Shown here: positions 1 through 64,000 of the stretch, in pieces
How positions within the stretch are numbered: position 1 is the stretch's first letter
Layout of the letters: each line of letters begins with the position of its first letter
Origin: an uncultured Pseudomonadota bacterium
Lineage (GTDB): Bacteria; Pseudomonadota; Alphaproteobacteria; RF32; CAG-239
NCBI GenBank assembly: GCA_949295935.1
Contig: CASFMW010000001.1
Location: 2,038-66,037, forward strand
Length of the DNA: 64,000 nucleotides
Reading direction: 5' to 3'
Translations under genes and position numbers: made by a program
Notes under the pieces: model-generated
The model's database searches: none
The model's input: the letters and a program-made list of their open reading frames with translations, nothing else
What the model was told of the DNA's origin: nothing

Positions 1-774
1 GAATTTTCAGATATAAAAAATTTTTATTTTATTTACTTAAAACCGAGATTAAACGAACTGTTACCATCTTCTTGGAAGTATATAAGTTATGATATAATTT
101 ATTGCACGATAAAAGATATTTTACAAAAAGAGAAATCATCAGATAAGGTTAAATTTTTTCTGACACAATATTTGGAGACAATAGCAATGTTCACAGAAAA
201 CGATGAGGATAAAGAATTATACCTTCAGTTATATCTCCGTTACAAAAGCCTTTTTGATAAAGTTTTTGAATATAAAGAAAACGAGCAAAAATCATTAAAA
301 CAAATATTGGAAGATATAATCATAGCCGAAACAAAAAATTTAAGGATACATCATTTAGATAGCACAAATGCATTTGTTCGTTTTTGCTCATCAGAAATGA
401 ATAAAAAAGAGCTTTGCTACAGTGAAAATTGGGTCGAAGAAAAAAATATTATATTATTTGAATTTCAAAATAAAAAAGACGAATTACTTTTAGATGTTGT
501 TGTTGGACATACTGCTAAAGAAAATAAAACCAAGAGAAACAATCTAATAAGATATTTATGCAATAAATTGGGGTATTCGGATAATGACATTAAAAATTAT
601 CAAGAAAAAAAATGGGCTCATATTTACTCTGAATGTATCTTAAGTAAAGAAGAGTATTGGAATAATAGAAGTGATATAAAAGAATTTAAGAAAAGAATAA
701 AAAATAGCATGACTAAATTGGTAAAAAAATTTGATAATTATTTATCATGCTATAAAGATGAACAAAAGCGGTAG
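1..774 (+). CDS. C-terminal part of a CDS truncated by the window edge; possible PD-(D/E)XK nuclease-family (PDDEXK_4-like) protein
   Basis: Frame 1 has no stop from nt 1 (EFSDIKNFYFIYLKPRLNELLPSSWKYISYDIIYCTIKDIL...FFLTQYLETIAMF...) to the TAG at 772-774. The TTG start at 172 in the ORF track is therefore probably internal. The FIYL...W.YISY..I......FL.QYL pattern resembles the C-terminal region of PD-(D/E)XK family proteins, from memory only. The sequence is very AT-rich and Lys/Asn-rich. Confidence 0.45.
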   Translation, partial: EFSDIKNFYFIYLKPRLNELLPSSWKYISYDIIYCTIKDILQKEKSSDKVKFFLTQYLETIAMFTENDEDKELYLQLYLRYKSLFDKVFEYKENEQKSLKQILEDIIIAETKNLRIHHLDSTNAFVRFCSSEMNKKELCYSENWVEEKNIILFEFQNKKDELLLDVVVGHTAKENKTKRNNLIRYLCNKLGYSDNDIKNYQEKKWAHIYSECILSKEEYWNNRSDIKEFKKRIKNSMTKLVKKFDNYLSCYKDEQKR

Positions 775-794
775 GTTTATCCTGCCGCTTTTTT
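768..794 (+). terminator. rho-independent terminator of the edge CDS
   Basis: GCGGTAGG-TTTAT-CCTGCCGC hairpin (8 bp, one G-U pair) followed by TTTTTT. The TAG stop lies inside the 5' arm. Confidence 0.6.
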
Positions 795-799
795 GCGAT

Positions 800-875
800 T
801 GGTGGAGGTAAGCGGGATCGAACCGCTGACCTAATGATTGCGAACCATTCGCTCTCCCAACTGAGCTATACCCCC
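800..875 (-). tRNA. tRNA-Ala (anticodon CGC)
   Basis: The reverse complement reads GGGGGTATAGCTCAGTTGGGAGAGCG-AATGG-TTCGCAA-TCATT-AGGTC-AGCGGTTCGATCCCGCT-TACCTCCACCA. It has a full cloverleaf, a G3:U70 Ala identity pair, an encoded CCA, and anticodon loop TT-CGC-AA. Confidence 0.93.
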
Positions 876-890
876 AGATTTTGCCTAATT

Positions 891-911
891 AAAAACCGCC
901 CCAAAGGACGG
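891..911 (-). terminator. possible short terminator between the two tRNA-Ala genes
   Basis: On the minus strand the sequence is CCGTCC-TTTG-GGGCGG followed by TTTTTAA. The stem is only 6 bp (one G-U pair), so this call is weak. Confidence 0.3.
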
Positions 912-921
912 TACTTAAAAC

Positions 922-997
<76 letters not shown>

Positions 998-1031
998 AGC
1001 GATAAAGCGACTATAAAGAATCACAAAAAGA

Positions 1032-1448
1032 TTATGAATCACCGGCAAAAACTTTTCTAAACCCAGAGAAACAGCCTTGTGCCCAAGCCATGAAGAGATA
1101 ATTTTCTTCTGTATCAGTAGATTTTGTTTCAGCAATGGCCTTAAATCCTTGGCTTTGTAACAGGCGAAGCGCCGCTATATTCGAAACCTTAATATGCCCC
1201 ATCAGGTTAGGGCGATTTCGCCTGACATAGCGCAATAGTTTGGTTGCAATTTTCTTGCGCTGATACTCGGATTGTACGCATAAATGCAAAATTTCGTTTA
1301 ACGTGCTGAGGTAAATCAACCCCTTTATTTTTCGTCGGTCAACAAAAACAAAAATTTGGCTCAAGGCAATATTTGCGGCAGAAATACCATTGCTCTCGCA
1401 AAGACGGCAAATCTTTTCATAATCCGACGGGTGGGCTTTTCTAATCAT
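1032..1448 (-). CDS. GNAT-family N-acetyltransferase (RimI-like size)
   Basis: The 138-aa product starts at MIRKAHPSDYEKICRL. The acetyl-CoA-binding region is LHLCVQSEYQRKKIATKLLRYV, i.e. the Q/R-x-x-G/K-x-A/G type motif A of GNAT. I chose the ATG at 1446-1448 over the upstream ATG at 1460. Confidence 0.7.
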   Translation of the reverse strand: MIRKAHPSDYEKICRLCESNGISAANIALSQIFVFVDRRKIKGLIYLSTLNEILHLCVQSEYQRKKIATKLLRYVRRNRPNLMGHIKVSNIAALRLLQSQGFKAIAETKSTDTEENYLFMAWAQGCFSGFRKVFAGDS

Positions 1449-1527
1449 AAAATACCTCAACTTCTGTGATGAAAAGAAGATAAATGATTATGGTTAAAGA
1501 AGCCTAAATATTTTAAGAAAGATTGTG

Positions 1528-1555
1528 TTGACAAAATTGACAATCTTATTATAAT
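1528..1555 (+). promoter_or_regulatory. sigma70-type promoter
   Basis: TTGACA (1528-1533), a 16-nt spacer, then TATAAT (1550-1555), about 45 nt upstream of the ATG at 1598. A second TTGACA lies at 1537-1542. Confidence 0.6.
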
Positions 1556-1597
1556 TTGAAACGAAATTTTATTATTAACGAAAAAAATATTTATTTT

Positions 1598-1873
1598 ATG
1601 GAAACTATTATTGTTACCGGAGTTATTGTTTTAGGAATAATCGCCTTCGGACAGTTTTATCTCAAAAAGTTGCGAAAGCTTTATGAGCAAGAATTGTCGA
1701 AAAAGAAGGATTTAGCGGAAGATGATACTGTGGCAAAACCCCAATGGTTGATTGAGGCAGAAGGAGCAAAGCCTTTTGTGGCTTATGATCAACATCGATC
1801 AAGAGCCATCATGGTGTTTGTTGCTTTGGCTGCGGTAACGATTATCATCGGAGCAAGCGTTTATTTCTTTTGA
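1598..1873 (+). CDS. small two-TM membrane protein, function unknown
   Basis: METIIVTGVIVLGIIAFGQFYL forms an N-terminal hydrophobic helix and AIMVFVALAAVTIIIGASVYFF a C-terminal one. There is a consensus promoter upstream and a terminator downstream. Confidence 0.55.
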   Translation: METIIVTGVIVLGIIAFGQFYLKKLRKLYEQELSKKKDLAEDDTVAKPQWLIEAEGAKPFVAYDQHRSRAIMVFVALAAVTIIIGASVYFF

Positions 1874-1894
1874 TGACTGCAAAGCTTAAAACTC

Positions 1895-1918
1895 AAAGGC
1901 AGGAATTTCCTGCCTTTT
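1895..1918. terminator. bidirectional terminator (small membrane ORF / parE)
   Basis: AAAGGCAGGAA-T-TTCCTGCCTTTT: a palindromic GC-rich stem flanked by an A-run and a T-run, lying between two convergent genes. Confidence 0.7.
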
Positions 1919-1923
1919 GCTTT

Positions 1924-3909
1924 TTAAATATCCAAGTCATCAACAAATTTGGCGCGTTCGATAATAAATTTAAAGCGCGTTTCCGGATTTTTACCCATAA
2001 GACGCTCAACCTGCCGCCGTGTTTCAAAGGCTTCTTCCTTGCCCTCTTCGGTAGCAGTATCGGGCAACATCACCCGCAACAACATACGATTCTTCTTATC
2101 CATGGTTGTTTCTTTAAGCTGTTGGGGGCTCATTTCACCCAAACCTTTAAAGCGGCTGATGTCAGGCTTTATATTTCCTTTAACAACTTTTGTTAAAATC
2201 TTGTCTTTTTCAATGTCGTCAAGCGCGTAGTAATTTTTGCCACCGGCCACGATTTTATACAACGGCGGCGTCGCTATATAAAGATGTCCGTTTTCAATCA
2301 GCTTTGGCATTTGCTGATAGAAGAAAGTCATCAACAATGACGCAATATGTGCACCGTCGACATCAGCATCGGTCATGATGATAATTTTTTCATAGCGGAG
2401 GTTGTCTTCCACATAATTTTCTTTAATGCCGCAGCCCAAAGCCTCAATCATATCCTTAATTTCTTGGTTTTGTGTGATTTTATCAAGCGAAGCGCTAGCC
2501 ACATTCAAAATTTTTCCACGCAAAGGCAAAATCGCTTGGGTTACGCGATCACGACCCATTTTGGCCGAGCCACCGGCGGAATCTCCCTCAACAATAAAAA
2601 TTTCAGTATTCTCGGCCGCTGCTTGTGAACAATCTGCCAGTTTTCCAGGGAGGCGAAGCTTCTTAGTCGGGGCTTTGCGGTTTTGAACCTTTTCTTCTTT
2701 TTTCTTTTTACGAGCTTCCGCGCGTTCAATCACATATTCAAGCAAAGCCGAAGCGTTTTCAACATCAGATGTCAACCAGTGGTCGAATGAATCTTTAACC
2801 GCTTGTTCAACCAAGCGAATAGCTTTTGACGAGGTGAGTTTGTCTTTAGTTTGCCCTTGGAATTGCGGGTCGCGAATAAAGACAGAGAGCATGATGCAGG
2901 CATTGCTCAAAAAATCTTCAGCCGTAATCGAAGCTGCTTTTTTTACATTTGCCATTTCGCCATACTCTTTAAGACCGCGAACCAACGCCGTTTTGAAACC
3001 GAGCTCATGCGTTCCGCCTTGCGGCGTAATAACCGTGTTGCAGTAAGAATGGCAGAAGCCGTTTTCATCTTCCGGCCAGGTAATTGCCCATTCAACCTTG
3101 CCCTCATCATTGGCTAAGTCTGCCTCGCCGGAAAACATGGTACGACTGATGGTTGCGCGGCTGCCGATTTGATAGTTCAAAAAATCACGCAAACCATTGG
3201 GAAAATGGAGTTCAGCCTCTCTTGGTGTTGGGTCATCTTCAGCCAAAAGCTCGGGCGCACATTTCCATAAAATCTTTATTCCCTTAAACAAAAAAGCTTT
3301 TGAGCGGGCCATACGATAGATGCGGTTTGGCATAAAAGAACGAGAACCAAAAATCTCGGCATCAGCATGAAAAGTGATAGACGTTCCGCGGCGGTTCGGA
3401 GCATTTCCAACTAACGTAAGCGGGGTCAACGGCTTTCCTTTAGAATATTCTTGGCGATAAAGCTTTTTATCGCGAGCAATTTCAACCACTAGCTTATCGG
3501 ATAAAGCGTTCACCACCGACAAGCCGACACCATGCAAACCGCCTGAAACTTTATAAGCGCCACCGCCGAACTTTCCGCCTGAGTGCAAAACCGTCATAAT
3601 AACTTCCAGTGCCGACTTGTTTGGATATTTGGGGTGTGGGTCAACCGGAATACCTCTGCCGTTATCGGCAATCGTAACCGATAAATCAGCGTTAACACTC
3701 ACTTCAATATGATTGGCATAACCGGCAACAGCCTCGTCCATAGAGTTATCCAAAATTTCGGCGACCAAATGGTGCAAAGCGGTTTCATCCGTGCCGCCGA
3801 TATACATTCCGGGGCGATGACGAACTGGCTCTAATCCTTCCAAAACTTCAATATCTTGAGCCGAATAAGACGGGGCAACAGTCGAGGTTGCTTCAAATAA
3901 ATCAGACAT
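1924..3909 (-). CDS. parE: DNA topoisomerase IV subunit B
   Basis: The 661-aa product has GHKL ATPase and Toprim motifs: [71 protein letters not shown]. It is shorter than the gyrB paralog at 7208-9652 and lacks that gene's C-terminal insertion. Confidence 0.9.
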   Translation of the reverse strand: MSDLFEATSTVAPSYSAQDIEVLEGLEPVRHRPGMYIGGTDETALHHLVAEILDNSMDEAVAGYANHIEVSVNADLSVTIADNGRGIPVDPHPKYPNKSALEVIMTVLHSGGKFGGGAYKVSGGLHGVGLSVVNALSDKLVVEIARDKKLYRQEYSKGKPLTPLTLVGNAPNRRGTSITFHADAEIFGSRSFMPNRIYRMARSKAFLFKGIKILWKCAPELLAEDDPTPREAELHFPNGLRDFLNYQIGSRATISRTMFSGEADLANDEGKVEWAITWPEDENGFCHSYCNTVITPQGGTHELGFKTALVRGLKEYGEMANVKKAASITAEDFLSNACIMLSVFIRDPQFQGQTKDKLTSSKAIRLVEQAVKDSFDHWLTSDVENASALLEYVIERAEARKKKKEEKVQNRKAPTKKLRLPGKLADCSQAAAENTEIFIVEGDSAGGSAKMGRDRVTQAILPLRGKILNVASASLDKITQNQEIKDMIEALGCGIKENYVEDNLRYEKIIIMTDADVDGAHIASLLMTFFYQQMPKLIENGHLYIATPPLYKIVAGGKNYYALDDIEKDKILTKVVKGNIKPDISRFKGLGEMSPQQLKETTMDKKNRMLLRVMLPDTATEEGKEEAFETRRQVERLMGKNPETRFKFIIERAKFVDDLDI

Positions 3910-4018
3910 ATTTAACCTTACAACTTTCTAAAAACTTGAGGGCAATATACTTCAAAAGGCCTTATTTTTCAAGCAAGAAAAGCAGATTGGGAACAAAATT
4001 TTTAAAAGCGGAAATTTG

Positions 4019-4110
4019 TTGACAAAATTTTGGATATATGCTAAGGCTAAATTGATGTCTAATTATTAAAATATTATATTGTATGAAAAAATGGATTACT
4101 TGTTGGAGTG
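4019..4110 (+). repeat. 92-bp repeat copy 1 (promoter + leader + first 9 codons of membrane paralog A)
   Basis: Begins with TTGACAAAATTTTGGATATATGCTAAGGCTAAATTGATGTCTAATTATTAAAATATTATATTGT and runs through ATGAAAAAATGGATTACTTGTTGGAGTG. It matches 4543-4634 at 90 of 92 positions, the differences being A/G at repeat positions 16 and 20. Confidence 0.95.
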
Positions 4111-4511
4111 TTATGGCGTTGATTTCCTCGATTAACATGGTAATTAACCCCGACATAACTGTAAAACAATGTCTTATGGTTATTGTATTATCTCTTTTGG
4201 TGCTAAAATTTGGATATGATATTGAGCGAATATTTACTCCTGATGATTTGTGTGAAAGCATTCTGTCATCACAGGGGGTATGGCTCTCTGTTTTTATGTT
4301 TTTCGCAGCCTCAATAGGAATTTTTGTATTTTCAATGAGCGAATATATGCTTATTCTTCTGGGTATGGGCTGTTTAATTGTGCCAATGGATGATAAACGT
4401 TTGCCAACACGGCAAGAATGGTCAAAATTCATTAAAATTGCTTTGTCTTTTGCAATTATGGCCGCCCTTACCATATTTTTATTCCAATTTATTGAAATTT
4501 TCCCCGCCTAA
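4083..4511 (+). CDS. integral membrane protein, paralog A (4 predicted TM helices), unknown function
   Basis: 142 aa, starting MKKWITCWS and containing LPTRQEWSKF. It has the same length and architecture as the 4607-5038 product, with roughly one third identity by eye. Confidence 0.7.
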   Translation: MKKWITCWSVMALISSINMVINPDITVKQCLMVIVLSLLVLKFGYDIERIFTPDDLCESILSSQGVWLSVFMFFAASIGIFVFSMSEYMLILLGMGCLIVPMDDKRLPTRQEWSKFIKIALSFAIMAALTIFLFQFIEIFPA

Positions 4512-4517
4512 GCGGGG
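4502..4517 (+). terminator. hairpin at the end of paralog A (weak U-tract)
   Basis: CCCCGC-CTAA-GCGGGG. The stem is encoded by the final Pro-Ala codons and the TAA stop sits in the loop. It is followed by TTATTATTTGTTTTT. Confidence 0.45.
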
Positions 4518-4542
4518 TTATTATTTGTTTTTAATAAAAATA

Positions 4543-4634
4543 TTGACAAAATTTTGGGTATGTGCTAAGGCTAAATTGATGTCTAATTATTAAAATATTA
4601 TATTGTATGAAAAAATGGATTACTTGTTGGAGTG
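4543..4634 (+). repeat. 92-bp repeat copy 2 (promoter + leader + first 9 codons of membrane paralog B)
   Basis: See 4019-4110: 90 of 92 positions are identical. Identity stops abruptly after codon 9. Confidence 0.95.
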
Positions 4635-5038
4635 CGACCTTCGTTGTATCGACAATTCTTGTCGCCGCTCATCCTGAGGCGAATTTTAAGCAAATGATTC
4701 TTGTTGCTGTGCTGGCGATTGTACTTTGGTTATGCGGCTATGTTTTTGAACGTAGTTTAGCACAGGACCCATGGAGCGAAAGTCCTGTCCCGAAGCAAAA
4801 GAAGTGGATTGCGAGCCTTATTTTTTATGGTTTGGGCATATGCCTTTCGCTTTATCTGGATTTTGGTTATTGGTGTGCAGCGATAGGAGCGGTTATTATC
4901 ATTGCCGGTTTTCCCGATGAAAAGCATCTTCCGACGCGGCAGGTATGGTTTAAAATTTTCGAAAGCGCTATAATTTTTGCGCTTATAGCCTATCTTGTTG
5001 CTTTTTTGTTCCATATGATTGATTTTTTACCCGCTTAG
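4607..5038 (+). CDS. integral membrane protein, paralog B, unknown function
   Basis: 143 aa, starting MKKWITCWS, containing HLPTRQVWFKIF and ending FLPA. It is a tandem paralog of the 4083-4511 product. Confidence 0.7.
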   Translation: MKKWITCWSATFVVSTILVAAHPEANFKQMILVAVLAIVLWLCGYVFERSLAQDPWSESPVPKQKKWIASLIFYGLGICLSLYLDFGYWCAAIGAVIIIAGFPDEKHLPTRQVWFKIFESAIIFALIAYLVAFLFHMIDFLPA

Positions 5039-5052
5039 GCGGGTTTTTTTTG
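5029..5052 (+). terminator. rho-independent terminator of paralog B
   Basis: ACCCGC-TTAG-GCGGGT followed by TTTTTTTT. The TAG stop codon is in the loop. Confidence 0.75.
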
Positions 5053-5248
5053 TTTTTAAATAAAAAAATACTTGCATTTTTTAATATTAAAGAGTAAAAA
5101 CAGCCCTGTCAGAGCAATGGTGCTCTGATGATTGTTAACAAAATACACACGCAGATAAGGCGGAAGGTTAATGAAAACCATTTCGCTCCGGTGCTTTAGC
5201 AATAAAGCCAAACATCTGCGGAGGAATAACCGGAAAAGGATAAAAAAT

Positions 5249-6064
5249 ATGGCACTTCCTACATTTACAATGCGTCAGATGATTGAAGCTGGCGTACACT
5301 TTGGTCACCATGCGCGTCGTTGGAACCCGCAGATGGCTCCGTATATCTATGGCAAAAAAGACAATGTTCACATCATTGACTTGCGCAAAACTTTCCCAAT
5401 GCTTTATACAGCTTTGGCAACTGCTCGTGATGTTGCAGCTAACGGCGGTCGCGTTCTGTTCGTCGGAACAAAACGTCAGGCTCAAGACATTGTTAAAGAA
5501 AACGCTGAAAGATGCGGTCAGTTTTATGTAAACTACCGTTGGCTCGGCGGTATGCTGACAAACTGGAAAACCGTTCACAAATCAATCGCTCGTTTGGTTA
5601 AATTAAACGAGATGGAAGAAAAGAACGCTTACGAAGGCTACACCAAAAAAGAAATGCTCAACCTCAAAAAAGAACAGGCTAAACTGTCTCAGGAATTGAG
5701 CGGTATTATGAATATGGGTGGTCAGCCGGACTTGCTGTTCGTTATTGATACCCCGAAAGAAGCTTTGGCTGTTAAAGAAGCTAAAAAGCTTGGTATTCCT
5801 GTTATCGGTATTACCGATACCAATGCAAATCCGAATGATGTTGATTTGCCGGTTCCGGGTAATGATGATGCTATCCGCGCCATCCAGCTTTATTGCGAAT
5901 TGATGTCTTCTGCTATCATTGATGGTATGCAGGCTGAAATCGCTTCTCAGGGCTTGAAAGTTGAAGAAATGGTTGAAGGTGTTGAAGCCGAAGCCAAAGC
6001 AACCAAAAAAAGAGCTCCGCGCAAAGCAAAAGCTGAAACCAAGGAAGAAGCTTCTGCCGAATAA
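5249..6064 (+). CDS. rpsB: 30S ribosomal protein S2
   Basis: [35 protein letters not shown]...LFVGTKRQA...WLGGMLTNW...[10 protein letters not shown] chose the ATG at 5249; the ORF track's upstream extension has no S2 similarity. Confidence 0.96.
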
Positions 6065-6150
6065 TCTTTAGGCAGAAAACAAAATTGCGGCGGTATGAAT
6101 TCATATCGCCGCCCCCATTACAAAATTTCACGAAAATAGGGAAAAATAAA

Positions 6151-7077
6151 ATGACAGAGATTACAGCCGCAAAGGTAAAAGAATTAAGAGAAACAACCGG
6201 CGCCGGAATGCTTGATTGCAAAAAGGCTTTGACCGAAACCGCAGGTGATATGGAAAAAGCAATTGACTGGTTGCGCAAAAAAGGCTTGGCTTCTGCTGCC
6301 AAAAAAGCAAGCCGTATTGCAGCTGAGGGCTTGGTTGCTGTTGCTGTTGAAGGAAACAAAGGCGCTGTTGTTGAAGTAAACTCCGAAACAGACTTTGTTG
6401 CCAAAAACGAAATCTTCCAAGAATTTGTTGAAGATGCTGCAAAAGTAGCATTGTTGGATAACGGCGATATTGAAGAAATGAAAAAATTTGCTTGCCCGAA
6501 AGTTCACAAACCTTTCTGCGAGCGTTTGACCGATATGATTGCCAAGATTGGTGAAAATATGAACCTCCGCCGCGCTAAAACTTTGGAAGTTAAAGACGGT
6601 GTTGTAGCTTCTTATATTCACAGTGCAACTCGTCCGGGACTTGGCAAAATCGGCGTTTTGGTCGCTTTGGAATCTCCGGCAGATAAAGAAAAACTTCGTG
6701 AACTCGGCAAACATATTGCTATGCATATTGCTGCTTCAAATCCGTTGTTCCACACCATTGCTGATGTTGCTCCAGAGGCTTTGGAAAGAGAAAAAGCTAT
6801 TTTCTCTGAACAGGCTTTGGCTTCAGGCAAACCGGCAAATATTGTTGAGAAAATGGTTGAAGGTCGTATCCGCAAATACTATGAAGAAGTTGTTCTTGAA
6901 GAACAAGCTTATATCATGGATCCGGATAAGAAGATTAAACAAGTTATCGCTGACGCAGAAAAAGAACTCGGCGCTCCGATTAAGATGACTGGCTATGTTT
7001 GCTTCAAACTCGGTGATGGTCTTCAGAAAAAAGAAGAAGACTTTGCTGCCGAAGTTGCTGCTCAGTTGGCTCACTAA
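6151..7077 (+). CDS. tsf: elongation factor Ts
   Basis: [43 protein letters not shown]...SETDFVAKN. It lies immediately downstream of rpsB, the conserved rpsB-tsf operon arrangement. Confidence 0.96.
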
Positions 7078-7111
7078 TCAAGTCCCTCTTTCTCAGAGGT
7101 ATAACAAGCAA

Positions 7112-7137
7112 GCCGCTTTCCGCAAGGAAGCGGTTTT
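7112..7137 (+). terminator. tsf terminator
   Basis: GCCGCTTTCC-GCAA-GGAAGCGG stem-loop followed by TTTTGCTTT. Confidence 0.6.
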
Positions 7138-7153
7138 GCTTTATTTGTAAAAT

Positions 7154-7187
7154 AAAAAAATCTCCTTTAAGATAATAAAGGAGATTT
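7154..7187. terminator. bidirectional terminator between tsf and gyrB
   Basis: AAAAAAATCTCCTTTA-AGATAA-TAAAGGAGATTTT: a 10-bp perfect stem flanked by an A-run and a T-run between convergent genes. Confidence 0.6.
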
Positions 7188-7207
7188 TGTTGATAAAAGA
7201 GCTTATA

Positions 7208-9814
<2,607 letters not shown>

Positions 9815-9966
9815 TTAAAAACTATGCTAGAATAAGACAATGCTAAAAGGAGGCAAGGGTTAAACAAGGGCTTTTCTTCACAACAAAAATAAAAATCTTT
9901 TAGCAGAACGGAGCGGCGCCAAATAACCTCCCTCTCTCTCATAATAAAGTTATCAACGCCGCCCGT

Positions 9967-10006
9967 TAAAATCCGCAGGCAATTTCGTAAGACTTGCGGA
10001 TTTTTT
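9967..10006 (-). terminator. possible polA terminator
   Basis: Immediately after the polA TAA, the minus strand reads AAAAAAAATCCGCAAG...CCTGCGGATTTTAA. ATCCGCA and TGCGGAT form a stem around a large loop, followed by a short U-run. Confidence 0.35.
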
Positions 10007-12793
10007 TTAATGCGCATCAGTCCAGTTGTTACCAGCGCCGACTTCAGCAATCAGCGGTACGGCAGTTTCGGCCGCACTTTCCATAATCTGTTTGATAAGA
10101 GCGGCGGCTTGCTCGACTTCTTCTTCGGGGGCTTCAAATACCAATTCATCGTGAACTTGCAACAGCATTTTAGTTTTTAAGCCCGATTCTTGCAGGGCTT
10201 TTTGCACTTTTATCATCGCGAGTTTGATAATATCGGCCGCGCCGCCTTGAATAGGGGCATTAATCGCCGCGCGCTCAGCATTAGCGACGATTCTCTTGTT
10301 GGTGTCATTAATTCCGGGAATAAAGCACTTGCGCCCAAACGGCGTTTCTACATAACCATGCTCATGGGCAAAAGCGATGGTTTGGCTCATATAAGTTTTT
10401 ATCTCGGGCATTTCGCGAAAATACGCGTCGATATAAGCCTTAGCCTCGTCATTAGATACGCCAATTTGTTTTGCCAAACCATATTGCGAAATTCCGTAAA
10501 TAATTCCGAAGTTAATCGCCTTGGCATGACGACGTAAATCCGATGTAATCTCTTCTAAGGGTAACTTAAAGACTTTAGATGCCGTTGCGGCATGAATATC
10601 CGCGCCATGAGCAAAAGCCTCTTTAAGGGCTTTAACATCGGCAACCGACGCCATAAGCCGCAACTCCACTTGAGAATAGTCGGAAGAAATAATTTTATAG
10701 CCTTTTGGTGCTATAAAACAGGAGCGAATTTTTTTACCTTCGTCACTGCGGATAGGAATATTTTGCAGATTCGGATTAGATGAGGCCAAACGTCCGGTAT
10801 TAACCACGGTTTGTGAAAAGGTCGTGTGAACACGACTATTTTTATCCAAGAGTTCGAGTAAAGAGTCGGTATAAGTGCTTTTGAGCTTTGAAAACCCGCG
10901 CCAGTCCAAAATTTTTTGCGCCAGCTCGATTCCCTCATCGGCCAGTTTTTCCAAAACATCAGCACCTGTCTGCCACGAACCTCCGGCAGTTTTTTTGCCC
11001 TTAATCGCATTTTTTTCAAACAAGATGACGCCGATTTGCTTAGGTGAGCCGAGGTTAAATTCTTCACCGGCCAGTTGATAAATTTCTTGCTCTAATTGCT
11101 TGAGGTTTTGTTCAAATTCACGACTGAGAGCTTTTAGCGCAGCAGCATCAACCAACACGCCGTTATCTTCCATGATTTTAAGCGTTTGAATCAAGCCGCG
11201 GTCAAAATGCTCATAAATAAAGGCCTTATGTTCTTTAACCAAACGGTTTTTGAATATTTTATAAAGGCGCAGTGTAAAATCAGCATCTTCAGCGGCATAA
11301 TCAACCGCCTTTTCCAGCGGAACAAGGTCAAAGGTAATCTTGTTTTTGCCGCTGCCACAAACCTCTTCATAAGCAATCATTTTGTGGTTAAGAAACAGCA
11401 TGGCCAGTTCATCAAGCCCATGTCCGTGCTGCGATGAATCCAATACATAAGACATAACTGCGGTATCTTCAATCGGGAAAACGTTGCAGTCTTCGCCCAA
11501 AACCTGAGCGATAAAATGCAGATCAAATTTAATATTATGCCCAATTTTGAGAATAGACTTGCTTTCCATGAGCGGACGCAAATACTTTTTTACGGTCGCA
11601 AAATTCAGCAAAGAAACCTGATTTTGCACAGGCGCAGAACCAAACAAATCGCTGTTTGCTGCACCGTCATTATAAACCAACGGCAAATAAGCAGCTTCGC
11701 CGATATCCGTAGCTATAGAAATCCCCACGATTTTATCAAAATAAGGGTTAAGGCCGGTTGTTTCGGTATCAAAAGCAAAGGCGCGTTTTTCTTTAATCTT
11801 GTCAGTCCATTTTTTTAGGGTAGCCTCGTCTGTTATCAACTCATAGTCTTGTTTGGGTGCTAAAAGCTCTTTAGGTATGGCAAAAGCCGATTCTTTTCCG
11901 CTTTCTTGCGCCTCGTCAAGGGCATCGCATCGCTCATTTGCCCAGTGTTCAAAGCGTGGCTTAAGAGTACGAAAAGCATATTTATCAGCAAAGGCCATAA
12001 GCTTGTCGAGCTCGGGCTTTTGGCAAGCATAATCTTCAATCGGCAACTCGACCGGAACATCGTTTTTAAGGGTTACCAACTGTAAAGAAATCTCGGCGTC
12101 ATGACGGTGGGCGATAAGATTTTCGCGACGTTTATTTTGTTTGATTTCTCCGGCATGGTCCAAAACCTCTTGTAGCGAACCAAATTGATTAACCAGCTCG
12201 GCCGCAGTCTTAATTCCGATTCCCGGAACCCCAGGCACATTATCAATCGTATCACCGGCCAAGGCCTGAACATCAACCACACGGTTGGGATAAACGCCGA
12301 ACTTTTCTTTAACATCTTCGGGGGTAAAAAACTTATCTTTCATCGGGTCGTAATAAGAAACCCCGTCACGAATAAGCTGCATAAGGTCTTTATCGGCAGA
12401 TACCACAACCGCCTCATAACCTTTATCAGTAGCTTGTTTGGCATAAGTTGCAATCAAGTCATCGGCCTCATAACCTTCCATCTCCAAATGATGGAGATTA
12501 AGCACATCAACCGCCTCACGAATAATTGGAAATTGCGGAACCAGCTCTTCGGGAACTTCGGGACGCGTCCCTTTATAATCCGAAAAAATTTGATTACGAA
12601 AGTTCTGCCGTTTTGCGTCAAATAACACCAAACAATAATCGCACTTAATCCTTGTTGTCAGTTTAAGAAACATATTGCTGAAACCATAGACGGCATTCAC
12701 CGGCGTATTGTCGGGAGAAGTCATCATCGGCAGTCCGTAAAAGGCGCGGAAAATATAGCCCGAGCCGTCAATCAAACAAACTTTTTTAGGCAT
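10007..12793 (-). CDS. polA: DNA polymerase I
   Basis: 928 aa. It has a 5'-nuclease domain (LIDGSGYIFRAFY), a 3'-5' exonuclease domain (FAFDTETTGL) and polymerase motifs (DYSQVELRLMA, INFGIIYG, QVHDELVFE). Confidence 0.97.
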   Translation of the reverse strand: MPKKVCLIDGSGYIFRAFYGLPMMTSPDNTPVNAVYGFSNMFLKLTTRIKCDYCLVLFDAKRQNFRNQIFSDYKGTRPEVPEELVPQFPIIREAVDVLNLHHLEMEGYEADDLIATYAKQATDKGYEAVVVSADKDLMQLIRDGVSYYDPMKDKFFTPEDVKEKFGVYPNRVVDVQALAGDTIDNVPGVPGIGIKTAAELVNQFGSLQEVLDHAGEIKQNKRRENLIAHRHDAEISLQLVTLKNDVPVELPIEDYACQKPELDKLMAFADKYAFRTLKPRFEHWANERCDALDEAQESGKESAFAIPKELLAPKQDYELITDEATLKKWTDKIKEKRAFAFDTETTGLNPYFDKIVGISIATDIGEAAYLPLVYNDGAANSDLFGSAPVQNQVSLLNFATVKKYLRPLMESKSILKIGHNIKFDLHFIAQVLGEDCNVFPIEDTAVMSYVLDSSQHGHGLDELAMLFLNHKMIAYEEVCGSGKNKITFDLVPLEKAVDYAAEDADFTLRLYKIFKNRLVKEHKAFIYEHFDRGLIQTLKIMEDNGVLVDAAALKALSREFEQNLKQLEQEIYQLAGEEFNLGSPKQIGVILFEKNAIKGKKTAGGSWQTGADVLEKLADEGIELAQKILDWRGFSKLKSTYTDSLLELLDKNSRVHTTFSQTVVNTGRLASSNPNLQNIPIRSDEGKKIRSCFIAPKGYKIISSDYSQVELRLMASVADVKALKEAFAHGADIHAATASKVFKLPLEEITSDLRRHAKAINFGIIYGISQYGLAKQIGVSNDEAKAYIDAYFREMPEIKTYMSQTIAFAHEHGYVETPFGRKCFIPGINDTNKRIVANAERAAINAPIQGGAADIIKLAMIKVQKALQESGLKTKMLLQVHDELVFEAPEEEVEQAAALIKQIMESAAETAVPLIAEVGAGNNWTDAH

Positions 12794-12834
12794 AATTCAA
12801 AAACTTCAACAAAGCCGATGAATGAAAATGCTTT

Positions 12835-13035
12835 TTATTCGCCGGCAGATAAAAAGAAGGCGCGTTCACTGCTGTTAACGGCACAAAAATCGGCGCGGAA
12901 ATCGTCTTCGTATTCAGCGGTATAGGCTTTAACGGCACGAATAATACAATCTTCAACGGACAACCCGTTTTTCAGAGCGATGGATTTGAGCTCGTTAAAA
13001 GTAGCATCATCAATTTGCGCAGATACGATAGTCAT
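12835..13035 (-). CDS. small ribbon-helix-helix (CopG/Arc-like) protein
   Basis: 66 aa. The N-terminal region MTIVSAQIDDATFNELKSIALKNGLSVEDCIIRAVKAY fits a beta-strand / helix / helix RHH pattern. There is no adjacent toxin-sized ORF. Confidence 0.45.
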   Translation of the reverse strand: MTIVSAQIDDATFNELKSIALKNGLSVEDCIIRAVKAYTAEYEDDFRADFCAVNSSERAFFLSAGE

Positions 13036-13105
13036 AAAATTTTCCTTAACTTATTTGATATAAAATACATACAACAATTGATGAATCCTGACAAGGGCAA
13101 ATTCC

Positions 13106-14908
13106 ATGGTAAAAAAGAATACAAAGAAAAAATCACCCAAGAAAACCAAAAAAAGAGAGTCAAAACAAAGGTCTATATTAATGCGTTTGGCAATAAAAGT
13201 TGTTCTGGCGCTGGTGATAACTTTTACCTTATGGATTCTGTGGTGTATTTATACCATGCCCGATATTGAAAAAGCGGTTGAACGCACACGCCAACCCTCC
13301 ACCATGATTATCGCCGAAAATGGAAACGAGATACATAGCTTCGGCAATGTCTATTCGGAAGTTGTTTATTTAGATGAGCTCCCACCTTATGTAGCTGATG
13401 CAGTCATTTCAACTGAAGACAGACGCTTTTACGAGCATTTTGGCTTTGATATTATCAGCTTTACCCGAGCTATGCTGGTAAATTTGTGGCATCGGAGCTA
13501 TGTTCAGGGTGGTTCAACCATAAGTCAACAAGTTGCCAAAAACTTGTTTTTAACCGCAAACAAGACGATAAAAAGAAAAGTCCAAGAACTACTGCTTGCC
13601 TTTTGGTTGGAAAGTAAGTTTACCAAAGACCAGATTTTAACACTGTATTTAAATCGTGTTTATCTTGGCGCAGGAACTTATGGAATAGAGGCGGCATCGC
13701 AAAAATATTTTCAAAAATCCTCCCGCGATATGAACTTGCTTGAAGCAGCCATTATCGCCGGCATGTTAAAGGCGCCGTCACGTTATAATCCGATAGCCAG
13801 TGAAGAGAGAGCCAGAGAGCGTGCTGCTGTTGTGCTGGATAATATGGTAAAAGCAGAGGCCATAACCGAAGAACAGCGTCAAAATGCTTTAAAGATGAAA
13901 CTCGGGCCGGAAAAATCTTATAAAGTAAAAGGTGCGCGCCATTTTGCCGATTGGGTATATCAAGATGTAAATGATTATATTGGCGAACGTGACAATGATA
14001 TTTATGTTGCCACCACCTTAGATCAAGATATTCAGCAAAAGGCCGAAAAAATTCTTCACGATTCGCTAAAGGCTTGGGCCGCAAGAGATGTTACCCAAGG
14101 CGCAATTGTGGTGCTGGATAAACAAGGCGCGGTAAAGGCGATGGTCGGCGGCATAAATTATGAAAAAAGTCAGTTTAACCGAGCCACTCAAGCTTTGCGT
14201 CAACCCGGATCGTCTTTCAAGCCGTTTGTTTATTTAACTGCGCTGGAGAATGGTTTTTACCCTGATGATGTTGTGAACGATTCGCCGATAAATATCCGTG
14301 GCTGGAAGCCGGAGAATTATGATAAGCAATATCATGGAGAGGTAACATTAACTGAGGCGTTAAAGGATTCGCTCAATTTGGCAACCATTAATTTGGCTAA
14401 TGCAGTTGGTCGAGATAAAATTATCAAAACCGCCAGAAGAATGGGAATAAGCACACCGATAGAAAATACACCTTCCATGGCTTTAGGAGCATTCGAGGTA
14501 AAAGTTTTGGACATAGCAGTGGCTTATGCTTCAATCGCTAATGGTGGCTATGAGGTTTGGCCGCATGCTATTCAAGAAATTTACACACGAGACGGCTATC
14601 AGCTTTATATGAGAGAACAAGATGATCCTAACCAAATTTTAGATGAAGACGCGGTAGAAGAATTAACTCAAATGCTGGAAGAAGTTTTAGATTCGGGAAC
14701 CGGAAAAAGGGCAAAACTTCCGTTTTTCGTCGCCGGAAAAACCGGAACAACGCAGGATTATCGCGATGCATGGTTTGTTGGATTTACTGATAACTATATT
14801 GCCGCAGTTTGGGTTGGAAATGATGATAATTCACCGATGAAAGGCGTTACCGGCGGCACGCTTCCTGCCCAAATCTGGAAAGAGGTCATGCTTGCGGCCG
14901 AAAATTAA
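13106..14908 (+). CDS. class A penicillin-binding protein (glycosyltransferase GT51 + transpeptidase)
   Basis: It has an N-terminal TM helix. GT51 motifs are EDRRFYEHFG, GGSTISQQVAKN and RKVQE. Transpeptidase motifs are SSFKP (SxxK), SLN and KTGTT. Confidence 0.9.
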   Translation: MVKKNTKKKSPKKTKKRESKQRSILMRLAIKVVLALVITFTLWILWCIYTMPDIEKAVERTRQPSTMIIAENGNEIHSFGNVYSEVVYLDELPPYVADAVISTEDRRFYEHFGFDIISFTRAMLVNLWHRSYVQGGSTISQQVAKNLFLTANKTIKRKVQELLLAFWLESKFTKDQILTLYLNRVYLGAGTYGIEAASQKYFQKSSRDMNLLEAAIIAGMLKAPSRYNPIASEERARERAAVVLDNMVKAEAITEEQRQNALKMKLGPEKSYKVKGARHFADWVYQDVNDYIGERDNDIYVATTLDQDIQQKAEKILHDSLKAWAARDVTQGAIVVLDKQGAVKAMVGGINYEKSQFNRATQALRQPGSSFKPFVYLTALENGFYPDDVVNDSPINIRGWKPENYDKQYHGEVTLTEALKDSLNLATINLANAVGRDKIIKTARRMGISTPIENTPSMALGAFEVKVLDIAVAYASIANGGYEVWPHAIQEIYTRDGYQLYMREQDDPNQILDEDAVEELTQMLEEVLDSGTGKRAKLPFFVAGKTGTTQDYRDAWFVGFTDNYIAAVWVGNDDNSPMKGVTGGTLPAQIWKEVMLAAEN

Positions 14909-15011
14909 CATTCAAAAATATGATTAATAAAAAAATAGTGCTTTTATGTTTGAAAGAAATATATATAATACGAACCAAAGCAAATGATAATTATTGAAGA
15001 GGAAAATACAG

Positions 15012-16547
15012 ATGAGACAAAAACCAGTAATGCTCCTTATTTTAGATGGCTGGGGCTATCGTGAAAAAACAACACAAGATAACGCTATCGAAATGGGAAA
15101 CACCCCAAATTGGCACAAACTTGTCAGTGAATGTCCGACTTGTTTTGTTGAAACTTCTGGCTTAGACGTCGGTTTGCCGACCGGACAAATGGGCAACTCC
15201 GAAGTTGGTCACATGAACCTAGGTGCCGGACGTGTTGTCATGCAAGACTTGCCTAGAATAGATACCGCTATTGAAGATGGTTCAATAAGAGATAATCCGA
15301 TTCTCAAAGACATGATTGAAACTTTGAAAAAGAGCGGCAAAACCTGTCATGTCATGGGCTTGATGTCACCGGGTGGCGTTCACTCTTCTCAGGATCATAT
15401 CGTTGCTTTATGCAAAATTTTGGCAGATAGCAAAATTAATGTTGCCGTCCATGCTTTCTTAGATGGTCGCGATACGCCACCGACTTCTGCTCAAGAATAT
15501 GTTAACAATTTTGAAAAAGAAATCAGTGCCTTGCCAACAGTAAAAATTGCCACGATTGCCGGCCGTTTTTATGCCATGGACAGAGATAAACGCTGGGATA
15601 GAGTTGAAGCCGCCTATAACGCCATCGTTTCGGCTGAAGGAAATTATGCACCGACTGCAAATGAGGCGATTGCAACCTCTTATGAACGTGGTGTCAATGA
15701 TGAGTTTGTCGTTCCTTGCGTGATTGATGGTTACAAAGGGGCAGAGGACGGCGATGTTGTTTTGATGTGTAACTTCCGTGCCGACCGCGCCAGAGAAATT
15801 TTATATGCCTTAGGCGATAAAGACTTTGACGGATTCTCTCGTAAGAAAATCGTTAATTTTGCAGAGTGCATCGGTATGACCGAATATTCTGTTGACCATC
15901 GCCGCTTTATGAAAACTTTGTTCGGACCGGAAGTTTTAACCAATATTTTTGGTGAGGTTGTTTCTGAACATGGTTTGACGCAGCTTCGCATTGCCGAAAC
16001 CGAAAAATATGCCCATGTCACATTCTTCTTCAATGGTGGTGAAGAGCGCGAGTTTAAAGGTGAAGAACGAATTCTTATCCCCAGCCCAAAAGTTGCAACT
16101 TATGACCTCAAGCCGGAAATGTCGGTTTATGAAGTAACCGAAAAACTGGTTGACGCAATCGAAAATCAAAAATTTGATGTCATTATCTGCAACTTTGCTA
16201 ATGGTGACATGGTAGGCCACACCGGCATTATGGAAGCCGCATTGAAGGCCGTTGCCGCTGTTGATGACTGTGTTGGCAAAGTTGCCGCCGCCATTAAAAA
16301 GGTAGACGGAACCCTGTTCATTACGGCTGACCATGGTAATGTTGAAAAAATGGTCGATGAACAAACCGGTGCCCCTTATACGGCACATACCGTCGGTAAA
16401 GTCAGAGCCGTTTTGTATAACTGCAACAAACCGATAAAAGGTTTGAAAGATGGTCGCTTGGCAGATGTATCTCCGACCCTTTTGGACTTGCTTGGTATCG
16501 AGCAGCCAAAAGAAATGACAGGACAGTCTTTGCTGATAAAAGAGTAA
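15012..16547 (+). CDS. gpmI: 2,3-bisphosphoglycerate-independent phosphoglycerate mutase
   Basis: MRQKPVMLLILDGWGYRE...GNSEVGHMNLGAGR...DGRDTPP...NGDMVGHTG...ADHGN. I chose the ATG at 15012; the track start at 14994 is a TTG. Confidence 0.95.
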   Translation: MRQKPVMLLILDGWGYREKTTQDNAIEMGNTPNWHKLVSECPTCFVETSGLDVGLPTGQMGNSEVGHMNLGAGRVVMQDLPRIDTAIEDGSIRDNPILKDMIETLKKSGKTCHVMGLMSPGGVHSSQDHIVALCKILADSKINVAVHAFLDGRDTPPTSAQEYVNNFEKEISALPTVKIATIAGRFYAMDRDKRWDRVEAAYNAIVSAEGNYAPTANEAIATSYERGVNDEFVVPCVIDGYKGAEDGDVVLMCNFRADRAREILYALGDKDFDGFSRKKIVNFAECIGMTEYSVDHRRFMKTLFGPEVLTNIFGEVVSEHGLTQLRIAETEKYAHVTFFFNGGEEREFKGEERILIPSPKVATYDLKPEMSVYEVTEKLVDAIENQKFDVIICNFANGDMVGHTGIMEAALKAVAAVDDCVGKVAAAIKKVDGTLFITADHGNVEKMVDEQTGAPYTAHTVGKVRAVLYNCNKPIKGLKDGRLADVSPTLLDLLGIEQPKEMTGQSLLIKE

Positions 16548-16559
16548 AGAACAACGAAG

Positions 16560-17795
16560 ATGAAAACACTTGTTGCCAAAATCATAGGACTTGCGCTGGG
16601 AATAAATTTATTCTCGGCACAAGCCCTTATGGCGGCAGATGTCTCAAAGTCAGATTTGGCGCGGATGGAAAAGCAAATGGCCGAGCAAGATGCCGAAAGC
16701 AAACGTCTGGCCAAACAAGCTGCCGAGATTACGGAAGAAGTCAAAACCCTAAGCGCTAATATTGTAAAATACGCCAAGGTCATTCAAAACAACGAAGACA
16801 AAATTTCTTCCATGGAAAAAGAGCTTGAACAATTACAACAAGATCTTAAAGCGGCCGAAGCAAGCTTTACGCTGGAGGACGAACATTTAATCAAAACCTT
16901 GTCCGCACTGCAAAATCTAGCATTAAAGCCAACGGAATCATTGTTTGTTCAACCCTTAACACCGGTTGAAATTATCCGCAGTGCAATGTTGCTGCGAGAA
17001 ACTGTTCCTCAGCTTGAAGAAAATGCCAATCGTATAAAGGCCCAGCTTGACAAGATAGAAAAACAAAAACAACAAGTCGAAACTCAGGTCAAAAAAATAA
17101 TCAATCAAAAAGAACAAATGGAGCAAGAGCATGCTGAATTAAAGTCTATGATGAAGCGAAAATCAGCCTTGCGAAACTCCATAGAAAACAAGTCAGAAGA
17201 GGCTAAAAAGAAAGTCACCAAGCTGGCGGCGCAAGCACAAGATTTAAGAGATTTACTAGACAAGCTCGAAAAAGAACGTCAAGAAAAATTGCGCAAAGAA
17301 CAAGAAGCCGAACGCAAACGCCTCGCTGAAGAAAAACGCAAAAAGAAAGAAGAGGAAAAACAAAGAGCTGACTTGATTAAATTCAAACCGCAGTCTATAA
17401 AAGAAATAGGCGAAAACTTTATCAAAGCCAAGGGTAAACTGCCGCTTCCGGCCAGAGGCCAAATCGTCACGCGTTATGGCGAAGAAACCGCCAAAGGAGT
17501 CACCTCCAAAGGCATAATCGTCAAGACCAGACCACAGGCTCAGGTCGTTGCACCTTTCGATGGAAATGTCATTTTTGCAGGACCATTCCGCGGCTATGGT
17601 AATGTGATTATTATAGAACACGGCAAAGGTTATTTAAGCCTCATGGCTGGTCTGGACACGGTTGATTGCGAATTAGGACAAATGCTCCTCGCCGGAGAAC
17701 CGATAGGCCTTATGCCGGAAGACGATTCGAAACTATATGTGGAGATAAGGAAAGATAATCATCCGATAAATCCGCTGACATGGATAAAGAGTTAA
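16560..17795 (+). CDS. EnvC-like murein hydrolase activator / M23 (LytM) peptidase-family protein
   Basis: It has a signal peptide, a long coiled coil rich in E/K/Q, and a C-terminal LytM domain (VVAPFDGNVIFAGPFRGYGNVIIIEHGKGYLSLMAG). It sits in the conserved gpmI-envC-ctpA context. Confidence 0.8.
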   Translation: MKTLVAKIIGLALGINLFSAQALMAADVSKSDLARMEKQMAEQDAESKRLAKQAAEITEEVKTLSANIVKYAKVIQNNEDKISSMEKELEQLQQDLKAAEASFTLEDEHLIKTLSALQNLALKPTESLFVQPLTPVEIIRSAMLLRETVPQLEENANRIKAQLDKIEKQKQQVETQVKKIINQKEQMEQEHAELKSMMKRKSALRNSIENKSEEAKKKVTKLAAQAQDLRDLLDKLEKERQEKLRKEQEAERKRLAEEKRKKKEEEKQRADLIKFKPQSIKEIGENFIKAKGKLPLPARGQIVTRYGEETAKGVTSKGIIVKTRPQAQVVAPFDGNVIFAGPFRGYGNVIIIEHGKGYLSLMAGLDTVDCELGQMLLAGEPIGLMPEDDSKLYVEIRKDNHPINPLTWIKS

Positions 17796-17811
17796 TAAGA
17801 TAGGAACACAA

Positions 17812-19131
17812 ATGATAAAAAAACTTTCATTAATCACGGCAACAGCATTAAGCTTAATCATCATGAGCAGCAACACGGTTTTTGCTGCCCCAAAAGTTGA
17901 TAAAAAAGCCAATACAGAAAATGCTAACACATATGAGATGTTAAATTTGTTTGGCGATGTTATGGAGCGCGCCAAAAATTCCTATGTTGAAGAAGTCAGC
18001 GATGAACAGTTGATTGAAGCCGCCATTAACGGAATGCTCACATCACTTGACCCTCATTCGAGCTATATGGACGGTAAAGACTTCAAATATATGAGTGAGC
18101 AGACCAAAGGCAAATTTGGTGGCCTCGGAATTGAAGTCACAATGGAAAGCGGCGTGGTTAAAGTCATTTCTCCGATGGATGACACCCCTGCTTACAAGGC
18201 AGGCTTAAAACCTGGGGACTATATCATCAGCATTGATGATGAATCTGTTGTCGGCATGAGCTTAAATGACGCTGTTGACCGCATGAGAGGCAAAATTGGC
18301 ACAAAAGTAAAGCTAACGATTCGCCGTTTTAATGAAAAACCTTTTGACGTTACGATTAAACGTGAAGAAATTAAAATCCAATCTGTCAAAACCAGCATAA
18401 AAGGCGAGGATGTTTTATACATCCGCATAACCTCTTTTAGCGAAGATGTTGACACCGCCATCAGCAAAGCCGTTAAAGACGCGGAAAAGAAATATAAAGA
18501 CAAATTAAAAGGGATTATAATTGATGTTCGCAACAATCCCGGCGGCTTATTAGACCAAGCCGTCAATGTTTCTGACTTGTTCCTTGATAAAGGCGAGATT
18601 GTCTCTACCCGCTCAAGAAATGAAGAAGATACAGTAAAATATACCGCAAAACCTGGCGATATTGCTAAAGGCTTGCCGATTGTTATTTTGGTAAATGATG
18701 GCTCAGCTTCGGCTTCAGAGATCGTGGCAGGAGCTTTGCAGGACCATAAGCGCGCCGTTATTTTGGGTGAAAAAACTTTTGGTAAAGGCTCTGTTCAAAC
18801 CGTTATTCCTTTAGACAATCACGGAGCAATGCGCTTAACCACAGCCCGCTATTATACACCGTCCGGCCGTTCCATTCAGGTAAACGGCATTGTGCCGGAT
18901 ATCATTGTTAAGCCTTCAAAGGTCGAAGAGATTGAAAATAATTTCGAGTTGAGTGAAGGCGAATATAAAAATGCATTAAAGAATGATAGCGAAGACAAAA
19001 ACGCCGCCAAAAAGCTTGAAGCAGCCAAGGCCGAAAAAGAAGAATTAGCCAAAGATTACCAGCTGTCTCAAGGACTCAATCTAGTCCGTGCTTTGGGCTT
19101 GTATAAACAAGGCTTGGATAAAAATAAGTAA
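17812..19131 (+). CDS. ctpA: carboxy-terminal processing protease (S41)
   Basis: It has a signal peptide, a PDZ domain (GLGIEV...PAYKAGLKPGDYIISID) and an S41 catalytic region (VNDGSASASEIVAGALQD, FGKGSVQ). Confidence 0.9.
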   Translation: MIKKLSLITATALSLIIMSSNTVFAAPKVDKKANTENANTYEMLNLFGDVMERAKNSYVEEVSDEQLIEAAINGMLTSLDPHSSYMDGKDFKYMSEQTKGKFGGLGIEVTMESGVVKVISPMDDTPAYKAGLKPGDYIISIDDESVVGMSLNDAVDRMRGKIGTKVKLTIRRFNEKPFDVTIKREEIKIQSVKTSIKGEDVLYIRITSFSEDVDTAISKAVKDAEKKYKDKLKGIIIDVRNNPGGLLDQAVNVSDLFLDKGEIVSTRSRNEEDTVKYTAKPGDIAKGLPIVILVNDGSASASEIVAGALQDHKRAVILGEKTFGKGSVQTVIPLDNHGAMRLTTARYYTPSGRSIQVNGIVPDIIVKPSKVEEIENNFELSEGEYKNALKNDSEDKNAAKKLEAAKAEKEELAKDYQLSQGLNLVRALGLYKQGLDKNK

Positions 19132-19140
19132 GGATACACC

Positions 19141-20316
19141 GTGGCAAAAACGCTCAAACAAAAGCTCTTAATCTTAGGTATAATAATCGGAATAATCTTG
19201 TTTGTTACCGGAATAGGCTATTATTTTGCCAAGCAAAAGAGCGAGCCGGAGTTTGACAGCAAAATTGACCGCATAATGTTTGAGCGCAAAAACAAATCGC
19301 CCAAATACATCATCACGCTGCCGGATAAGTTTTTTTATTCCAGAAAAGAAGAGTTTATGAACGCTAAGGATGAAAAAACTGAAGTAGAAAAAGACGAAAG
19401 CTATGAGCAAAAGTTACAACGCCTGATGAAGGAGACGCCACACATCGGCAAGCTGAAAAATATTGAAGGAAAGAAGTCTCTTCCATTGATTGAAAGCAGC
19501 AAAGACCTTGAAAGTACCATAAATGAAATAACAGTTCCTGCCACATCATCTGATGGCAAAAAGCCATGGATAGAATATGCCATGCCTCCTAAAGAGATAC
19601 AGCCAAACTTTTTCAAAGTTGCAATCTTAATAAACGGAATGGGTCTTAACTATCGTATGAGTGAAGAATTGATAGGCAAATTTCCATCAGAAGTTGGATT
19701 CGCATTTTCTCCTTATGGTCGTGATAACAAAAAAATTATACAACAAGCGCGCCAACAAGGACATGAAACTTATGCAGACTTGTTGTTGGCATCAAAAGAT
19801 TTCTTAAAATCAGATAGCGGTCCGTTGTCCTTAAGCATCACCGCCAGTTTAGATGAAAACAAATTGCGCGTATATAAAACTTTATCAGGTGCAATGCCAA
19901 CCGGAGGAATAGTCATTAATGATGGCATGGCCGGAGAAGATAGCCGTCCGAGAATTAAAGAGCTTTTAGAAGAGGTGGGCAAGCTCGGATTGTTAATGAT
20001 AGACGCAACTGGAGAAGATGATGTCAGCAAGATAGAACTTTCCGGCATTCCTCGTCGCAAAGCCGATATTGTCATAAAGGATGATTTCCACCCCGAAACA
20101 ATCAGACAACAGTTAAAAGAAGCAGAGTTTATTGCCCAAGAAAAAGGCAGCGTTTTGATTGTTAGCGGAATGAAAGCCTCAGCAATCAGAGAACTCAGTG
20201 AATGGATAAATACATTCTCACCGCAATTAAGCTACCAACAGATGAAAGAACAAGGCGTAGAGGAAATAGAACGTCCGTTTGCTCTGGTTCCGATATCTTC
20301 AACCGTTACCGAGTAA
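19141..20316 (+). CDS. divergent polysaccharide deacetylase family protein (YibQ-like)
   Basis: GTG start and an N-terminal TM helix. The C-terminal domain (VAILINGMGLNYRMSEE...FAFSPYG...ARQQGHETYADL) resembles the YibQ/DUF610 family. The position downstream of ctpA is the usual one in Alphaproteobacteria. Confidence 0.6.
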   Translation: MAKTLKQKLLILGIIIGIILFVTGIGYYFAKQKSEPEFDSKIDRIMFERKNKSPKYIITLPDKFFYSRKEEFMNAKDEKTEVEKDESYEQKLQRLMKETPHIGKLKNIEGKKSLPLIESSKDLESTINEITVPATSSDGKKPWIEYAMPPKEIQPNFFKVAILINGMGLNYRMSEELIGKFPSEVGFAFSPYGRDNKKIIQQARQQGHETYADLLLASKDFLKSDSGPLSLSITASLDENKLRVYKTLSGAMPTGGIVINDGMAGEDSRPRIKELLEEVGKLGLLMIDATGEDDVSKIELSGIPRRKADIVIKDDFHPETIRQQLKEAEFIAQEKGSVLIVSGMKASAIRELSEWINTFSPQLSYQQMKEQGVEEIERPFALVPISSTVTE

Positions 20317-20320
20317 AAAG

Positions 20321-20797
20321 ATGAAAAAATATCGCAAGAACGCCGGAATTGTTGTGTTTAATCGAGACAAAAAAGTCTTGATGTGCGAAAGAATAGAAGG
20401 AGAAAGCGGCAAGAGCTGGCAGTTTCCTCAAGGCGGTATGGAACAAGGAGAAACCCCGGAAGCCGCCGCCCGTCGTGAATTAAAAGAAGAAACATCTGTC
20501 ACCTCTGTTCGCTTAATTGCCCAAATAAAAGAAGGATTAAAATATGACTTTCCGCCGGAGATAAAAGAGCGCTTTTCTCATCGCGGCATTGACACGGACG
20601 GACAAGAACAATTTTGGTCACTTTTTTTGTTTGAAGGCAACGAAAGCGAAATAAACTTAAAGACGGTCGAGCCGGAGTTCAAAAACTGGCGCTGGAATGA
20701 TATTACGCAAGCCGACAAACATGTTATTGCTTTCAAGCAAGAAATATATCGCCGCGTGATAAAAGAGTTTGCTCCGATAATAGAAAAATTTGAGTAA
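20321..20797 (+). CDS. rppH: RNA pyrophosphohydrolase (Nudix)
   Basis: MKKYRKNAGIVVFNRDKKVLMCER...WQFPQGGMEQGETPEAAARRELKEETS contains the Nudix box GX5EX7REUXEEXGU. The product is 158 aa. Confidence 0.85.
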   Translation: MKKYRKNAGIVVFNRDKKVLMCERIEGESGKSWQFPQGGMEQGETPEAAARRELKEETSVTSVRLIAQIKEGLKYDFPPEIKERFSHRGIDTDGQEQFWSLFLFEGNESEINLKTVEPEFKNWRWNDITQADKHVIAFKQEIYRRVIKEFAPIIEKFE

Positions 20798-20867
20798 AAT
20801 TAATCTTTAAATAGACGAAAAAATGTGCTATACTCCGAGCATAATTAAGCTTTTCGGAGTAAAAGAT

Positions 20868-21596
20868 ATGAACGATAAACTCCATAACAAGATGATGGAA
20901 ATGGTTGACAAAGCAGGCCGTAAGGGGCTGAGCTCCAACGTTCCGTTTAAGGAAGAACAATTTTCTGAGCTGGTAAAATTGCGCCAGTTATCAATTTTGC
21001 AAAGCGCCTATCAGCCACAGGCAACTGAGGTAAATCTGCCGATTTTAGCCAGAGAAGACTTTACTAAAGATTTAGTTGCAATTGCATATAGCTATGCTGG
21101 TATAAACAAACACCGCCAGAAAAAACACAGCTACGAATATTTTCGTGGTAACATTGCACTTTATGACGGCAATCACATTCACTTTAATCAGCCAGCTATT
21201 GACCCTGAAAATATGCTCTACGCTTTTTCACCGGAGCGGATATACAATCAAAGGGGCTACAAGCTTGAAGGGATGGATACCTTTGCCATTTTCCGCGATG
21301 TTAAGAAAAAACACGCCGAACAAGAGGCGCAAGCCCAACAACGCGAGCTGTTTACCAAAGATTTGATGCAACTTGGTTTTATAGGAAACACGCCGGAATT
21401 ACTTAATGCTCAGGTACTAGAATTGCTAAAAATCCAAAATCAGTTAATACAGCAAAGTCTGGAACAACAAAAATTAACTATGCTGAATCAACATCCGGAG
21501 CTTTTGCAACAAGTTGTGAAGAATAATGCACCGCAAATTGACAATAATGTGATGCTGCAAATCACCAGCAAATTAAACGAACGCGAAAGAGCTTAA
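20868..21596 (+). CDS. hypothetical protein with Gln-rich C-terminus
   Basis: The ATG at 20868 is preceded by GGAG. No recognisable domain. Its stop overlaps the yejB stop in a convergent arrangement. Confidence 0.5.
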
Positions 21597-22666
21597 ACCG
21601 CATCAAAAGTAATTCTCGGATCAACCCAAGAATAGGTCAAATCGCTGATAAGCTTGAGCACGAGGCCGAGCAATGCAAAGATATAGAGTGTACCAAAAAT
21701 CACCGGATAATCGCGCGTCATAATCGCCTCATAGCCAAGAAGGCCTAAGCCGTTTAGCGAGAAAATAACCTCAATCAGCAACGAACCGGTAAACAGCATT
21801 TTAATTAGCATGGAAGGAAAACCGGCAATCACAATTAACATCGCGTTTCTGAACACATGACCATATAAAACCTGATTTTCGGTCAGACCTTTTGCTTTTG
21901 CTGTCAGCACATAAGGCTTTCCAATCTCATCAATAAATGAGTTTTTAGTCAGCATGGTAAGAGAGGCAAAACCGCCGATAACCATTGTCAAAACCGGCAG
22001 GGTGATATGCCAAAAATAATCGATTATTTTTCCACCAAGGGAGAGTTCATCCCAGTTAGACGAGGTCAGACCACGCAGCGGAAACCACTGGAAATATGTT
22101 CCGCCGGCAAAAAAGACAATCAGTAAGACCGCAAACAAAAAGACCGGCACGGCAGAGCCGAGAACTACGGCAAAAGATGTCCAAACATCAAATTTTGTAC
22201 CGTCACGAACTGCCTTTTTTATCCCGAGTGGAATGGCAACAAGATAAATAATCAGCGTTGACCACAATCCGAGAGATATAGATACCGGCATTCTCTCCAA
22301 AATCAGTTGCCCGACAGTCTTATCTTTGTAATAACTTTTGCCAAAGTCAAAAGTTGCATAATCTTTAATCATATTAAAAAAGCGAACATGAAGCGGCTTA
22401 TCAAACCCAAATTGTTTTTCCAACTCTTTAATCAGATAATCGGGAACACCGCGCGCACCTTGATATTTTGAGGCTGAAGTTGCTGTGTTCATTTGGGCTG
22501 AAGAAGACAAATTCCCCGAAGAATCAACATTCATTCCGCGATATTTTGCCAGCATATGCTCAACCGGTCCCCCCGGCGCCATTTGGATAATCAAAAAATT
22601 AATCGTGAGGATTCCGAGCAATGTCAGAGGAATCAGCAATAAACGCTTGATAATATAATTTCTCAT
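21593..22666 (-). CDS. yejB: ABC transporter permease, YejB (microcin C / oligopeptide importer) type
   Basis: [34 protein letters not shown] is followed by a periplasmic insert ending [15 protein letters not shown] and by an EAA-type loop ([20 protein letters not shown]). Its start shares ATGA with the yejA stop. Confidence 0.8.
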
Positions 22667-24495
22667 GAACGAAAATCCTCCTTCATCCACCAAGTAAAGG
22701 GCTGATAGCCAACTTTCAGATTCGTTTTCGGATGTTCAAACTTGTTTTGATAAGCCACACGGTCAGCCGGAGCATACCATTGCGGAATCATATAAGATTC
22801 GCTGAGCAAAACACGGTCAAGCGCCGAAACATAGGCTTTGTAATCCTCTTTCTTTTGAGCTTTAACCAAACCCTCAATCAGGGCATCAACCACAGGATTT
22901 TGGATCCCGATAATATTGTAAGACCCATTGACCATAGCTGACTGACTTCCCCAAAGCTCTTTTTGTTCATTCCCCGGCATTTGCGATACACCAAGCGCAA
23001 TGATAGCAATGTCAAAGTCAAAATTATCCAAACGGTTTTTATAAACATTAACCTCGACGGTACGGAAAGAAGCATCGATTCCGATTTTACGCAGATTTTT
23101 GATAAACGGCAGCATCACGCGAGTGAAAGAACTTCCGTTAGACGAGTTATCAAAAATCTCAAAAGCGAGGGGCTCACCGGTAGCGAGATTAACCATTTTT
23201 CCGTCCCGAAAACCATATCCTGCTTCATTCAAAAGGGCAACGGCCTTTTTCAGATTCTCACGTGTCTGCATATAATTTTCATGATGAATAACGCGTGGCT
23301 CTTGCGTAAAAACTTCCGGCGCAAGTTGAGACTTAAAGCAGCGCAAAATAGCCAGCTCTTTTCCTTTTGGCAGACCGGTTGCTTCCATTCCCGTATTGGT
23401 AAAATAGCTGTTTAAGCGTTGATATTGATTATAAAACAACATCTCATTAGCCCAGTCAAAGTCAAAGGCGAGGGCAATGGCTTGGCGCACACGTTTGTCT
23501 TTGAAGATATCTTTGCGAATATTAAAGGCAAACATTTGCAGATTAGCCGCACGTCCGTGAGGAATATCTTCTTTAATGACTTTTCCGCTTTTAACCACAT
23601 TATTATCATAACCGGTTACCCAGTTTTTTGCGATATATTCTACACGAATATCAATATTACCGGAAAACAAAGCTTGCAGAGTAACGGTTGTGTCTTGATA
23701 AAATTCATAATCAACCATATCAAAATTAAAAAAGCCTTTTCGTGAAGGAATATCTTTGGCCCAATAATTAGGGTTCCTCTTCAGAATAATGGATTTTCCG
23801 GCCTTAAATTTTTGCACGATATAAGGACCGCTCCCCAAAAAAGGCTTTAAGGTTGGCGCACTGAAATCCTTTCCTTCCCAGTCTTTTTTTGAAAAGATGG
23901 ATAACTGCGCCAAAATCAGAGGCAGCTCTTTGTTTTCAGCCCCCTTTTTGAAATAAAAGCGCACATGACGGTCATTAATTTTTTCGACCCTTTCCACGTC
24001 TTGATAATAAACTTTATAGATAGGGGCACCTTTTTCGATTAAAGAATTAAAACTGAAAATCACATCGTCAGCCAAAACCGGAGAGCCGTCGCTGAATTTT
24101 GCTCGTTCATCAAGAATAAACCCAACATAAGACTTATCTTTCGGCAACTCAAATTCCTTAGCCAACAGCGGATAAACCACACTCACGTCATCTGCCGGAA
24201 CAATGCCGAGTGTGTCAAGCGTAAGTGCTGCAACTTCACTGGCAGCATTGCCTTTAAAAATAAACGGGTTAAAACTGTCAAACCCACCATAAGAGGGCAA
24301 AACGACCGTCCCGCCTTTAGGCGCGTCGGGGTTAACATAATCAAAATGAGAAAAATCGATCGGATATTTTGCTTCGCCATAAAGGGCGATATGCGAAAAT
24401 TTTGTAGCTGCAAAGGCCAAACGAAAACAGCCGCCCCAAGCAGCAGCTGTCAGCAACAAAAGAATAAGAAAATTAATTTTTCTTAGCGACGTCAT
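22663..24495 (-). CDS. yejA: ABC transporter substrate-binding protein, family 5 (YejA type)
   Basis: The 610-aa product has a signal peptide ([20 protein letters not shown]) and the size and layout of a family-5 SBP. It is coupled to yejB. Confidence 0.8.
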
Positions 24496-25822
24496 TCACC
24501 CAGTTTCCAAAAGGATAAGAAAGCGATTCTTCAACAGCAGATTTAGACGATTGAGAAACGGTTGAAGTGTCATCTTTTTTCATTTTTTCCCACTCGCGAC
24601 GCAAAGACTTCAAAGTCTTTTTTGTCTCTTCAAAGTCAATGGTCTTTGCCGGCTCAGGTAATGAAATTTTGGGTTCATTGGGATGACCGGTAAAATCTTC
24701 AATATCCAGTTGCTCGTTATCATGCCAAGGTTCATTGATATTATTCTTCAAAGCCTTTAGACCAGAACTCACCGGAGAAGAATCAAACTTTGGTTCTCTG
24801 TCAAAAGTCAATGTATCTTCAGTTCCAAAACTTTTCTCCAAGGCAAGAGTAAATGGGTCTTGTTTGTTATCTTCATCTTTGACTTCTGCATCATCGACAG
24901 TATCCTCCTTCTTTTTACGAAAGATAGAAGATATAAAGCCAAAACTATTTGCTGAAGAAGACGCCTCTTTTTCAGAAACCGATTCTACCGAAACCTCTTC
25001 TCTCGATTCGCTACTTTTGCGATCAAGAGCCTTAAAAGCCTCCGGTTCTTTGGGCAAAGATTTTTCCAAGGCAGCATTATCTATAAATGATGGCTTTGCC
25101 TTAAGGGCTGAAATCTCTTTTGAGCGTTTAATTTCTTCAGAAACAGGTGCAAAAATAGAATATACTTTTCCAAAGACACCGGTCTCGACCAAATTTAAGA
25201 ACACATGCTCTTTGTCATGTTTTTCCAAAAGGGCGATAAGAGCCTGATAGCGAGCCACAAATTCAAGAATAGAACCGGAAAGAATGGTATCTCCCTGTGC
25301 ACGATTAAACATTCTGAGCTGAAATTCGCCCTGCGTCTGCGAAACCTCGATTAAAACCTTACCGAAAGACCATTTTCCACCGTTTTGAACTTTAGCCCAC
25401 AGATTTTCGATTTGTTCACTGGAGGCGATTCCCGCACGCTTAATAATCTCGGCCAAGATTTCATTCATATCAGCTACAAAAATATCAAATTTATTTAGGA
25501 TAAAGCCATCCTTAATCTCCTGTTCGGCTTCCAGCATAACGCGTGCCAACAAATCCGTATAATCAAGGTTTTTTTTCATATGCGAAAGCAACGAAACAAT
25601 ATTGCGACCAAATGCACGATTATTGATATATTGGTTCACATAGCCAAATACCGCCCAGATAAAAAATACCGGCAATAATAAAAATGAGGTATATAAAGCG
25701 GCATCAAACAAGCTCAATCCGGCAAGCGGGATTCCACCGAGCTTATCGACAACAAACAAACCGGCATAAATCAACCAAAACAGGCTTGAAAAGACGGAAA
25801 GAAAAAAAGCCAAAGCCAACAA
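24473..25822 (-). CDS. membrane protein with an acidic/Ser-rich C-terminal tail, function unknown
   Basis: There are two N-terminal TM helices, a helical middle region, and a low-complexity E/S/K/D-rich C-terminal 200 aa. Its 3' end overlaps the yejA start by 23 nt. Confidence 0.55.
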   Translation of the reverse strand: MLALAFFLSVFSSLFWLIYAGLFVVDKLGGIPLAGLSLFDAALYTSFLLLPVFFIWAVFGYVNQYINNRAFGRNIVSLLSHMKKNLDYTDLLARVMLEAEQEIKDGFILNKFDIFVADMNEILAEIIKRAGIASSEQIENLWAKVQNGGKWSFGKVLIEVSQTQGEFQLRMFNRAQGDTILSGSILEFVARYQALIALLEKHDKEHVFLNLVETGVFGKVYSIFAPVSEEIKRSKEISALKAKPSFIDNAALEKSLPKEPEAFKALDRKSSESREEVSVESVSEKEASSSANSFGFISSIFRKKKEDTVDDAEVKDEDNKQDPFTLALEKSFGTEDTLTFDREPKFDSSPVSSGLKALKNNINEPWHDNEQLDIEDFTGHPNEPKISLPEPAKTIDFEETKKTLKSLRREWEKMKKDDTSTVSQSSKSAVEESLSYPFGNWVNDVAKKN

Positions 25823-25991
25823 GGAAATTCTCCAAAAATAAAAATATCATAACTGAAAATATAGTAGTATATTAGGCGTATAATTCAATCAAAATAACGA
25901 AAATTAACAATATTTTAAAATAAGAGTCGAAATTTAAGATAAAACGTGATAAAGAGAAGAAAGATTTTAAATAATTAAGAAGAGTGAAAAC

Positions 25992-26960
25992 ATGAGTAAC
26001 GCAAACAGCATGGTTTTAGATTTTGAAAAAACGATTGTAGAGGTTGAAGCCAAGATAGAAGGGCTTAAAATGGCTGCCAAGGACGAAGGCGTTGATATAA
26101 GCAAAGAAATTAACCGTCTTCAAGAAAAGCTGGAACGTCAGTTAAAAATATCCTATGCAAATTTAACCCCATGGCAAAAGGCACAAGTTGCACGTCATCC
26201 GGACAGACCGCATTGCTTGGATTATGTCGGCAGTTTAATAGAAGACTTTGTACCATTGGCCGGAGATAGAAACTTTGCGGATGATCCGACCATGATTGGC
26301 GGTATCGGTCGCTTTAAGGGAATTTCGGTTGTCGTTATCGGACAAGAAAAAGGCCATGATTTGGAGAGCCGAATTAAGTACAATTTCGGCATGGCCAAGC
26401 CGGAAGGCTACCGCAAAGCCCAAAGATTAATGAGCATGGCGGATAAGTTTAATCTTCCGGTTATCAGCTTTGTAGATACCGACGGAGCCTACCCCGGAGT
26501 AGAGGCCGAAGCCAGAGGACAAGCGGAAGCGATTGCCTCATCAATAGAAAGATGTTTGCAGATTAAAACCCCGATTGTTTCAACCGTTATCGGCATGGGC
26601 GGTTCGGGCGGTGCGATTGCGATTGCGGCGGCCGACAGAATACTAATGCTTGAAAACTCGATTTACTCGATTATTTCGCCGGAAGCCTGTAGCTCGATTC
26701 TGTGGCGTTCGACCGATAAGGTGAAAGAAGCGGCGGAAGCCTTGAGGTTTACCGCGCAGGATTTGAAGCATTTCGGCGTCATTGATGAGGTTATCAAAGA
26801 ACCTCTGGGGGGTGCGCACCGCGACCGCAAAGCTACGATTGAAGCGGTTGGCGATTCGATTTTAAAACATCTGAAAGAGCTTTTACCGATTAATGGTGAA
26901 GATTTGCGCCGCCAAAGAACCGAAAAGTTTTTGGAAATGGGAAGACATCTGCCGGATTAA
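25992..26960 (+). CDS. accA: acetyl-CoA carboxylase carboxyltransferase subunit alpha
   Basis: LDFEKTIVEVEAKIEGLK...TPWQKAQVARHPDRPH...DTDGAYPGVEAEARGQAEAIA...GGSGGA. Confidence 0.96.
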   Translation: MSNANSMVLDFEKTIVEVEAKIEGLKMAAKDEGVDISKEINRLQEKLERQLKISYANLTPWQKAQVARHPDRPHCLDYVGSLIEDFVPLAGDRNFADDPTMIGGIGRFKGISVVVIGQEKGHDLESRIKYNFGMAKPEGYRKAQRLMSMADKFNLPVISFVDTDGAYPGVEAEARGQAEAIASSIERCLQIKTPIVSTVIGMGGSGGAIAIAAADRILMLENSIYSIISPEACSSILWRSTDKVKEAAEALRFTAQDLKHFGVIDEVIKEPLGGAHRDRKATIEAVGDSILKHLKELLPINGEDLRRQRTEKFLEMGRHLPD

Positions 26961-26963
26961 GTC

Positions 26964-28106
26964 ATGATAAGCCACAATCTTTTGCTTGTTTTGTTGATTA
27001 TCTTTACAGCCGCGGCAATATATTTTGCCTTAAAAAAACGCGGTGACGATGATATAAAAAACGTCTTCGAAAATTTCATCCGCTCTCAAGCGGAGCTTTC
27101 GGGGCGTTTGTCGCAGTTCAGCGAGATAAATTCGCGCCAGCAAGCACAATTGGCGCAGTCGATAAATGAGCAAAAAGTAGCAATGCTTAAGATTGTTGAT
27201 GAAAAGTTGCTTGAAGTCACCAAAAATGTCGGAGAGGGCTTGCAACAATCGACCGAAAAGACCAACCAAACCTTGCATGATTTGCGTGAGAGATTAGCCA
27301 AGATAGATGTTGCCCAGCAAAAAATATCTTCGCTATCGGAGCAGGTTGTTTCGTTGCAAGAGGTATTGAGCAACAAGCAAGCACGCGGAGCTTTTGGTGA
27401 GATTCAGTTAAACGATTTGGTTACCTCGATTCTCCCGCCTTCGGCTTATGAATTTCAGGTTGTGCTGAGCAATCAAAAGCGCGCGGATTGTGTTTTGAAA
27501 TTACCCAATCCTCCCGGAACAATCGTCATCGATTCGAAATTTCCTTTGGAGAGCTACCAGTCTTTACGCAACGCTCAAAACGAGAGAGAAAAAGTCGAGG
27601 CGGAACGATTCTTCCGAGCCTCGGTTTTGAAGCATATCAAAGATATTGCCGAGAAATATATCATCGCCGGAGAAACGGCGGAGTCCGCCTTAATGTTTAT
27701 GCCTTCTGAGTCGGTTTACGCCGAACTTCACGCCAATTTCAGAGATGTTGTTGAGGCCTCGTACCGCGCTAAGGTTTGGATTGTTTCCCCCACCACATTA
27801 ATGGCGACATTAAATACGGTCAGAGCCGTTTTGAAAGACGCCCGTATGCGGGAGCAAGCCGGCGTTATTCAAAAAGAAGTCGGTCTTTTGGTTGAAGACA
27901 TAAGCCGCTTAGACGACCGCATTGAAAATTTGGGCAAGCATTTTGACATGGCGTCTAAGGATATCGGAGAAATAAAAATATCTTCGGGAAAAATCGCGCG
28001 CCGTATTGATAAAATCGAAGATATCGAGCTAGGTGAAAATGCGGAAAAACGGCTTGCTGTTGAAGATTTGACCGGCCACCGCGGTACAGAAGAAAAATCC
28101 GCGTGA
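26964..28106 (+). CDS. rmuC: DNA recombination protein RmuC
   Basis: It has an N-terminal TM helix and a coiled coil, then the RmuC nuclease-like core (KQARGAFGEIQLNDLV...RADCVLKLPNPPGTIVIDSKFPLESY...MFMPSESVY). Confidence 0.9.
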   Translation: MISHNLLLVLLIIFTAAAIYFALKKRGDDDIKNVFENFIRSQAELSGRLSQFSEINSRQQAQLAQSINEQKVAMLKIVDEKLLEVTKNVGEGLQQSTEKTNQTLHDLRERLAKIDVAQQKISSLSEQVVSLQEVLSNKQARGAFGEIQLNDLVTSILPPSAYEFQVVLSNQKRADCVLKLPNPPGTIVIDSKFPLESYQSLRNAQNEREKVEAERFFRASVLKHIKDIAEKYIIAGETAESALMFMPSESVYAELHANFRDVVEASYRAKVWIVSPTTLMATLNTVRAVLKDARMREQAGVIQKEVGLLVEDISRLDDRIENLGKHFDMASKDIGEIKISSGKIARRIDKIEDIELGENAEKRLAVEDLTGHRGTEEKSA

Positions 28107-28221
28107 TTTTGGGGATAAAAAAAGGATAAAAATTCACAAAATATGGAATTGATATATTGATTTATAAAACAAAAACGTATAACGTAAACCCAGTGATAAA
28201 TGAATAAGAAGGAATAAAACA

Positions 28222-28503
28222 GTGACTAGATCTGAATTAATTGAAAAGATAGCCGGCAAAAACCCGCACTTAAACGTAAAAGACATAGATAAAATAGTTG
28301 ATGTTATTTTCAGCAAAATTATCAGTTCTTTAGCCAAAGGTGAAAGAGTAGAGTTCAGAGGATTCGGTTCTTTTTCGGTCAGAAAGCGTTCGGCAAGAAT
28401 AGCAAAGAACCCGCGCACGGGCGAGGCTGTTAAAGTTGAAGAAAGATGCATTCCGCACTTCAAAACCGGCAAGCAGTTGCACGATTTGTTAAACAAGAAA
28501 TAA
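28222..28503 (+). CDS. ihfB: integration host factor subunit beta
   Basis: GTG start. MTRSELIEKIAGKNPHLNVKDIDKIVDVIFSKIISSLAKGERVEFRGFGSFSVRKRSARIAKNPRTGEAVKVEERCIPHFKTGKQL shows the DNABII fold and the IHF-beta pattern. Confidence 0.85.
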   Translation: MTRSELIEKIAGKNPHLNVKDIDKIVDVIFSKIISSLAKGERVEFRGFGSFSVRKRSARIAKNPRTGEAVKVEERCIPHFKTGKQLHDLLNKK

Positions 28504-28527
28504 TATATTTGAAGAAAGGTGACGGCC

Positions 28528-28977
28528 ATGGGTTTTATAAAAATGTTAATCGGACTGCCCTTAATCATTGTTGTCTTGATTTTTGCTTTTGTAAACAATG
28601 ATTTGGTCAGTTTTAATTTATGGCCGTTTTATATTGAAATAACGGTATCGCAAAGCGTAGCGATAGTCTTTTTGCTGTTGTTTGGTTTTATCTGGGGCAA
28701 GTTCGATTCGTGGCTGTCTTATTCTCCGGTAAGAAAGGCGTTAAGACAGCAAAAAAAGGCAAATAAAAAATTAAATAAAGAGCAGGTAAAGCTCACGGAG
28801 AAGGTTTCTGATTTGGAAGGCAACATAACCAGTCTTAAGGAAGAAGCCAAAGACGCCAAGGCCGCTGCCAAAGACGCTGAAATTGCCGCCAAAGACGCCG
28901 AAAAAGCAAAGATAAAAGCCGAACGTCGTCCGCTCGGCGAAAGGCTGAAAAATTTATTTACAAGAAAAAAAGACTAA
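28528..28977 (+). CDS. LapA/DUF1049-family inner-membrane protein with a coiled-coil tail
   Basis: MGFIKMLIGLPLIIVVLIFAFVNNDLVSFNLWPF... forms two TM helices, followed by a K/A/E/D-rich tail with AAKDA repeats. It lies downstream of ihfB, as in many Alphaproteobacteria. Confidence 0.65.
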   Translation: MGFIKMLIGLPLIIVVLIFAFVNNDLVSFNLWPFYIEITVSQSVAIVFLLLFGFIWGKFDSWLSYSPVRKALRQQKKANKKLNKEQVKLTEKVSDLEGNITSLKEEAKDAKAAAKDAEIAAKDAEKAKIKAERRPLGERLKNLFTRKKD

Positions 28978-28995
28978 GAATAAGAGAAGAATAAA

Positions 28996-29877
28996 ATGAA
29001 CTGGTTAACAGATTTTGTAAGACCGAAGATAAAGAAAACCGCACCGATAGAGATTGCCGACAATTTGTGGGAAAAATGCCCCGAATGTGGTCAAATGCTG
29101 TTTTCAAAAGAACTTAAAAAAAGTATGTATGTCTGCACCCGCTGCGGCCATCATCTGCGTTTATATGTTCATAAAAGGTTGAGATTACTGTTTGATAACG
29201 GGGAATATAGCCCGATAGCCATTCCGCCGTTGAAAGAAGACCCACTTAAATTCAAGGATTCTAAAAAGTACACCGACAGACTGCGCAACTACCGCAAAAC
29301 AACCGGTAGTGAAGATGCTATTCGTGTTGCCAAAGGCGAGATTGGCGGCATAACCTGTGTTGTTGCCGCGATTGATTTTGCCTTTATGGGCGGCTCAATG
29401 GGTATGGCTGTCGGCGAAGGAATTGTCCGTGCAGCAGAGATTTGCTTGAAAAATAATTATCCGCTGATTACCGTTTCGGCTTCCGGCGGTGCACGTATGC
29501 AGGAAGGCATTTTGTCCTTGATGCAAATGGCGCGCACAACCGCGGCGATTAATCAGCTTAAAGAAAAAGGCATTCCGTTTATCTCGATTCTGACAGACCC
29601 GACAACCGGCGGCGTTTCAGCCTCTTTTGCGATGTTGGGTGATGTTAATATTGCAGAGAAGGGATGCTTAATCGGCTTTGCCGGCCCGCGTGTTATTGAA
29701 CAAACGATTCGCGAAAAATTGCCTGATGGCTTCCAACGCGCTGAATATTTGCAAGAACACGGCATGGTTGACATTGTCGTCACTCGCTCTGAGATGAAGG
29801 ACACGCTGGTTCGCGTCATCAGTATCTTAACTCACGTCAAACCGGCCGTTCAAACTCTAGCGATTGAAAATAAATAA
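28996..29877 (+). CDS. accD: acetyl-CoA carboxylase carboxyltransferase subunit beta
   Basis: Zn-ribbon CPECGQMLFSKELKKSMYVCTRCGHH, then MGGSMG...SGGARMQEG. Confidence 0.96.
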   Translation: MNWLTDFVRPKIKKTAPIEIADNLWEKCPECGQMLFSKELKKSMYVCTRCGHHLRLYVHKRLRLLFDNGEYSPIAIPPLKEDPLKFKDSKKYTDRLRNYRKTTGSEDAIRVAKGEIGGITCVVAAIDFAFMGGSMGMAVGEGIVRAAEICLKNNYPLITVSASGGARMQEGILSLMQMARTTAAINQLKEKGIPFISILTDPTTGGVSASFAMLGDVNIAEKGCLIGFAGPRVIEQTIREKLPDGFQRAEYLQEHGMVDIVVTRSEMKDTLVRVISILTHVKPAVQTLAIENK

Positions 29878-29892
29878 GGGTTTTTGACGCTC

Positions 29893-29927
29893 AAAAAAAG
29901 CTCTGAACTTTTGTTCAGAGCTTTTTT
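29893..29927. terminator. bidirectional terminator (accD / DUF1566-like gene)
   Basis: AAAAAAAGCTCTGAAC-TTTT-GTTCAGAGCTTTTTT: a perfect 10-bp stem with flanking A- and T-runs. Confidence 0.8.
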
Positions 29928-29932
29928 AATGT

Positions 29933-30418
29933 TTAATCAAAACGACAATCCAACTTTGCTACCAAGCGTATAGAGCATTTATCGTGCTTGGAAAGAGGCT
30001 TCGGATAATTGTCCGCGAAGTTCCAAGCAAAAGCTTTATCAACATCATACGGAGAGGTTGACCAATACCATTTACCGGCTATCGGTTCCCCACCGAGTTG
30101 AACCAACAAATCATCGAGGGCTTTTTGCTTTTGAGGATTACAAATCAACTTTTTCCAAAAACTAATTTCCCCTGCTGTACACGCATATATTTCAACTCGT
30201 GCATAACTGCAATCTTGAAGCCAATTAGCTTCATCCCATAAGAATGTTGAATTAAAAACAAAAAAATCTTTCAATGCGATAAGCGTGTCATCAAAGATAA
30301 TGCCCAGAGGTTTCTTGCCTTCAAGCGGTACCCAAGATCGAACTAAACCTTCATGCATTACTTCAAAAGGAAATTCCTGTTGAGATTTTCTTTCTGAGAT
30401 TTTTCTTTCTTTTTCCAT
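29933..30418 (-). CDS. hypothetical protein, possible DUF1566 (Lcl C-terminal-like) domain
   Basis: GGEPIAGKWYWSTSPYDVDKAFAWNFADNYPKPLSKHDKCSIRLVAK resembles the yWSST...aw.v.f....k...vR.V signature of DUF1566. This is from memory only. Confidence 0.4.
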   Translation of the reverse strand: MEKERKISERKSQQEFPFEVMHEGLVRSWVPLEGKKPLGIIFDDTLIALKDFFVFNSTFLWDEANWLQDCSYARVEIYACTAGEISFWKKLICNPQKQKALDDLLVQLGGEPIAGKWYWSTSPYDVDKAFAWNFADNYPKPLSKHDKCSIRLVAKLDCRFD

Positions 30419-30532
30419 AATTATATATTTTTAAATTAATAATACGAATTCAAAGCCAAATTAACACGAAAAAGCAAAAGGTCATGGAAATTATGAAAAT
30501 GACGGATTCTAAATAGGCTCAAAGCGACAGAA

Positions 30533-31759
30533 TCAAATAGATTTTTCTTTAAGCTGATTGTTTTTGACTTCAAAAAACTGTGCCGTATCTTTAAGAGAAG
30601 AAAATAGATACGGGTCGGTGGATGTTATCCAAGCCTGCAAACCGAGCTGGCTGATTTTTTCAAGCAAGGCTTCACGTTTAATTTCATCAAGATGAGCGAC
30701 CACTTCATCAAGCAATAAGATGGGGGCAAATCCCTTATCAAGCGTTTGGCACTTTGTCTGCGCTAAAATAATGCTGATGAGTAGTGATTTTTGCTCACCG
30801 GTAGAACAAAGCTCGGCCGGCATTCTCTTTTTGCGATAAAAGACTTTAAAATCGGTACGATTTACTCCATCGATTGAGTCGTTGTAAAGAATGTTGCGCC
30901 GTTGCTTTTTGAGCAAGTCGCGGTAAAAATCTTCAACATCAATCGCCGGCAGTTTATCAAGCTTTTTCTCAATAATACCTTCAAGTTCAAGAATAACATT
31001 CGGAAACACATCATCAGGCTCATGCTCGATAAAGGTATTGAGCTTGGCAATTTGCTCGCGACGCGCTGCTGCAATCGCTACACCGAGAGCCGCCATATTT
31101 TCTTCAAGCGACAGCAGCCAATCTTCGTTACAATGACCTGCCTTTAGGAGCTGATACCACTGCCGATAAAGATGTTCAAAATTTGCCGTTCGCTTGGCGT
31201 GTTCAAGGTCAAAAGCATAAACCAAGCGATCCAAAAAACTTCGCCGCGGTTGCGAGCCTCCGCGAAACAGCCTGTCCATCTGCGGCGTAATCCAAATCGC
31301 TGAAATATGACGCCCCAGTTCAGCTTGCGAAGAGGATTTCTGCCCGTTAATTTTAACGATTCGCTTATCAAAAGAGCGCGTGTCCTCTTCCGATTCTCTT
31401 AAAGATTTTTCAACCGCCGTTCCGATTTCGACGGTGTCATCACCTTTTTGCACGGTTGCCGAAACCGCCCAGTTGACCATACCGAGTTCAGTCGGCATAT
31501 ATTCATCGGAAACAAGCGTCGGTGTGATACGCCGAATGTCGCTAAGCTTTGCCGCGCGCAATCCTCTCCCCGGGGTAAGAAAAGAAATTGCTTCGAGAAT
31601 ATTTGTTTTTCCCGTTCCGTTTTCTCCGGTAATGATAATCGGCCCCAAATGAGCATTGATTCGTAAATGCGGATAGTTTCTAAAATCAGTTAAAGTCAGA
31701 CGCAAAACGCCTGACTTTTGACTGTTTAACTCATGAAGATTGAGCGCTGAGCTGTCCAC
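30533..31759 (-). CDS. recF: DNA replication and repair protein RecF
   Basis: Walker A ITGENGTGKTNILEA, signature STGEQKSLLISIILAQ, Walker B PILLLDEV. It lies in the dnaA-dnaN-recF order. Confidence 0.92.
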   Translation of the reverse strand: MDSSALNLHELNSQKSGVLRLTLTDFRNYPHLRINAHLGPIIITGENGTGKTNILEAISFLTPGRGLRAAKLSDIRRITPTLVSDEYMPTELGMVNWAVSATVQKGDDTVEIGTAVEKSLRESEEDTRSFDKRIVKINGQKSSSQAELGRHISAIWITPQMDRLFRGGSQPRRSFLDRLVYAFDLEHAKRTANFEHLYRQWYQLLKAGHCNEDWLLSLEENMAALGVAIAAARREQIAKLNTFIEHEPDDVFPNVILELEGIIEKKLDKLPAIDVEDFYRDLLKKQRRNILYNDSIDGVNRTDFKVFYRKKRMPAELCSTGEQKSLLISIILAQTKCQTLDKGFAPILLLDEVVAHLDEIKREALLEKISQLGLQAWITSTDPYLFSSLKDTAQFFEVKNNQLKEKSI

Positions 31760-31761
31760 GA

Positions 31762-32880
31762 CTATACTCTCATCGGCATTAAGACGTAAATTGCGCTGGC
31801 ATCAGAAGTGTCGTGAATAACTGAAGGAGAAGAACCGTCAGCAAAACTGATACGAACGGTCTCACCTTTAACTTCAGCCAAAATATCAAGCAAATAACGG
31901 AAATTATAGCCGATTTCAAGACTGTCGCTGTCATATTTTGCTTCGACTTCTTCTTGCGCACTGCCGAGGTCGGGACTTGAGGTTGTGATAGTGATATGAT
32001 TCGGAGCTGTAATTACCTTAATCGCGCGCGTTCTTTCGGCAACAACCGAAACACGGTCAACCGCTTCGGCCAAAGGCTTAACACCAAGCTCAAGAACCTT
32101 GTCGTTGTCGGTCGGAATAACGCGTTCATAATCCGGATAAGTTCCGTCAATTAGCTTTGATGTTAAAGTAACATCTTCCATCGTAAAGCGGATTTTATTT
32201 TCCGAAAGAGAAACAGCGATATTTTCAGCTTTGGTATCATCAAGCAGCTTGCGAACTTCACCGACGGTTTTACGCGGAATAATAACGCCGTTCATCGATT
32301 CGGCACCTTGCGGCAGAGGCGATTCGACGCAAGCCAAACGGTGTCCGTCGGTTGCAACAACGCGCAAAACCTTAGCCTCGCCTTCATTTTTTGCATGAAC
32401 ATAAATACCATTTAAATAATAGCGGGTTTCTTCGGTTGAAACGGCAAATTTTGTGCGGTCAATAACATCTTTAAGCTCTTCTTTGCTCATAGAAAAATTA
32501 ACAGGCAAGCTGTCACCGGAAATAACCGGAAAATCTTCAACACCGATAGTCGAAAGCGCAAACTTTGATTTACCGGAAGCAATGGAAAGCTGCCCTTTTT
32601 CATCAGGAAAGATAACTTCAACGTCCGAACCGTCGGAAAGCTTGCGAACAATGTCATAAAGCATATGAGCCGGAGCGGTTGTTGCACCGGTTTCGGTTGT
32701 TTTGGCGTCAACAACTTCGGTAATTTCGGTATCCATATCAGTAGCTTTAAAGCTGATACCGTCTTCCATTGCCTCAATCTTAACATTTGAGAGGACAGGG
32801 ATAGTGTTTCTCTTTTCAACAATGCTCTGCACATGGCTCAGAGTCTTTAACAAAACGGAACGTTCAATAGTAAATTTCAT
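31762..32880 (-). CDS. dnaN: DNA polymerase III subunit beta (sliding clamp)
   Basis: 372 aa, MKFTIERSVLLKTLSHVQSIVEKRNTIPVLSNVKIEA...YLLDIL...MPMRV. Position between dnaA and recF. Confidence 0.96.
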   Translation of the reverse strand: MKFTIERSVLLKTLSHVQSIVEKRNTIPVLSNVKIEAMEDGISFKATDMDTEITEVVDAKTTETGATTAPAHMLYDIVRKLSDGSDVEVIFPDEKGQLSIASGKSKFALSTIGVEDFPVISGDSLPVNFSMSKEELKDVIDRTKFAVSTEETRYYLNGIYVHAKNEGEAKVLRVVATDGHRLACVESPLPQGAESMNGVIIPRKTVGEVRKLLDDTKAENIAVSLSENKIRFTMEDVTLTSKLIDGTYPDYERVIPTDNDKVLELGVKPLAEAVDRVSVVAERTRAIKVITAPNHITITTSSPDLGSAQEEVEAKYDSDSLEIGYNFRYLLDILAEVKGETVRISFADGSSPSVIHDTSDASAIYVLMPMRV

Positions 32881-32982
32881 GTCTTTAACCCTTAAAATAT
32901 ATCATAAATTCAATTACAAATATGATAACATAAATAGCAAAAATCAGAAGAACAAACAATGAGTATTCAACAGCTTTTTTAT

Positions 32983-33015
32983 AAAAAAGCGCCGTTTTCA
33001 TAAGAAAACAGCGCC
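32983..33015 (-). terminator. dnaA terminator
   Basis: The minus strand reads GCGCTGTTTTC-TTAT-GAAAACGGCGC followed by TTTTTT, 30 nt after the dnaA stop. Confidence 0.6.
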
Positions 33016-33043
33016 TTCGATACAAACCATAAATGAGAGAGAA

Positions 33044-34483
33044 TTAAGCTTCCAAGATTTTTCTCAAAGCGTCAACATTTTCCGCCAGAGAAGAATCTTC
33101 CATAACCAATTCTTCGACCTTGCGAACAGCGTGCATAACCGTTGTATGGTCACGGTCAAACTTGCGTCCGATTTCAGGCAAAGAGCGAGAGGTAAGTTGC
33201 TTAGCCAAATACATGGCAACCTGACGGGGTCTGGCAACGGTACGCGCGCGACGAGAAGATTGCATTTCTTTAACCGAGATATTGAAGTATTCAGCAACCT
33301 TTTTCTGAATTTCATCAATCGTTGTACGCTTGTCATAAGAGCGAAGCATATCTTTCAAAACATCTTGCGTCATATCCAGCGTAATTTCGTGATTAGAAAG
33401 CAACTGAGAGTGAGCAATAACACGACGCAAAGCACCTTCTAACTCGCGGATGTTTGATGTAATTTTTTGAGCCAAGAACTCAACTACCGGCATCGGCAGT
33501 TCAACACCAAGCTGCTGAGCTTTTTTGTTAAGAATGCCAACACGCAGGTCAAAATCAGTCGGGTGAATGTCAGCAACCAAGCCGCAGCCCAAGCGAGATT
33601 TCAAGCGAGCTTCGATTCCTTCCAAATCAGAAGGAGACTTGTCTGCTGAAATAATAATCTGACGACCTTCTTCAATCAGAGAGTTAAATGTGTAGAAGAA
33701 CTCTTCTTGAGTAGTGTCCTTGCCACCCATAAACTGAACGTCATCAACCATCAAAACATCAACTGAGCGAAATTGTTCTTTAAATGCTGCCGTATCTTTA
33801 TAGCGCAAAGCACGAACAAATTTATACATAAACTTCTCAGCTGAAAGATAAACGATATTGCGAGAAGGATCTTGCTTTTTGATGTGCCAAGCAATAGCGT
33901 GCATCAAGTGTGTTTTACCAAGTCCAACACCGGAATAAAGGAATAACGGGTTGAATGAAATATTACGAGATTCTGCAACTTTGCGAGCAGCCGCATAAGC
34001 AAACTCATTTGTTTTTCCGACAACAAAATTTTCAAAAGTATATTGCGGATTAAGCGGAACGGATAATGAAGTATCACCGTTTACACATTCATTAGCAGAA
34101 AAACTAGCTGCGCCGGATTGATAAATATTTTGCGGTACCGGACTTGAAGAAATTTTCTTAAGAAGAGAACGACAGGAAGCATTGTGCAAACCTGAAGAAG
34201 CGCGCTCATCTTGCAGAGCCTGAACAACAAAGTTAACTTGTTTAATCTGAGGGTTTTTTCTTTCCCAAATTCTGTGGATTTGGTCAGAATAGTGGGTGAT
34301 AACCCAGTTTCTCATAAAACGCGTTGGGACACAGATATTGACCACACCGTCACTAACCGAGCCCAAAGTCAATGGCTTAAGCCAACTGTCAAACGCCACG
34401 TCACCAAACTCGACCTTGAGTTGATCGCAGATTTGACCCCATTGGTCTTGAACTGAACTCTCTAAATATGCTTCTTCAGCCAT
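33044..34483 (-). CDS. dnaA: chromosomal replication initiator protein DnaA
   Basis: 480 aa from MAEEAYLES. The AAA+ domain contains NPLFLYSGVGLGKTHLMHAI and VLMVDDVQF, and the domain IV region reads LAKQLTSRSLPEIGRKFDRDHTTVMHA. The 26 upstream codons in the track are not DnaA-like. Confidence 0.97.
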   Translation of the reverse strand: MAEEAYLESSVQDQWGQICDQLKVEFGDVAFDSWLKPLTLGSVSDGVVNICVPTRFMRNWVITHYSDQIHRIWERKNPQIKQVNFVVQALQDERASSGLHNASCRSLLKKISSSPVPQNIYQSGAASFSANECVNGDTSLSVPLNPQYTFENFVVGKTNEFAYAAARKVAESRNISFNPLFLYSGVGLGKTHLMHAIAWHIKKQDPSRNIVYLSAEKFMYKFVRALRYKDTAAFKEQFRSVDVLMVDDVQFMGGKDTTQEEFFYTFNSLIEEGRQIIISADKSPSDLEGIEARLKSRLGCGLVADIHPTDFDLRVGILNKKAQQLGVELPMPVVEFLAQKITSNIRELEGALRRVIAHSQLLSNHEITLDMTQDVLKDMLRSYDKRTTIDEIQKKVAEYFNISVKEMQSSRRARTVARPRQVAMYLAKQLTSRSLPEIGRKFDRDHTTVMHAVRKVEELVMEDSSLAENVDALRKILEA

Positions 34484-34553
34484 TTTTACTCCCCATAAAA
34501 AATACAAAAATACGGTTTTTAGGATAAAAGATAAGAAATATAAATCAACGCCC

Positions 34554-34562
34554 TTATACACA
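34554..34562 (+). promoter_or_regulatory. DnaA box (TTATNCACA class)
   Basis: TTATACACA lies 71 nt upstream of the dnaA ATG and matches TTATNCACA at all fixed positions. It is the only good box I found in the spacer. Confidence 0.5.
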
Positions 34563-34851
34563 GAAAAATGCTGCTTAATAAAAATATTTTTCTAAGAACA
34601 AATAATATTTTCTAAAAAATATAAAAAGAGCACTTTTATCAGTAAAAATCTAAAACCAAATTCTTTTTTCTTACGTGATAAAATTCACGTGAAATTTAAC
34701 ACTGATTCGCTGACCAAAATTTTCTTATCAAAAGCTCCTGCTCTGTGATTTCAATTCCCCTAACATGAAACCATTAGATAAATACTTTATCCTTTAAAAC
34801 AAAATATAATAATAAACTTAAAAACTTAAATTTCAGAAATTGAAGATGAAG

Positions 34852-34883
34852 TCAAAATCAAATTCAAAATCAAAATCAAAATC
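34852..34883. repeat. hexanucleotide microsatellite (TCAAAA)5
   Basis: TCAAAA TCAAAT TCAAAA TCAAAA TCAAAA TC, in the dnaA-rpsT intergenic region. Confidence 0.9.
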
Positions 34884-35010
34884 TGGGTAGGATAGTAAAC
34901 AGATAAAAAAATAATTACAACAGAACATTTAAAGAACATTACAATTAATTTTCTTGACATAGGTTTTAAACAGAGTCGCCCAGATTCGTTGATTATTAAA
35001 GATTAAATAA

Positions 35011-35054
35011 GCAAAAACCGGAGTCCCTAAAAGTTACTAAAGGGATTCCGGTTT
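35011..35054 (-). terminator. rpsT terminator
   Basis: The minus strand reads AAACCGGAATCCCT-(12-nt loop)-AGGGACTCCGGTTT followed by TTGC. The stem is 14 bp and lies 25 nt after the rpsT stop. Confidence 0.75.
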
Positions 35055-35078
35055 GAATAGCAAAAAATAAAGAAAATC

Positions 35079-35345
35079 TTACTTAGAAAGAGCTTTAAGC
35101 TTCTGAGCAAGACGAGAAACGATACGAGAAGCTTTGTGTCTTTCAAGAGCACCTTTTTGAGAAGCTCTGGCAAGTTCAGATTCTGCAACTTTGAAAGCAG
35201 CAGTAGCAGCTTCAACATTAGCTGTCAAAATAGCTTCAAGAGCTTTTTTCACAAAAGTGCGAACGCGGCTGCGACGAGCACTATTGATGATGTTTCTTTT
35301 ATTATTTCTTTTAATTCTTGTTTTTGCCGATTTATGATTGGCCAT
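35079..35345 (-). CDS. rpsT: 30S ribosomal protein S20
   Basis: MANHKSAKTRIKRNNKRNIINSARRSRVRTFVKK...HKASRIVSRLAQK. Confidence 0.96.
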   Translation of the reverse strand: MANHKSAKTRIKRNNKRNIINSARRSRVRTFVKKALEAILTANVEAATAAFKVAESELARASQKGALERHKASRIVSRLAQKLKALSK

Positions 35346-35460
35346 AATACTAATCCTATAACTGAAAGTTAAAACGATAAAAAATTCTGATTCAGTTTAT
35401 AAACTCTTCAATCACTTAAAGTCAACAACATTTTTCACCAAAACGACGAAAATTCATGAA

Positions 35461-36219
35461 TTAAGCATTATTTTGAGTGAATTTTTTCAAATAATTACGA
35501 AAATCATCGCCGCTGACAATGATTTTAGCGCGCATCATCGCCTCATCAATCGCAGATTCGTAAACAGGATTTTCAAAAGCTTTCAGAGTCTCTTTGAGAG
35601 CAATTGCGGTAAATTCAGGAGTCTGAGAAATTTTAAGAGCAGTTTTAAGCGCTTCATTTTCTAGTTCTTGCAAAGGCACGATTCGACTAACCAGTCCGCA
35701 GGCATTTGCCTCTTCGGCAAGCATCGCCCGTCCGCAAAGAAGCATTTCCATGGTTTTTGCTCTACCGATAGCTGACAATAGTTTTTTTAACAATCCGATT
35801 CCCGGCACGATTCCAAGACTGGCATCAGGCACAGCCAAGCAAAGATTATCCGCAGCAAGCACAATATCGCAGTTAAGCAAAAGCTCGATTCCTTGTCCGA
35901 AGGTAAAGCCCGAAGCTGCGGCAATCAAGGGCTTTCTTGCCTGAGAAAGCGTAATCATGGCCGCTTTTTGCCGGTCAAGCAAAGAGGCTACATCCTTTGT
36001 GTTTTCAGAAAATTCTTTCAGGTCAACGCCAGAGGTAAAATAGTCGCCGGAACTGGTAATAACAATGGCACGAATGCTTTCATCATTATCAAAAGCATCA
36101 ACAGCAGAGGCAATATTTTCAAGCATATTTGTTGAAAGAGCATTGTTCTGTTCTGCGCGATTAAGGCGGATAAATCCGACCTGATTTTTAGATTCTGTAA
36201 TAACGGAAATGTTTGACAT
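35461..36219 (-). CDS. enoyl-CoA hydratase/isomerase (crotonase) family protein
   Basis: IRLNRAEQNNALS...AIVITSSGDYFTSGVDL...PLIAAASGFTFGQGIELLLNCDIVLAA. It sits in the mutM / crotonase / rpsT / dnaA arrangement common in Alphaproteobacteria. Confidence 0.8.
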   Translation of the reverse strand: MSNISVITESKNQVGFIRLNRAEQNNALSTNMLENIASAVDAFDNDESIRAIVITSSGDYFTSGVDLKEFSENTKDVASLLDRQKAAMITLSQARKPLIAAASGFTFGQGIELLLNCDIVLAADNLCLAVPDASLGIVPGIGLLKKLLSAIGRAKTMEMLLCGRAMLAEEANACGLVSRIVPLQELENEALKTALKISQTPEFTAIALKETLKAFENPVYESAIDEAMMRAKIIVSGDDFRNYLKKFTQNNA

Positions 36220-36220
36220 A

Positions 36221-36583
36221 TCAGTTTTGACTCTTAACGGTTATACGAACAACAAGCGGCCGAGCTCCTTCTTGAGCAATCTCCAGCTGCTGATTTTCTC
36301 TCACAAAAGATAATATTCGATTCTTTTTGCCGGCAAAGGTCCAACCCAGTTGAGGCAGAGTTTCAAGATAAAATTTTTCAACCTTATCAAAAGAAGTATT
36401 TCCGCTCAAATAAGCCTCAACAAGACTTGTTTCTTCATTACCGAAAGACAAATTATCCGCCGGAATTTGATGAAGCATATCCGGAAAGGGCAAATCTTCA
36501 AACCCTTCAATAAAAGGTGCCGCCAAAGCAGACTGAACGGCAACAAGGCAAAAAACAACAAAAAGAGATAAAATTTTTTTCAT
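36221..36583 (-). CDS. small secreted protein, unknown function
   Basis: MKKILSLFVVFCLVAVQSALA is a signal peptide. The product is 120 aa and the gene is tightly packed between mutM and the crotonase gene. Confidence 0.55.
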   Translation of the reverse strand: MKKILSLFVVFCLVAVQSALAAPFIEGFEDLPFPDMLHQIPADNLSFGNEETSLVEAYLSGNTSFDKVEKFYLETLPQLGWTFAGKKNRILSFVRENQQLEIAQEGARPLVVRITVKSQN

Positions 36584-36590
36584 GACAAAC

Positions 36591-37430
36591 TCACTTTTGT
36601 AAAGTCGAACAATAAAAGCTGGAACGTCCGGCAATAACTATTTTACGAATTCCTCCGGTTTTTGCAAGAGAACATTTACAGTCTGGGCATGGTTGCCCTG
36701 TTTTATTGTAAACACAGTGCTGAAATTGGAAATAACCTTCGCTTCCATCGGGCTTATGATAATCTTTTAAGGTAGAACCACCGGCCTCTATCGCCTTTTC
36801 AAGCGTAAGACGAACGGCAGCAATAAGCTTTGGATATTCTGCAGCAGAAAGCTGATTGGCTTTTCTTAAAGGCGAAATTCTGGCATGATAAAGCGCCTCC
36901 GAAGCATAAATGTTTCCGATTCCGGCAATAATACTTTGGTCCAGCAAGGCTTCTTTGATAGGAATACTTTTGTTTTTAAATTTTTCTTTCAAATAAGCCG
37001 GTGTCAAGTCTGAACTAAAAGCATCAAGACCGATTCTTTTTACAAAATCAAGCTGTGCAATATTTTGTGTTTTGCAATAGGTAATCATGCCAAAACGCCG
37101 CGGGTCGTTATAAATAAGAACGCCGTTATCTGTAATGATTAAAACATGATCATGCTTTTCCAAAGCCTCAGGAATGGATTCGCAAATTTTTATGCGCCCG
37201 CTCATACCCAAATGCCAAATGATGCTATTGTTATTTGAAAGATTAATAACAATATATTTAGCAAGCCTGTTATAAGAAACGATTTTTGCGCCGATAATAT
37301 TTTTTCCAAAGTCAGAAGGAATTACTTGCCGCAAACGATTTTGATTGATAATCACGTCAAGTATAGTAGAATGACCGATAGCTTTGGATAAAGCGTTTTT
37401 AATAGTTTCGACTTCAGGTAACTCTGGCAT
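36591..37430 (-). CDS. mutM: formamidopyrimidine-DNA glycosylase
   Basis: N-terminal MPELPEVETI (catalytic Pro2/Glu3), an H2TH region, and a C-terminal zinc finger CPDC...FYCSTLQ. Confidence 0.93.
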   Translation of the reverse strand: MPELPEVETIKNALSKAIGHSTILDVIINQNRLRQVIPSDFGKNIIGAKIVSYNRLAKYIVINLSNNNSIIWHLGMSGRIKICESIPEALEKHDHVLIITDNGVLIYNDPRRFGMITYCKTQNIAQLDFVKRIGLDAFSSDLTPAYLKEKFKNKSIPIKEALLDQSIIAGIGNIYASEALYHARISPLRKANQLSAAEYPKLIAAVRLTLEKAIEAGGSTLKDYHKPDGSEGYFQFQHCVYNKTGQPCPDCKCSLAKTGGIRKIVIAGRSSFYCSTLQK

Positions 37431-37463
37431 AAGTTTAGAACCTCCAATAAGAAGAGAGTATAA

Positions 37464-38534
37464 ATGACAAAGCAAATTTTACAATCACTAAAAATATTTC
37501 GGTTAGCAACCGCTTTAGCCAGATGGGATTTGCTTGAGTTAATAGATTCTCCGACCACCGGAATATATGTTTTGTGGGGCAAACTTTGGCAAAAAAAATC
37601 TAACGACACGCTAAAATCACGAATAAATGGATTTCTGGAAAAAGAAACAGATGAGTTGCAAAAGATTTTTGTGAGTGAAAGTGGCTACGAGTATGTGGAT
37701 TTTCTTCCCTTAGAACAATTAAAAACCGAAAAAGAAATATCCATGGAAGAATCTGATTCTTATACGATTCTCTTTCGTCGTTTGGCATGTTTTTATCCTC
37801 GTTTAAGAACGGCTTTGCCAATATTTATCAGCAGAATAGATATCGCGAGAGACAAAAGACTTCAAGCCTCGGAAACGGAAGAATATTTACGCCTAAGCGG
37901 CAAAAATGAAAAAGCGCTGGCTTACGAAGTAGACTGGATAAAAACTGATAAATTTAATCTTAAACTGGAGCTTCCGCCACAAACAAAAATAGGAGACGAG
38001 CTACCAACCGAAAGTCAAAAAGCGCTGATAAATATCTGGGCAGATTTATTTTTTGAGGAAGACGTTTTGTTATGGAACTGGGCTGAAGTCATTAGCAATG
38101 AAAAAAACGAGGTAGGCTTTTTATCGCCGGATTGTTTGATAACCATAGACAGCTCTGTCCAAAATTTTGCATTGAAACATATACAAAAAGCGCAGAACCC
38201 GCAACAATATCTGGAACATAAGTTTGTCGTGGCTTACAACCGCCTTAAAAGATTATGCCCGCAAATTGATATCGCTAAAGAACTCACCCCTTATTGCCGC
38301 AAGCGCTATGAAAAAAACATCAAAACCGAAGAAAAAGAAGACTTGTTGGCAAACATGTCTAATCTTGGATTCGCAATAAACATCAAAAATAAGATAAAAC
38401 TAACGCCGCCATCGCGAATAAAAAGACTTCAAAGTCCTAAAATCTTCGGCAAAGAAAAAGAGTTTCGCAACAGCTCGCCGTTACTGTTTTTACTCTTGGC
38501 CGCTATGATATATGCGCTATTAAAATATTTTTAG
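37464..38534 (+). CDS. hypothetical protein with a C-terminal TM anchor
   Basis: 356 aa with no recognisable domain. It ends SSPLLFLLLAAMIYALLKYF. Confidence 0.45.
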   Translation: MTKQILQSLKIFRLATALARWDLLELIDSPTTGIYVLWGKLWQKKSNDTLKSRINGFLEKETDELQKIFVSESGYEYVDFLPLEQLKTEKEISMEESDSYTILFRRLACFYPRLRTALPIFISRIDIARDKRLQASETEEYLRLSGKNEKALAYEVDWIKTDKFNLKLELPPQTKIGDELPTESQKALINIWADLFFEEDVLLWNWAEVISNEKNEVGFLSPDCLITIDSSVQNFALKHIQKAQNPQQYLEHKFVVAYNRLKRLCPQIDIAKELTPYCRKRYEKNIKTEEKEDLLANMSNLGFAINIKNKIKLTPPSRIKRLQSPKIFGKEKEFRNSSPLLFLLLAAMIYALLKYF

Positions 38535-38594
38535 GGTTGTTTGCAAAAGAAAGTTAGGTTAAAATAACTCTTTAAATAAAACGAAAGAAGAGTT

Positions 38595-39173
38595 ATGAGA
38601 AAGCCGCGTCAAAAAAAATATTATGCCCCGCAAAATGAGGAACACATTTTTCACAAATGTGATTTTCCCGGTTGTGAAAAACGCGGCGAATATCGAGCCC
38701 CAAAAAATCGTAAATTGAAAGAATATTACTGGTTTTGCTTAGAGCATGTTCAACAATATAATGCCAAGTGGAATTATTATGAAGGCATATCCACGGACGA
38801 ACCGGAAGAAGACAATCAACCAAAAATGCATTTCAAGGGCTTTCGCTCCAAAGTCAGATATAGTCGCGGCTATAACTTTTTTGATGACTATGAGTTTTTT
38901 GAGAGCAGTTATCACAGCCATTCAGATTATGCACCGATGGATGAAGTCTACTATACTTATGAAGAACGCCGTTACCTTGAAATCATGGAGCTGGAAGGCC
39001 GCGGACTGAATATCGAAACACTCAAAAAACAATATAAACAACTGGTAAAAAAATATCACCCCGATTTGCACCAAGATAACAAAGCCGCAGCAGAAGAAAA
39101 GTTCAAACAGCTGAGTAATGCTTACCAACATCTGTTAGATAAGCTAAATCGACTTTACGGTGATATTAAATAA
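38595..39173 (+). CDS. J-domain (DnaJ-like) protein with an N-terminal Cys/His cluster
   Basis: The C-terminal J domain reads LKKQYKQLVKKYHPDLHQDNKAAAEEKFKQLSNAYQHL (HPD motif). The N-terminal cluster is CDFPGCEKRGEYRAPKNR...YWFCLEHVQQYN. Confidence 0.8.
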   Translation: MRKPRQKKYYAPQNEEHIFHKCDFPGCEKRGEYRAPKNRKLKEYYWFCLEHVQQYNAKWNYYEGISTDEPEEDNQPKMHFKGFRSKVRYSRGYNFFDDYEFFESSYHSHSDYAPMDEVYYTYEERRYLEIMELEGRGLNIETLKKQYKQLVKKYHPDLHQDNKAAAEEKFKQLSNAYQHLLDKLNRLYGDIK

Positions 39174-39177
39174 CAAA

Positions 39178-40020
39178 CTAGCGACTAATATCTTTAAGGT
39201 TACTTGCTTTTGTGGCGAGTTTATTAAACTCTTTTTGCGCAGATTGGGTGCTTTTAACTTTTGGTAGTTTCTTTTTATCAACTTTGCGACCGGTTTTTTG
39301 CAAAATAACTTTGGCAATATGCTTGTCTTCGGTTTGTTTCTTGCCTGCTTCAACCACTTCCTCGAGCTTCAATCCCTTAACGGCAGCCTTGCTTCCTCCG
39401 ACAATTTCGATTCGCTTAACACCGGCAAAAAAGTCTTTGAGCTGATTGGGCTGGAGCTTGTGATTAGATCTTGGTTTCAGCTTTGTCTGAGGGACAAGAT
39501 CTTTGTTAATGGCTTTTTGCACCAATTCTTGCGGATTGTCAGACACGCTGTTCATGGTGTCGGCCTCGGTTCTGGCATTAACCTTTTTCAGACCGGTTTC
39601 TTTGGCCAAAATATTTGCGGTATTAACGGCATTAAGCCTTCCGGCGCTTTTTTCCAAAGAAATTCCTTTATTAATAAAGGCTTCTCTTTTAGCTTTACTT
39701 TGCTCTGTTTTCTCTTCTTCTTTAGGGTTAATGACAAGCTCTTCTTCAAAATTTATGGTCGGAATAACTTGGAAAGAAGCATTTTCGTCTTCATCTTCGT
39801 CTTCATCATAAATATCTTTGATTTTTTTACGCACCAAGTTTGGATTCGTTTTATTTGCGGCAGGACGCAACGCGCCTTCTACGGCAAAAGGCTGTTTTTC
39901 ATCAGAAAGCCGAGCATCGATTCTGCGCGACGGCCTTTGCCTGGGCAGGGGCATATTTTTGTTCCATTCGATATTAGGATTATTTTTGTTATCATCGTCA
40001 GCAGAAGACTCGTCTTGCAT
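39178..40020 (-). CDS. Lys/Glu-rich, probably disordered protein, unknown function
   Basis: The 280-aa product lies 5 nt downstream of the PAS gene on the same strand. The opposite-strand 321-aa ORF is Phe-rich mirror noise. Confidence 0.45.
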   Translation of the reverse strand: MQDESSADDDNKNNPNIEWNKNMPLPRQRPSRRIDARLSDEKQPFAVEGALRPAANKTNPNLVRKKIKDIYDEDEDEDENASFQVIPTINFEEELVINPKEEEKTEQSKAKREAFINKGISLEKSAGRLNAVNTANILAKETGLKKVNARTEADTMNSVSDNPQELVQKAINKDLVPQTKLKPRSNHKLQPNQLKDFFAGVKRIEIVGGSKAAVKGLKLEEVVEAGKKQTEDKHIAKVILQKTGRKVDKKKLPKVKSTQSAQKEFNKLATKASNLKDISR

Positions 40021-40025
40021 GGAAA

Positions 40026-41708
40026 TCAGTTCACCTTTCTGTTAATAATCATAAAAGAGCCGTCTGCCAACAGTACGGATGTCACTTCAATCTCAATTCC
40101 GTCAACACGCGTAAGCATAAAAGTTTTTGTCGTAGCATTTGTAATATGGCTAACAATATCATTCTTCAAATTATTCCAGTTGTCAACCAGCGGAAATTTA
40201 TCTTTCGCAGCTTCAATAAGTTCCTGCAAAGAAGGATCATTTTGCAAAAAGATTTCCTTATAGTCCCAAAGCTCCATATAAGCGCGGTTATAAAGGCTTA
40301 ATCTCCCATTTGGTGTAAAAATCATAACCGCTTCGGAAAGATTATCAAGAATCTCTTTTTGTACAGATATCAAGTCATTATAAGCACGGCGCGTCGCCAG
40401 ACGATCTGTCACGTCTTCAAATGCAAAGAAAAGCCCGCCCATTGGATGCTGAGCTCTCACGCGACGAAGTGTGCGCCCGTCCGGCAGATGGAGAAGGTCT
40501 TCTTTAGCTTCAAGAATAGAAGAGAAAGCATCTTGTTCCCCTTGTTTATACTGAATAAAATCAGGAACTTCCGGCAAAAGTCTTTTTTCTCTGATTTCGT
40601 CAAGAAAAGCAGAATAAGGCGGTTGAGCATCAAGCCAAGAATTATCCAACTTCCACATTTGAGCAAAAGACTTATTATAAAAAGCCAAACGCTTTTTTGC
40701 GTCAAACACGGCAAAAGCCGTGCCGAGTGCGCCCAAGATTTCAAGATGAGCATTTTGATGAAGCTTCAAATTGCGCTTTAAATCATCAAGCTCGGTAATC
40801 TCAGCCATAGAGCCAACGCTATAAATTTTATCAAGACTCTGTTCCGCATGAAACGGAATTTCAACCACTTCAAAAGAATGACGCGCCCCGTTTTTAACCA
40901 AGCTGATTTTTTGCTTGCGTGTTTTATTTGTTGCATGGGCTGCTGTAGCCAAGTCCAAAGAAATACTTTCATTATTTGTGCCGATAATTTCGATTCCCTG
41001 AGCAATAACGGCGTCACGATTTTTCTCAGCCACAAAGTCTAAATAAGGCTTGTTAACAAACTTAAGATGTTGCTGATCATCTCTCAACCAAGCTGGATAA
41101 GCCAAATGGTCAATAAGGTCGCTCAGGCGCAAGGTCTTGTCTGCAGCTTTTTTGCATTCAGCCTGAAGCTCATCAATTTTGGTTGTTTCATCACTGATAT
41201 CTCTAAACCAAATAACATCACAAAATATATGTCCGCCGGCATCACAGATTCGCGCACCGGAAAGTTTTAGGATTCGCCCATTGTTTTTCGTTGTAAAAAT
41301 ATCTTCAAACGAGCAGCCTTCATCAAGAAGAATATCAGCATATTTCTGAATTTTTCTGGCATCATCTTTATAAAAAGCCTTCAACACATCTTCAAAAGAA
41401 GAATTCACGCCATTTTCAAGCCCAAGTAAAACAGCCACCCTTCTGGAGCACTTAAAGACAATCTTTTTTCTTGGGTCATCAATATTATCGTCCGGATAGA
41501 TAAAGGAAAAATAGCCATCTTTTGAGGCATAAAGCACCTCGGTCAAACGATTGGATTCGCGGTTTGCAAAATAATTCTTCTGCCGAAGCTTAAGAATAAG
41601 GATAGAAGAATAAAACAACAACAATAACAGCAGGATAAAAACGGCAGCAATCAGATACCATAATTCCGGAGCGGCATAAAACATATTGATTAAAAGATTG
41701 TAAGACAT
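40026..41708 (-). CDS. membrane-anchored multi-PAS-like sensor protein without an output domain
   Basis: An N-terminal TM helix (LWYLIAAVFILLLLLLFYSSILIL) is followed by about three repeats of PAS-like modules of roughly 130 aa, resembling the sensor parts of alphaproteobacterial histidine kinases. No H-box or ATPase motifs are present. Confidence 0.5.
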   Translation of the reverse strand: MSYNLLINMFYAAPELWYLIAAVFILLLLLLFYSSILILKLRQKNYFANRESNRLTEVLYASKDGYFSFIYPDDNIDDPRKKIVFKCSRRVAVLLGLENGVNSSFEDVLKAFYKDDARKIQKYADILLDEGCSFEDIFTTKNNGRILKLSGARICDAGGHIFCDVIWFRDISDETTKIDELQAECKKAADKTLRLSDLIDHLAYPAWLRDDQQHLKFVNKPYLDFVAEKNRDAVIAQGIEIIGTNNESISLDLATAAHATNKTRKQKISLVKNGARHSFEVVEIPFHAEQSLDKIYSVGSMAEITELDDLKRNLKLHQNAHLEILGALGTAFAVFDAKKRLAFYNKSFAQMWKLDNSWLDAQPPYSAFLDEIREKRLLPEVPDFIQYKQGEQDAFSSILEAKEDLLHLPDGRTLRRVRAQHPMGGLFFAFEDVTDRLATRRAYNDLISVQKEILDNLSEAVMIFTPNGRLSLYNRAYMELWDYKEIFLQNDPSLQELIEAAKDKFPLVDNWNNLKNDIVSHITNATTKTFMLTRVDGIEIEVTSVLLADGSFMIINRKVN

Positions 41709-41809
41709 GATATTAATGTTCCGAAACTAATAAAGGGTTGTTTATTTATAGATTTTATAATATAAACGCAAATAGTAAAACTCAAAAAAACAGGTAGTGA
41801 ATAAAAAAG

Positions 41810-42481
41810 ATGTACACATTAGCATTTGATACAACGGCAGGTGGCTGCTACATAGCCTTATTAAAGGATGATAAAATATCGCGCACTTTTGAACAAGACA
41901 TGGATTATGGACAAGCAGAAGTCTTAATGCCGGAGATAGCAAATATATTAAATAAAGAACGGATAGATTTTAAGGATATAAACTTAGTCGTTGTCTGCAC
42001 CGGCCCTGGGTCATTTACGGGCGTTCGCTCATCAGTTTCGGCCGCCCGAACATTTTCAATCGCTGATGAAAAATTGGCTGTTACCGGTGTGTCTGCATTT
42101 GAGGCCTATATACGCAGCCTTGAGCCGGAAGAGATTGCCGAGTTAAACGCCGTTATTATTGAAACCAAAAGAGACGATTTTTATTATCAAATTTTTGATT
42201 CCTCCTTGCATAAAGTAACCGAATCCGGTGCCGACAGCAGAGAAAACATCATAAGCCAACTGCGTCAAAAAAAGATCAGCTTGATAGGCGACGGTGTAGA
42301 GCGCTTTTTGAATCAGCCGACAGGATTAAGCCTTCATGCCATAAGAATGGAACGTCACTTGTCTATTGAGCATTTGGCTTGGAGCGGACTCAAAAAGTTT
42401 TTAGATAAAAAGCTTGATTTTCCGAAGCCCTTATATTTGAGGGCACCGGATATCTGCATCAAGAAAACAGATGAAATGTAA
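41810..42481 (+). CDS. tsaB: tRNA threonylcarbamoyladenosine biosynthesis protein TsaB
   Basis: MYTLAFDTTAGGCYIALL...VVCTGPGSFTGVRSSVSAARTFSIA (YeaZ family). Confidence 0.85.
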   Translation: MYTLAFDTTAGGCYIALLKDDKISRTFEQDMDYGQAEVLMPEIANILNKERIDFKDINLVVVCTGPGSFTGVRSSVSAARTFSIADEKLAVTGVSAFEAYIRSLEPEEIAELNAVIIETKRDDFYYQIFDSSLHKVTESGADSRENIISQLRQKKISLIGDGVERFLNQPTGLSLHAIRMERHLSIEHLAWSGLKKFLDKKLDFPKPLYLRAPDICIKKTDEM

Positions 42482-42584
42482 ATGCAAAAAATATCCTCTG
42501 AATTTGCGATAAAAATATTGCAAAACAATACTAAAACGCGTATATAAATAAAAAGAAGGACAAAAATAAAAAAATCGGCAAAGA

Positions 42585-43493
42585 ATGGGATACCTGAGTC
42601 ATAAAAAAAAGGAAGAAAGAATAGATGTATTTCTAAATGTTGCGCTAATTGCCACAACATTATACAGCTTTTTTACCTTGTTTGAAGCAGGTTGTGCTGT
42701 TTGGGAGCACTTGTGCCGTTGGCATTTTCAATATTATCTTTTAATGCAAGCTTTGTTCTTATATGCCTTATACCAAAAACGCTGGGGGCGCAGCGGATTA
42801 TTTGCGCTTCTGATTTTAATAAATTTCGTTTCATTATCATCAACCAGCAACCTGTTTACCAATATCTCATCAGATAGCAATTCTGAGCTAAATATCATAT
42901 ATCAAAATCATAGTGAAGAAGCTAATTCCATCATAAAGCAAGCCTATGCCAATAATGGTGAGATTTTAGCATTAAACACGGATAAAGAACTGGCTCCGAC
43001 ATATGACGACAACTACCGCTTATATCACGAAGATGCCGGCATGGGCCCCAGCCTTATCTTGAGTGATATTCCTCCTGAACAAGCCGGCAAAGTCAGCTTT
43101 GCTCCAAATCGCCAAGCGTCATATATCGCCATCACCAAAAACGGCCAAAAAATAATGGTTTTGAATATAGATTTCTCTAACCTGAAAAAAGAAGAAGTCC
43201 AAACCGTTTATAAAAATCTTGAAGAATTTGTCCTTGCTCAAAATCTTCCTTTGGTAATTGTCGGAGATTTTGGAATGCCGACATGGATGCCCGCCGTCAA
43301 AAACTTCATGATAAACACCGGCCTTGAGGTCAAAAACAGAGTAATCTTAAGCGATGGGAGTCAGTGGTTTAATCCGTTCACGATACCAAGCATAAATGTA
43401 TTAGGCTACAAAGCACTCGGGCTCAAACATTTCGAACGCCTTGATCAGAGCCCATCGGGAAGCTATCCGTTTTTATTTAGCCTCAGCCTCTAA
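42585..43493 (+). CDS. membrane protein with a possible endonuclease/exonuclease/phosphatase (EEP)-like C-terminal domain
   Basis: It has 3 N-terminal TM helices. LPLVIVGDFGMPTW resembles the EEP GDFN motif. The assignment is weak. Confidence 0.4.
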   Translation: MGYLSHKKKEERIDVFLNVALIATTLYSFFTLFEAGCAVWEHLCRWHFQYYLLMQALFLYALYQKRWGRSGLFALLILINFVSLSSTSNLFTNISSDSNSELNIIYQNHSEEANSIIKQAYANNGEILALNTDKELAPTYDDNYRLYHEDAGMGPSLILSDIPPEQAGKVSFAPNRQASYIAITKNGQKIMVLNIDFSNLKKEEVQTVYKNLEEFVLAQNLPLVIVGDFGMPTWMPAVKNFMINTGLEVKNRVILSDGSQWFNPFTIPSINVLGYKALGLKHFERLDQSPSGSYPFLFSLSL

Positions 43494-44945
43494 AGATTTT
43501 ATTTTTTTTCGAATAATGTCAGCAAGCTCTGTTTCTTCAAATGCCGTTGCATAAGTTAGGGCTGTTTCATAAGTCTTTATGGCTTGAAGACTGTTTCCGA
43601 GCTTTGTCTCAATAAGGGCGATGTTGGCATAGTCAGTTGCTGCACCGGAAAAACGTTCATCTTTTTGCTCTATCGAAGCCGATTTCAAAAACAAAGATTT
43701 CGCCCGAGCGAGTTCGTTTTTCTGCAAAAAAATAAGGCCCAACAAAGAATATGCATTTGCAATATGAAAACAGCCGGAATCTTTTTCTCCCTTTTTGATA
43801 ATCAGACGCAAAACAGCTTCCGCTGCTGCAAATCTTTCAAGTTCAAAGTCGATTCTTGCAACCAAATAAAGACTGTCTAAGGTAGCCGCCGTGTCGATTC
43901 CTTTTTGGTAAATTCTGGCAGAAGAAACAGCTTCGACCAAAGCTTGTGACCACAAATTTTGTTCACAAAAAATAAAAGCCCGAACCTGATGTGCAAAAGC
44001 CATTCCATTTTTATCATGCAATTTTTCATGAGCCTCAACGGCAGCATGAACCGAGCAAAGAGCGTCATCATATTTCTTTTGCAAAAGAAGGGTCAAAGCT
44101 TTTTGCGTAAGGATATAAGCGGCAGCTTTGCGGCGATTAGAGTTAAGATTAATTTCCAAACTTTTTTGAAAATAAGCGAGTGCATCGTCAAAATTTTCAC
44201 GCATGGTCCATAGCATTCCAAGCCCGCCAAAAGCATCTGCTTCTCCTGCCGGATGTCCAAAGGCATGAAACAGTTGCGCCGCCTGCCGAAACATAAAATG
44301 AGAAACATCTTCAACAGCCGAAACTCTAAAAATAGTCGCAGATAACAAATAAGCATAAGCTTCTTCAATATAGGCACCGGATTTCTTAAACAAAGAAGCC
44401 GCCACCGCCGCTTGCTGAGAGGCATTTTCCATATCCCCGCAAATAAGGGCAAACTGCGCCTGATAATAAGCCGCTTTGGCCTTAAAATATGGGGAGCAAG
44501 TTTTTACCTGAACATTGTCGAGCAAAGCCGAGGCTTCGTCTTTTTTTCCGAGCTCAAAGAGTAAGGAAACAAGCTCGATTCTCGCCGATTCTGACTTTAT
44601 TTTTTTGAAAAGAGCAACAGCCTCTTCGGGCTGATAAAAAGCCTTCAACGAGGCTTCTTCAAAAAAAAGTTTTTTTTGCCGAAGAAATTTAAGAACGCCA
44701 CTGATTTTGCCGCAGGACAAATTCAGCAAAAGCTTTTTATTTTTTTTGAATGGAATTTTCAGAAGCGTTTTAAGAATCTTTCGCAAAGCATAAGATGAAA
44801 AATAAGGGGCCGAAGAAACTTTTTGTTGCTGCAAAATCAACTGCTTGGAAGATATTTTAAAATAATGATCTAAGGCGATTTTCCTCCAAAACAGAACAAA
44901 CACCGCAAAAGACAATACAAATAAAAAAATTCCGATATAGAACAT
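43473..44945 (-). CDS. TPR-repeat protein with an N-terminal TM helix
   Basis: It contains repeated 34-residue A/L/Y-rich helical pairs, e.g. ALAYFQKSLEINLN, AIKTYETALTYA and AKSLFLKSASI. Confidence 0.6.
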   Translation of the reverse strand: MFYIGIFLFVLSFAVFVLFWRKIALDHYFKISSKQLILQQQKVSSAPYFSSYALRKILKTLLKIPFKKNKKLLLNLSCGKISGVLKFLRQKKLFFEEASLKAFYQPEEAVALFKKIKSESARIELVSLLFELGKKDEASALLDNVQVKTCSPYFKAKAAYYQAQFALICGDMENASQQAAVAASLFKKSGAYIEEAYAYLLSATIFRVSAVEDVSHFMFRQAAQLFHAFGHPAGEADAFGGLGMLWTMRENFDDALAYFQKSLEINLNSNRRKAAAYILTQKALTLLLQKKYDDALCSVHAAVEAHEKLHDKNGMAFAHQVRAFIFCEQNLWSQALVEAVSSARIYQKGIDTAATLDSLYLVARIDFELERFAAAEAVLRLIIKKGEKDSGCFHIANAYSLLGLIFLQKNELARAKSLFLKSASIEQKDERFSGAATDYANIALIETKLGNSLQAIKTYETALTYATAFEETELADIIRKKIKSLEAEAK

Positions 44946-45001
44946 AAAATTTACACTAAATTTAGTTTTGAATCATATCATATGAGCATAAGCTATAATA
45001 T

Positions 45002-47446
45002 ATGGGAAAAATCAAAATGGCTATTACAAAATTAAAATCCGGACAACTTTACAAAAAATGTGATTCGCGCAAGTTCAAATTCTCCAGCACGGCAGAACTG
45101 GAAGAACGCCTTTCCGCTTTGGGGCAAGATAGAGCTATTAGCGCGGTTGAACTTGGTGTCAACATCAAGTCAAAGGGCTATAACCTTTTTTGCTTAGGGC
45201 CAGAAGGTACCGGAAAGACCAGTCTGGTTAAAAGAATATTAGAAAAAGAATCAAAAACACGCCCCACACCGGATGATTGGGCCTATGTTTACAATTTTGA
45301 TGAGCCCTATAAGCCGAAAGCTATTAATTTTCCTGCCGGCACGGCGGCAGATTTTGCCAAAGACATTGATGAGTTAATCGAAAATTTCTCTGCCAGCATT
45401 CCAGCAATACTCGAAAGTGAGGAATACAAAGCCGGATTAAATATTATCAAAGAAAAATATAGCGAAAAGAAAGAAGACTATATCCGCATTTTGCAAAAAA
45501 AGGCAAAAGGCAAGAGCGTATCGCTTCTGCATATGCAGGCAGGTTTGGTTGTTGCTCCGACACGCAATGGCGAGGTTGTCAGTCCCGACACCTTTGACCA
45601 ACTTCCGGAAGAAGAAAAAAAGGCGCTGATGGATGACTTAAACGCCATGCAGGCCGAGATAGAAAGCGTTGCTCAGGACTTGCCTAATTGGGAAGAAAAA
45701 CAGCGTCAGGAAATCAGCAACTTAAAAGAAAAATTTTTAAAGCTCGCGGTTAAACAGCCAATAGATGACCTTCGCAAAAAATATAAAACCCAAAAAGCGG
45801 CAATAGACTTTTTGCGCAGCATGCAAAACCATATTGTTAGCAATATTGATGACTTTATGCCGGAGCCCGAAAAGACAGAAGACGGTGCTGATGGATTAGC
45901 GGCCTTGCTCTCAAAAATGAACAAAAACGAGGAGGATAAGTTCTCCAAGTTTAAGGTAAATGTTGTGGTTAAAAACGAACCCGACAGCGGCGCCCCGATA
46001 GTCTTGCTCGACCACCCGACCCAAGGCAATTTGGTCGGTAAAGTTGAAAGAATTCAGCAATACGGCGCTTTGCTGACCGACTTCACTTTGATAAAAGCAG
46101 GCGCTTTGCATCGAGCCAATGGCGGATTCTTATTGATGGATGCAAGAAAACTTCTGTTGCAGCCATTCTCTTGGGATTCTCTAAAACGAGCCATGGCTTC
46201 TAAAGTAATAAAAATTGAAGCCCCGAGTGATGAAACCTCATTTACAACCATATCTCTTGATCCGGAACCGATTCCTTTGGATGTAAAAGTTATTTTAACC
46301 GGTGACGCTGAGTTATATGAGCTTTTGAGCGAAAGAGATCCTGATTTTTGCGACTATTTCAAAGTAGAAGCTGACTTTGGTATTTTGATGGACAGAACCT
46401 ATGAAAATGAGATTGAATACGCCAAATTAATCGGCTCTCTGTCAAAGAAAAAACACTTGCGCTCATTAAATAAGCAGGCCGTAGCCAGAGTAATTGAATA
46501 TTCATCTCGCTTGGCTGATGATACCGAAAAATTAACCGCGCATATTGCCTCAATCGGAGACTTATTGCGTGAAGCAGATTATTGGGCTCGCAAGTCAAAG
46601 GCCAATCAAATCGGCAAAAACCATATTGAACAAGCCATCGAAGCGCAAATCTATCGCAGCGACCGCATAAAACAGGCCATGCTCGAACAGATTGACAAAG
46701 GCACGATTCTTATGGATGTCGAGGGCGAAAGAGTAGGTCAAATAAATGGCTTGGTTGTTTACAATTTCTCTCGCTTTTCCTTTGGAAAACCTGCCAGAAT
46801 AACGGCACAGGTAAGACTTGGTCGCGGCGAGTTTTTGAACATTGAACGCGAAGTTGAAATGTCTGGCCCAATTCATTCAAAGGGCATGCTAATTTTGCAA
46901 GCTTTGCTGTCAAATCGCTTTGCCAAGTACAGGCCACTGTCTTTAAGTGCGTCGATTGTTTTTGAACAGTCTTATGGAGGTGTTGACGGCGATAGTGCTT
47001 CTTCAACCGAATATTACTGCATGCTTTCTGCTATAACGGGATTACCGATAAAACAAAGCATAGCCGTAACCGGCTCAATCAATCAGTTTGGCGAGATTCA
47101 GCCAATCGGTGGCGTTAATGAAAAGATTGAAGGATTCTTTGATGTCTGCAAACGCGCCGGATTAACCGGAAATCATGGCGTTATAATTCCACGCACTAAT
47201 ATCAGCAATCTGATGTTAAGAGAAGACATCAGAAAAGCGGTTGATGATGGATTATTCCATGTCTATGCAATTGATAGCGTTGATGATGGTATAGAAATTT
47301 TAACCGGAAAAACAGCCGGAAAGCCGGACAAAGATGGCAACTACCCTAAGGGCACAGTCAACTATATGGTTCAAAAGAGCCTTGACGAATATTATAAGCG
47401 TTACGTCGAGTTTGCCAAAGAAACACATGGTTGCATGGCAGGGTAG
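45002..47446 (+). CDS. Lon-like ATP-dependent protease (COG1067 / LonB-YcbZ type)
   Basis: Walker A CLGPEGTGKTSLVKR, a long helical insertion, and an S16 protease domain with GVDGDSASSTEYYCMLSAITG (catalytic Ser) and GGVNEKIEGF (Lys). Confidence 0.8.
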   Translation: MGKIKMAITKLKSGQLYKKCDSRKFKFSSTAELEERLSALGQDRAISAVELGVNIKSKGYNLFCLGPEGTGKTSLVKRILEKESKTRPTPDDWAYVYNFDEPYKPKAINFPAGTAADFAKDIDELIENFSASIPAILESEEYKAGLNIIKEKYSEKKEDYIRILQKKAKGKSVSLLHMQAGLVVAPTRNGEVVSPDTFDQLPEEEKKALMDDLNAMQAEIESVAQDLPNWEEKQRQEISNLKEKFLKLAVKQPIDDLRKKYKTQKAAIDFLRSMQNHIVSNIDDFMPEPEKTEDGADGLAALLSKMNKNEEDKFSKFKVNVVVKNEPDSGAPIVLLDHPTQGNLVGKVERIQQYGALLTDFTLIKAGALHRANGGFLLMDARKLLLQPFSWDSLKRAMASKVIKIEAPSDETSFTTISLDPEPIPLDVKVILTGDAELYELLSERDPDFCDYFKVEADFGILMDRTYENEIEYAKLIGSLSKKKHLRSLNKQAVARVIEYSSRLADDTEKLTAHIASIGDLLREADYWARKSKANQIGKNHIEQAIEAQIYRSDRIKQAMLEQIDKGTILMDVEGERVGQINGLVVYNFSRFSFGKPARITAQVRLGRGEFLNIEREVEMSGPIHSKGMLILQALLSNRFAKYRPLSLSASIVFEQSYGGVDGDSASSTEYYCMLSAITGLPIKQSIAVTGSINQFGEIQPIGGVNEKIEGFFDVCKRAGLTGNHGVIIPRTNISNLMLREDIRKAVDDGLFHVYAIDSVDDGIEILTGKTAGKPDKDGNYPKGTVNYMVQKSLDEYYKRYVEFAKETHGCMAG

Positions 47447-47451
47447 GGGCT

Positions 47452-47931
47452 ATGCTAAAAATATTATTTGTCTGCACTGGAAATATCTGCCGTTCACCAA
47501 CGGCAGAGGGTATTATGCTAGACCTAATCAAAAAGTTAGGGCTGGAGCAAGAGTTATATGTCGAATCTGCTGCAACAACGTCTTATCACGACGGTGATGC
47601 GCCGGATTCGCGCTCTCAGGCCTGCGCGCTGGCTCATGGCATAAATATTGCCAATCTTCGTTCTCGGTCGATTCGTGGAGATGACTTTGCTGATTTTGAC
47701 TTAATTTTGGCGATGGACAAGCGCAATATTGCCGATTTGGAATATCGCCGCCCACAAGGCGACAAGCGTTATAACAAAGCAAAAGTTGAGCTGATACTAA
47801 CCTATGCGCCCGAATACGGAACTGAGGTTCCTGACCCTTATTATCATGATGGCTTTGACAGGGTTTTTGAAATGATTGAAACCGCCTGCAAAAACTTTAT
47901 TGAAGAATATAAAAAGCGCAAACCTATTTAG
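47452..47931 (+). CDS. low-molecular-weight protein-tyrosine phosphatase
   Basis: MLKILFVCTGNICRSPTAEG carries the CX5R(S/T) P-loop, and VPDPYY carries the DP general-acid motif. Confidence 0.9.
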   Translation: MLKILFVCTGNICRSPTAEGIMLDLIKKLGLEQELYVESAATTSYHDGDAPDSRSQACALAHGINIANLRSRSIRGDDFADFDLILAMDKRNIADLEYRRPQGDKRYNKAKVELILTYAPEYGTEVPDPYYHDGFDRVFEMIETACKNFIEEYKKRKPI

Positions 47932-48646
47932 GTAATCCGATTTTTGTAACAACCACCTTTTGATACATTCCACCGTAATAAGTAGTTTTGCGCCAGCTAT
48001 ATCCGACTTTTTTTGTGGCATACATATCAATAGAACGCTCCCAAAGCTTTTCAGCAAAAGGCTGATAGAGACGGTTAAACATTCTAATAAAATAGCGGAA
48101 GGGATTCCACCTAGAAGGATTGTGATAATCGATAAAAATAACCTTCCCGCCGGTTTTAATAAGATTCAAAGCGTTGTCAACAACTCTGATTTTTGATAAA
48201 GGCGGCAGCTCGTGCAAAAGGTTATAACAAATAACACGGTCAAATTTTTCTTCGGATTTAAAACGCGTTGCGTCTGCTTTTATAAATGAAAGCTGAGGAA
48301 ACAGATACTGATATTTTTGATCACAGCGTTTAATCTGTTTTGGGTTATTATCAACAATAACATATTTTCCGAAGGAAGAAATTTTATAAGCAGTCTTTTC
48401 AATTTGCGGTCCGAAGGTTGCCCCAAATTGCAAGACATTCGCAGTCATCGGAATATCATCATTAAGTGCATCCGCAAGCCTAAAACAAGCCCCCAAAGTA
48501 AAAACAGAAAGAAAGACTGTATTATCAAACAAAGCCGATAATTTTTCGGAATTATAAAGCCTTTCCTGCGGAAGCCGAATATCCAAAGGCAACTTTGGCG
48601 AAATCGACTTAACGTTATTAACTTTGGTATTGTTGTTTTGCGGCAT
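47924..48646 (-). CDS. class I methyltransferase-fold protein with a degenerate SAM motif I (RquA-like?)
   Basis: VLQFGATFG occupies the position of the VLDxGxGxG motif I. The motif II/post-II regions are YVIVDNNPKQI, FDRVICYNLLHELP and GGKVIFIDY. Its start overlaps the HPt gene by 29 nt. Confidence 0.6.
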   Translation of the reverse strand: MPQNNNTKVNNVKSISPKLPLDIRLPQERLYNSEKLSALFDNTVFLSVFTLGACFRLADALNDDIPMTANVLQFGATFGPQIEKTAYKISSFGKYVIVDNNPKQIKRCDQKYQYLFPQLSFIKADATRFKSEEKFDRVICYNLLHELPPLSKIRVVDNALNLIKTGGKVIFIDYHNPSRWNPFRYFIRMFNRLYQPFAEKLWERSIDMYATKKVGYSWRKTTYYGGMYQKVVVTKIGLPK

Positions 48647-48992
48647 GTGCAGAATCCATATAAAGAACAAGCGATGAAAGGCCTTCCTTGCACAAAGATA
48701 TACTTTCATATACCTCTTTGTCAATCTTAGCCAAATCACGGTTAACAATATTATGTTCTATTTTTGCACATAAAAGGGCAAAACTGTCAAGCCCAAAGAC
48801 CTCAGCCGCAGGTCTAATTTGGTGATAAACTTCGCGTAAAGAAATATAATCACGACTTTTCAAAGCAGATTGAGAACGAACAAAAAAACTTTCAACCTCA
48901 TCGGCAAATACAAACCACAGCTTAAAAAGCTCGTCCTTTCCGAGCAATTTTTCATAGTTCATCAGGGAAGATTGATTAAAGACTTCAGTCAT
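48618..48992 (-). CDS. possible HPt (histidine phosphotransfer) domain protein
   Basis: The 124-aa helical protein has SLREVYHQIRPAAEVFGL, which resembles the HxxKG..a.lG phosphotransfer motif (His, then a small-residue patch). Its start overlaps the rsmE stop by 8 nt. Confidence 0.4.
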   Translation of the reverse strand: MTEVFNQSSLMNYEKLLGKDELFKLWFVFADEVESFFVRSQSALKSRDYISLREVYHQIRPAAEVFGLDSFALLCAKIEHNIVNRDLAKIDKEVYESISLCKEGLSSLVLYMDSAHAAKQQYQS

Positions 48993-49740
48993 CAGATATA
49001 TTCCAGTCACCGGCAATCGCCTGCCAACAAGAAAGCGCCGCCGCAACGGCAGTTTCCGCGCGCAGGATTCGTTTTCCTAGAGAAACGGAATGCGCAAATT
49101 CAAGCCCTCTGAGCAAGGCAATTTCTTCAGCAGAAAAGCCGCCTTCAGGGCCAACTAAAATCGCGGCACTGGAAATATTTTTTTGCTTTGCAAATAAGAA
49201 AGCCTCAAAAACAGAGCTTGTTCCGCCGGTCTCATCCATAAAATAAAGCGGACGTTGTTTATCCCAGTTTGCAATAATTTTTGCAAGAGGAATAGCCTCT
49301 TCGATAAGCGGCACATCAAGCCGACGAGATTGCTCTGCCGCTTCAATAGCCTGCGCCTTAAAGCGCTCGATTCTGGTTTTGTCAGTAATGGTAAATTTTG
49401 TAATGACGGGAATAATTTTAGCACAGCCGAGTTCGGTTGCCTTTTGAATAACAAAGTCGGTTTGGTCTTTTTTTAGAGGAGCAAAGAGCAACCAAATATC
49501 AGGAGAAGTCATAGGTGTTCTTGTTTGATTTCCCAAACAGATGGTTAAGCTTTTTTTATTAACATCAACTATTTTAGCCAAGAATTCTCCATCTTCGGCA
49601 TTAAAAACCAAAAATTCATCTCCGTTTTTTAACTTCATAACATGGAACAGATAATGGCTCTGCGCTTCATCAAGCGGAAAAACCACCTGCATAGCAAGAC
49701 GGTTCTGTAAAAACAATCGAATATTAGATTTAAGGGCCAT
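48985..49740 (-). CDS. rsmE: 16S rRNA (uracil1498-N3)-methyltransferase
   Basis: It has a PUA-like N-terminal domain and a SPOUT C-terminal domain with AAILVGPEGGFSAEEI...LGKRILRAETA. Confidence 0.85.
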   Translation of the reverse strand: MALKSNIRLFLQNRLAMQVVFPLDEAQSHYLFHVMKLKNGDEFLVFNAEDGEFLAKIVDVNKKSLTICLGNQTRTPMTSPDIWLLFAPLKKDQTDFVIQKATELGCAKIIPVITKFTITDKTRIERFKAQAIEAAEQSRRLDVPLIEEAIPLAKIIANWDKQRPLYFMDETGGTSSVFEAFLFAKQKNISSAAILVGPEGGFSAEEIALLRGLEFAHSVSLGKRILRAETAVAAALSCWQAIAGDWNISDD

Positions 49741-49741
49741 A

Positions 49742-50227
49742 TTAAATAACTTTCACGTTCAAAATCCGAGACAATAAAGCTCTGTTTTCTTTCATCAAAT
49801 CAAAAGTAAGCTTGACATCACCGGTCTTTATGGTCTGATAGAGCAAAATCACAACATCGTTTCTTTTTTCTTTTTTTATAAAGACAAGATTAGCAAAATT
49901 TTTTTCAAATGTCCAAGAAGTATTATTCGGTTCGACAAGACGCACGGCAATAAATTTTCCTTCATGCTGTGTTATTGAAGTATTTGTCTCTTCAATATCA
50001 ACAAGAATAACCTCAGGAAAAGCTGCAAAAAACTTTTGTGATAAAGATTTTTTATAATCTACAGAAATATCACTGCCTGATTTTGTGGCCGGTTTAACAT
50101 TTTCAGGAGCAAAGATGGTTCGATTAAGAGCTTCATCTCTTTCTTCGATAATAAATTTTGCATTGGCAGTAAGAGGACCAATAATAAGTAATAAAGAAAA
50201 AGTCAGAAAAGTAACAAAAAATCTCAT
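49742..50227 (-). CDS. secreted protein, tandem paralog 1, unknown function
   Basis: It has a signal peptide (MRFFVTFLTFSLLLIIGPLTANA). The C-terminal block FIKKEKRNDVVILLYQTIKTGDVKLTFDLM...LLSRILNVKVI is shared with the product of 50347-50847. Confidence 0.6.
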   Translation of the reverse strand: MRFFVTFLTFSLLLIIGPLTANAKFIIEERDEALNRTIFAPENVKPATKSGSDISVDYKKSLSQKFFAAFPEVILVDIEETNTSITQHEGKFIAVRLVEPNNTSWTFEKNFANLVFIKKEKRNDVVILLYQTIKTGDVKLTFDLMKENRALLSRILNVKVI

Positions 50228-50346
50228 GAAAATCCCTAATGTGTTCTGTCTATTTTTGTGTTTTATGAAGGTATGATAGCACAAAATTAAAGAAAATAAA
50301 GTAAAACTTTTGTTACAAAATGTGACAAAAAATATTTCCAACGGTA

Positions 50347-50847
50347 TTATATAACTCTTACGTTAAGAATTCTTGAAAATAAAGCGCTTTGTCCGTTCAT
50401 CAAGTCAAAATTAAGGGTAGCTACACCGGAACCGATTGCGTGATAAAGCAAAATCAGTACACCGTTTCTTTTTTCTTTTTTTATAAATTTCAAATTAGAA
50501 GAAATATTTTCAAAGTTCCACAAAGTATCACCATGTTCCGTAACTCGAACGGCAAGATATTGTCCTTTATAAAGGCGAGTAGAGTTTTTTGCATGATCCA
50601 AGTCAACTAGAACAATTGCATTCTGTTGAGTTTTGAAATACTTGCTGGCAACAGCTTTACCAAAATCTTTTGTGGTTTTGTTTTGTTTATTTGAAGTCAT
50701 ATGAGGAGAAGGCTCAAAGTCTTGAGTAACAAACATATTTCTTTGCATTGCGGATCCAGCGGACTCAACGACAATGCCGGCACGAGCGTTAACAGAAGTC
50801 ATCAAGGCAAAAGATAAAATTGCCGAAAATAAAACTAAAGACCTCAT
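50347..50847 (-). CDS. secreted protein, tandem paralog 2, unknown function
   Basis: It has a signal peptide (MRSLVLFSAILSFALMTSVNARA). The C-terminal block is FIKKEKRNGVLILLYHAIGSGVATLNFDLM...LFSRILNVRVI. Confidence 0.6.
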   Translation of the reverse strand: MRSLVLFSAILSFALMTSVNARAGIVVESAGSAMQRNMFVTQDFEPSPHMTSNKQNKTTKDFGKAVASKYFKTQQNAIVLVDLDHAKNSTRLYKGQYLAVRVTEHGDTLWNFENISSNLKFIKKEKRNGVLILLYHAIGSGVATLNFDLMNGQSALFSRILNVRVI

Positions 50848-50981
50848 AATAACCTCCTTTCGCCTTCATTATACTTTGGTATAAATTCAGCAATGAGCTT
50901 TCTTATTTATTAAATTTATGATAGCATACAAACACTGAAAATAAAAGTTAAAGATTTGTAACAAATTTAAGGACAAACGAC

Positions 50982-51653
50982 GTGATAATAACAATAGACG
51001 GACCTGCTTCCGCAGGAAAAGGAACTCTGGCCGGAAAAATAGCACAAGAATATAAACTGGCATATTTTGACACAGGTATGGTTTATCGCGCCGTCGGGAT
51101 AGAAACTTTACTGGCTAATGTTTCTGCAGATAATGCTGATATGGCAGAAAAATTTGCCAAAGGACTGACTTTTCAAAGAATGATGGAATTGTCTAAAAAC
51201 CCATCTTTTCGCGGTCCCGAGGGTGGAAAAAGAGCCTCACTCGTTTCGGCGATTCCCTCTGTTCGTGCTGCACTGCTAAAAATGCAGCAAGATTTTTGCA
51301 AAAATCCGACTTTTGCAGATGGAAACAAAGCACAAGGTGTTGTCTATGATGGCCGCGACACCGGCACGGTTGTTTGTCCTCAAGCAGATGTAAAGCTTTT
51401 TGTAACAGCTTCGGCCGAGGCCAGAGCCCAACGTCGTTATAAAGAATATTGCGAAAAAGGGCTTAATACAAGCTATGAAGAGGTCTTAAACGACATTAAT
51501 CAGCGAGATAAGCGCGATTCGGAAAGAAGTGCCTCGCCGCTAAAGCCGGCCGCCGATGCCATAATTTTGGATACAACCCATCTCAGTATTGAAGATGTTT
51601 TTGAAAAAGCGAAAGAAATTATCGATTCACATCAAAAAAATCTTGCAATTTAA
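50982..51653 (+). CDS. cmk: cytidylate kinase
   Basis: GTG start. MIITIDGPASAGKGTLAGKIA...YFDTGMVYR...DGRDTGTVV...RDKRD. Confidence 0.93.
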   Translation: MIITIDGPASAGKGTLAGKIAQEYKLAYFDTGMVYRAVGIETLLANVSADNADMAEKFAKGLTFQRMMELSKNPSFRGPEGGKRASLVSAIPSVRAALLKMQQDFCKNPTFADGNKAQGVVYDGRDTGTVVCPQADVKLFVTASAEARAQRRYKEYCEKGLNTSYEEVLNDINQRDKRDSERSASPLKPAADAIILDTTHLSIEDVFEKAKEIIDSHQKNLAI

Positions 51654-51675
51654 TAAAATCACTATATAAGAATAA

Positions 51676-51714
51676 AGAGCAAAATCCTTAAGGTGCGTTA
51701 AGGGTTGCTCTTTG
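51676..51714 (+). terminator. possible cmk terminator / rpsA leader structure
   Basis: AGAGCAA..CCTTAA-GGTGCG-TTAAGG.TTGCTCT: an interrupted 13-bp stem followed by TTGTT. Confidence 0.35.
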
Positions 51715-51780
51715 TTATATATAAAACGCACAAGTCCGCTCCATTTTAGGAGGTCTGGCAGGTTAAGAAAATAAAATTAT

Positions 51781-53463
51781 ATGATAAATACAGAAATTAA
51801 AATTCCCGAAATGACCGAAGATTTTGAAGCGCTGATGAACGAACAGTTCGGCGACAAAGGGATTACCGGTTCCGTTGTAAAGGGAACAATCATCCGCGTA
51901 ACACCTGACTTTGCAACTGTTGATGTTGGCTTAAAGTCAGAAGGACGCATTCCTCTCCGTGAATTTGGTCAAAATGCGGAATTAAAAGTTGGCGATGTCG
52001 TAGAAGTTTATGTTGACCGCTATGAAGACAAAGACGGCAACATTGTTCTTTCAAGAGAAAAAGCTCGCCGCGAAGAAGCATGGCAAGATTTGGAAAAATC
52101 TATGAACGCTAATGAAAGAGTAAACGGTGTAATCTTTGGTCGTGTTAAAGGCGGCTTCACTGTTGACTTGAATGGCGCCATTGCTTTCTTGCCGGGTTCT
52201 CAAATTGACATCCGCCCGATTCGCGATATCACTCCGTTAATGGGAATTTCTCAACCTTTCCAAATCTTGAAGATGGACAAGGTAAGAGGCAACATCGTTG
52301 TTTCTCGCCGTGTTGTTCTTGAAGAAACCAGAGCTGAAGCTCGCGCTGAATTGATCAGTGACTTGAAGGAAGGTTCAGAACTCGAAGGTGTTGTTAAAAA
52401 CATCACCGATTACGGTGCATTCATTGACTTGGGTGGCGTTGACGGCTTATTGCACGTTACCGACATCTCTTGGAAGAGAATCAATCATCCGGCAGAAGTT
52501 TTGTCTGTTGGTCAGACCGTAAAAGTAAAGGTTATCAAATTCAACGAAGACAACCAACGCATTTCTTTGGGCATGAAGCAGCTTGAAGAAGATCCGTGGC
52601 AGCATGTTGCTGACAAATACAAAGTTGGTGAAATCTACAAAGGAAAAGTCACCAACATCACCGATTACGGTGCATTTGTTGAGCTTGAAGATGGTATCGA
52701 AGGCCTCGTTCATGTTTCTGAAATGAGCTGGACCCGTAAGAATGTTCATCCGGGTAAAATTGTTTCAACCTCTCAAGAAGTTGAAGTTAAAGTTCTCGAA
52801 GTTGATTCTGACAAGAGAAGAATCAGCTTGGGCATCAAACAATGCACCCCGAACCCATGGGCCGCTTATGTTGAAGAGCATCCAGTTGGATCAATCATTG
52901 AAGGCAAGATTAAAAACATTACCGAATTTGGTTTGTTCGTTGGCTTGTCTGATGAAATCGACGGTATGATTCACTTGTCAGATATCTCTTGGGATAAATC
53001 TGGTGAAGAGGCTGTTAAAGACTACACCAAGGGTCAAGACATCCAAGCTAAAATCATTGATGTTGATGTTGAAAAAGAGAGAATTTCTCTCGGTATTAAA
53101 CAGTTGACCGAAGACGCTGTTTCTGGTGCACTGGAAGGCATCAAAAAAGGCGACATCGTTAAAGCAACTGTTGTCAGTACCGATGAAAAAGGTGTCAATG
53201 TTGAAGTAAACGGCATTTCTGCTACCATCAAAAAAGCAGACTTGTCAAAAGACAAAGCTGAACAAAATCCGGAAAACTACAAAGCCGGTGATGTTGTAGA
53301 AGCTAAGATTACATCTGTTGACAAGAAAAACAACAAGATTGGCATTTCAATCAAAGCTCTCGAAATTGATGAAGAAAAGAAGGTTTTGGAAGAATATTCT
53401 AACACCTCTTCCGGCTCAACTTTGGGAGATGCTTTGGGTGAAGCTCTGAAGAAAAATGCTTAA
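51781..53463 (+). CDS. rpsA: 30S ribosomal protein S1
   Basis: The 560-aa product has six S1 (OB) repeats, e.g. GVVKNITDYGAFIDLGGVDGLLHVTDISW and GKVTNITDYGAFVELEDGIEGLVHVSEMSW. Confidence 0.97.
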   Translation: MINTEIKIPEMTEDFEALMNEQFGDKGITGSVVKGTIIRVTPDFATVDVGLKSEGRIPLREFGQNAELKVGDVVEVYVDRYEDKDGNIVLSREKARREEAWQDLEKSMNANERVNGVIFGRVKGGFTVDLNGAIAFLPGSQIDIRPIRDITPLMGISQPFQILKMDKVRGNIVVSRRVVLEETRAEARAELISDLKEGSELEGVVKNITDYGAFIDLGGVDGLLHVTDISWKRINHPAEVLSVGQTVKVKVIKFNEDNQRISLGMKQLEEDPWQHVADKYKVGEIYKGKVTNITDYGAFVELEDGIEGLVHVSEMSWTRKNVHPGKIVSTSQEVEVKVLEVDSDKRRISLGIKQCTPNPWAAYVEEHPVGSIIEGKIKNITEFGLFVGLSDEIDGMIHLSDISWDKSGEEAVKDYTKGQDIQAKIIDVDVEKERISLGIKQLTEDAVSGALEGIKKGDIVKATVVSTDEKGVNVEVNGISATIKKADLSKDKAEQNPENYKAGDVVEAKITSVDKKNNKIGISIKALEIDEEKKVLEEYSNTSSGSTLGDALGEALKKNA

Positions 53464-53484
53464 GTCATAAGTGTTTTTAGGAAA

Positions 53485-53510
53485 GCTCCGAAGAGATTCG
53501 GAGCTTTTTT
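53485..53510 (+). terminator. rpsA terminator
   Basis: GCTCCGAA-GAGA-TTCGGAGC followed by TTTTTT. Confidence 0.8.
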
Positions 53511-53530
53511 GTTAAGCAGAAAGATAAAAT

Positions 53531-53560
53531 TTCTTGCAATTTAGCAAAATAAATTATAAT
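53531..53560 (+). promoter_or_regulatory. promoter of the (now truncated) tRNA-Arg gene
   Basis: TTCTTGCAA holds overlapping -35 candidates 15-18 nt upstream of a perfect TATAAT (53555-53560), which ends 13 nt before the tRNA 5' end. The block AATTATAATCAA and its spacing are shared with the promoter of the intact tRNA-Arg at 55863-55939. Confidence 0.55.
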
Positions 53561-53573
53561 CAAGAAAAAGGCA

Positions 53574-53617
53574 GCCGGCGTAGCTCATCAGGATAGAGCA
53601 ACAGTTTCCTAAACTGT
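53574..53617 (+). pseudogene. truncated tRNA-Arg(CCT): 5' 44 nt only (acceptor 5' arm, D arm, anticodon arm)
   Basis: GCCGGCG-TA-GCTC-ATCAGGATA-GAGC-A-ACAGT-TTCCTAA-ACTGT is followed by non-tRNA sequence (TGCTCGTTATTTTTTAAT). There is no T arm and no CGCCGGC acceptor 3' arm anywhere downstream in the window. Confidence 0.8.
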
Positions 53618-53632
53618 TGCTCGTTATTTTTT
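53596..53632 (+). terminator. terminator-like hairpin created at the tRNA/island junction
   Basis: GAGCAACAGT-TTCCTAA-ACTGTTGCTC is a perfect 10-bp stem. It extends the anticodon stem using the D-stem 3' strand and island-side bases, and is followed by GTTATTTTTT. Confidence 0.5.
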
Positions 53633-53772
53633 AATATTTCAGCTTGCCTTTTCATCTTATTGTAATATACTGTTTTACATAGAAATTTAATAATACTTCT
53701 TCATCGCTTGCTTTACTTGATTTTCTCAAAATAGATAAAAAAGTAGGCACTGTGTAGGCACGGAATAGACAC

Positions 53773-54927
53773 ATGGATAAGAAATTCAAATTCACAAATG
53801 CAAATATTAAAAACTTACCAGCTCCGACAAAAAGGACTTTTGTTTATGATACAATAGAGGTTGGTTTGTCGCTTCAAATAACCCCAAACGGAGCGAAGAG
53901 CTTTTACTACCGAGGAGTTGTTTTAGGAAAACAGATACGCGTTAAGCTCGGAGAGCCTTCCTATATGAGTGTTGACGATGCCCGACAAGCCGCTCGTAAG
54001 GCCAAAATCAATATGAAAGAAGGTATCAACCCTATTGAGGAACGAAAAAAGATAACGGGCGAATCCTCTCTTGAACAATTATATACTCGTTTTATGGATG
54101 AAAAAGAACAACATATCCGTCCGATAACAATGGAATATTATAAGGATTTGTGGAAACGTTATCTATCTACACTTGCCAATAAGAAAATATCCCAAATAAC
54201 ACCTGACGAACTTAAGATACTTCATAAAAGATTGACATTGAACAATGGTAAGCGTTGTGCAAATCAAACAATCGTTCTTCTGCGAACCATTTATAACCAT
54301 TTCATCAAACAAAACATATATCAGGGATTTAATCCGGGCAATGCCGTGCAGCTTAACAAGCAAATCGCAAGAACAAGGCATCTAAGCGGAAATGAATTAG
54401 AATCGTTTAGAGATGCTATCAATGAAACTGAGGATTCTATACCAAAATTTGCAATTATGATGCTTTGGTTTACAGGAGCAAGAAGACGTAATGTCTTTTC
54501 AATGAAATGGGAAGACATTAAACTTGAAGAAAAGCTTTGGACGATTCCCGAAACAAAAACCCAAAATGACGCTAATGTTGTTTTAGTAAATGCAGCAATA
54601 GATATTCTCAATCAATTAAAAGATATGAGATACAATGAATATGTGTTTTTCTCGACAACATCCAAAAGTGGACATATTGGCGGAGTTCGAAAGACGTGGG
54701 AAGGAATCTTAAAGAGAGCAAAAATAACCAATTTTCACCTGCATGATTTAAGACATACCTTTGCGACATCATTATTAGCCAATGGGGCTGATGCTTTTAT
54801 GGTCAAAAAAGCCCTCACCCACAAATCATTACAGAGCACGCAAATCTATGTAAATCTGGAAGTTGATGATTTACGAGAAAAACTAAATGAAACCGTTAAT
54901 AAAATGATTGGAAAGAAAGATGAGTAA
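53773..54927 (+). CDS. int: tyrosine recombinase / phage-type integrase (P4-like, with a DUF4102 arm-binding N-domain)
   Basis: The N-terminal region is FKFTNANIKNLPAPTKRTFVYDTIEVGLSLQITPNGAKSFYYR. The catalytic residues are in TGARRRNV (Arg), HLHDLRHTFAT (His-x-x-Arg) and TQIYVN (Tyr). It lies about 155 nt downstream of the tRNA remnant in the same orientation. Confidence 0.92.
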   Translation: MDKKFKFTNANIKNLPAPTKRTFVYDTIEVGLSLQITPNGAKSFYYRGVVLGKQIRVKLGEPSYMSVDDARQAARKAKINMKEGINPIEERKKITGESSLEQLYTRFMDEKEQHIRPITMEYYKDLWKRYLSTLANKKISQITPDELKILHKRLTLNNGKRCANQTIVLLRTIYNHFIKQNIYQGFNPGNAVQLNKQIARTRHLSGNELESFRDAINETEDSIPKFAIMMLWFTGARRRNVFSMKWEDIKLEEKLWTIPETKTQNDANVVLVNAAIDILNQLKDMRYNEYVFFSTTSKSGHIGGVRKTWEGILKRAKITNFHLHDLRHTFATSLLANGADAFMVKKALTHKSLQSTQIYVNLEVDDLREKLNETVNKMIGKKDE

Positions 54928-55861
54928 GCCCTATAACCCAACAAAACATTTGAAACTAAACAAATTTAAGCAAGAAGGTTATGCTTACTTTGAAAACATA
55001 GATTTTTCTGCTTCTGATAATAAAGATATATTAGCGACAATGCTTTTAGATTTTCCAAGGATTGTTTTTCAAAAATGTATTTTCAAATCTCTTATAGCAA
55101 CCAAACAGATTTTTAACGCTACCATATCTTTTGATGAATGTAAGTTTACGGCTGAAGTTGACTTTAGCGAATCCATATTTAATAAAGTTGTATCTTTTAA
55201 GAACTCTTCCTTCCATGGCAAAACTTTGTTTATAAACACTGTATTTAAAAGCACTTTGGAGTTCTTTAATAATGTAATCAAGCCTAATATAAAAGGCGAA
55301 GTCAGCTTCAAAGTAGATAAAGCCATTAAGGAAAGTGATGTTTTCAGCGGTCTTCAATTCAACAATGTTAAGTTTGGAACTGAGACATCTTTCTTTGGTA
55401 GGGACTTTGGTCTTGTTGGCTTTCTTAAAAATACAGAGTTTGGGGATTTGTTTTGGATGACAAAATCTTCATTCGGAGAGAAGTTTGAAATGACAAACCT
55501 TAACTTCACAGGAGCAAAAAGAACCGAGTTTCTAAAATGCTTGGAAATATTCAAGAATTCGCTCAAACGCTCTTCTTTTGACTTATATGCTGATGAAGTA
55601 AACAAATACGAAGAGCTTATGAGAAGTAAGGTTTCACAACCCGTCATAAATATTCATAATATGCCGATTCCTGAAATACCTGTCAAAGAAGGTGATTATA
55701 ATCTATATACGACTGAAGAAGCTGCCACGATTCTCCATGTAAAACAAAATACTTTGGAAAGATGGCGTTGTGAAAGGAAAGGCCCCAAAGCAACCAAAAT
55801 AGGCCGTAAAGTTTTTTATAAGAAATGTGATTTAGATGAATATATAAACAAATATAAATAA
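54920..55861 (+). CDS. fusion protein: Phe-centred 5/6-residue repeat (pentapeptide-repeat-like beta-solenoid) + C-terminal excisionase/MerR-type HTH
   Basis: The ATG at 54920 overlaps the int stop (gATGAGTAA). Residues about 60-190 show Phe every 5-6 residues (CKFTAEVDFSESIFNKVVSFKNSSFHGKTLFINTVFKSTLEFF...). The C-terminus LYTTEEAATILHVKQNTLERWRCERKGPKATKIGRKVFYKKCDLDEYI is typical of Xis/AlpA-type HTH domains. Confidence 0.6.
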   Translation: MSKPYNPTKHLKLNKFKQEGYAYFENIDFSASDNKDILATMLLDFPRIVFQKCIFKSLIATKQIFNATISFDECKFTAEVDFSESIFNKVVSFKNSSFHGKTLFINTVFKSTLEFFNNVIKPNIKGEVSFKVDKAIKESDVFSGLQFNNVKFGTETSFFGRDFGLVGFLKNTEFGDLFWMTKSSFGEKFEMTNLNFTGAKRTEFLKCLEIFKNSLKRSSFDLYADEVNKYEELMRSKVSQPVINIHNMPIPEIPVKEGDYNLYTTEEAATILHVKQNTLERWRCERKGPKATKIGRKVFYKKCDLDEYINKYK

Positions 55862-55862
55862 A

Positions 55863-55939
55863 TGGCGTCAGCGGCGGGACTTGAACCCACTACCCCTGGT
55901 TTAGGAAACCAGTGCTCTATCCGGATGAGCTACGCTGAC
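55863..55939 (-). tRNA. tRNA-Arg (anticodon CCT), intact
   Basis: The reverse complement reads GTCAGCG-TA-GCTC-ATCCGGATA-GAGC-A-CTGGT-TTCCTAA-ACCAG-GGGTA-GTGGG-TTCAAGT-CCCGC-CGCTGAC-G-CCA. All stems pair. Its 3' end lies 1 nt from the stop codon of the 54920-55861 CDS. Confidence 0.93.
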
Positions 55940-56217
55940 TACCTAGCCTTTGATTATAATTAAAAAAAATAAAAAGCAAGTTAAAATTATATATTTTTAA
56001 GCCATCTTTTGCTCTTTGTTTTAATTGGCCAAATATTAAACTGCTGCATGTTCCATATATAGGAATAAGAAAAAACACTCGTTATTATCTCCATCTGGGG
56101 ATTACATAACAAATAGGATAAAGAAAGTAATTATAATTAAACAGATATTCTTATTGAAAAATCAACCTTTTTACTTTAGGCTCCAAGTATTACAGCTAAA
56201 ATAGATTGGGAATAAAA

Positions 56218-58676
56218 ATGTCTGAAAAGGAAGCTCTTGCGAGAATTAAAATCAATAAGTTGTTAGAAGAAGCAGGCTGGCGTTTTTTTGATACCGAAAA
56301 AGGCAAAAAGAACATAAGTCTTGAGCATACAACACATATTGAAGATAAAGATAATCCAAAGTTTATTGATTACTTGTTGCTAGATGATAATGGCTATCCT
56401 ATTTGTGCATTAGAAGCCAAAAAAGACAGTATAGACCCATTATTTGCCAAAGACCAAGCAAGAGCATATGCAGAATCGCAAAATATTCGTTTTGTTATCT
56501 TATCAAACGGAGATATTCATTATTTATGGGATATAAAATCAGGAAATCCGCAGCTGATTACCTCAATGCCTTCACCGGAATCTTTATTATCCAGAAAATC
56601 ATTTATTCCTAATCCCAAAGCTTTAGCAACAACAAAGATTATTCCGGAATATGTAGCTTTAACTCAAAACCCCAATTTATTAAATGAACCTTTGTATTTA
56701 GATGAAAAGACCAGAGGCAAATATTGTTGGGATAACGGATACCGTGTTTTAAGACCTTACCAAATGAAGGCGGTTGAAGAAGTTCAAAAAGCCGTAGGTC
56801 AAGGAAAAAACAGGTTTTTGCTGGAAATGGCAACCGGTTTGGGCAAAACATTAACAGCCGGAGCTTTAATCCAACTATTTTTGAAAACCGAAAATGCCAA
56901 AAGAGTGTTGTTTTTGGTTGATAGAATAGAGCTTGAAAATCAAGCATATAAAAACTTTTGCTCTTTACATCTGTCATTTATAAAAAAGCTCGTAATGATT
57001 GGTATAAAGCAAATGTTGTTATTACAACCATTCAAAGCATTGACGGCAAATATAATCAGTTGTTTTCACCAACGGATTTTGATTTGCTGATATCTGACGA
57101 GGCTCACAGATGTATCGGAGGCAATAGCCGAGCCGTATTTGAATATTTTGTCGGTTATAAATTAGGCTTAACGGCCACCCCGAAAGATTATCTGAAAAAT
57201 ATTGATACGAAAAAGCTAAATGAGCAAGACCCCAAAGCCTTAGAACGCAGAATATTGCTTGATACATATAAGACCTTTGGTTGCGAGAGCGGAGACCCAA
57301 CATTTAGATACTCTCTGTTGGATGGTGTAAAAGCCGGATTCTTGGTTAATCCGATTGTTATAGATGCCAGAACCGAAATCACCACACAGCTTTTATCCGA
57401 TAAAGGTTATATTATTAACACCACCAATGAATATGGTGATGAAGTTGAAGATTCTGTTTATCAGAAAGATTTTGAAAAGAAATTCTTTTCAGAAGAAACC
57501 AACTGGACATTTTGCAAAACCTTTATGGAAAATGCCTTAAAAGACCCAATATCGGGAGAAATTGGTAAAACAATTATCTTTGGTGTCAGTCAGAAACATT
57601 GTGCGAAACTCACACAAATCTTAAATCAAATTGCAAATAAGATGTATCCGGGAAAATATAATTCTGATTTTGCCGCACAAATAACCTCATCTGTATTTGA
57701 GGCTCAGCAATCTACCATCAATTTTGCCAATAATAACTTGAATGGCAAAAGCCGATTTTTAGAAGGTTATGATACCAGCAAAACCAGAGTTTGCGTAACG
57801 GTTGGCATGATGACCACTGGTTATGATTGCTCTGATTTGTTAAATATCTGTTTGATGAGGCCGATATTCTCTCCGACCGATTTTGTGCAAATTAAAGGAC
57901 GCGGCACCAGAAAGCATACATTCAAATACACCGATGCCGATAAACAAACAACAACCGTTGAAAAGCAAAACTTCAAAATGTTTGATTTCTTTGGCAACTG
58001 TGAATATTTTGAAGAAAAATTTAATTATGATGAAGAGTTAAAACTGCCGAAAATAACGGAAAAGAATTCCGGTGAAGGCGTTCCGAGACCACCGATAAGT
58101 GAAATCGTTTTGGGAGATATAGACCCTCTTAAAACGGTTAATACCACGCATATTGGTGAAGAAGGTATGCGTATTGACCGAGAGTTTTTCCAAAAAGCCA
58201 AAGAAACACTGCAAAACGACCAAGAAATTGCCGATGCTGTTGATAATGAGCAATGGGAAAGAGCCATCAACATCATCAAACAAAAGTATGAAAATCAGCC
58301 TCAACTCTATATGAACCTAGAGAAGATTAAGAAAACTCAAAAGCTTGATAGAAACATCACTTGGCGAGAAGTTTTGGAATATGTCTTTAACATCTTGCCC
58401 AAGTTTAAATCAAAAGATGAGCTTTTGGAAGATGAGTGCGATAAATTCATTTCCATATATAAGCCGAATGCCGAGCAAGTTCCTTATATCAAGAACTTTA
58501 TCAAGGCATATATAACAGATGCCGCCTTCCGAGAGATTATAGATAACAACTGTATAATCAGACTTAATACGGATTATGTCGGGTTTTCCGTGCTTGACTA
58601 TAGAAAAATCAAAGGATATGAAAATATATTGCCGATTTATATTAAAGAAAATGTCAATATGAACTTGTTTATGTAA
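56218..58676 (+). pseudogene. hsdR: type I restriction enzyme R subunit (HsdR), interrupted by a frameshift near 56952-56966
   Basis: Segment 1 (56218-57090) has an HsdR N-terminal nuclease-type region (EALARIKINKLLEEAGWRF...EAKK) and helicase motif I (EMATGLGKT). Segment 2 (reading frame shifted by one, open from 56952) has LISDEAHR (DEAH), GLTATP and the C-terminal helicase half. The two frames overlap at an A5/T4 tract. Confidence 0.8.
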
Positions 58677-58688
58677 AGGATTATTAAG

Positions 58689-61187
58689 ATGTTAGATAAA
58701 GATACCAAAACAACCATTCAAAATGCTCGTGATGTTTTGGTTGGAAAAGTTCCAAACCCTGTATCGCAAATAGATTTAATTACCACGGCGATGATATACA
58801 AGTTCATGGATGACATGGATTTGGAAAATATAGAATTCGGCGGCAAAAGAGTATTTTTTACAGATGATTTAGAGCCTTATGCTTGGAGCAAGCTCATGAA
58901 TCCCAAGCTTGGCCATTATGAACGCATTTCTTTATATGCCGAAGCATTGGATAAATTGCAAGTTGCTAAACAAATTCCTGATTTGTTCCGCAGAATCTTT
59001 AAAGGGGCTTTTTTGCCGTTTAGAGACGGAGCAACGCTGACTTTGTTCTTAAACGAGATAAATCAACTCAAATATGATAATTCTGAAAATCTGGGCGATG
59101 CTTTTGAATTTTTGTTATCTGTTATGGGTTCGCAAGGAGATGCCGGACAATTCCGCACACCTCGCCATATTATAGATTTTATTGTAGATGTGGTTAATCC
59201 GCTTAAAACGGATAGTATTTTAGACCCAGCCTGCGGCACAGCCGGATTTTTAATTTCTGCTTACAAGCATATAATCAACCAAGCCAAACAAAAAGGCAAA
59301 CTCTTAACACCGGCAGAAATGAAAACTCTAACCAATAATATTAACGGTTATGATATTTCACCGGATATGGTTAAGCTTGCCTCGGTTAATTTGTTTTTAC
59401 ATCAGTTCAAACAACCGCATATTTATGAATATGACACCTTATCATCAGACGTCCGTTGGGATGAGAAGTTTGATGTCATCTTGGCTAATCCGCCCTTTAT
59501 GACACCAAAAGGCGGAATTATGCCGCACAGTCGTTTCGGCGTGAAATCTAACCGTTCAGAAGTTTTGTTTGTTGATTATTTTATGGAACATCTAAACATC
59601 AACGGCAAAGCCGGTTTTGTTGTGCCGGAAGGCATTATCTTCCAATCAGCAAACGCTTATAAGGCGTTGCGTAAAATGATGGTGGAAGAAAATTATCTTT
59701 ATGCAGTGGTGAGCCTTCCAAGCGGGGTGTTTAACCCTTATTCCGGTGTCAAAACCTCTATTTTGTTCTTTGATAAGGCGTTGGCAAAGAAAACCGATAA
59801 CATTTTATTTGTAAAAGTTGATAATGATGGCTTTGATTTAGGTGCTCAAAGACGCCCAATCAAAGAAAACGATATTCCTAACGCTCTTGAAGCCCTAAAA
59901 GCTTATCGAAACAGTATTGAACAAAATACAGAGTTTGATACAGACAAATATGGTAAATGTCTGTTGGTCTCAAAAGACAAAATCAGAGAAAACGGCGAAT
60001 ATAATCTAACCGCCTCTCGCTATGAAGAAACCAAAGATTACACTAACAGCCAATATGAAATGGTAAAGTTAGGGGATGTATGCAATCTACAAAGAGGCTT
60101 TGCGTTTAAAAGCGAAGATTATGTAGATGAGGGAATTTTTAATTTTAGAGTTACAAATATAGGAGATAACGGTTCTCCCGATAAAAAAGATGCAAAATAT
60201 TTACCTAAAGACTTTTATCAAAAATATTCTGAATACAGGTTAAATGATGGGGATTTTGTTATTGTAATGGTTGGAGCAACAACTGGAAAAATAGGCTATA
60301 TAACAAAGGATATTTTACCTGCATTACTTAATCAAAATATGTGGAAATTTGTTCCAGATAACACAAAATTACATAGAAAATATTTATACTACATCATGAA
60401 AGAAAATGCTCTTCTTCAAAAACAAGGAGGAGCAAGGGATTATTTAAAACAATCTGATTTCATACAGCAAAAAATTCCGCTTCCGCCGCTTGAGGTTCAA
60501 GAAGAAATTGTTAAAGAATTAGACCAATACCAAGCCATTATAGACGGAGCTCAAAAGGTTGTAGATAATTGGAAACCCACCTTTACCATCAACCCAAACT
60601 GGGAAAAAGTTAAGATTGGTGATGTTTGCCAACTAATAAATGGGATTGCTTTTAAACCGGAAGAGTGGGAAACAAAGGATAAAGGAGGATTACCTATAAT
60701 TAGAATACAAAATCTTAATAATCCTGAAGCAGAATATAACTATTCAAGTAAAAATGTAAAATCTGATGTCATTATAGAAAATGGACAGTTGTTATTTTCT
60801 TGGTCAGGGTCAAGAGGAACATCCTTTGGACCTCATATATGGAAAGGAAAAAAAGCAATATTAAATCAACATATATTTAAGGTGATATATGATATAAAAA
60901 AATATGAAAAATACTTTTTGTATATGGCTCTGAAAAAAATTGTTTCACAAGTTGAAAATACATTACATGGGGGAGTTGGCCTAGTTCATATAACCAAAGG
61001 GGATTTGGAAAATATAAACCTACCACTTCCATCTCTTGAAGAACAAAAGGCTATAGTTGCTCAGATTGAACAAGAAGAACAATATGTTGATGCTTGTAAA
61101 AAACTAATAGAAATCAATCAACCAAAAATCACCAACAAAATCAACTCTATCTGGAATAGCAACATAGAGGATATAAAGGATGAATGA
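58689..61187 (+). CDS. fused type I R-M methyltransferase + specificity subunit (HsdM-HsdS in one 832-aa polypeptide)
   Basis: The N-terminal about 460 aa carry GQFRTPRHI, DPACGTAGFL and ILANPPF (N6-adenine MTase). The C-terminal about 370 aa hold two TRD + conserved-helix units (VKLGDVCNLQRGFAFKS...IPLPPLEVQEEIV and VKIGDVCQLINGIAFKP...LPLPSLEEQKAIV). There is no stop or frameshift between the two parts. Confidence 0.8.
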   Translation: MLDKDTKTTIQNARDVLVGKVPNPVSQIDLITTAMIYKFMDDMDLENIEFGGKRVFFTDDLEPYAWSKLMNPKLGHYERISLYAEALDKLQVAKQIPDLFRRIFKGAFLPFRDGATLTLFLNEINQLKYDNSENLGDAFEFLLSVMGSQGDAGQFRTPRHIIDFIVDVVNPLKTDSILDPACGTAGFLISAYKHIINQAKQKGKLLTPAEMKTLTNNINGYDISPDMVKLASVNLFLHQFKQPHIYEYDTLSSDVRWDEKFDVILANPPFMTPKGGIMPHSRFGVKSNRSEVLFVDYFMEHLNINGKAGFVVPEGIIFQSANAYKALRKMMVEENYLYAVVSLPSGVFNPYSGVKTSILFFDKALAKKTDNILFVKVDNDGFDLGAQRRPIKENDIPNALEALKAYRNSIEQNTEFDTDKYGKCLLVSKDKIRENGEYNLTASRYEETKDYTNSQYEMVKLGDVCNLQRGFAFKSEDYVDEGIFNFRVTNIGDNGSPDKKDAKYLPKDFYQKYSEYRLNDGDFVIVMVGATTGKIGYITKDILPALLNQNMWKFVPDNTKLHRKYLYYIMKENALLQKQGGARDYLKQSDFIQQKIPLPPLEVQEEIVKELDQYQAIIDGAQKVVDNWKPTFTINPNWEKVKIGDVCQLINGIAFKPEEWETKDKGGLPIIRIQNLNNPEAEYNYSSKNVKSDVIIENGQLLFSWSGSRGTSFGPHIWKGKKAILNQHIFKVIYDIKKYEKYFLYMALKKIVSQVENTLHGGVGLVHITKGDLENINLPLPSLEEQKAIVAQIEQEEQYVDACKKLIEINQPKITNKINSIWNSNIEDIKDE

Positions 61188-61995
61188 GATAAGACGACCG
61201 ATGATAGAACTCAAATATTCAGAAAGTGTATCCGCAAAAGATTTGGGGACATATTTTAACTGTTTAAATAATGAGTTTAAGACATTTATAAAGGACAATA
61301 ACTATCAAGATATTTTTAGCGACCAACTCGCAATTAAAGAAATAAAACCTGGTTCAATAGAGATTTTTCCGGTTTTAGAGTATGTTGGGGCAGTTCTACC
61401 TTTAATTGACCAAGCAAATGTTATAATAGACTTTTTTAATTCTATATCCGCTGGATTAAGGCTTTTGGAGCAATCTCCGGATAAAGTAGATTATTCTCAA
61501 AAAAAATTATCAAATTATAAAGGGCTTAATGGTTTGTCAGTAGCCGGAGATAATAATGTTATCAATTATACCATCATAAACAATTATGGAACACCAGATG
61601 AACAAAGAAAGACATTAGCGAGCTTTGATAACACTAAATCTCAAAAAATTGAGAAGCATATAAATGAGAAGTTATTAGAAGGTAAAAAAGTTGACAATAC
61701 CATTGCTCAAACGGTTGTTTTTTATTGGGATACAGCACGATTTAATAAATCAAAACCATTTAATTATAAAGGGATATGCAGAAAAATATCACCAAATCCA
61801 TATAATGTCATTTTTGATGATGAAAAGGTTAAAAATTATATGACAAGAGAGAGTCATTTAGATAAGCCGTGGCAGGATTTGTGCTATGTTGTAGATATTG
61901 AACTTACGGAAGGAAAATCAAAACCTGTTTATAAAATTACCAAAGTTTATGAAGACCAAACATTCTTTCAAGAAACTGAAGATAATGAGAACTAA
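61180..61995 (+). CDS. hypothetical protein (271 aa), no recognisable domain; first gene of the R-M-appended cassette
   Basis: Its ATG overlaps the last 8 nt of hsdMS. The ORF is long and uninterrupted in an AT-rich context where random ORFs are short. Confidence 0.6.
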   Translation: MNEIRRPMIELKYSESVSAKDLGTYFNCLNNEFKTFIKDNNYQDIFSDQLAIKEIKPGSIEIFPVLEYVGAVLPLIDQANVIIDFFNSISAGLRLLEQSPDKVDYSQKKLSNYKGLNGLSVAGDNNVINYTIINNYGTPDEQRKTLASFDNTKSQKIEKHINEKLLEGKKVDNTIAQTVVFYWDTARFNKSKPFNYKGICRKISPNPYNVIFDDEKVKNYMTRESHLDKPWQDLCYVVDIELTEGKSKPVYKITKVYEDQTFFQETEDNEN

Positions 61996-62350
61996 TTTTA
62001 TAGAAATTCCTGAGTTATCAGAAAAACTAACTGAACTGTTTAATAGACCATATCATTTTTATAAAAATATAGTTTATTTCTGTGAAGAAATAACCATCGA
62101 TAGATATAAAAATGTGCAATTTATTGTTAATACCGATGACCACTCACCACTTCATTTTCATATAGAAACAACTAATCCTGATGGAGCATATAAAGTCTTT
62201 CTAGATGAAAAGTATTCTATTGTAAGATTTGATATAATATATGGAAAACGTTTGCCAAAAAGAATCATAAAAACCATAAACTGTTGGTATGAAGAACAAA
62301 ATGGGAAAAGAAAAGTTTTGGAAGAATTACATAGAGTAGGAATGATATGA
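61985..62350 (+). CDS. DUF4160-like protein with an N-terminal extension of about 45 aa
   Basis: From MRTNFIEIPEL, the core is FIVNTDDHSPLHFHIETT...GAYKVFLDE...GKRLPKRIIKTINCWYEEQNGKRKVLEEL. This matches the DH.PPHFH...lP.r....v..W pattern of DUF4160, from memory. Its start overlaps the upstream gene by 11 nt. Confidence 0.55.
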   Translation: MRTNFIEIPELSEKLTELFNRPYHFYKNIVYFCEEITIDRYKNVQFIVNTDDHSPLHFHIETTNPDGAYKVFLDEKYSIVRFDIIYGKRLPKRIIKTINCWYEEQNGKRKVLEELHRVGMI

Positions 62351-63318
62351 ATATCAGGGAATATTACTGTGATAATGAAACCATCAATGAGTTTCTTGAA
62401 TTTCTTCCTATAACGACAGAAGAAGATTATCCTTGGATGCAAAAATATATCAGCGATTTGATGCTCCACATTGAAAAAGCGGAATATGAATTGGCTGTTA
62501 TTTCATCTCATATGATTTATATGTTTATTATCTACTCTTTTATTTTGAAGAAAAAAACATTTGAGTTGAGAGAAATACAGTCTGATTTTGCACAAGATAA
62601 GGAGCATTGTCCCAAGAGTAATACAGAAATTAGTCCTTATATATATGTAAATAAATCAGATAAAAATGTATTTGAAAGTCTAAAACAAACCAAGAAAATG
62701 AAAAGCCTTCATCATCAAATTGTTAAAATCAGAGACAACATAGCTCATTGTTCTGGTATAGAATATCAAGAAAATGATTTTATAGAATATATAGAAAGCT
62801 GCATAAAATGTTTTAAAGAACTAATTTCTACTATTTTTAATGAATTAAAGGATACAGAAAAATTTACCCAAGCATTAGAAGAATCCTCTCTTGAAGATGT
62901 GGTAAGTGACTTTTTATTATCGCCAAAAGAACTTTATATAATATGTGAAGAAAATATTAGAGAAGCTATTGAATCTTATCTGAGCGAAATTACGACATGG
63001 GATGATTGTTTGAATGATACAATCCCATCTAACTATGGTATAAACAATTATGAATTTTATGTTGATGACGTATTGTTAGAATTGGATTATGTCGAAGACC
63101 AAAGCATACAAGGGCATTTTTCATCAGATGTTGATTTCAATATAGATTTTCAAATGGCATCTTCAAACCCAGACGATGGATACAATGAAGCTTATTGCAA
63201 AAAACATTTTATTGAAGGCGACTTTGAATATAGCCTAATTGATAATCATTGTGATATACAAATAAACAATATGCCAACCATAGACTTTTATGCAGAAGAT
63301 TTACCGGATCCCCATTAA
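62347..63318 (+). CDS. HEPN-like (R-x4-H motif) protein with a highly acidic C-terminal half
   Basis: Its ATG overlaps the upstream stop (ATGA). The N-terminal half is helical and carries LHHQIVKIRDNIAHCSG (R129-x4-H134, nt 62731-62748). The C-terminal about 150 aa are rich in D/E/N/Y. Confidence 0.55.
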   Translation: MNIREYYCDNETINEFLEFLPITTEEDYPWMQKYISDLMLHIEKAEYELAVISSHMIYMFIIYSFILKKKTFELREIQSDFAQDKEHCPKSNTEISPYIYVNKSDKNVFESLKQTKKMKSLHHQIVKIRDNIAHCSGIEYQENDFIEYIESCIKCFKELISTIFNELKDTEKFTQALEESSLEDVVSDFLLSPKELYIICEENIREAIESYLSEITTWDDCLNDTIPSNYGINNYEFYVDDVLLELDYVEDQSIQGHFSSDVDFNIDFQMASSNPDDGYNEAYCKKHFIEGDFEYSLIDNHCDIQINNMPTIDFYAEDLPDPH

Positions 63319-63585
63319 ATATAGGTCTGTTCATTATTGTGCCCTTTCTTAATTATATTCACTTTCCAAAGCAAAATTTAAAACGACATGGAGCAGAGTC
63401 GCTGCGTATCTAGTTGCGTAAAACAAAACAACATGTTGATAACATTTTCTTATTTTGTTGCCAATTTTGAGGCGAATTCGTATCGTAATACGACAAAACA
63501 ACAGGTTTTATTTAAAACAGCTTGACTCATATTTTTTTAAATCGTAGCATCATCGTAGAGTTTTTAATAAACAAAGGAAGCAACA

Positions 63586-63972
63586 ATGGCTTTTGAGAGA
63601 TTCGAAAATATTGGTGGAATATACGTAACTAAAGCGAGCATATCCAACCGCGGCATAATCAGTTTAAGTCAAGGAGCGTGCAACTCTTTCAACTTAACTC
63701 CTGAAAATGCGAAGTTTGTTCAACTTTACTACGACAAAGAAAGTTGCCTTATAGGTTTAAAATTTGTCGCAGAACAGAGCGGAGCCGTGGCAAATGTAAG
63801 GTTTAGAAATACTTCCTTAGATTTTTCAGCGAAGTCTCTTTTGGATTATTACAAAATAATGCCAGAAAAAACAAGCTCTTATGAAATATCTAAGTTGGAT
63901 GATGAAATGATTGTTATCAATATGAAGAGTGCAAAGGTAAGACAAACTAAAGATTCAAACTCTTCACAATAA
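63586..63972 (+). CDS. hypothetical protein (128 aa)
   Basis: AAGGAAG lies 8 nt before the ATG, and TTGACT-17 nt-TAGCAT lies about 50 nt upstream. There is no clear domain. A weak AbrB/SpoVT-like beta pattern (ISNRGIISLSQGACNSFNL...VQLYYDKESCLIGLKF) is speculative. Confidence 0.45.
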   Translation: MAFERFENIGGIYVTKASISNRGIISLSQGACNSFNLTPENAKFVQLYYDKESCLIGLKFVAEQSGAVANVRFRNTSLDFSAKSLLDYYKIMPEKTSSYEISKLDDEMIVINMKSAKVRQTKDSNSSQ

Positions 63973-64000
63973 GATTCCTGAAAAGGAATGGAGTCGGAAA

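What the first reader, a model, noticed from the sequence alone, without database searches (positions are those of the whole stretch)
61180..63318. Three overlapping genes of unknown function appended to a type I R-M operon: candidate R-M-linked abortive-infection or toxin module
**What the sequence shows.** Four consecutive genes are joined by overlapping start and stop codons.
- hsdMS stop / ORF271 start: 8-nt overlap.
- ORF271 / DUF4160-like gene: 11-nt overlap.
- DUF4160-like gene / HEPN-like gene: ATGA overlap.

hsdR ends only 12 nt before hsdMS. The five genes therefore look like one transcription unit with enforced translational coupling.

**Content.** None of the three downstream genes is a normal R-M component.
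- One has no recognisable domain.
- One is a DUF4160-like small protein, a family usually seen in toxin-antitoxin-like pairs.
- One carries a HEPN-type R-x4-H motif.

**Precedent.** Latent RNases are known to be physically and genetically embedded in type I R-M loci (PrrC with EcoprrI, RloC, the Campylobacter rlo genes).

**Why it matters.** This three-gene composition, attached to a fused M-S and a disrupted R, is not an arrangement I recognise as described.
Basis: partly seen in the sequence, partly recalled or inferred. Interest (0 to 1): 0.85.

Follow-up and report, generated by a model that had tools for sequence, protein, structure and literature searches.

The report
HEPN RNase gene tied to restriction operon
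The last gene of this restriction-modification operon encodes a probable toxic RNase that always travels with this kind of restriction system, while the two genes in front of it are swappable cargo, so this is a new example of a known "back-up suicide defence" layout, not a new three-gene system.

Summary
hsdR is split by a 13-bp deletion. The fused hsdM-S gene, ORF271, a DUF4160-like gene and ORF323 follow each other with a 12-nt gap and then 8-, 11- and 4-nt overlaps.

The three appended genes are not one module. In all 16 distinct loci from Alphaproteobacteria and Balneola MAGs, an ORF323-family gene lies downstream of a fused hsdM-S gene. In 6 of them it follows directly or after a 2-12 nt gap. 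An ~825-aa hsdR lies upstream wherever the contig reaches. This holds down to ~18% identity.

ORF323 has an invariant R-x4-H dyad at the position expected for a HEPN RNase. Its distant relatives give consistent sub-threshold matches to Pfam HEPN_RiboL-PSP.

ORF271 and DUF4160 assort independently. They occupy a cassette slot between hsdM-S and ORF323. Relatives carry membrane proteins or a Ymh-type HEPN protein in that slot. ORF271 relatives also occur alone in other defence islands and in phages.

Best reading: a PrrC-like latent RNase coupled to a type I-like R-M system, with exchangeable embedded cargo. HEPN genes in R-M operons and embedded defence genes are both already described, so this is a new member of a known kind. 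Interest is moderate.

The parts
56206..58676 (+). hsdR: N-terminal HsdR-type nuclease region plus SF2 helicase. It is split into two frames by a 13-bp deletion near 56964.
   Evidence: Pfam HSDR_N, ResIII and DEAD, and PADLOC REase_I. The gene is intact and in one frame in L015 and all other relatives.
58689..61187 (+). Fused hsdM-hsdS gene (832 aa): an N6-adenine methyltransferase plus two target-recognition domains.
   Evidence: PF02384 at 4.7e-59, PF01420 twice at 2.3e-52, PADLOC MTase_I at 4.5e-103. Both TRDs are swapped relative to L015.
61023..61162 (+). Conserved 3' tail of hsdMS, which acts as the left recombination junction of the cargo slot.
   Evidence: It is 91% identical to L015 and L016, while the sequence after 61162 is unrelated. 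A 55-nt duplicate of this tail precedes ORF271 in L032.
61180..61995 (+). ORF271, the first cargo gene. It belongs to a rare alpha/beta protein family (phrog_9226) of unknown function found in defence islands and phages.
   Evidence: phrog_9226 at 3e-24. Only 22 clusters exist in 5.8 billion proteins. Solo relatives sit in defence islands. Foldseek matches uncharacterised Myoviridae proteins at E 7.5e-16.
61985..62350 (+). DUF4160-like gene (121 aa), the second cargo gene. Its domain is toxin-type, but the usual DUF2442 partner is absent.
   Evidence: PF13711 at 26.7 bits against a cut-off of 23. It is present in 8 of 16 ORF323 loci and is always immediately upstream of ORF323.
62347..63318 (+). 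ORF323, the constant terminal gene. It has an N-terminal HEPN-like helical domain (aa 1 to ~200) and a beta-rich C-terminal domain (aa ~205-318).
   Evidence: AF2 model with pLDDT 77. The profile search found 49 relatives. Every locus sampled has hsdMS upstream in the same orientation.
62731..62748 (+). Codons for R129-D-N-I-A-H134, the predicted HEPN catalytic dyad.
   Evidence: The translation reads VKIRDNIAHCSGI. R129 and H134 are invariant in 41 sequences at 13-50% identity. R lies at the end of helix 116-132 and H in the following loop.
53773..55861 (+). Island context: a tyrosine integrase (53773-54927) and a pentapeptide-repeat/HTH_17 protein (54908-55861).
   Evidence: Pfam. Proteins with a similar architecture sit upstream of hsdR in L005 and L011.
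55863..55939 (-). tRNA-Arg(CCT), lying between the integrase module and hsdR.
   Evidence: ARAGORN and Rfam at 62 bits.

Best explanation
The locus is a type I-like restriction-modification operon made of hsdR and a fused hsdM-S gene. Its constant last gene, ORF323, encodes a divergent HEPN-domain protein that is most likely a metal-independent RNase.

By analogy with PrrC and EcoprrI, I infer three steps:
1. The RNase is made together with the R-M proteins through translational coupling.
2. It is kept latent by the R-M complex, probably through its exchangeable C-terminal domain.
3. It cleaves cellular or phage RNA when a phage disables or overwhelms restriction, which aborts the infection.

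Between hsdM-S and ORF323 lies a cassette slot. Its contents are exchanged by recombination in the conserved hsdM-S tail and the ORF323 head. In this genome the slot holds two independent cargo genes. ORF271 belongs to a family found in phages and defence islands, of unknown function. The other is a DUF4160 toxin-type protein. They are add-ons, not subunits of one three-gene system.

In this genome hsdR is broken by a 13-bp deletion, so restriction itself is probably lost while methylation and the accessory genes remain intact.

Shown: gene order, linkage, cassette exchange, the conserved R-x4-H dyad and the hsdR deletion. Inferred: RNase activity, latency, the trigger and any defence role of the cargo.
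For: **Linkage**
- All 16 distinct loci with an ORF323-family gene have a fused hsdMS gene upstream in the same orientation, and hsdR is present wherever the contig extends.
- This includes four distant members at roughly 17-31% identity: L022, L023, L024 and the Balneola locus L034.
- ORF323 diverges faster than its partners. In L022, R is 65% identical, M-S 51% and ORF323 26%.

**HEPN assignment**
- R129 and H134 are invariant across 41 sequences, together with only M59. The consensus is V..RN..AH..G.
- In the AF2 model R lies at the end of a helix and H in the next loop, with an insert between helices 2 and 3. This is where PMC3710099 places the motif.
- Nine of 41 relatives match PF18735 HEPN_RiboL-PSP across the motif-bearing half of the profile, best E 1.3e-5.
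- Weak matches to PADLOC CARF_HEPN, Cas13a and Csx1 fall on the same segment.

**Cassette slot**
- The window and L015 are 97% identical up to 60077 and 95% identical from 62362, but unrelated across 61163-62361.
- In relatives the slot holds a 205-aa membrane protein, 363-aa and 106-aa membrane proteins, or a PF09509 Ymh HEPN protein at E 1.4e-19.
- L032 carries a duplicated hsdMS tail in front of ORF271.

**Precedent**
- At least 16 HEPN clades are linked to R-M operons, and the PrrC model is described there (PMC3710099).
- Embedded defence genes in type I R-M operons are described in bioRxiv 10.1101/2024.01.29.577857.
Against: - No curated HEPN model reaches its threshold. The best score is 25.6 bits against a cut-off of 28.4, and that is in relatives only. 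The window protein has no Pfam HEPN hit.
- Foldseek against the PDB gave no hit below E 1e-3. The weak top hits concern the C-terminal domain.
- Profile searches of PDB sequences found nothing.
- Helix 2 (aa 49-67) is very hydrophobic, with a Kyte-Doolittle mean of 1.96. The protein could be membrane-inserted instead of forming a soluble bundle.
- Nothing here shows RNase activity, toxicity, binding to M-S or a phage trigger.
- With hsdR inactivated, a PrrC-like guard role is untested in this genome.
- The sample of loci is small, and most come from one clade of gut Alphaproteobacteria MAGs.
Confidence: 0.6

Rival explanations
1. One reading: ORF271, DUF4160 and ORF323 together form one obligate three-component toxin-antitoxin or abortive-infection module attached to the R-M operon.
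For: - All three junctions overlap.
- The same five-gene order recurs in L001, L018 and L032.
- DUF4160, when present, always directly precedes ORF323.
Against: - ORF323 occurs without ORF271 in 10 loci, without DUF4160 in 8 and without either in 6.
- ORF271 relatives are solo genes in other defence islands.
- The 97%-identical relative L015 has an unrelated membrane-protein gene in place of both.
Confidence: 0.06
2. ORF323 is the toxin of an addiction (post-segregational killing) module that stabilises the R-M island. M-S, or slot proteins such as DUF4160, act as the antitoxin. Phage defence is not the selected function.
For: - The locus sits on integrase-bearing islands.
- HEPN proteins are common toxin-antitoxin toxins (PMC3710099).
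- The genes are tightly translationally coupled.
- The module survives here although hsdR is dead.
Against: - No conserved small antitoxin-like partner exists. In L022-L024 and L034 ORF323 follows M-S directly or after a 2-12 nt gap.
- R-M systems already behave as addiction modules without help.
- The slot cargo includes defence-type genes, namely a Ymh HEPN protein, and a SIR2_2 gene lies nearby.
Confidence: 0.15
3. ORF323 is not an RNase. It is a structural, regulatory or membrane-anchored accessory subunit of this R-M family, and the R-x4-H residues serve binding instead of catalysis.
For: - No curated HEPN model is passed, and there is no structural match in the PDB.
- Helix 2 is strongly hydrophobic.
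- Membrane proteins are frequent neighbours in the slot.
Against: - The only invariant positions over 41 divergent sequences are the R and H of the motif, plus one Met.
- The motif position and the polar residue after R match the HEPN active site.
- Sub-threshold HEPN hits recur in 9 of 41 relatives.
Confidence: 0.12
4. ORF271 and DUF4160 are selfish hitch-hikers, or phage-derived or anti-defence genes, that landed in a recombination hot spot. They contribute nothing to the host's defence.
For: - ORF271 matches a PHROG family and uncharacterised phage proteins.
- The cassettes turn over quickly between near-identical genomes.
- The DUF4160 gene lacks its usual DUF2442 antitoxin partner (PMC8198452, PMC12065111).
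Against: - The reading frames are intact and conserved at 38-93% identity.
- Solo ORF271 relatives sit beside SIR2_2, LlaJI-type R-M, Schlafen/AlbA_2, Fic and type I R-M genes.
- The same slot holds a known R-M-associated HEPN (Ymh) in L016.
Confidence: 0.2

Closest known systems
PrrC anticodon nuclease embedded in the EcoprrI type Ic R-M operon
   Same: A HEPN-type RNase gene sits inside a type I R-M transcription unit. In the proposed logic the R-M complex keeps the RNase latent as a second line of defence (PMC3710099).
   Different: - PrrC has an N-terminal ABC-type NTPase domain and sits between hsdM and hsdS.
- ORF323 has no NTPase domain and carries a beta-rich C-terminal domain.
- ORF323 is the last gene, after a fused M-S gene.
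- It shows no detectable sequence similarity to PrrC or RloC models.
RiboL-PSP-HEPN (PF18735) and the related Abi2/AbiD/AbiF HEPN clade
   Same: This is the only curated family that relatives of ORF323 match. The match is consistent and falls on the half of the domain that bears the R-x4-H motif. PMC3710099 describes the Abi2/AbiD/AbiF clade as embedded in R-M operons.
   Different: - All matches are below the gathering threshold.
- The window protein itself does not match.
- There is no L-PSP fusion and no ParB neighbour.
- ORF323 represents a separate, uncurated clade.
DhiT/DhiA (DUF4160/DUF2442) toxin-antitoxin pair and the DUF4160 effector domains of Menshen NsnC
   Same: The 121-aa protein passes the PF13711 threshold. 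In the literature DUF4160 is the toxin or effector partner (PMC8198452, PMC12065111).
   Different: - No DUF2442 gene is present.
- The gene is followed by ORF323 instead.
- It has a 45-aa N-terminal extension.
- It is dispensable in half of the related loci.
Defence genes embedded within multi-gene immune systems (guilt-by-embedding, Payne et al. 2024 preprint)
   Same: Variable genes are nested inside a type I R-M operon. The same slot holds different cargo in close relatives, including a recognised defence-type gene, the Ymh HEPN.
   Different: - Here the slot is bounded by hsdM-S and a constant HEPN gene, not by two canonical R-M genes.
- The window's own ORF271, DUF4160-like protein and ORF323 matched no PADLOC v2 candidate (PDC) model. 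The other slot proteins found in relatives were not scanned against PADLOC.
Ymh (PF09509) HEPN proteins in R-M neighbourhoods
   Same: A member of this family occupies the same slot in L016. It illustrates the known habit of HEPN genes to sit in R-M operons.
   Different: It is unrelated to ORF323 by profile comparison. It is cargo, not the constant partner.

Membership tests
HEPN superfamily (RNase) | Conserved R-x4-6-H motif with a polar residue (N, D or H) after the R | tested here: met
   The motif reads R129-D-N-I-A-H134. R and H are invariant in 15 close and 41 distant homologues, with consensus RN..AH.
HEPN superfamily (RNase) | [quoted passage not shown] | tested here: met
   In the AF2 model the helices are 29-43 and 47-67, then an insert at 68-115, then helix 116-132 (R129 near its end, H134 in the loop) and helix 142-168. 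The criterion comes from PMC3710099. This rests on a model with pLDDT 77.
HEPN superfamily (RNase) | Significant match to a curated HEPN profile or to a solved HEPN structure | tested here: inconclusive
   - The window protein has no Pfam HEPN hit. Its PADLOC hits are CARF_HEPN at E 4e-4 and Cas13a at E 2e-3.
- Nine of 41 relatives hit PF18735, but at most 25.6 bits against a cut-off of 28.4.
- Foldseek and PDB sequence searches were negative.
HEPN superfamily (RNase) | Metal-independent RNA cleavage that depends on the R and H residues | not testable with these tools
   This needs biochemistry.
PrrC/RloC anticodon nucleases | N-terminal ABC/Rad50-like NTPase domain fused to the HEPN domain | tested here: not met
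   No NTPase domain appears in Pfam, NCBIfam or PADLOC, and the 323-aa protein is too short for one.
PrrC/RloC anticodon nucleases | Gene embedded in a type I R-M operon (the PrrC arrangement) | tested here: met
   The gene shares an operon with hsdR and hsdMS in all 16 loci, but it lies at the 3' end and not between hsdM and hsdS.
PrrC/RloC anticodon nucleases | Latency imposed by the R-M complex and activation by a phage anti-restriction factor | not testable with these tools
   This needs genetics and biochemistry.
DUF4160 (PF13711) / DhiT-type toxin | Profile match above the Pfam gathering threshold | tested here: met
   The match is 26.7 bits against a cut-off of 23, over aa 46-105. The homologue in L005 scores 23.6 bits and the one in L001 only 18 bits.
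DUF4160 (PF13711) / DhiT-type toxin | Adjacent DUF2442 antitoxin gene | tested here: not met
   Neither ORF271 nor ORF323 gives a DUF2442 hit, nor do stand-alone copies of the ORF323 C-terminal domain.
Type I restriction-modification system | HsdM methyltransferase, HsdS with two TRDs, and HsdR with a nuclease plus an SF2 motor | tested here: met
   All the domains are present. However, M and S are fused, NCBIfam equivalog cut-offs are not reached, and hsdR is frameshifted in this window.
   Of 16 loci, 4 have both cargo genes, 2 have ORF271 only, 4 have DUF4160 only and 6 have neither. ORF271 also occurs alone elsewhere.
Embedded defence cargo in R-M operons | A variable gene set at a fixed position inside a defence operon, including recognised defence-type genes | tested here: met
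   The slot at 61163-62361 is replaced in L015. It holds a Ymh HEPN protein in L016 and membrane proteins in L005, L015, L017 and L031.

The most novel reading that the evidence does not exclude
R, fused M-S and the ORF323-type HEPN protein could form a distinct three-component subclass of type I R-M systems, conserved across phyla. In this reading the RNase is an integral, physically coupled effector. The interval between hsdM-S and the HEPN gene would be a dedicated capture site for defence cassettes. Membrane effectors, Ymh HEPN, DUF4160 and ORF271 would be expressed there by translational coupling and exchanged by recombination at the conserved M-S tail. That would make the R-M operon a small platform that displays interchangeable effectors.
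Probability: 0.3. Interest if true: 0.65.

Novelty: new member of a known kind. Interest (0 to 1): 0.45.

Why it matters
- It adds an uncurated HEPN clade with an unusually strict genomic partner. In every locus examined the partner is a two-gene R / fused M-S restriction system. Such strict linkage makes physical and functional coupling of an RNase to an R-M complex directly testable outside the single PrrC paradigm.
- It marks a short, well-bounded cassette slot. Its contents (ORF271/phrog_9226, tail-anchored membrane proteins, DUF4160 without DUF2442) are cheap candidates for new defence or counter-defence functions.
- It does not change the current picture of how R-M operons recruit back-up effectors.

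Tried and rejected
- **Named systems.** The window's ORF271, DUF4160-like protein and ORF323 gave no significant hit to a PADLOC system model or an NCBIfam family. The 41 ORF323-family members gave only weak HEPN-type PADLOC hits. ORF271 was the only one with a significant PHROG hit, to a family of unknown function.
- **PDC-S68.** One distant relative, P0062, hit PADLOC PDC-S68. The match lies only in its unrelated C-terminal extension, so the HEPN family is not PDC-S68.
- **Solved structures.** Sequence-profile searches of the PDB found nothing for ORF323, its wider family or ORF271. Foldseek against the PDB found nothing below E 1e-3 for either model. For ORF323 only weak NTF2-like hits to the C-terminal domain appeared.
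- **L005 slot gene.** I tested whether the 359-363-aa slot gene of L005 is a divergent ORF271. It is not (hhalign probability 0.9%).
- **Ymh relationship.** I tested whether ORF323 is related to the Ymh HEPN protein of L016. It is not detectably related.
- **Phage, viral and plasmid collections.** ORF271 was absent from the phage and viral collections searched, and ORF323 was absent from plasmids. The one exception was a weak partial ORF271 hit in an Alteromonas plasmid with no informative context.
- **Stand-alone C-terminal domain.** The context of stand-alone copies of the ORF323 C-terminal domain could not be resolved because the contigs are under 1 kb.
- **Wide alignment scan.** A metagenome scan with the wide alignment failed for lack of conserved stretches.
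- **Literature.** A search for fused hsdMS genes returned only unrelated uses of the term.
- **RNA and repeats.** No RNA family other than the tRNA, and no att-type direct repeats, were found in 53400-64000.

Full report
**1. Observation**

- hsdR is in two frames, at 56206-57090 and 56958-58676.
- hsdMS starts 12 nt after hsdR and runs 58689-61187.
- ORF271 (61180-61995) starts 8 nt inside hsdMS.
- The DUF4160-like gene starts at the ATG at 61985, an 11-nt overlap, and ends at 62350.
- ORF323 (62347-63318) starts with an ATGA overlap.

The junction sequences were read directly. Homologues begin at the equivalent of 61985, so the upstream TTG at 61898 is not the start.

Domain content also fits.
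- hsdMS has N6_Mtase plus two Methylase_S domains.
- The hsdR fragments carry HSDR_N, ResIII and DEAD domains.
- The 121-aa protein passes the DUF4160 threshold, at 26.7 bits against 23.

ORF271 has no hit in Pfam or NCBIfam and only an insignificant one in PADLOC (Cas4d, E 0.015). It does match phrog_9226, of unknown function, over its full length at E 3e-24.

The hsdR disruption is a genuine 13-bp deletion near 56964. I established this against L015, a MAG contig that is 97% identical over 53529-60077 and has the gene in one frame.

**2. ORF323**

Close homologues are few: 16 clusters among 5.8 billion proteins. A profile search of 1.84 billion representatives found 49 relatives. The N-terminal ~200 residues and the C-terminal ~115 residues each also occur as separate proteins.

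In an alignment of 41 members at 13-50% identity, only M59, R129 and H134 are invariant. The consensus is V..RN..AH..G.

The AlphaFold model has pLDDT 77 and pTM 0.73.
- It is helical up to about residue 225, followed by a beta-rich domain.
- R129 lies at the end of helix 116-132.
- H134 lies in the following loop.
- An insert separates helices 2 and 3.

This is where the reference analysis of the HEPN superfamily places the catalytic motif (PMC3710099).

Profile evidence is consistent but weak.
- Nine of 41 relatives match Pfam HEPN_RiboL-PSP on the motif-bearing half. All are below threshold, the best at 25.6 bits against 28.4.
- Weak PADLOC matches to CARF_HEPN, Cas13a and Csx1 fall on the same segment.

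There is no solved structural relative. I therefore rate "HEPN RNase" as likely but not proven.

One caveat stands. Helix 2 (aa 49-67) is hydrophobic enough to be a membrane segment.

**3. Linkage to the R-M system**

I gathered 16 distinct loci that carry an ORF323-family gene.
- **Hosts:** gut and environmental Alphaproteobacteria MAGs and a Balneola MAG.
- **hsdMS:** in every locus a fused hsdMS gene lies upstream in the same orientation.
- **hsdR:** an ~825-aa hsdR precedes it wherever the contig reaches.

The four distant members sampled behave the same way. These are L022, L023, L024 and L034, at roughly 17-31% identity. In them the HEPN gene overlaps hsdMS or follows it within 2-12 nt.

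ORF323 diverges much faster than its partners. In L022, R is 65% identical, M-S 51% and ORF323 26%. The conserved unit is therefore R, M-S and the HEPN gene.

**4. ORF271 and DUF4160**

These two genes are cargo, not subunits of a three-gene module.
- Among the 16 loci, 4 carry both genes, 2 carry only ORF271, 4 carry only DUF4160 and 6 carry neither.
- The window and L015 are near-identical on both sides, but 61163-62361 is replaced in L015 by one gene. That gene encodes a 205-aa membrane-anchored protein and keeps the same 8-nt and 4-nt overlaps.
- Other relatives carry a 363-aa and a 106-aa membrane protein, or a Ymh-type HEPN protein (PF09509, E 1.4e-19).
- L032 has an extra membrane-protein gene. 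It is followed by a 55-nt duplicate of the hsdMS tail directly in front of ORF271. This points to recombination in that conserved tail as the route of exchange.

The ORF271 family is very rare, with 22 clusters.
- Its more distant members are solo genes in other defence islands. One lies beside Fic and a classical type I R-M. Another lies beside SIR2_2, Schlafen/AlbA_2 and a LlaJI-type system. A third lies beside a resolvase and an integrase.
- Its model resembles only uncharacterised phage proteins.

DUF4160 is the toxin partner of DhiTA and an effector domain in Menshen systems (PMC8198452, PMC12065111). Its usual DUF2442 partner is absent here. When the gene is present, it always directly precedes an ORF323 with the canonical C-terminal domain. 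That could hint at an interaction, but it may only reflect shared ancestry.

**5. Mechanism**

- **Shown:** a coupled operon, a conserved catalytic-type dyad, strict linkage to R and M-S, and cassette exchange.
- **Inferred:** by analogy with PrrC and EcoprrI (PMC3710099), ORF323 is a latent RNase restrained by the R-M complex. It would be released when restriction is blocked or overwhelmed. The variable C-terminal domain would act as adaptor or sensor, and the slot genes as extra effectors.

C-terminal domains differ among relatives. One of them is shared with the C-terminus of the PADLOC candidate PDC-S68.

In this genome restriction is probably lost because of the hsdR deletion, while M-S and the accessory genes remain intact.

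**6. Comparison with what is known, and verdict**

HEPN genes in R-M operons, in at least 16 clades, were described in 2013 together with the PrrC-type logic. Variable genes embedded in type I R-M operons were described in 2024.

ORF323 fails the PrrC/RloC membership test because it has no NTPase domain. It reaches no curated HEPN model. It is best filed as a new HEPN clade nearest to RiboL-PSP and AbiD/F.

What is new:
- the ORF323 family itself;
- its strict partnership with a fused M-S system across phyla;
- the sharply bounded cassette slot.

I rate this as a new member of a known kind, of moderate interest, with a clear set of experiments to test it.

Noticed in passing
window 53533-53620 (+) and 55863-55980 (-): A truncated 5' half of a tRNA-Arg(CCT)-like gene lies on the + strand. 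It and its upstream region form an 82-nt inverted repeat with the complete tRNA-Arg(CCT) and its upstream region. The two copies bracket the integrase and the pentapeptide/HTH_17 gene. This may be a trace of integration or inversion.
   Followed up: partly
window 56964: hsdR carries a 13-bp deletion (TTATTTGAAGGAT in L015). The deletion splits the gene, so restriction is probably inactive while the methyltransferase gene is intact.
   Followed up: yes
window 60078-61022: Both target-recognition domains of hsdMS differ from those of the 97%-identical relative L015. The central spacer (60472-60628) and C-terminal spacer (61023-61162) are conserved. This is classical TRD shuffling, which changes specificity.
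   Followed up: partly
window 63586-63972: ORF128 has no family hit. It is 96-98% conserved downstream of ORF323 in L015 and L016. In most relatives a convergent HTH_36 gene follows, which in this window would lie just past position 64000.
   Followed up: partly
window 54908-55861; L005 1787-2914; L011 1691-2812: Proteins that combine pentapeptide or beta-helix repeats with a C-terminal HTH_17 domain recur next to hsdR in several loci. Only the architecture is shared, not clear sequence homology. Pentapeptide proteins can mimic DNA, so a regulatory or anti-restriction role is conceivable.
   Followed up: partly
L032 4612-5844: There is an extra ~400-aa membrane-protein gene. It is followed by a 55-nt duplicate of the hsdMS 3' tail (5776-5830) directly upstream of ORF271. 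This is a footprint of stacked cassette insertion.
   Followed up: yes
L034 (Balneola sp. MAG JBDVIC010000021.1) 2281-10922: The gene order is integrase, R, fused M-S, a HEPN-family protein of 347 aa, and then a SIR2_2-like gene. The triad therefore exists outside the Proteobacteria and has other defence-type neighbours there.
   Followed up: partly
P0062 aa 288-406: A distant ORF323-family member carries a C-terminal domain shared with the C-terminus of the ~1200-aa PADLOC candidate PDC-S68 (E 1.5e-27). This shows that the C-terminal domains of this HEPN family are modular.
   Followed up: partly
L025 13543-14617: In the defence island that holds a solo ORF271 relative, a classical type I R-M has a 267-aa membrane protein gene and an 89-aa gene nested between hsdS and hsdR. 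This is another case of embedded cargo.
   Followed up: no
window 62491-62547 (ORF323 aa 49-67): The segment LAVISSHMIYMFIIYSFIL has a mean Kyte-Doolittle hydropathy of 1.96, which is in the range of membrane helices. It contains the nearly invariant H55 and the invariant M59.
   Followed up: no
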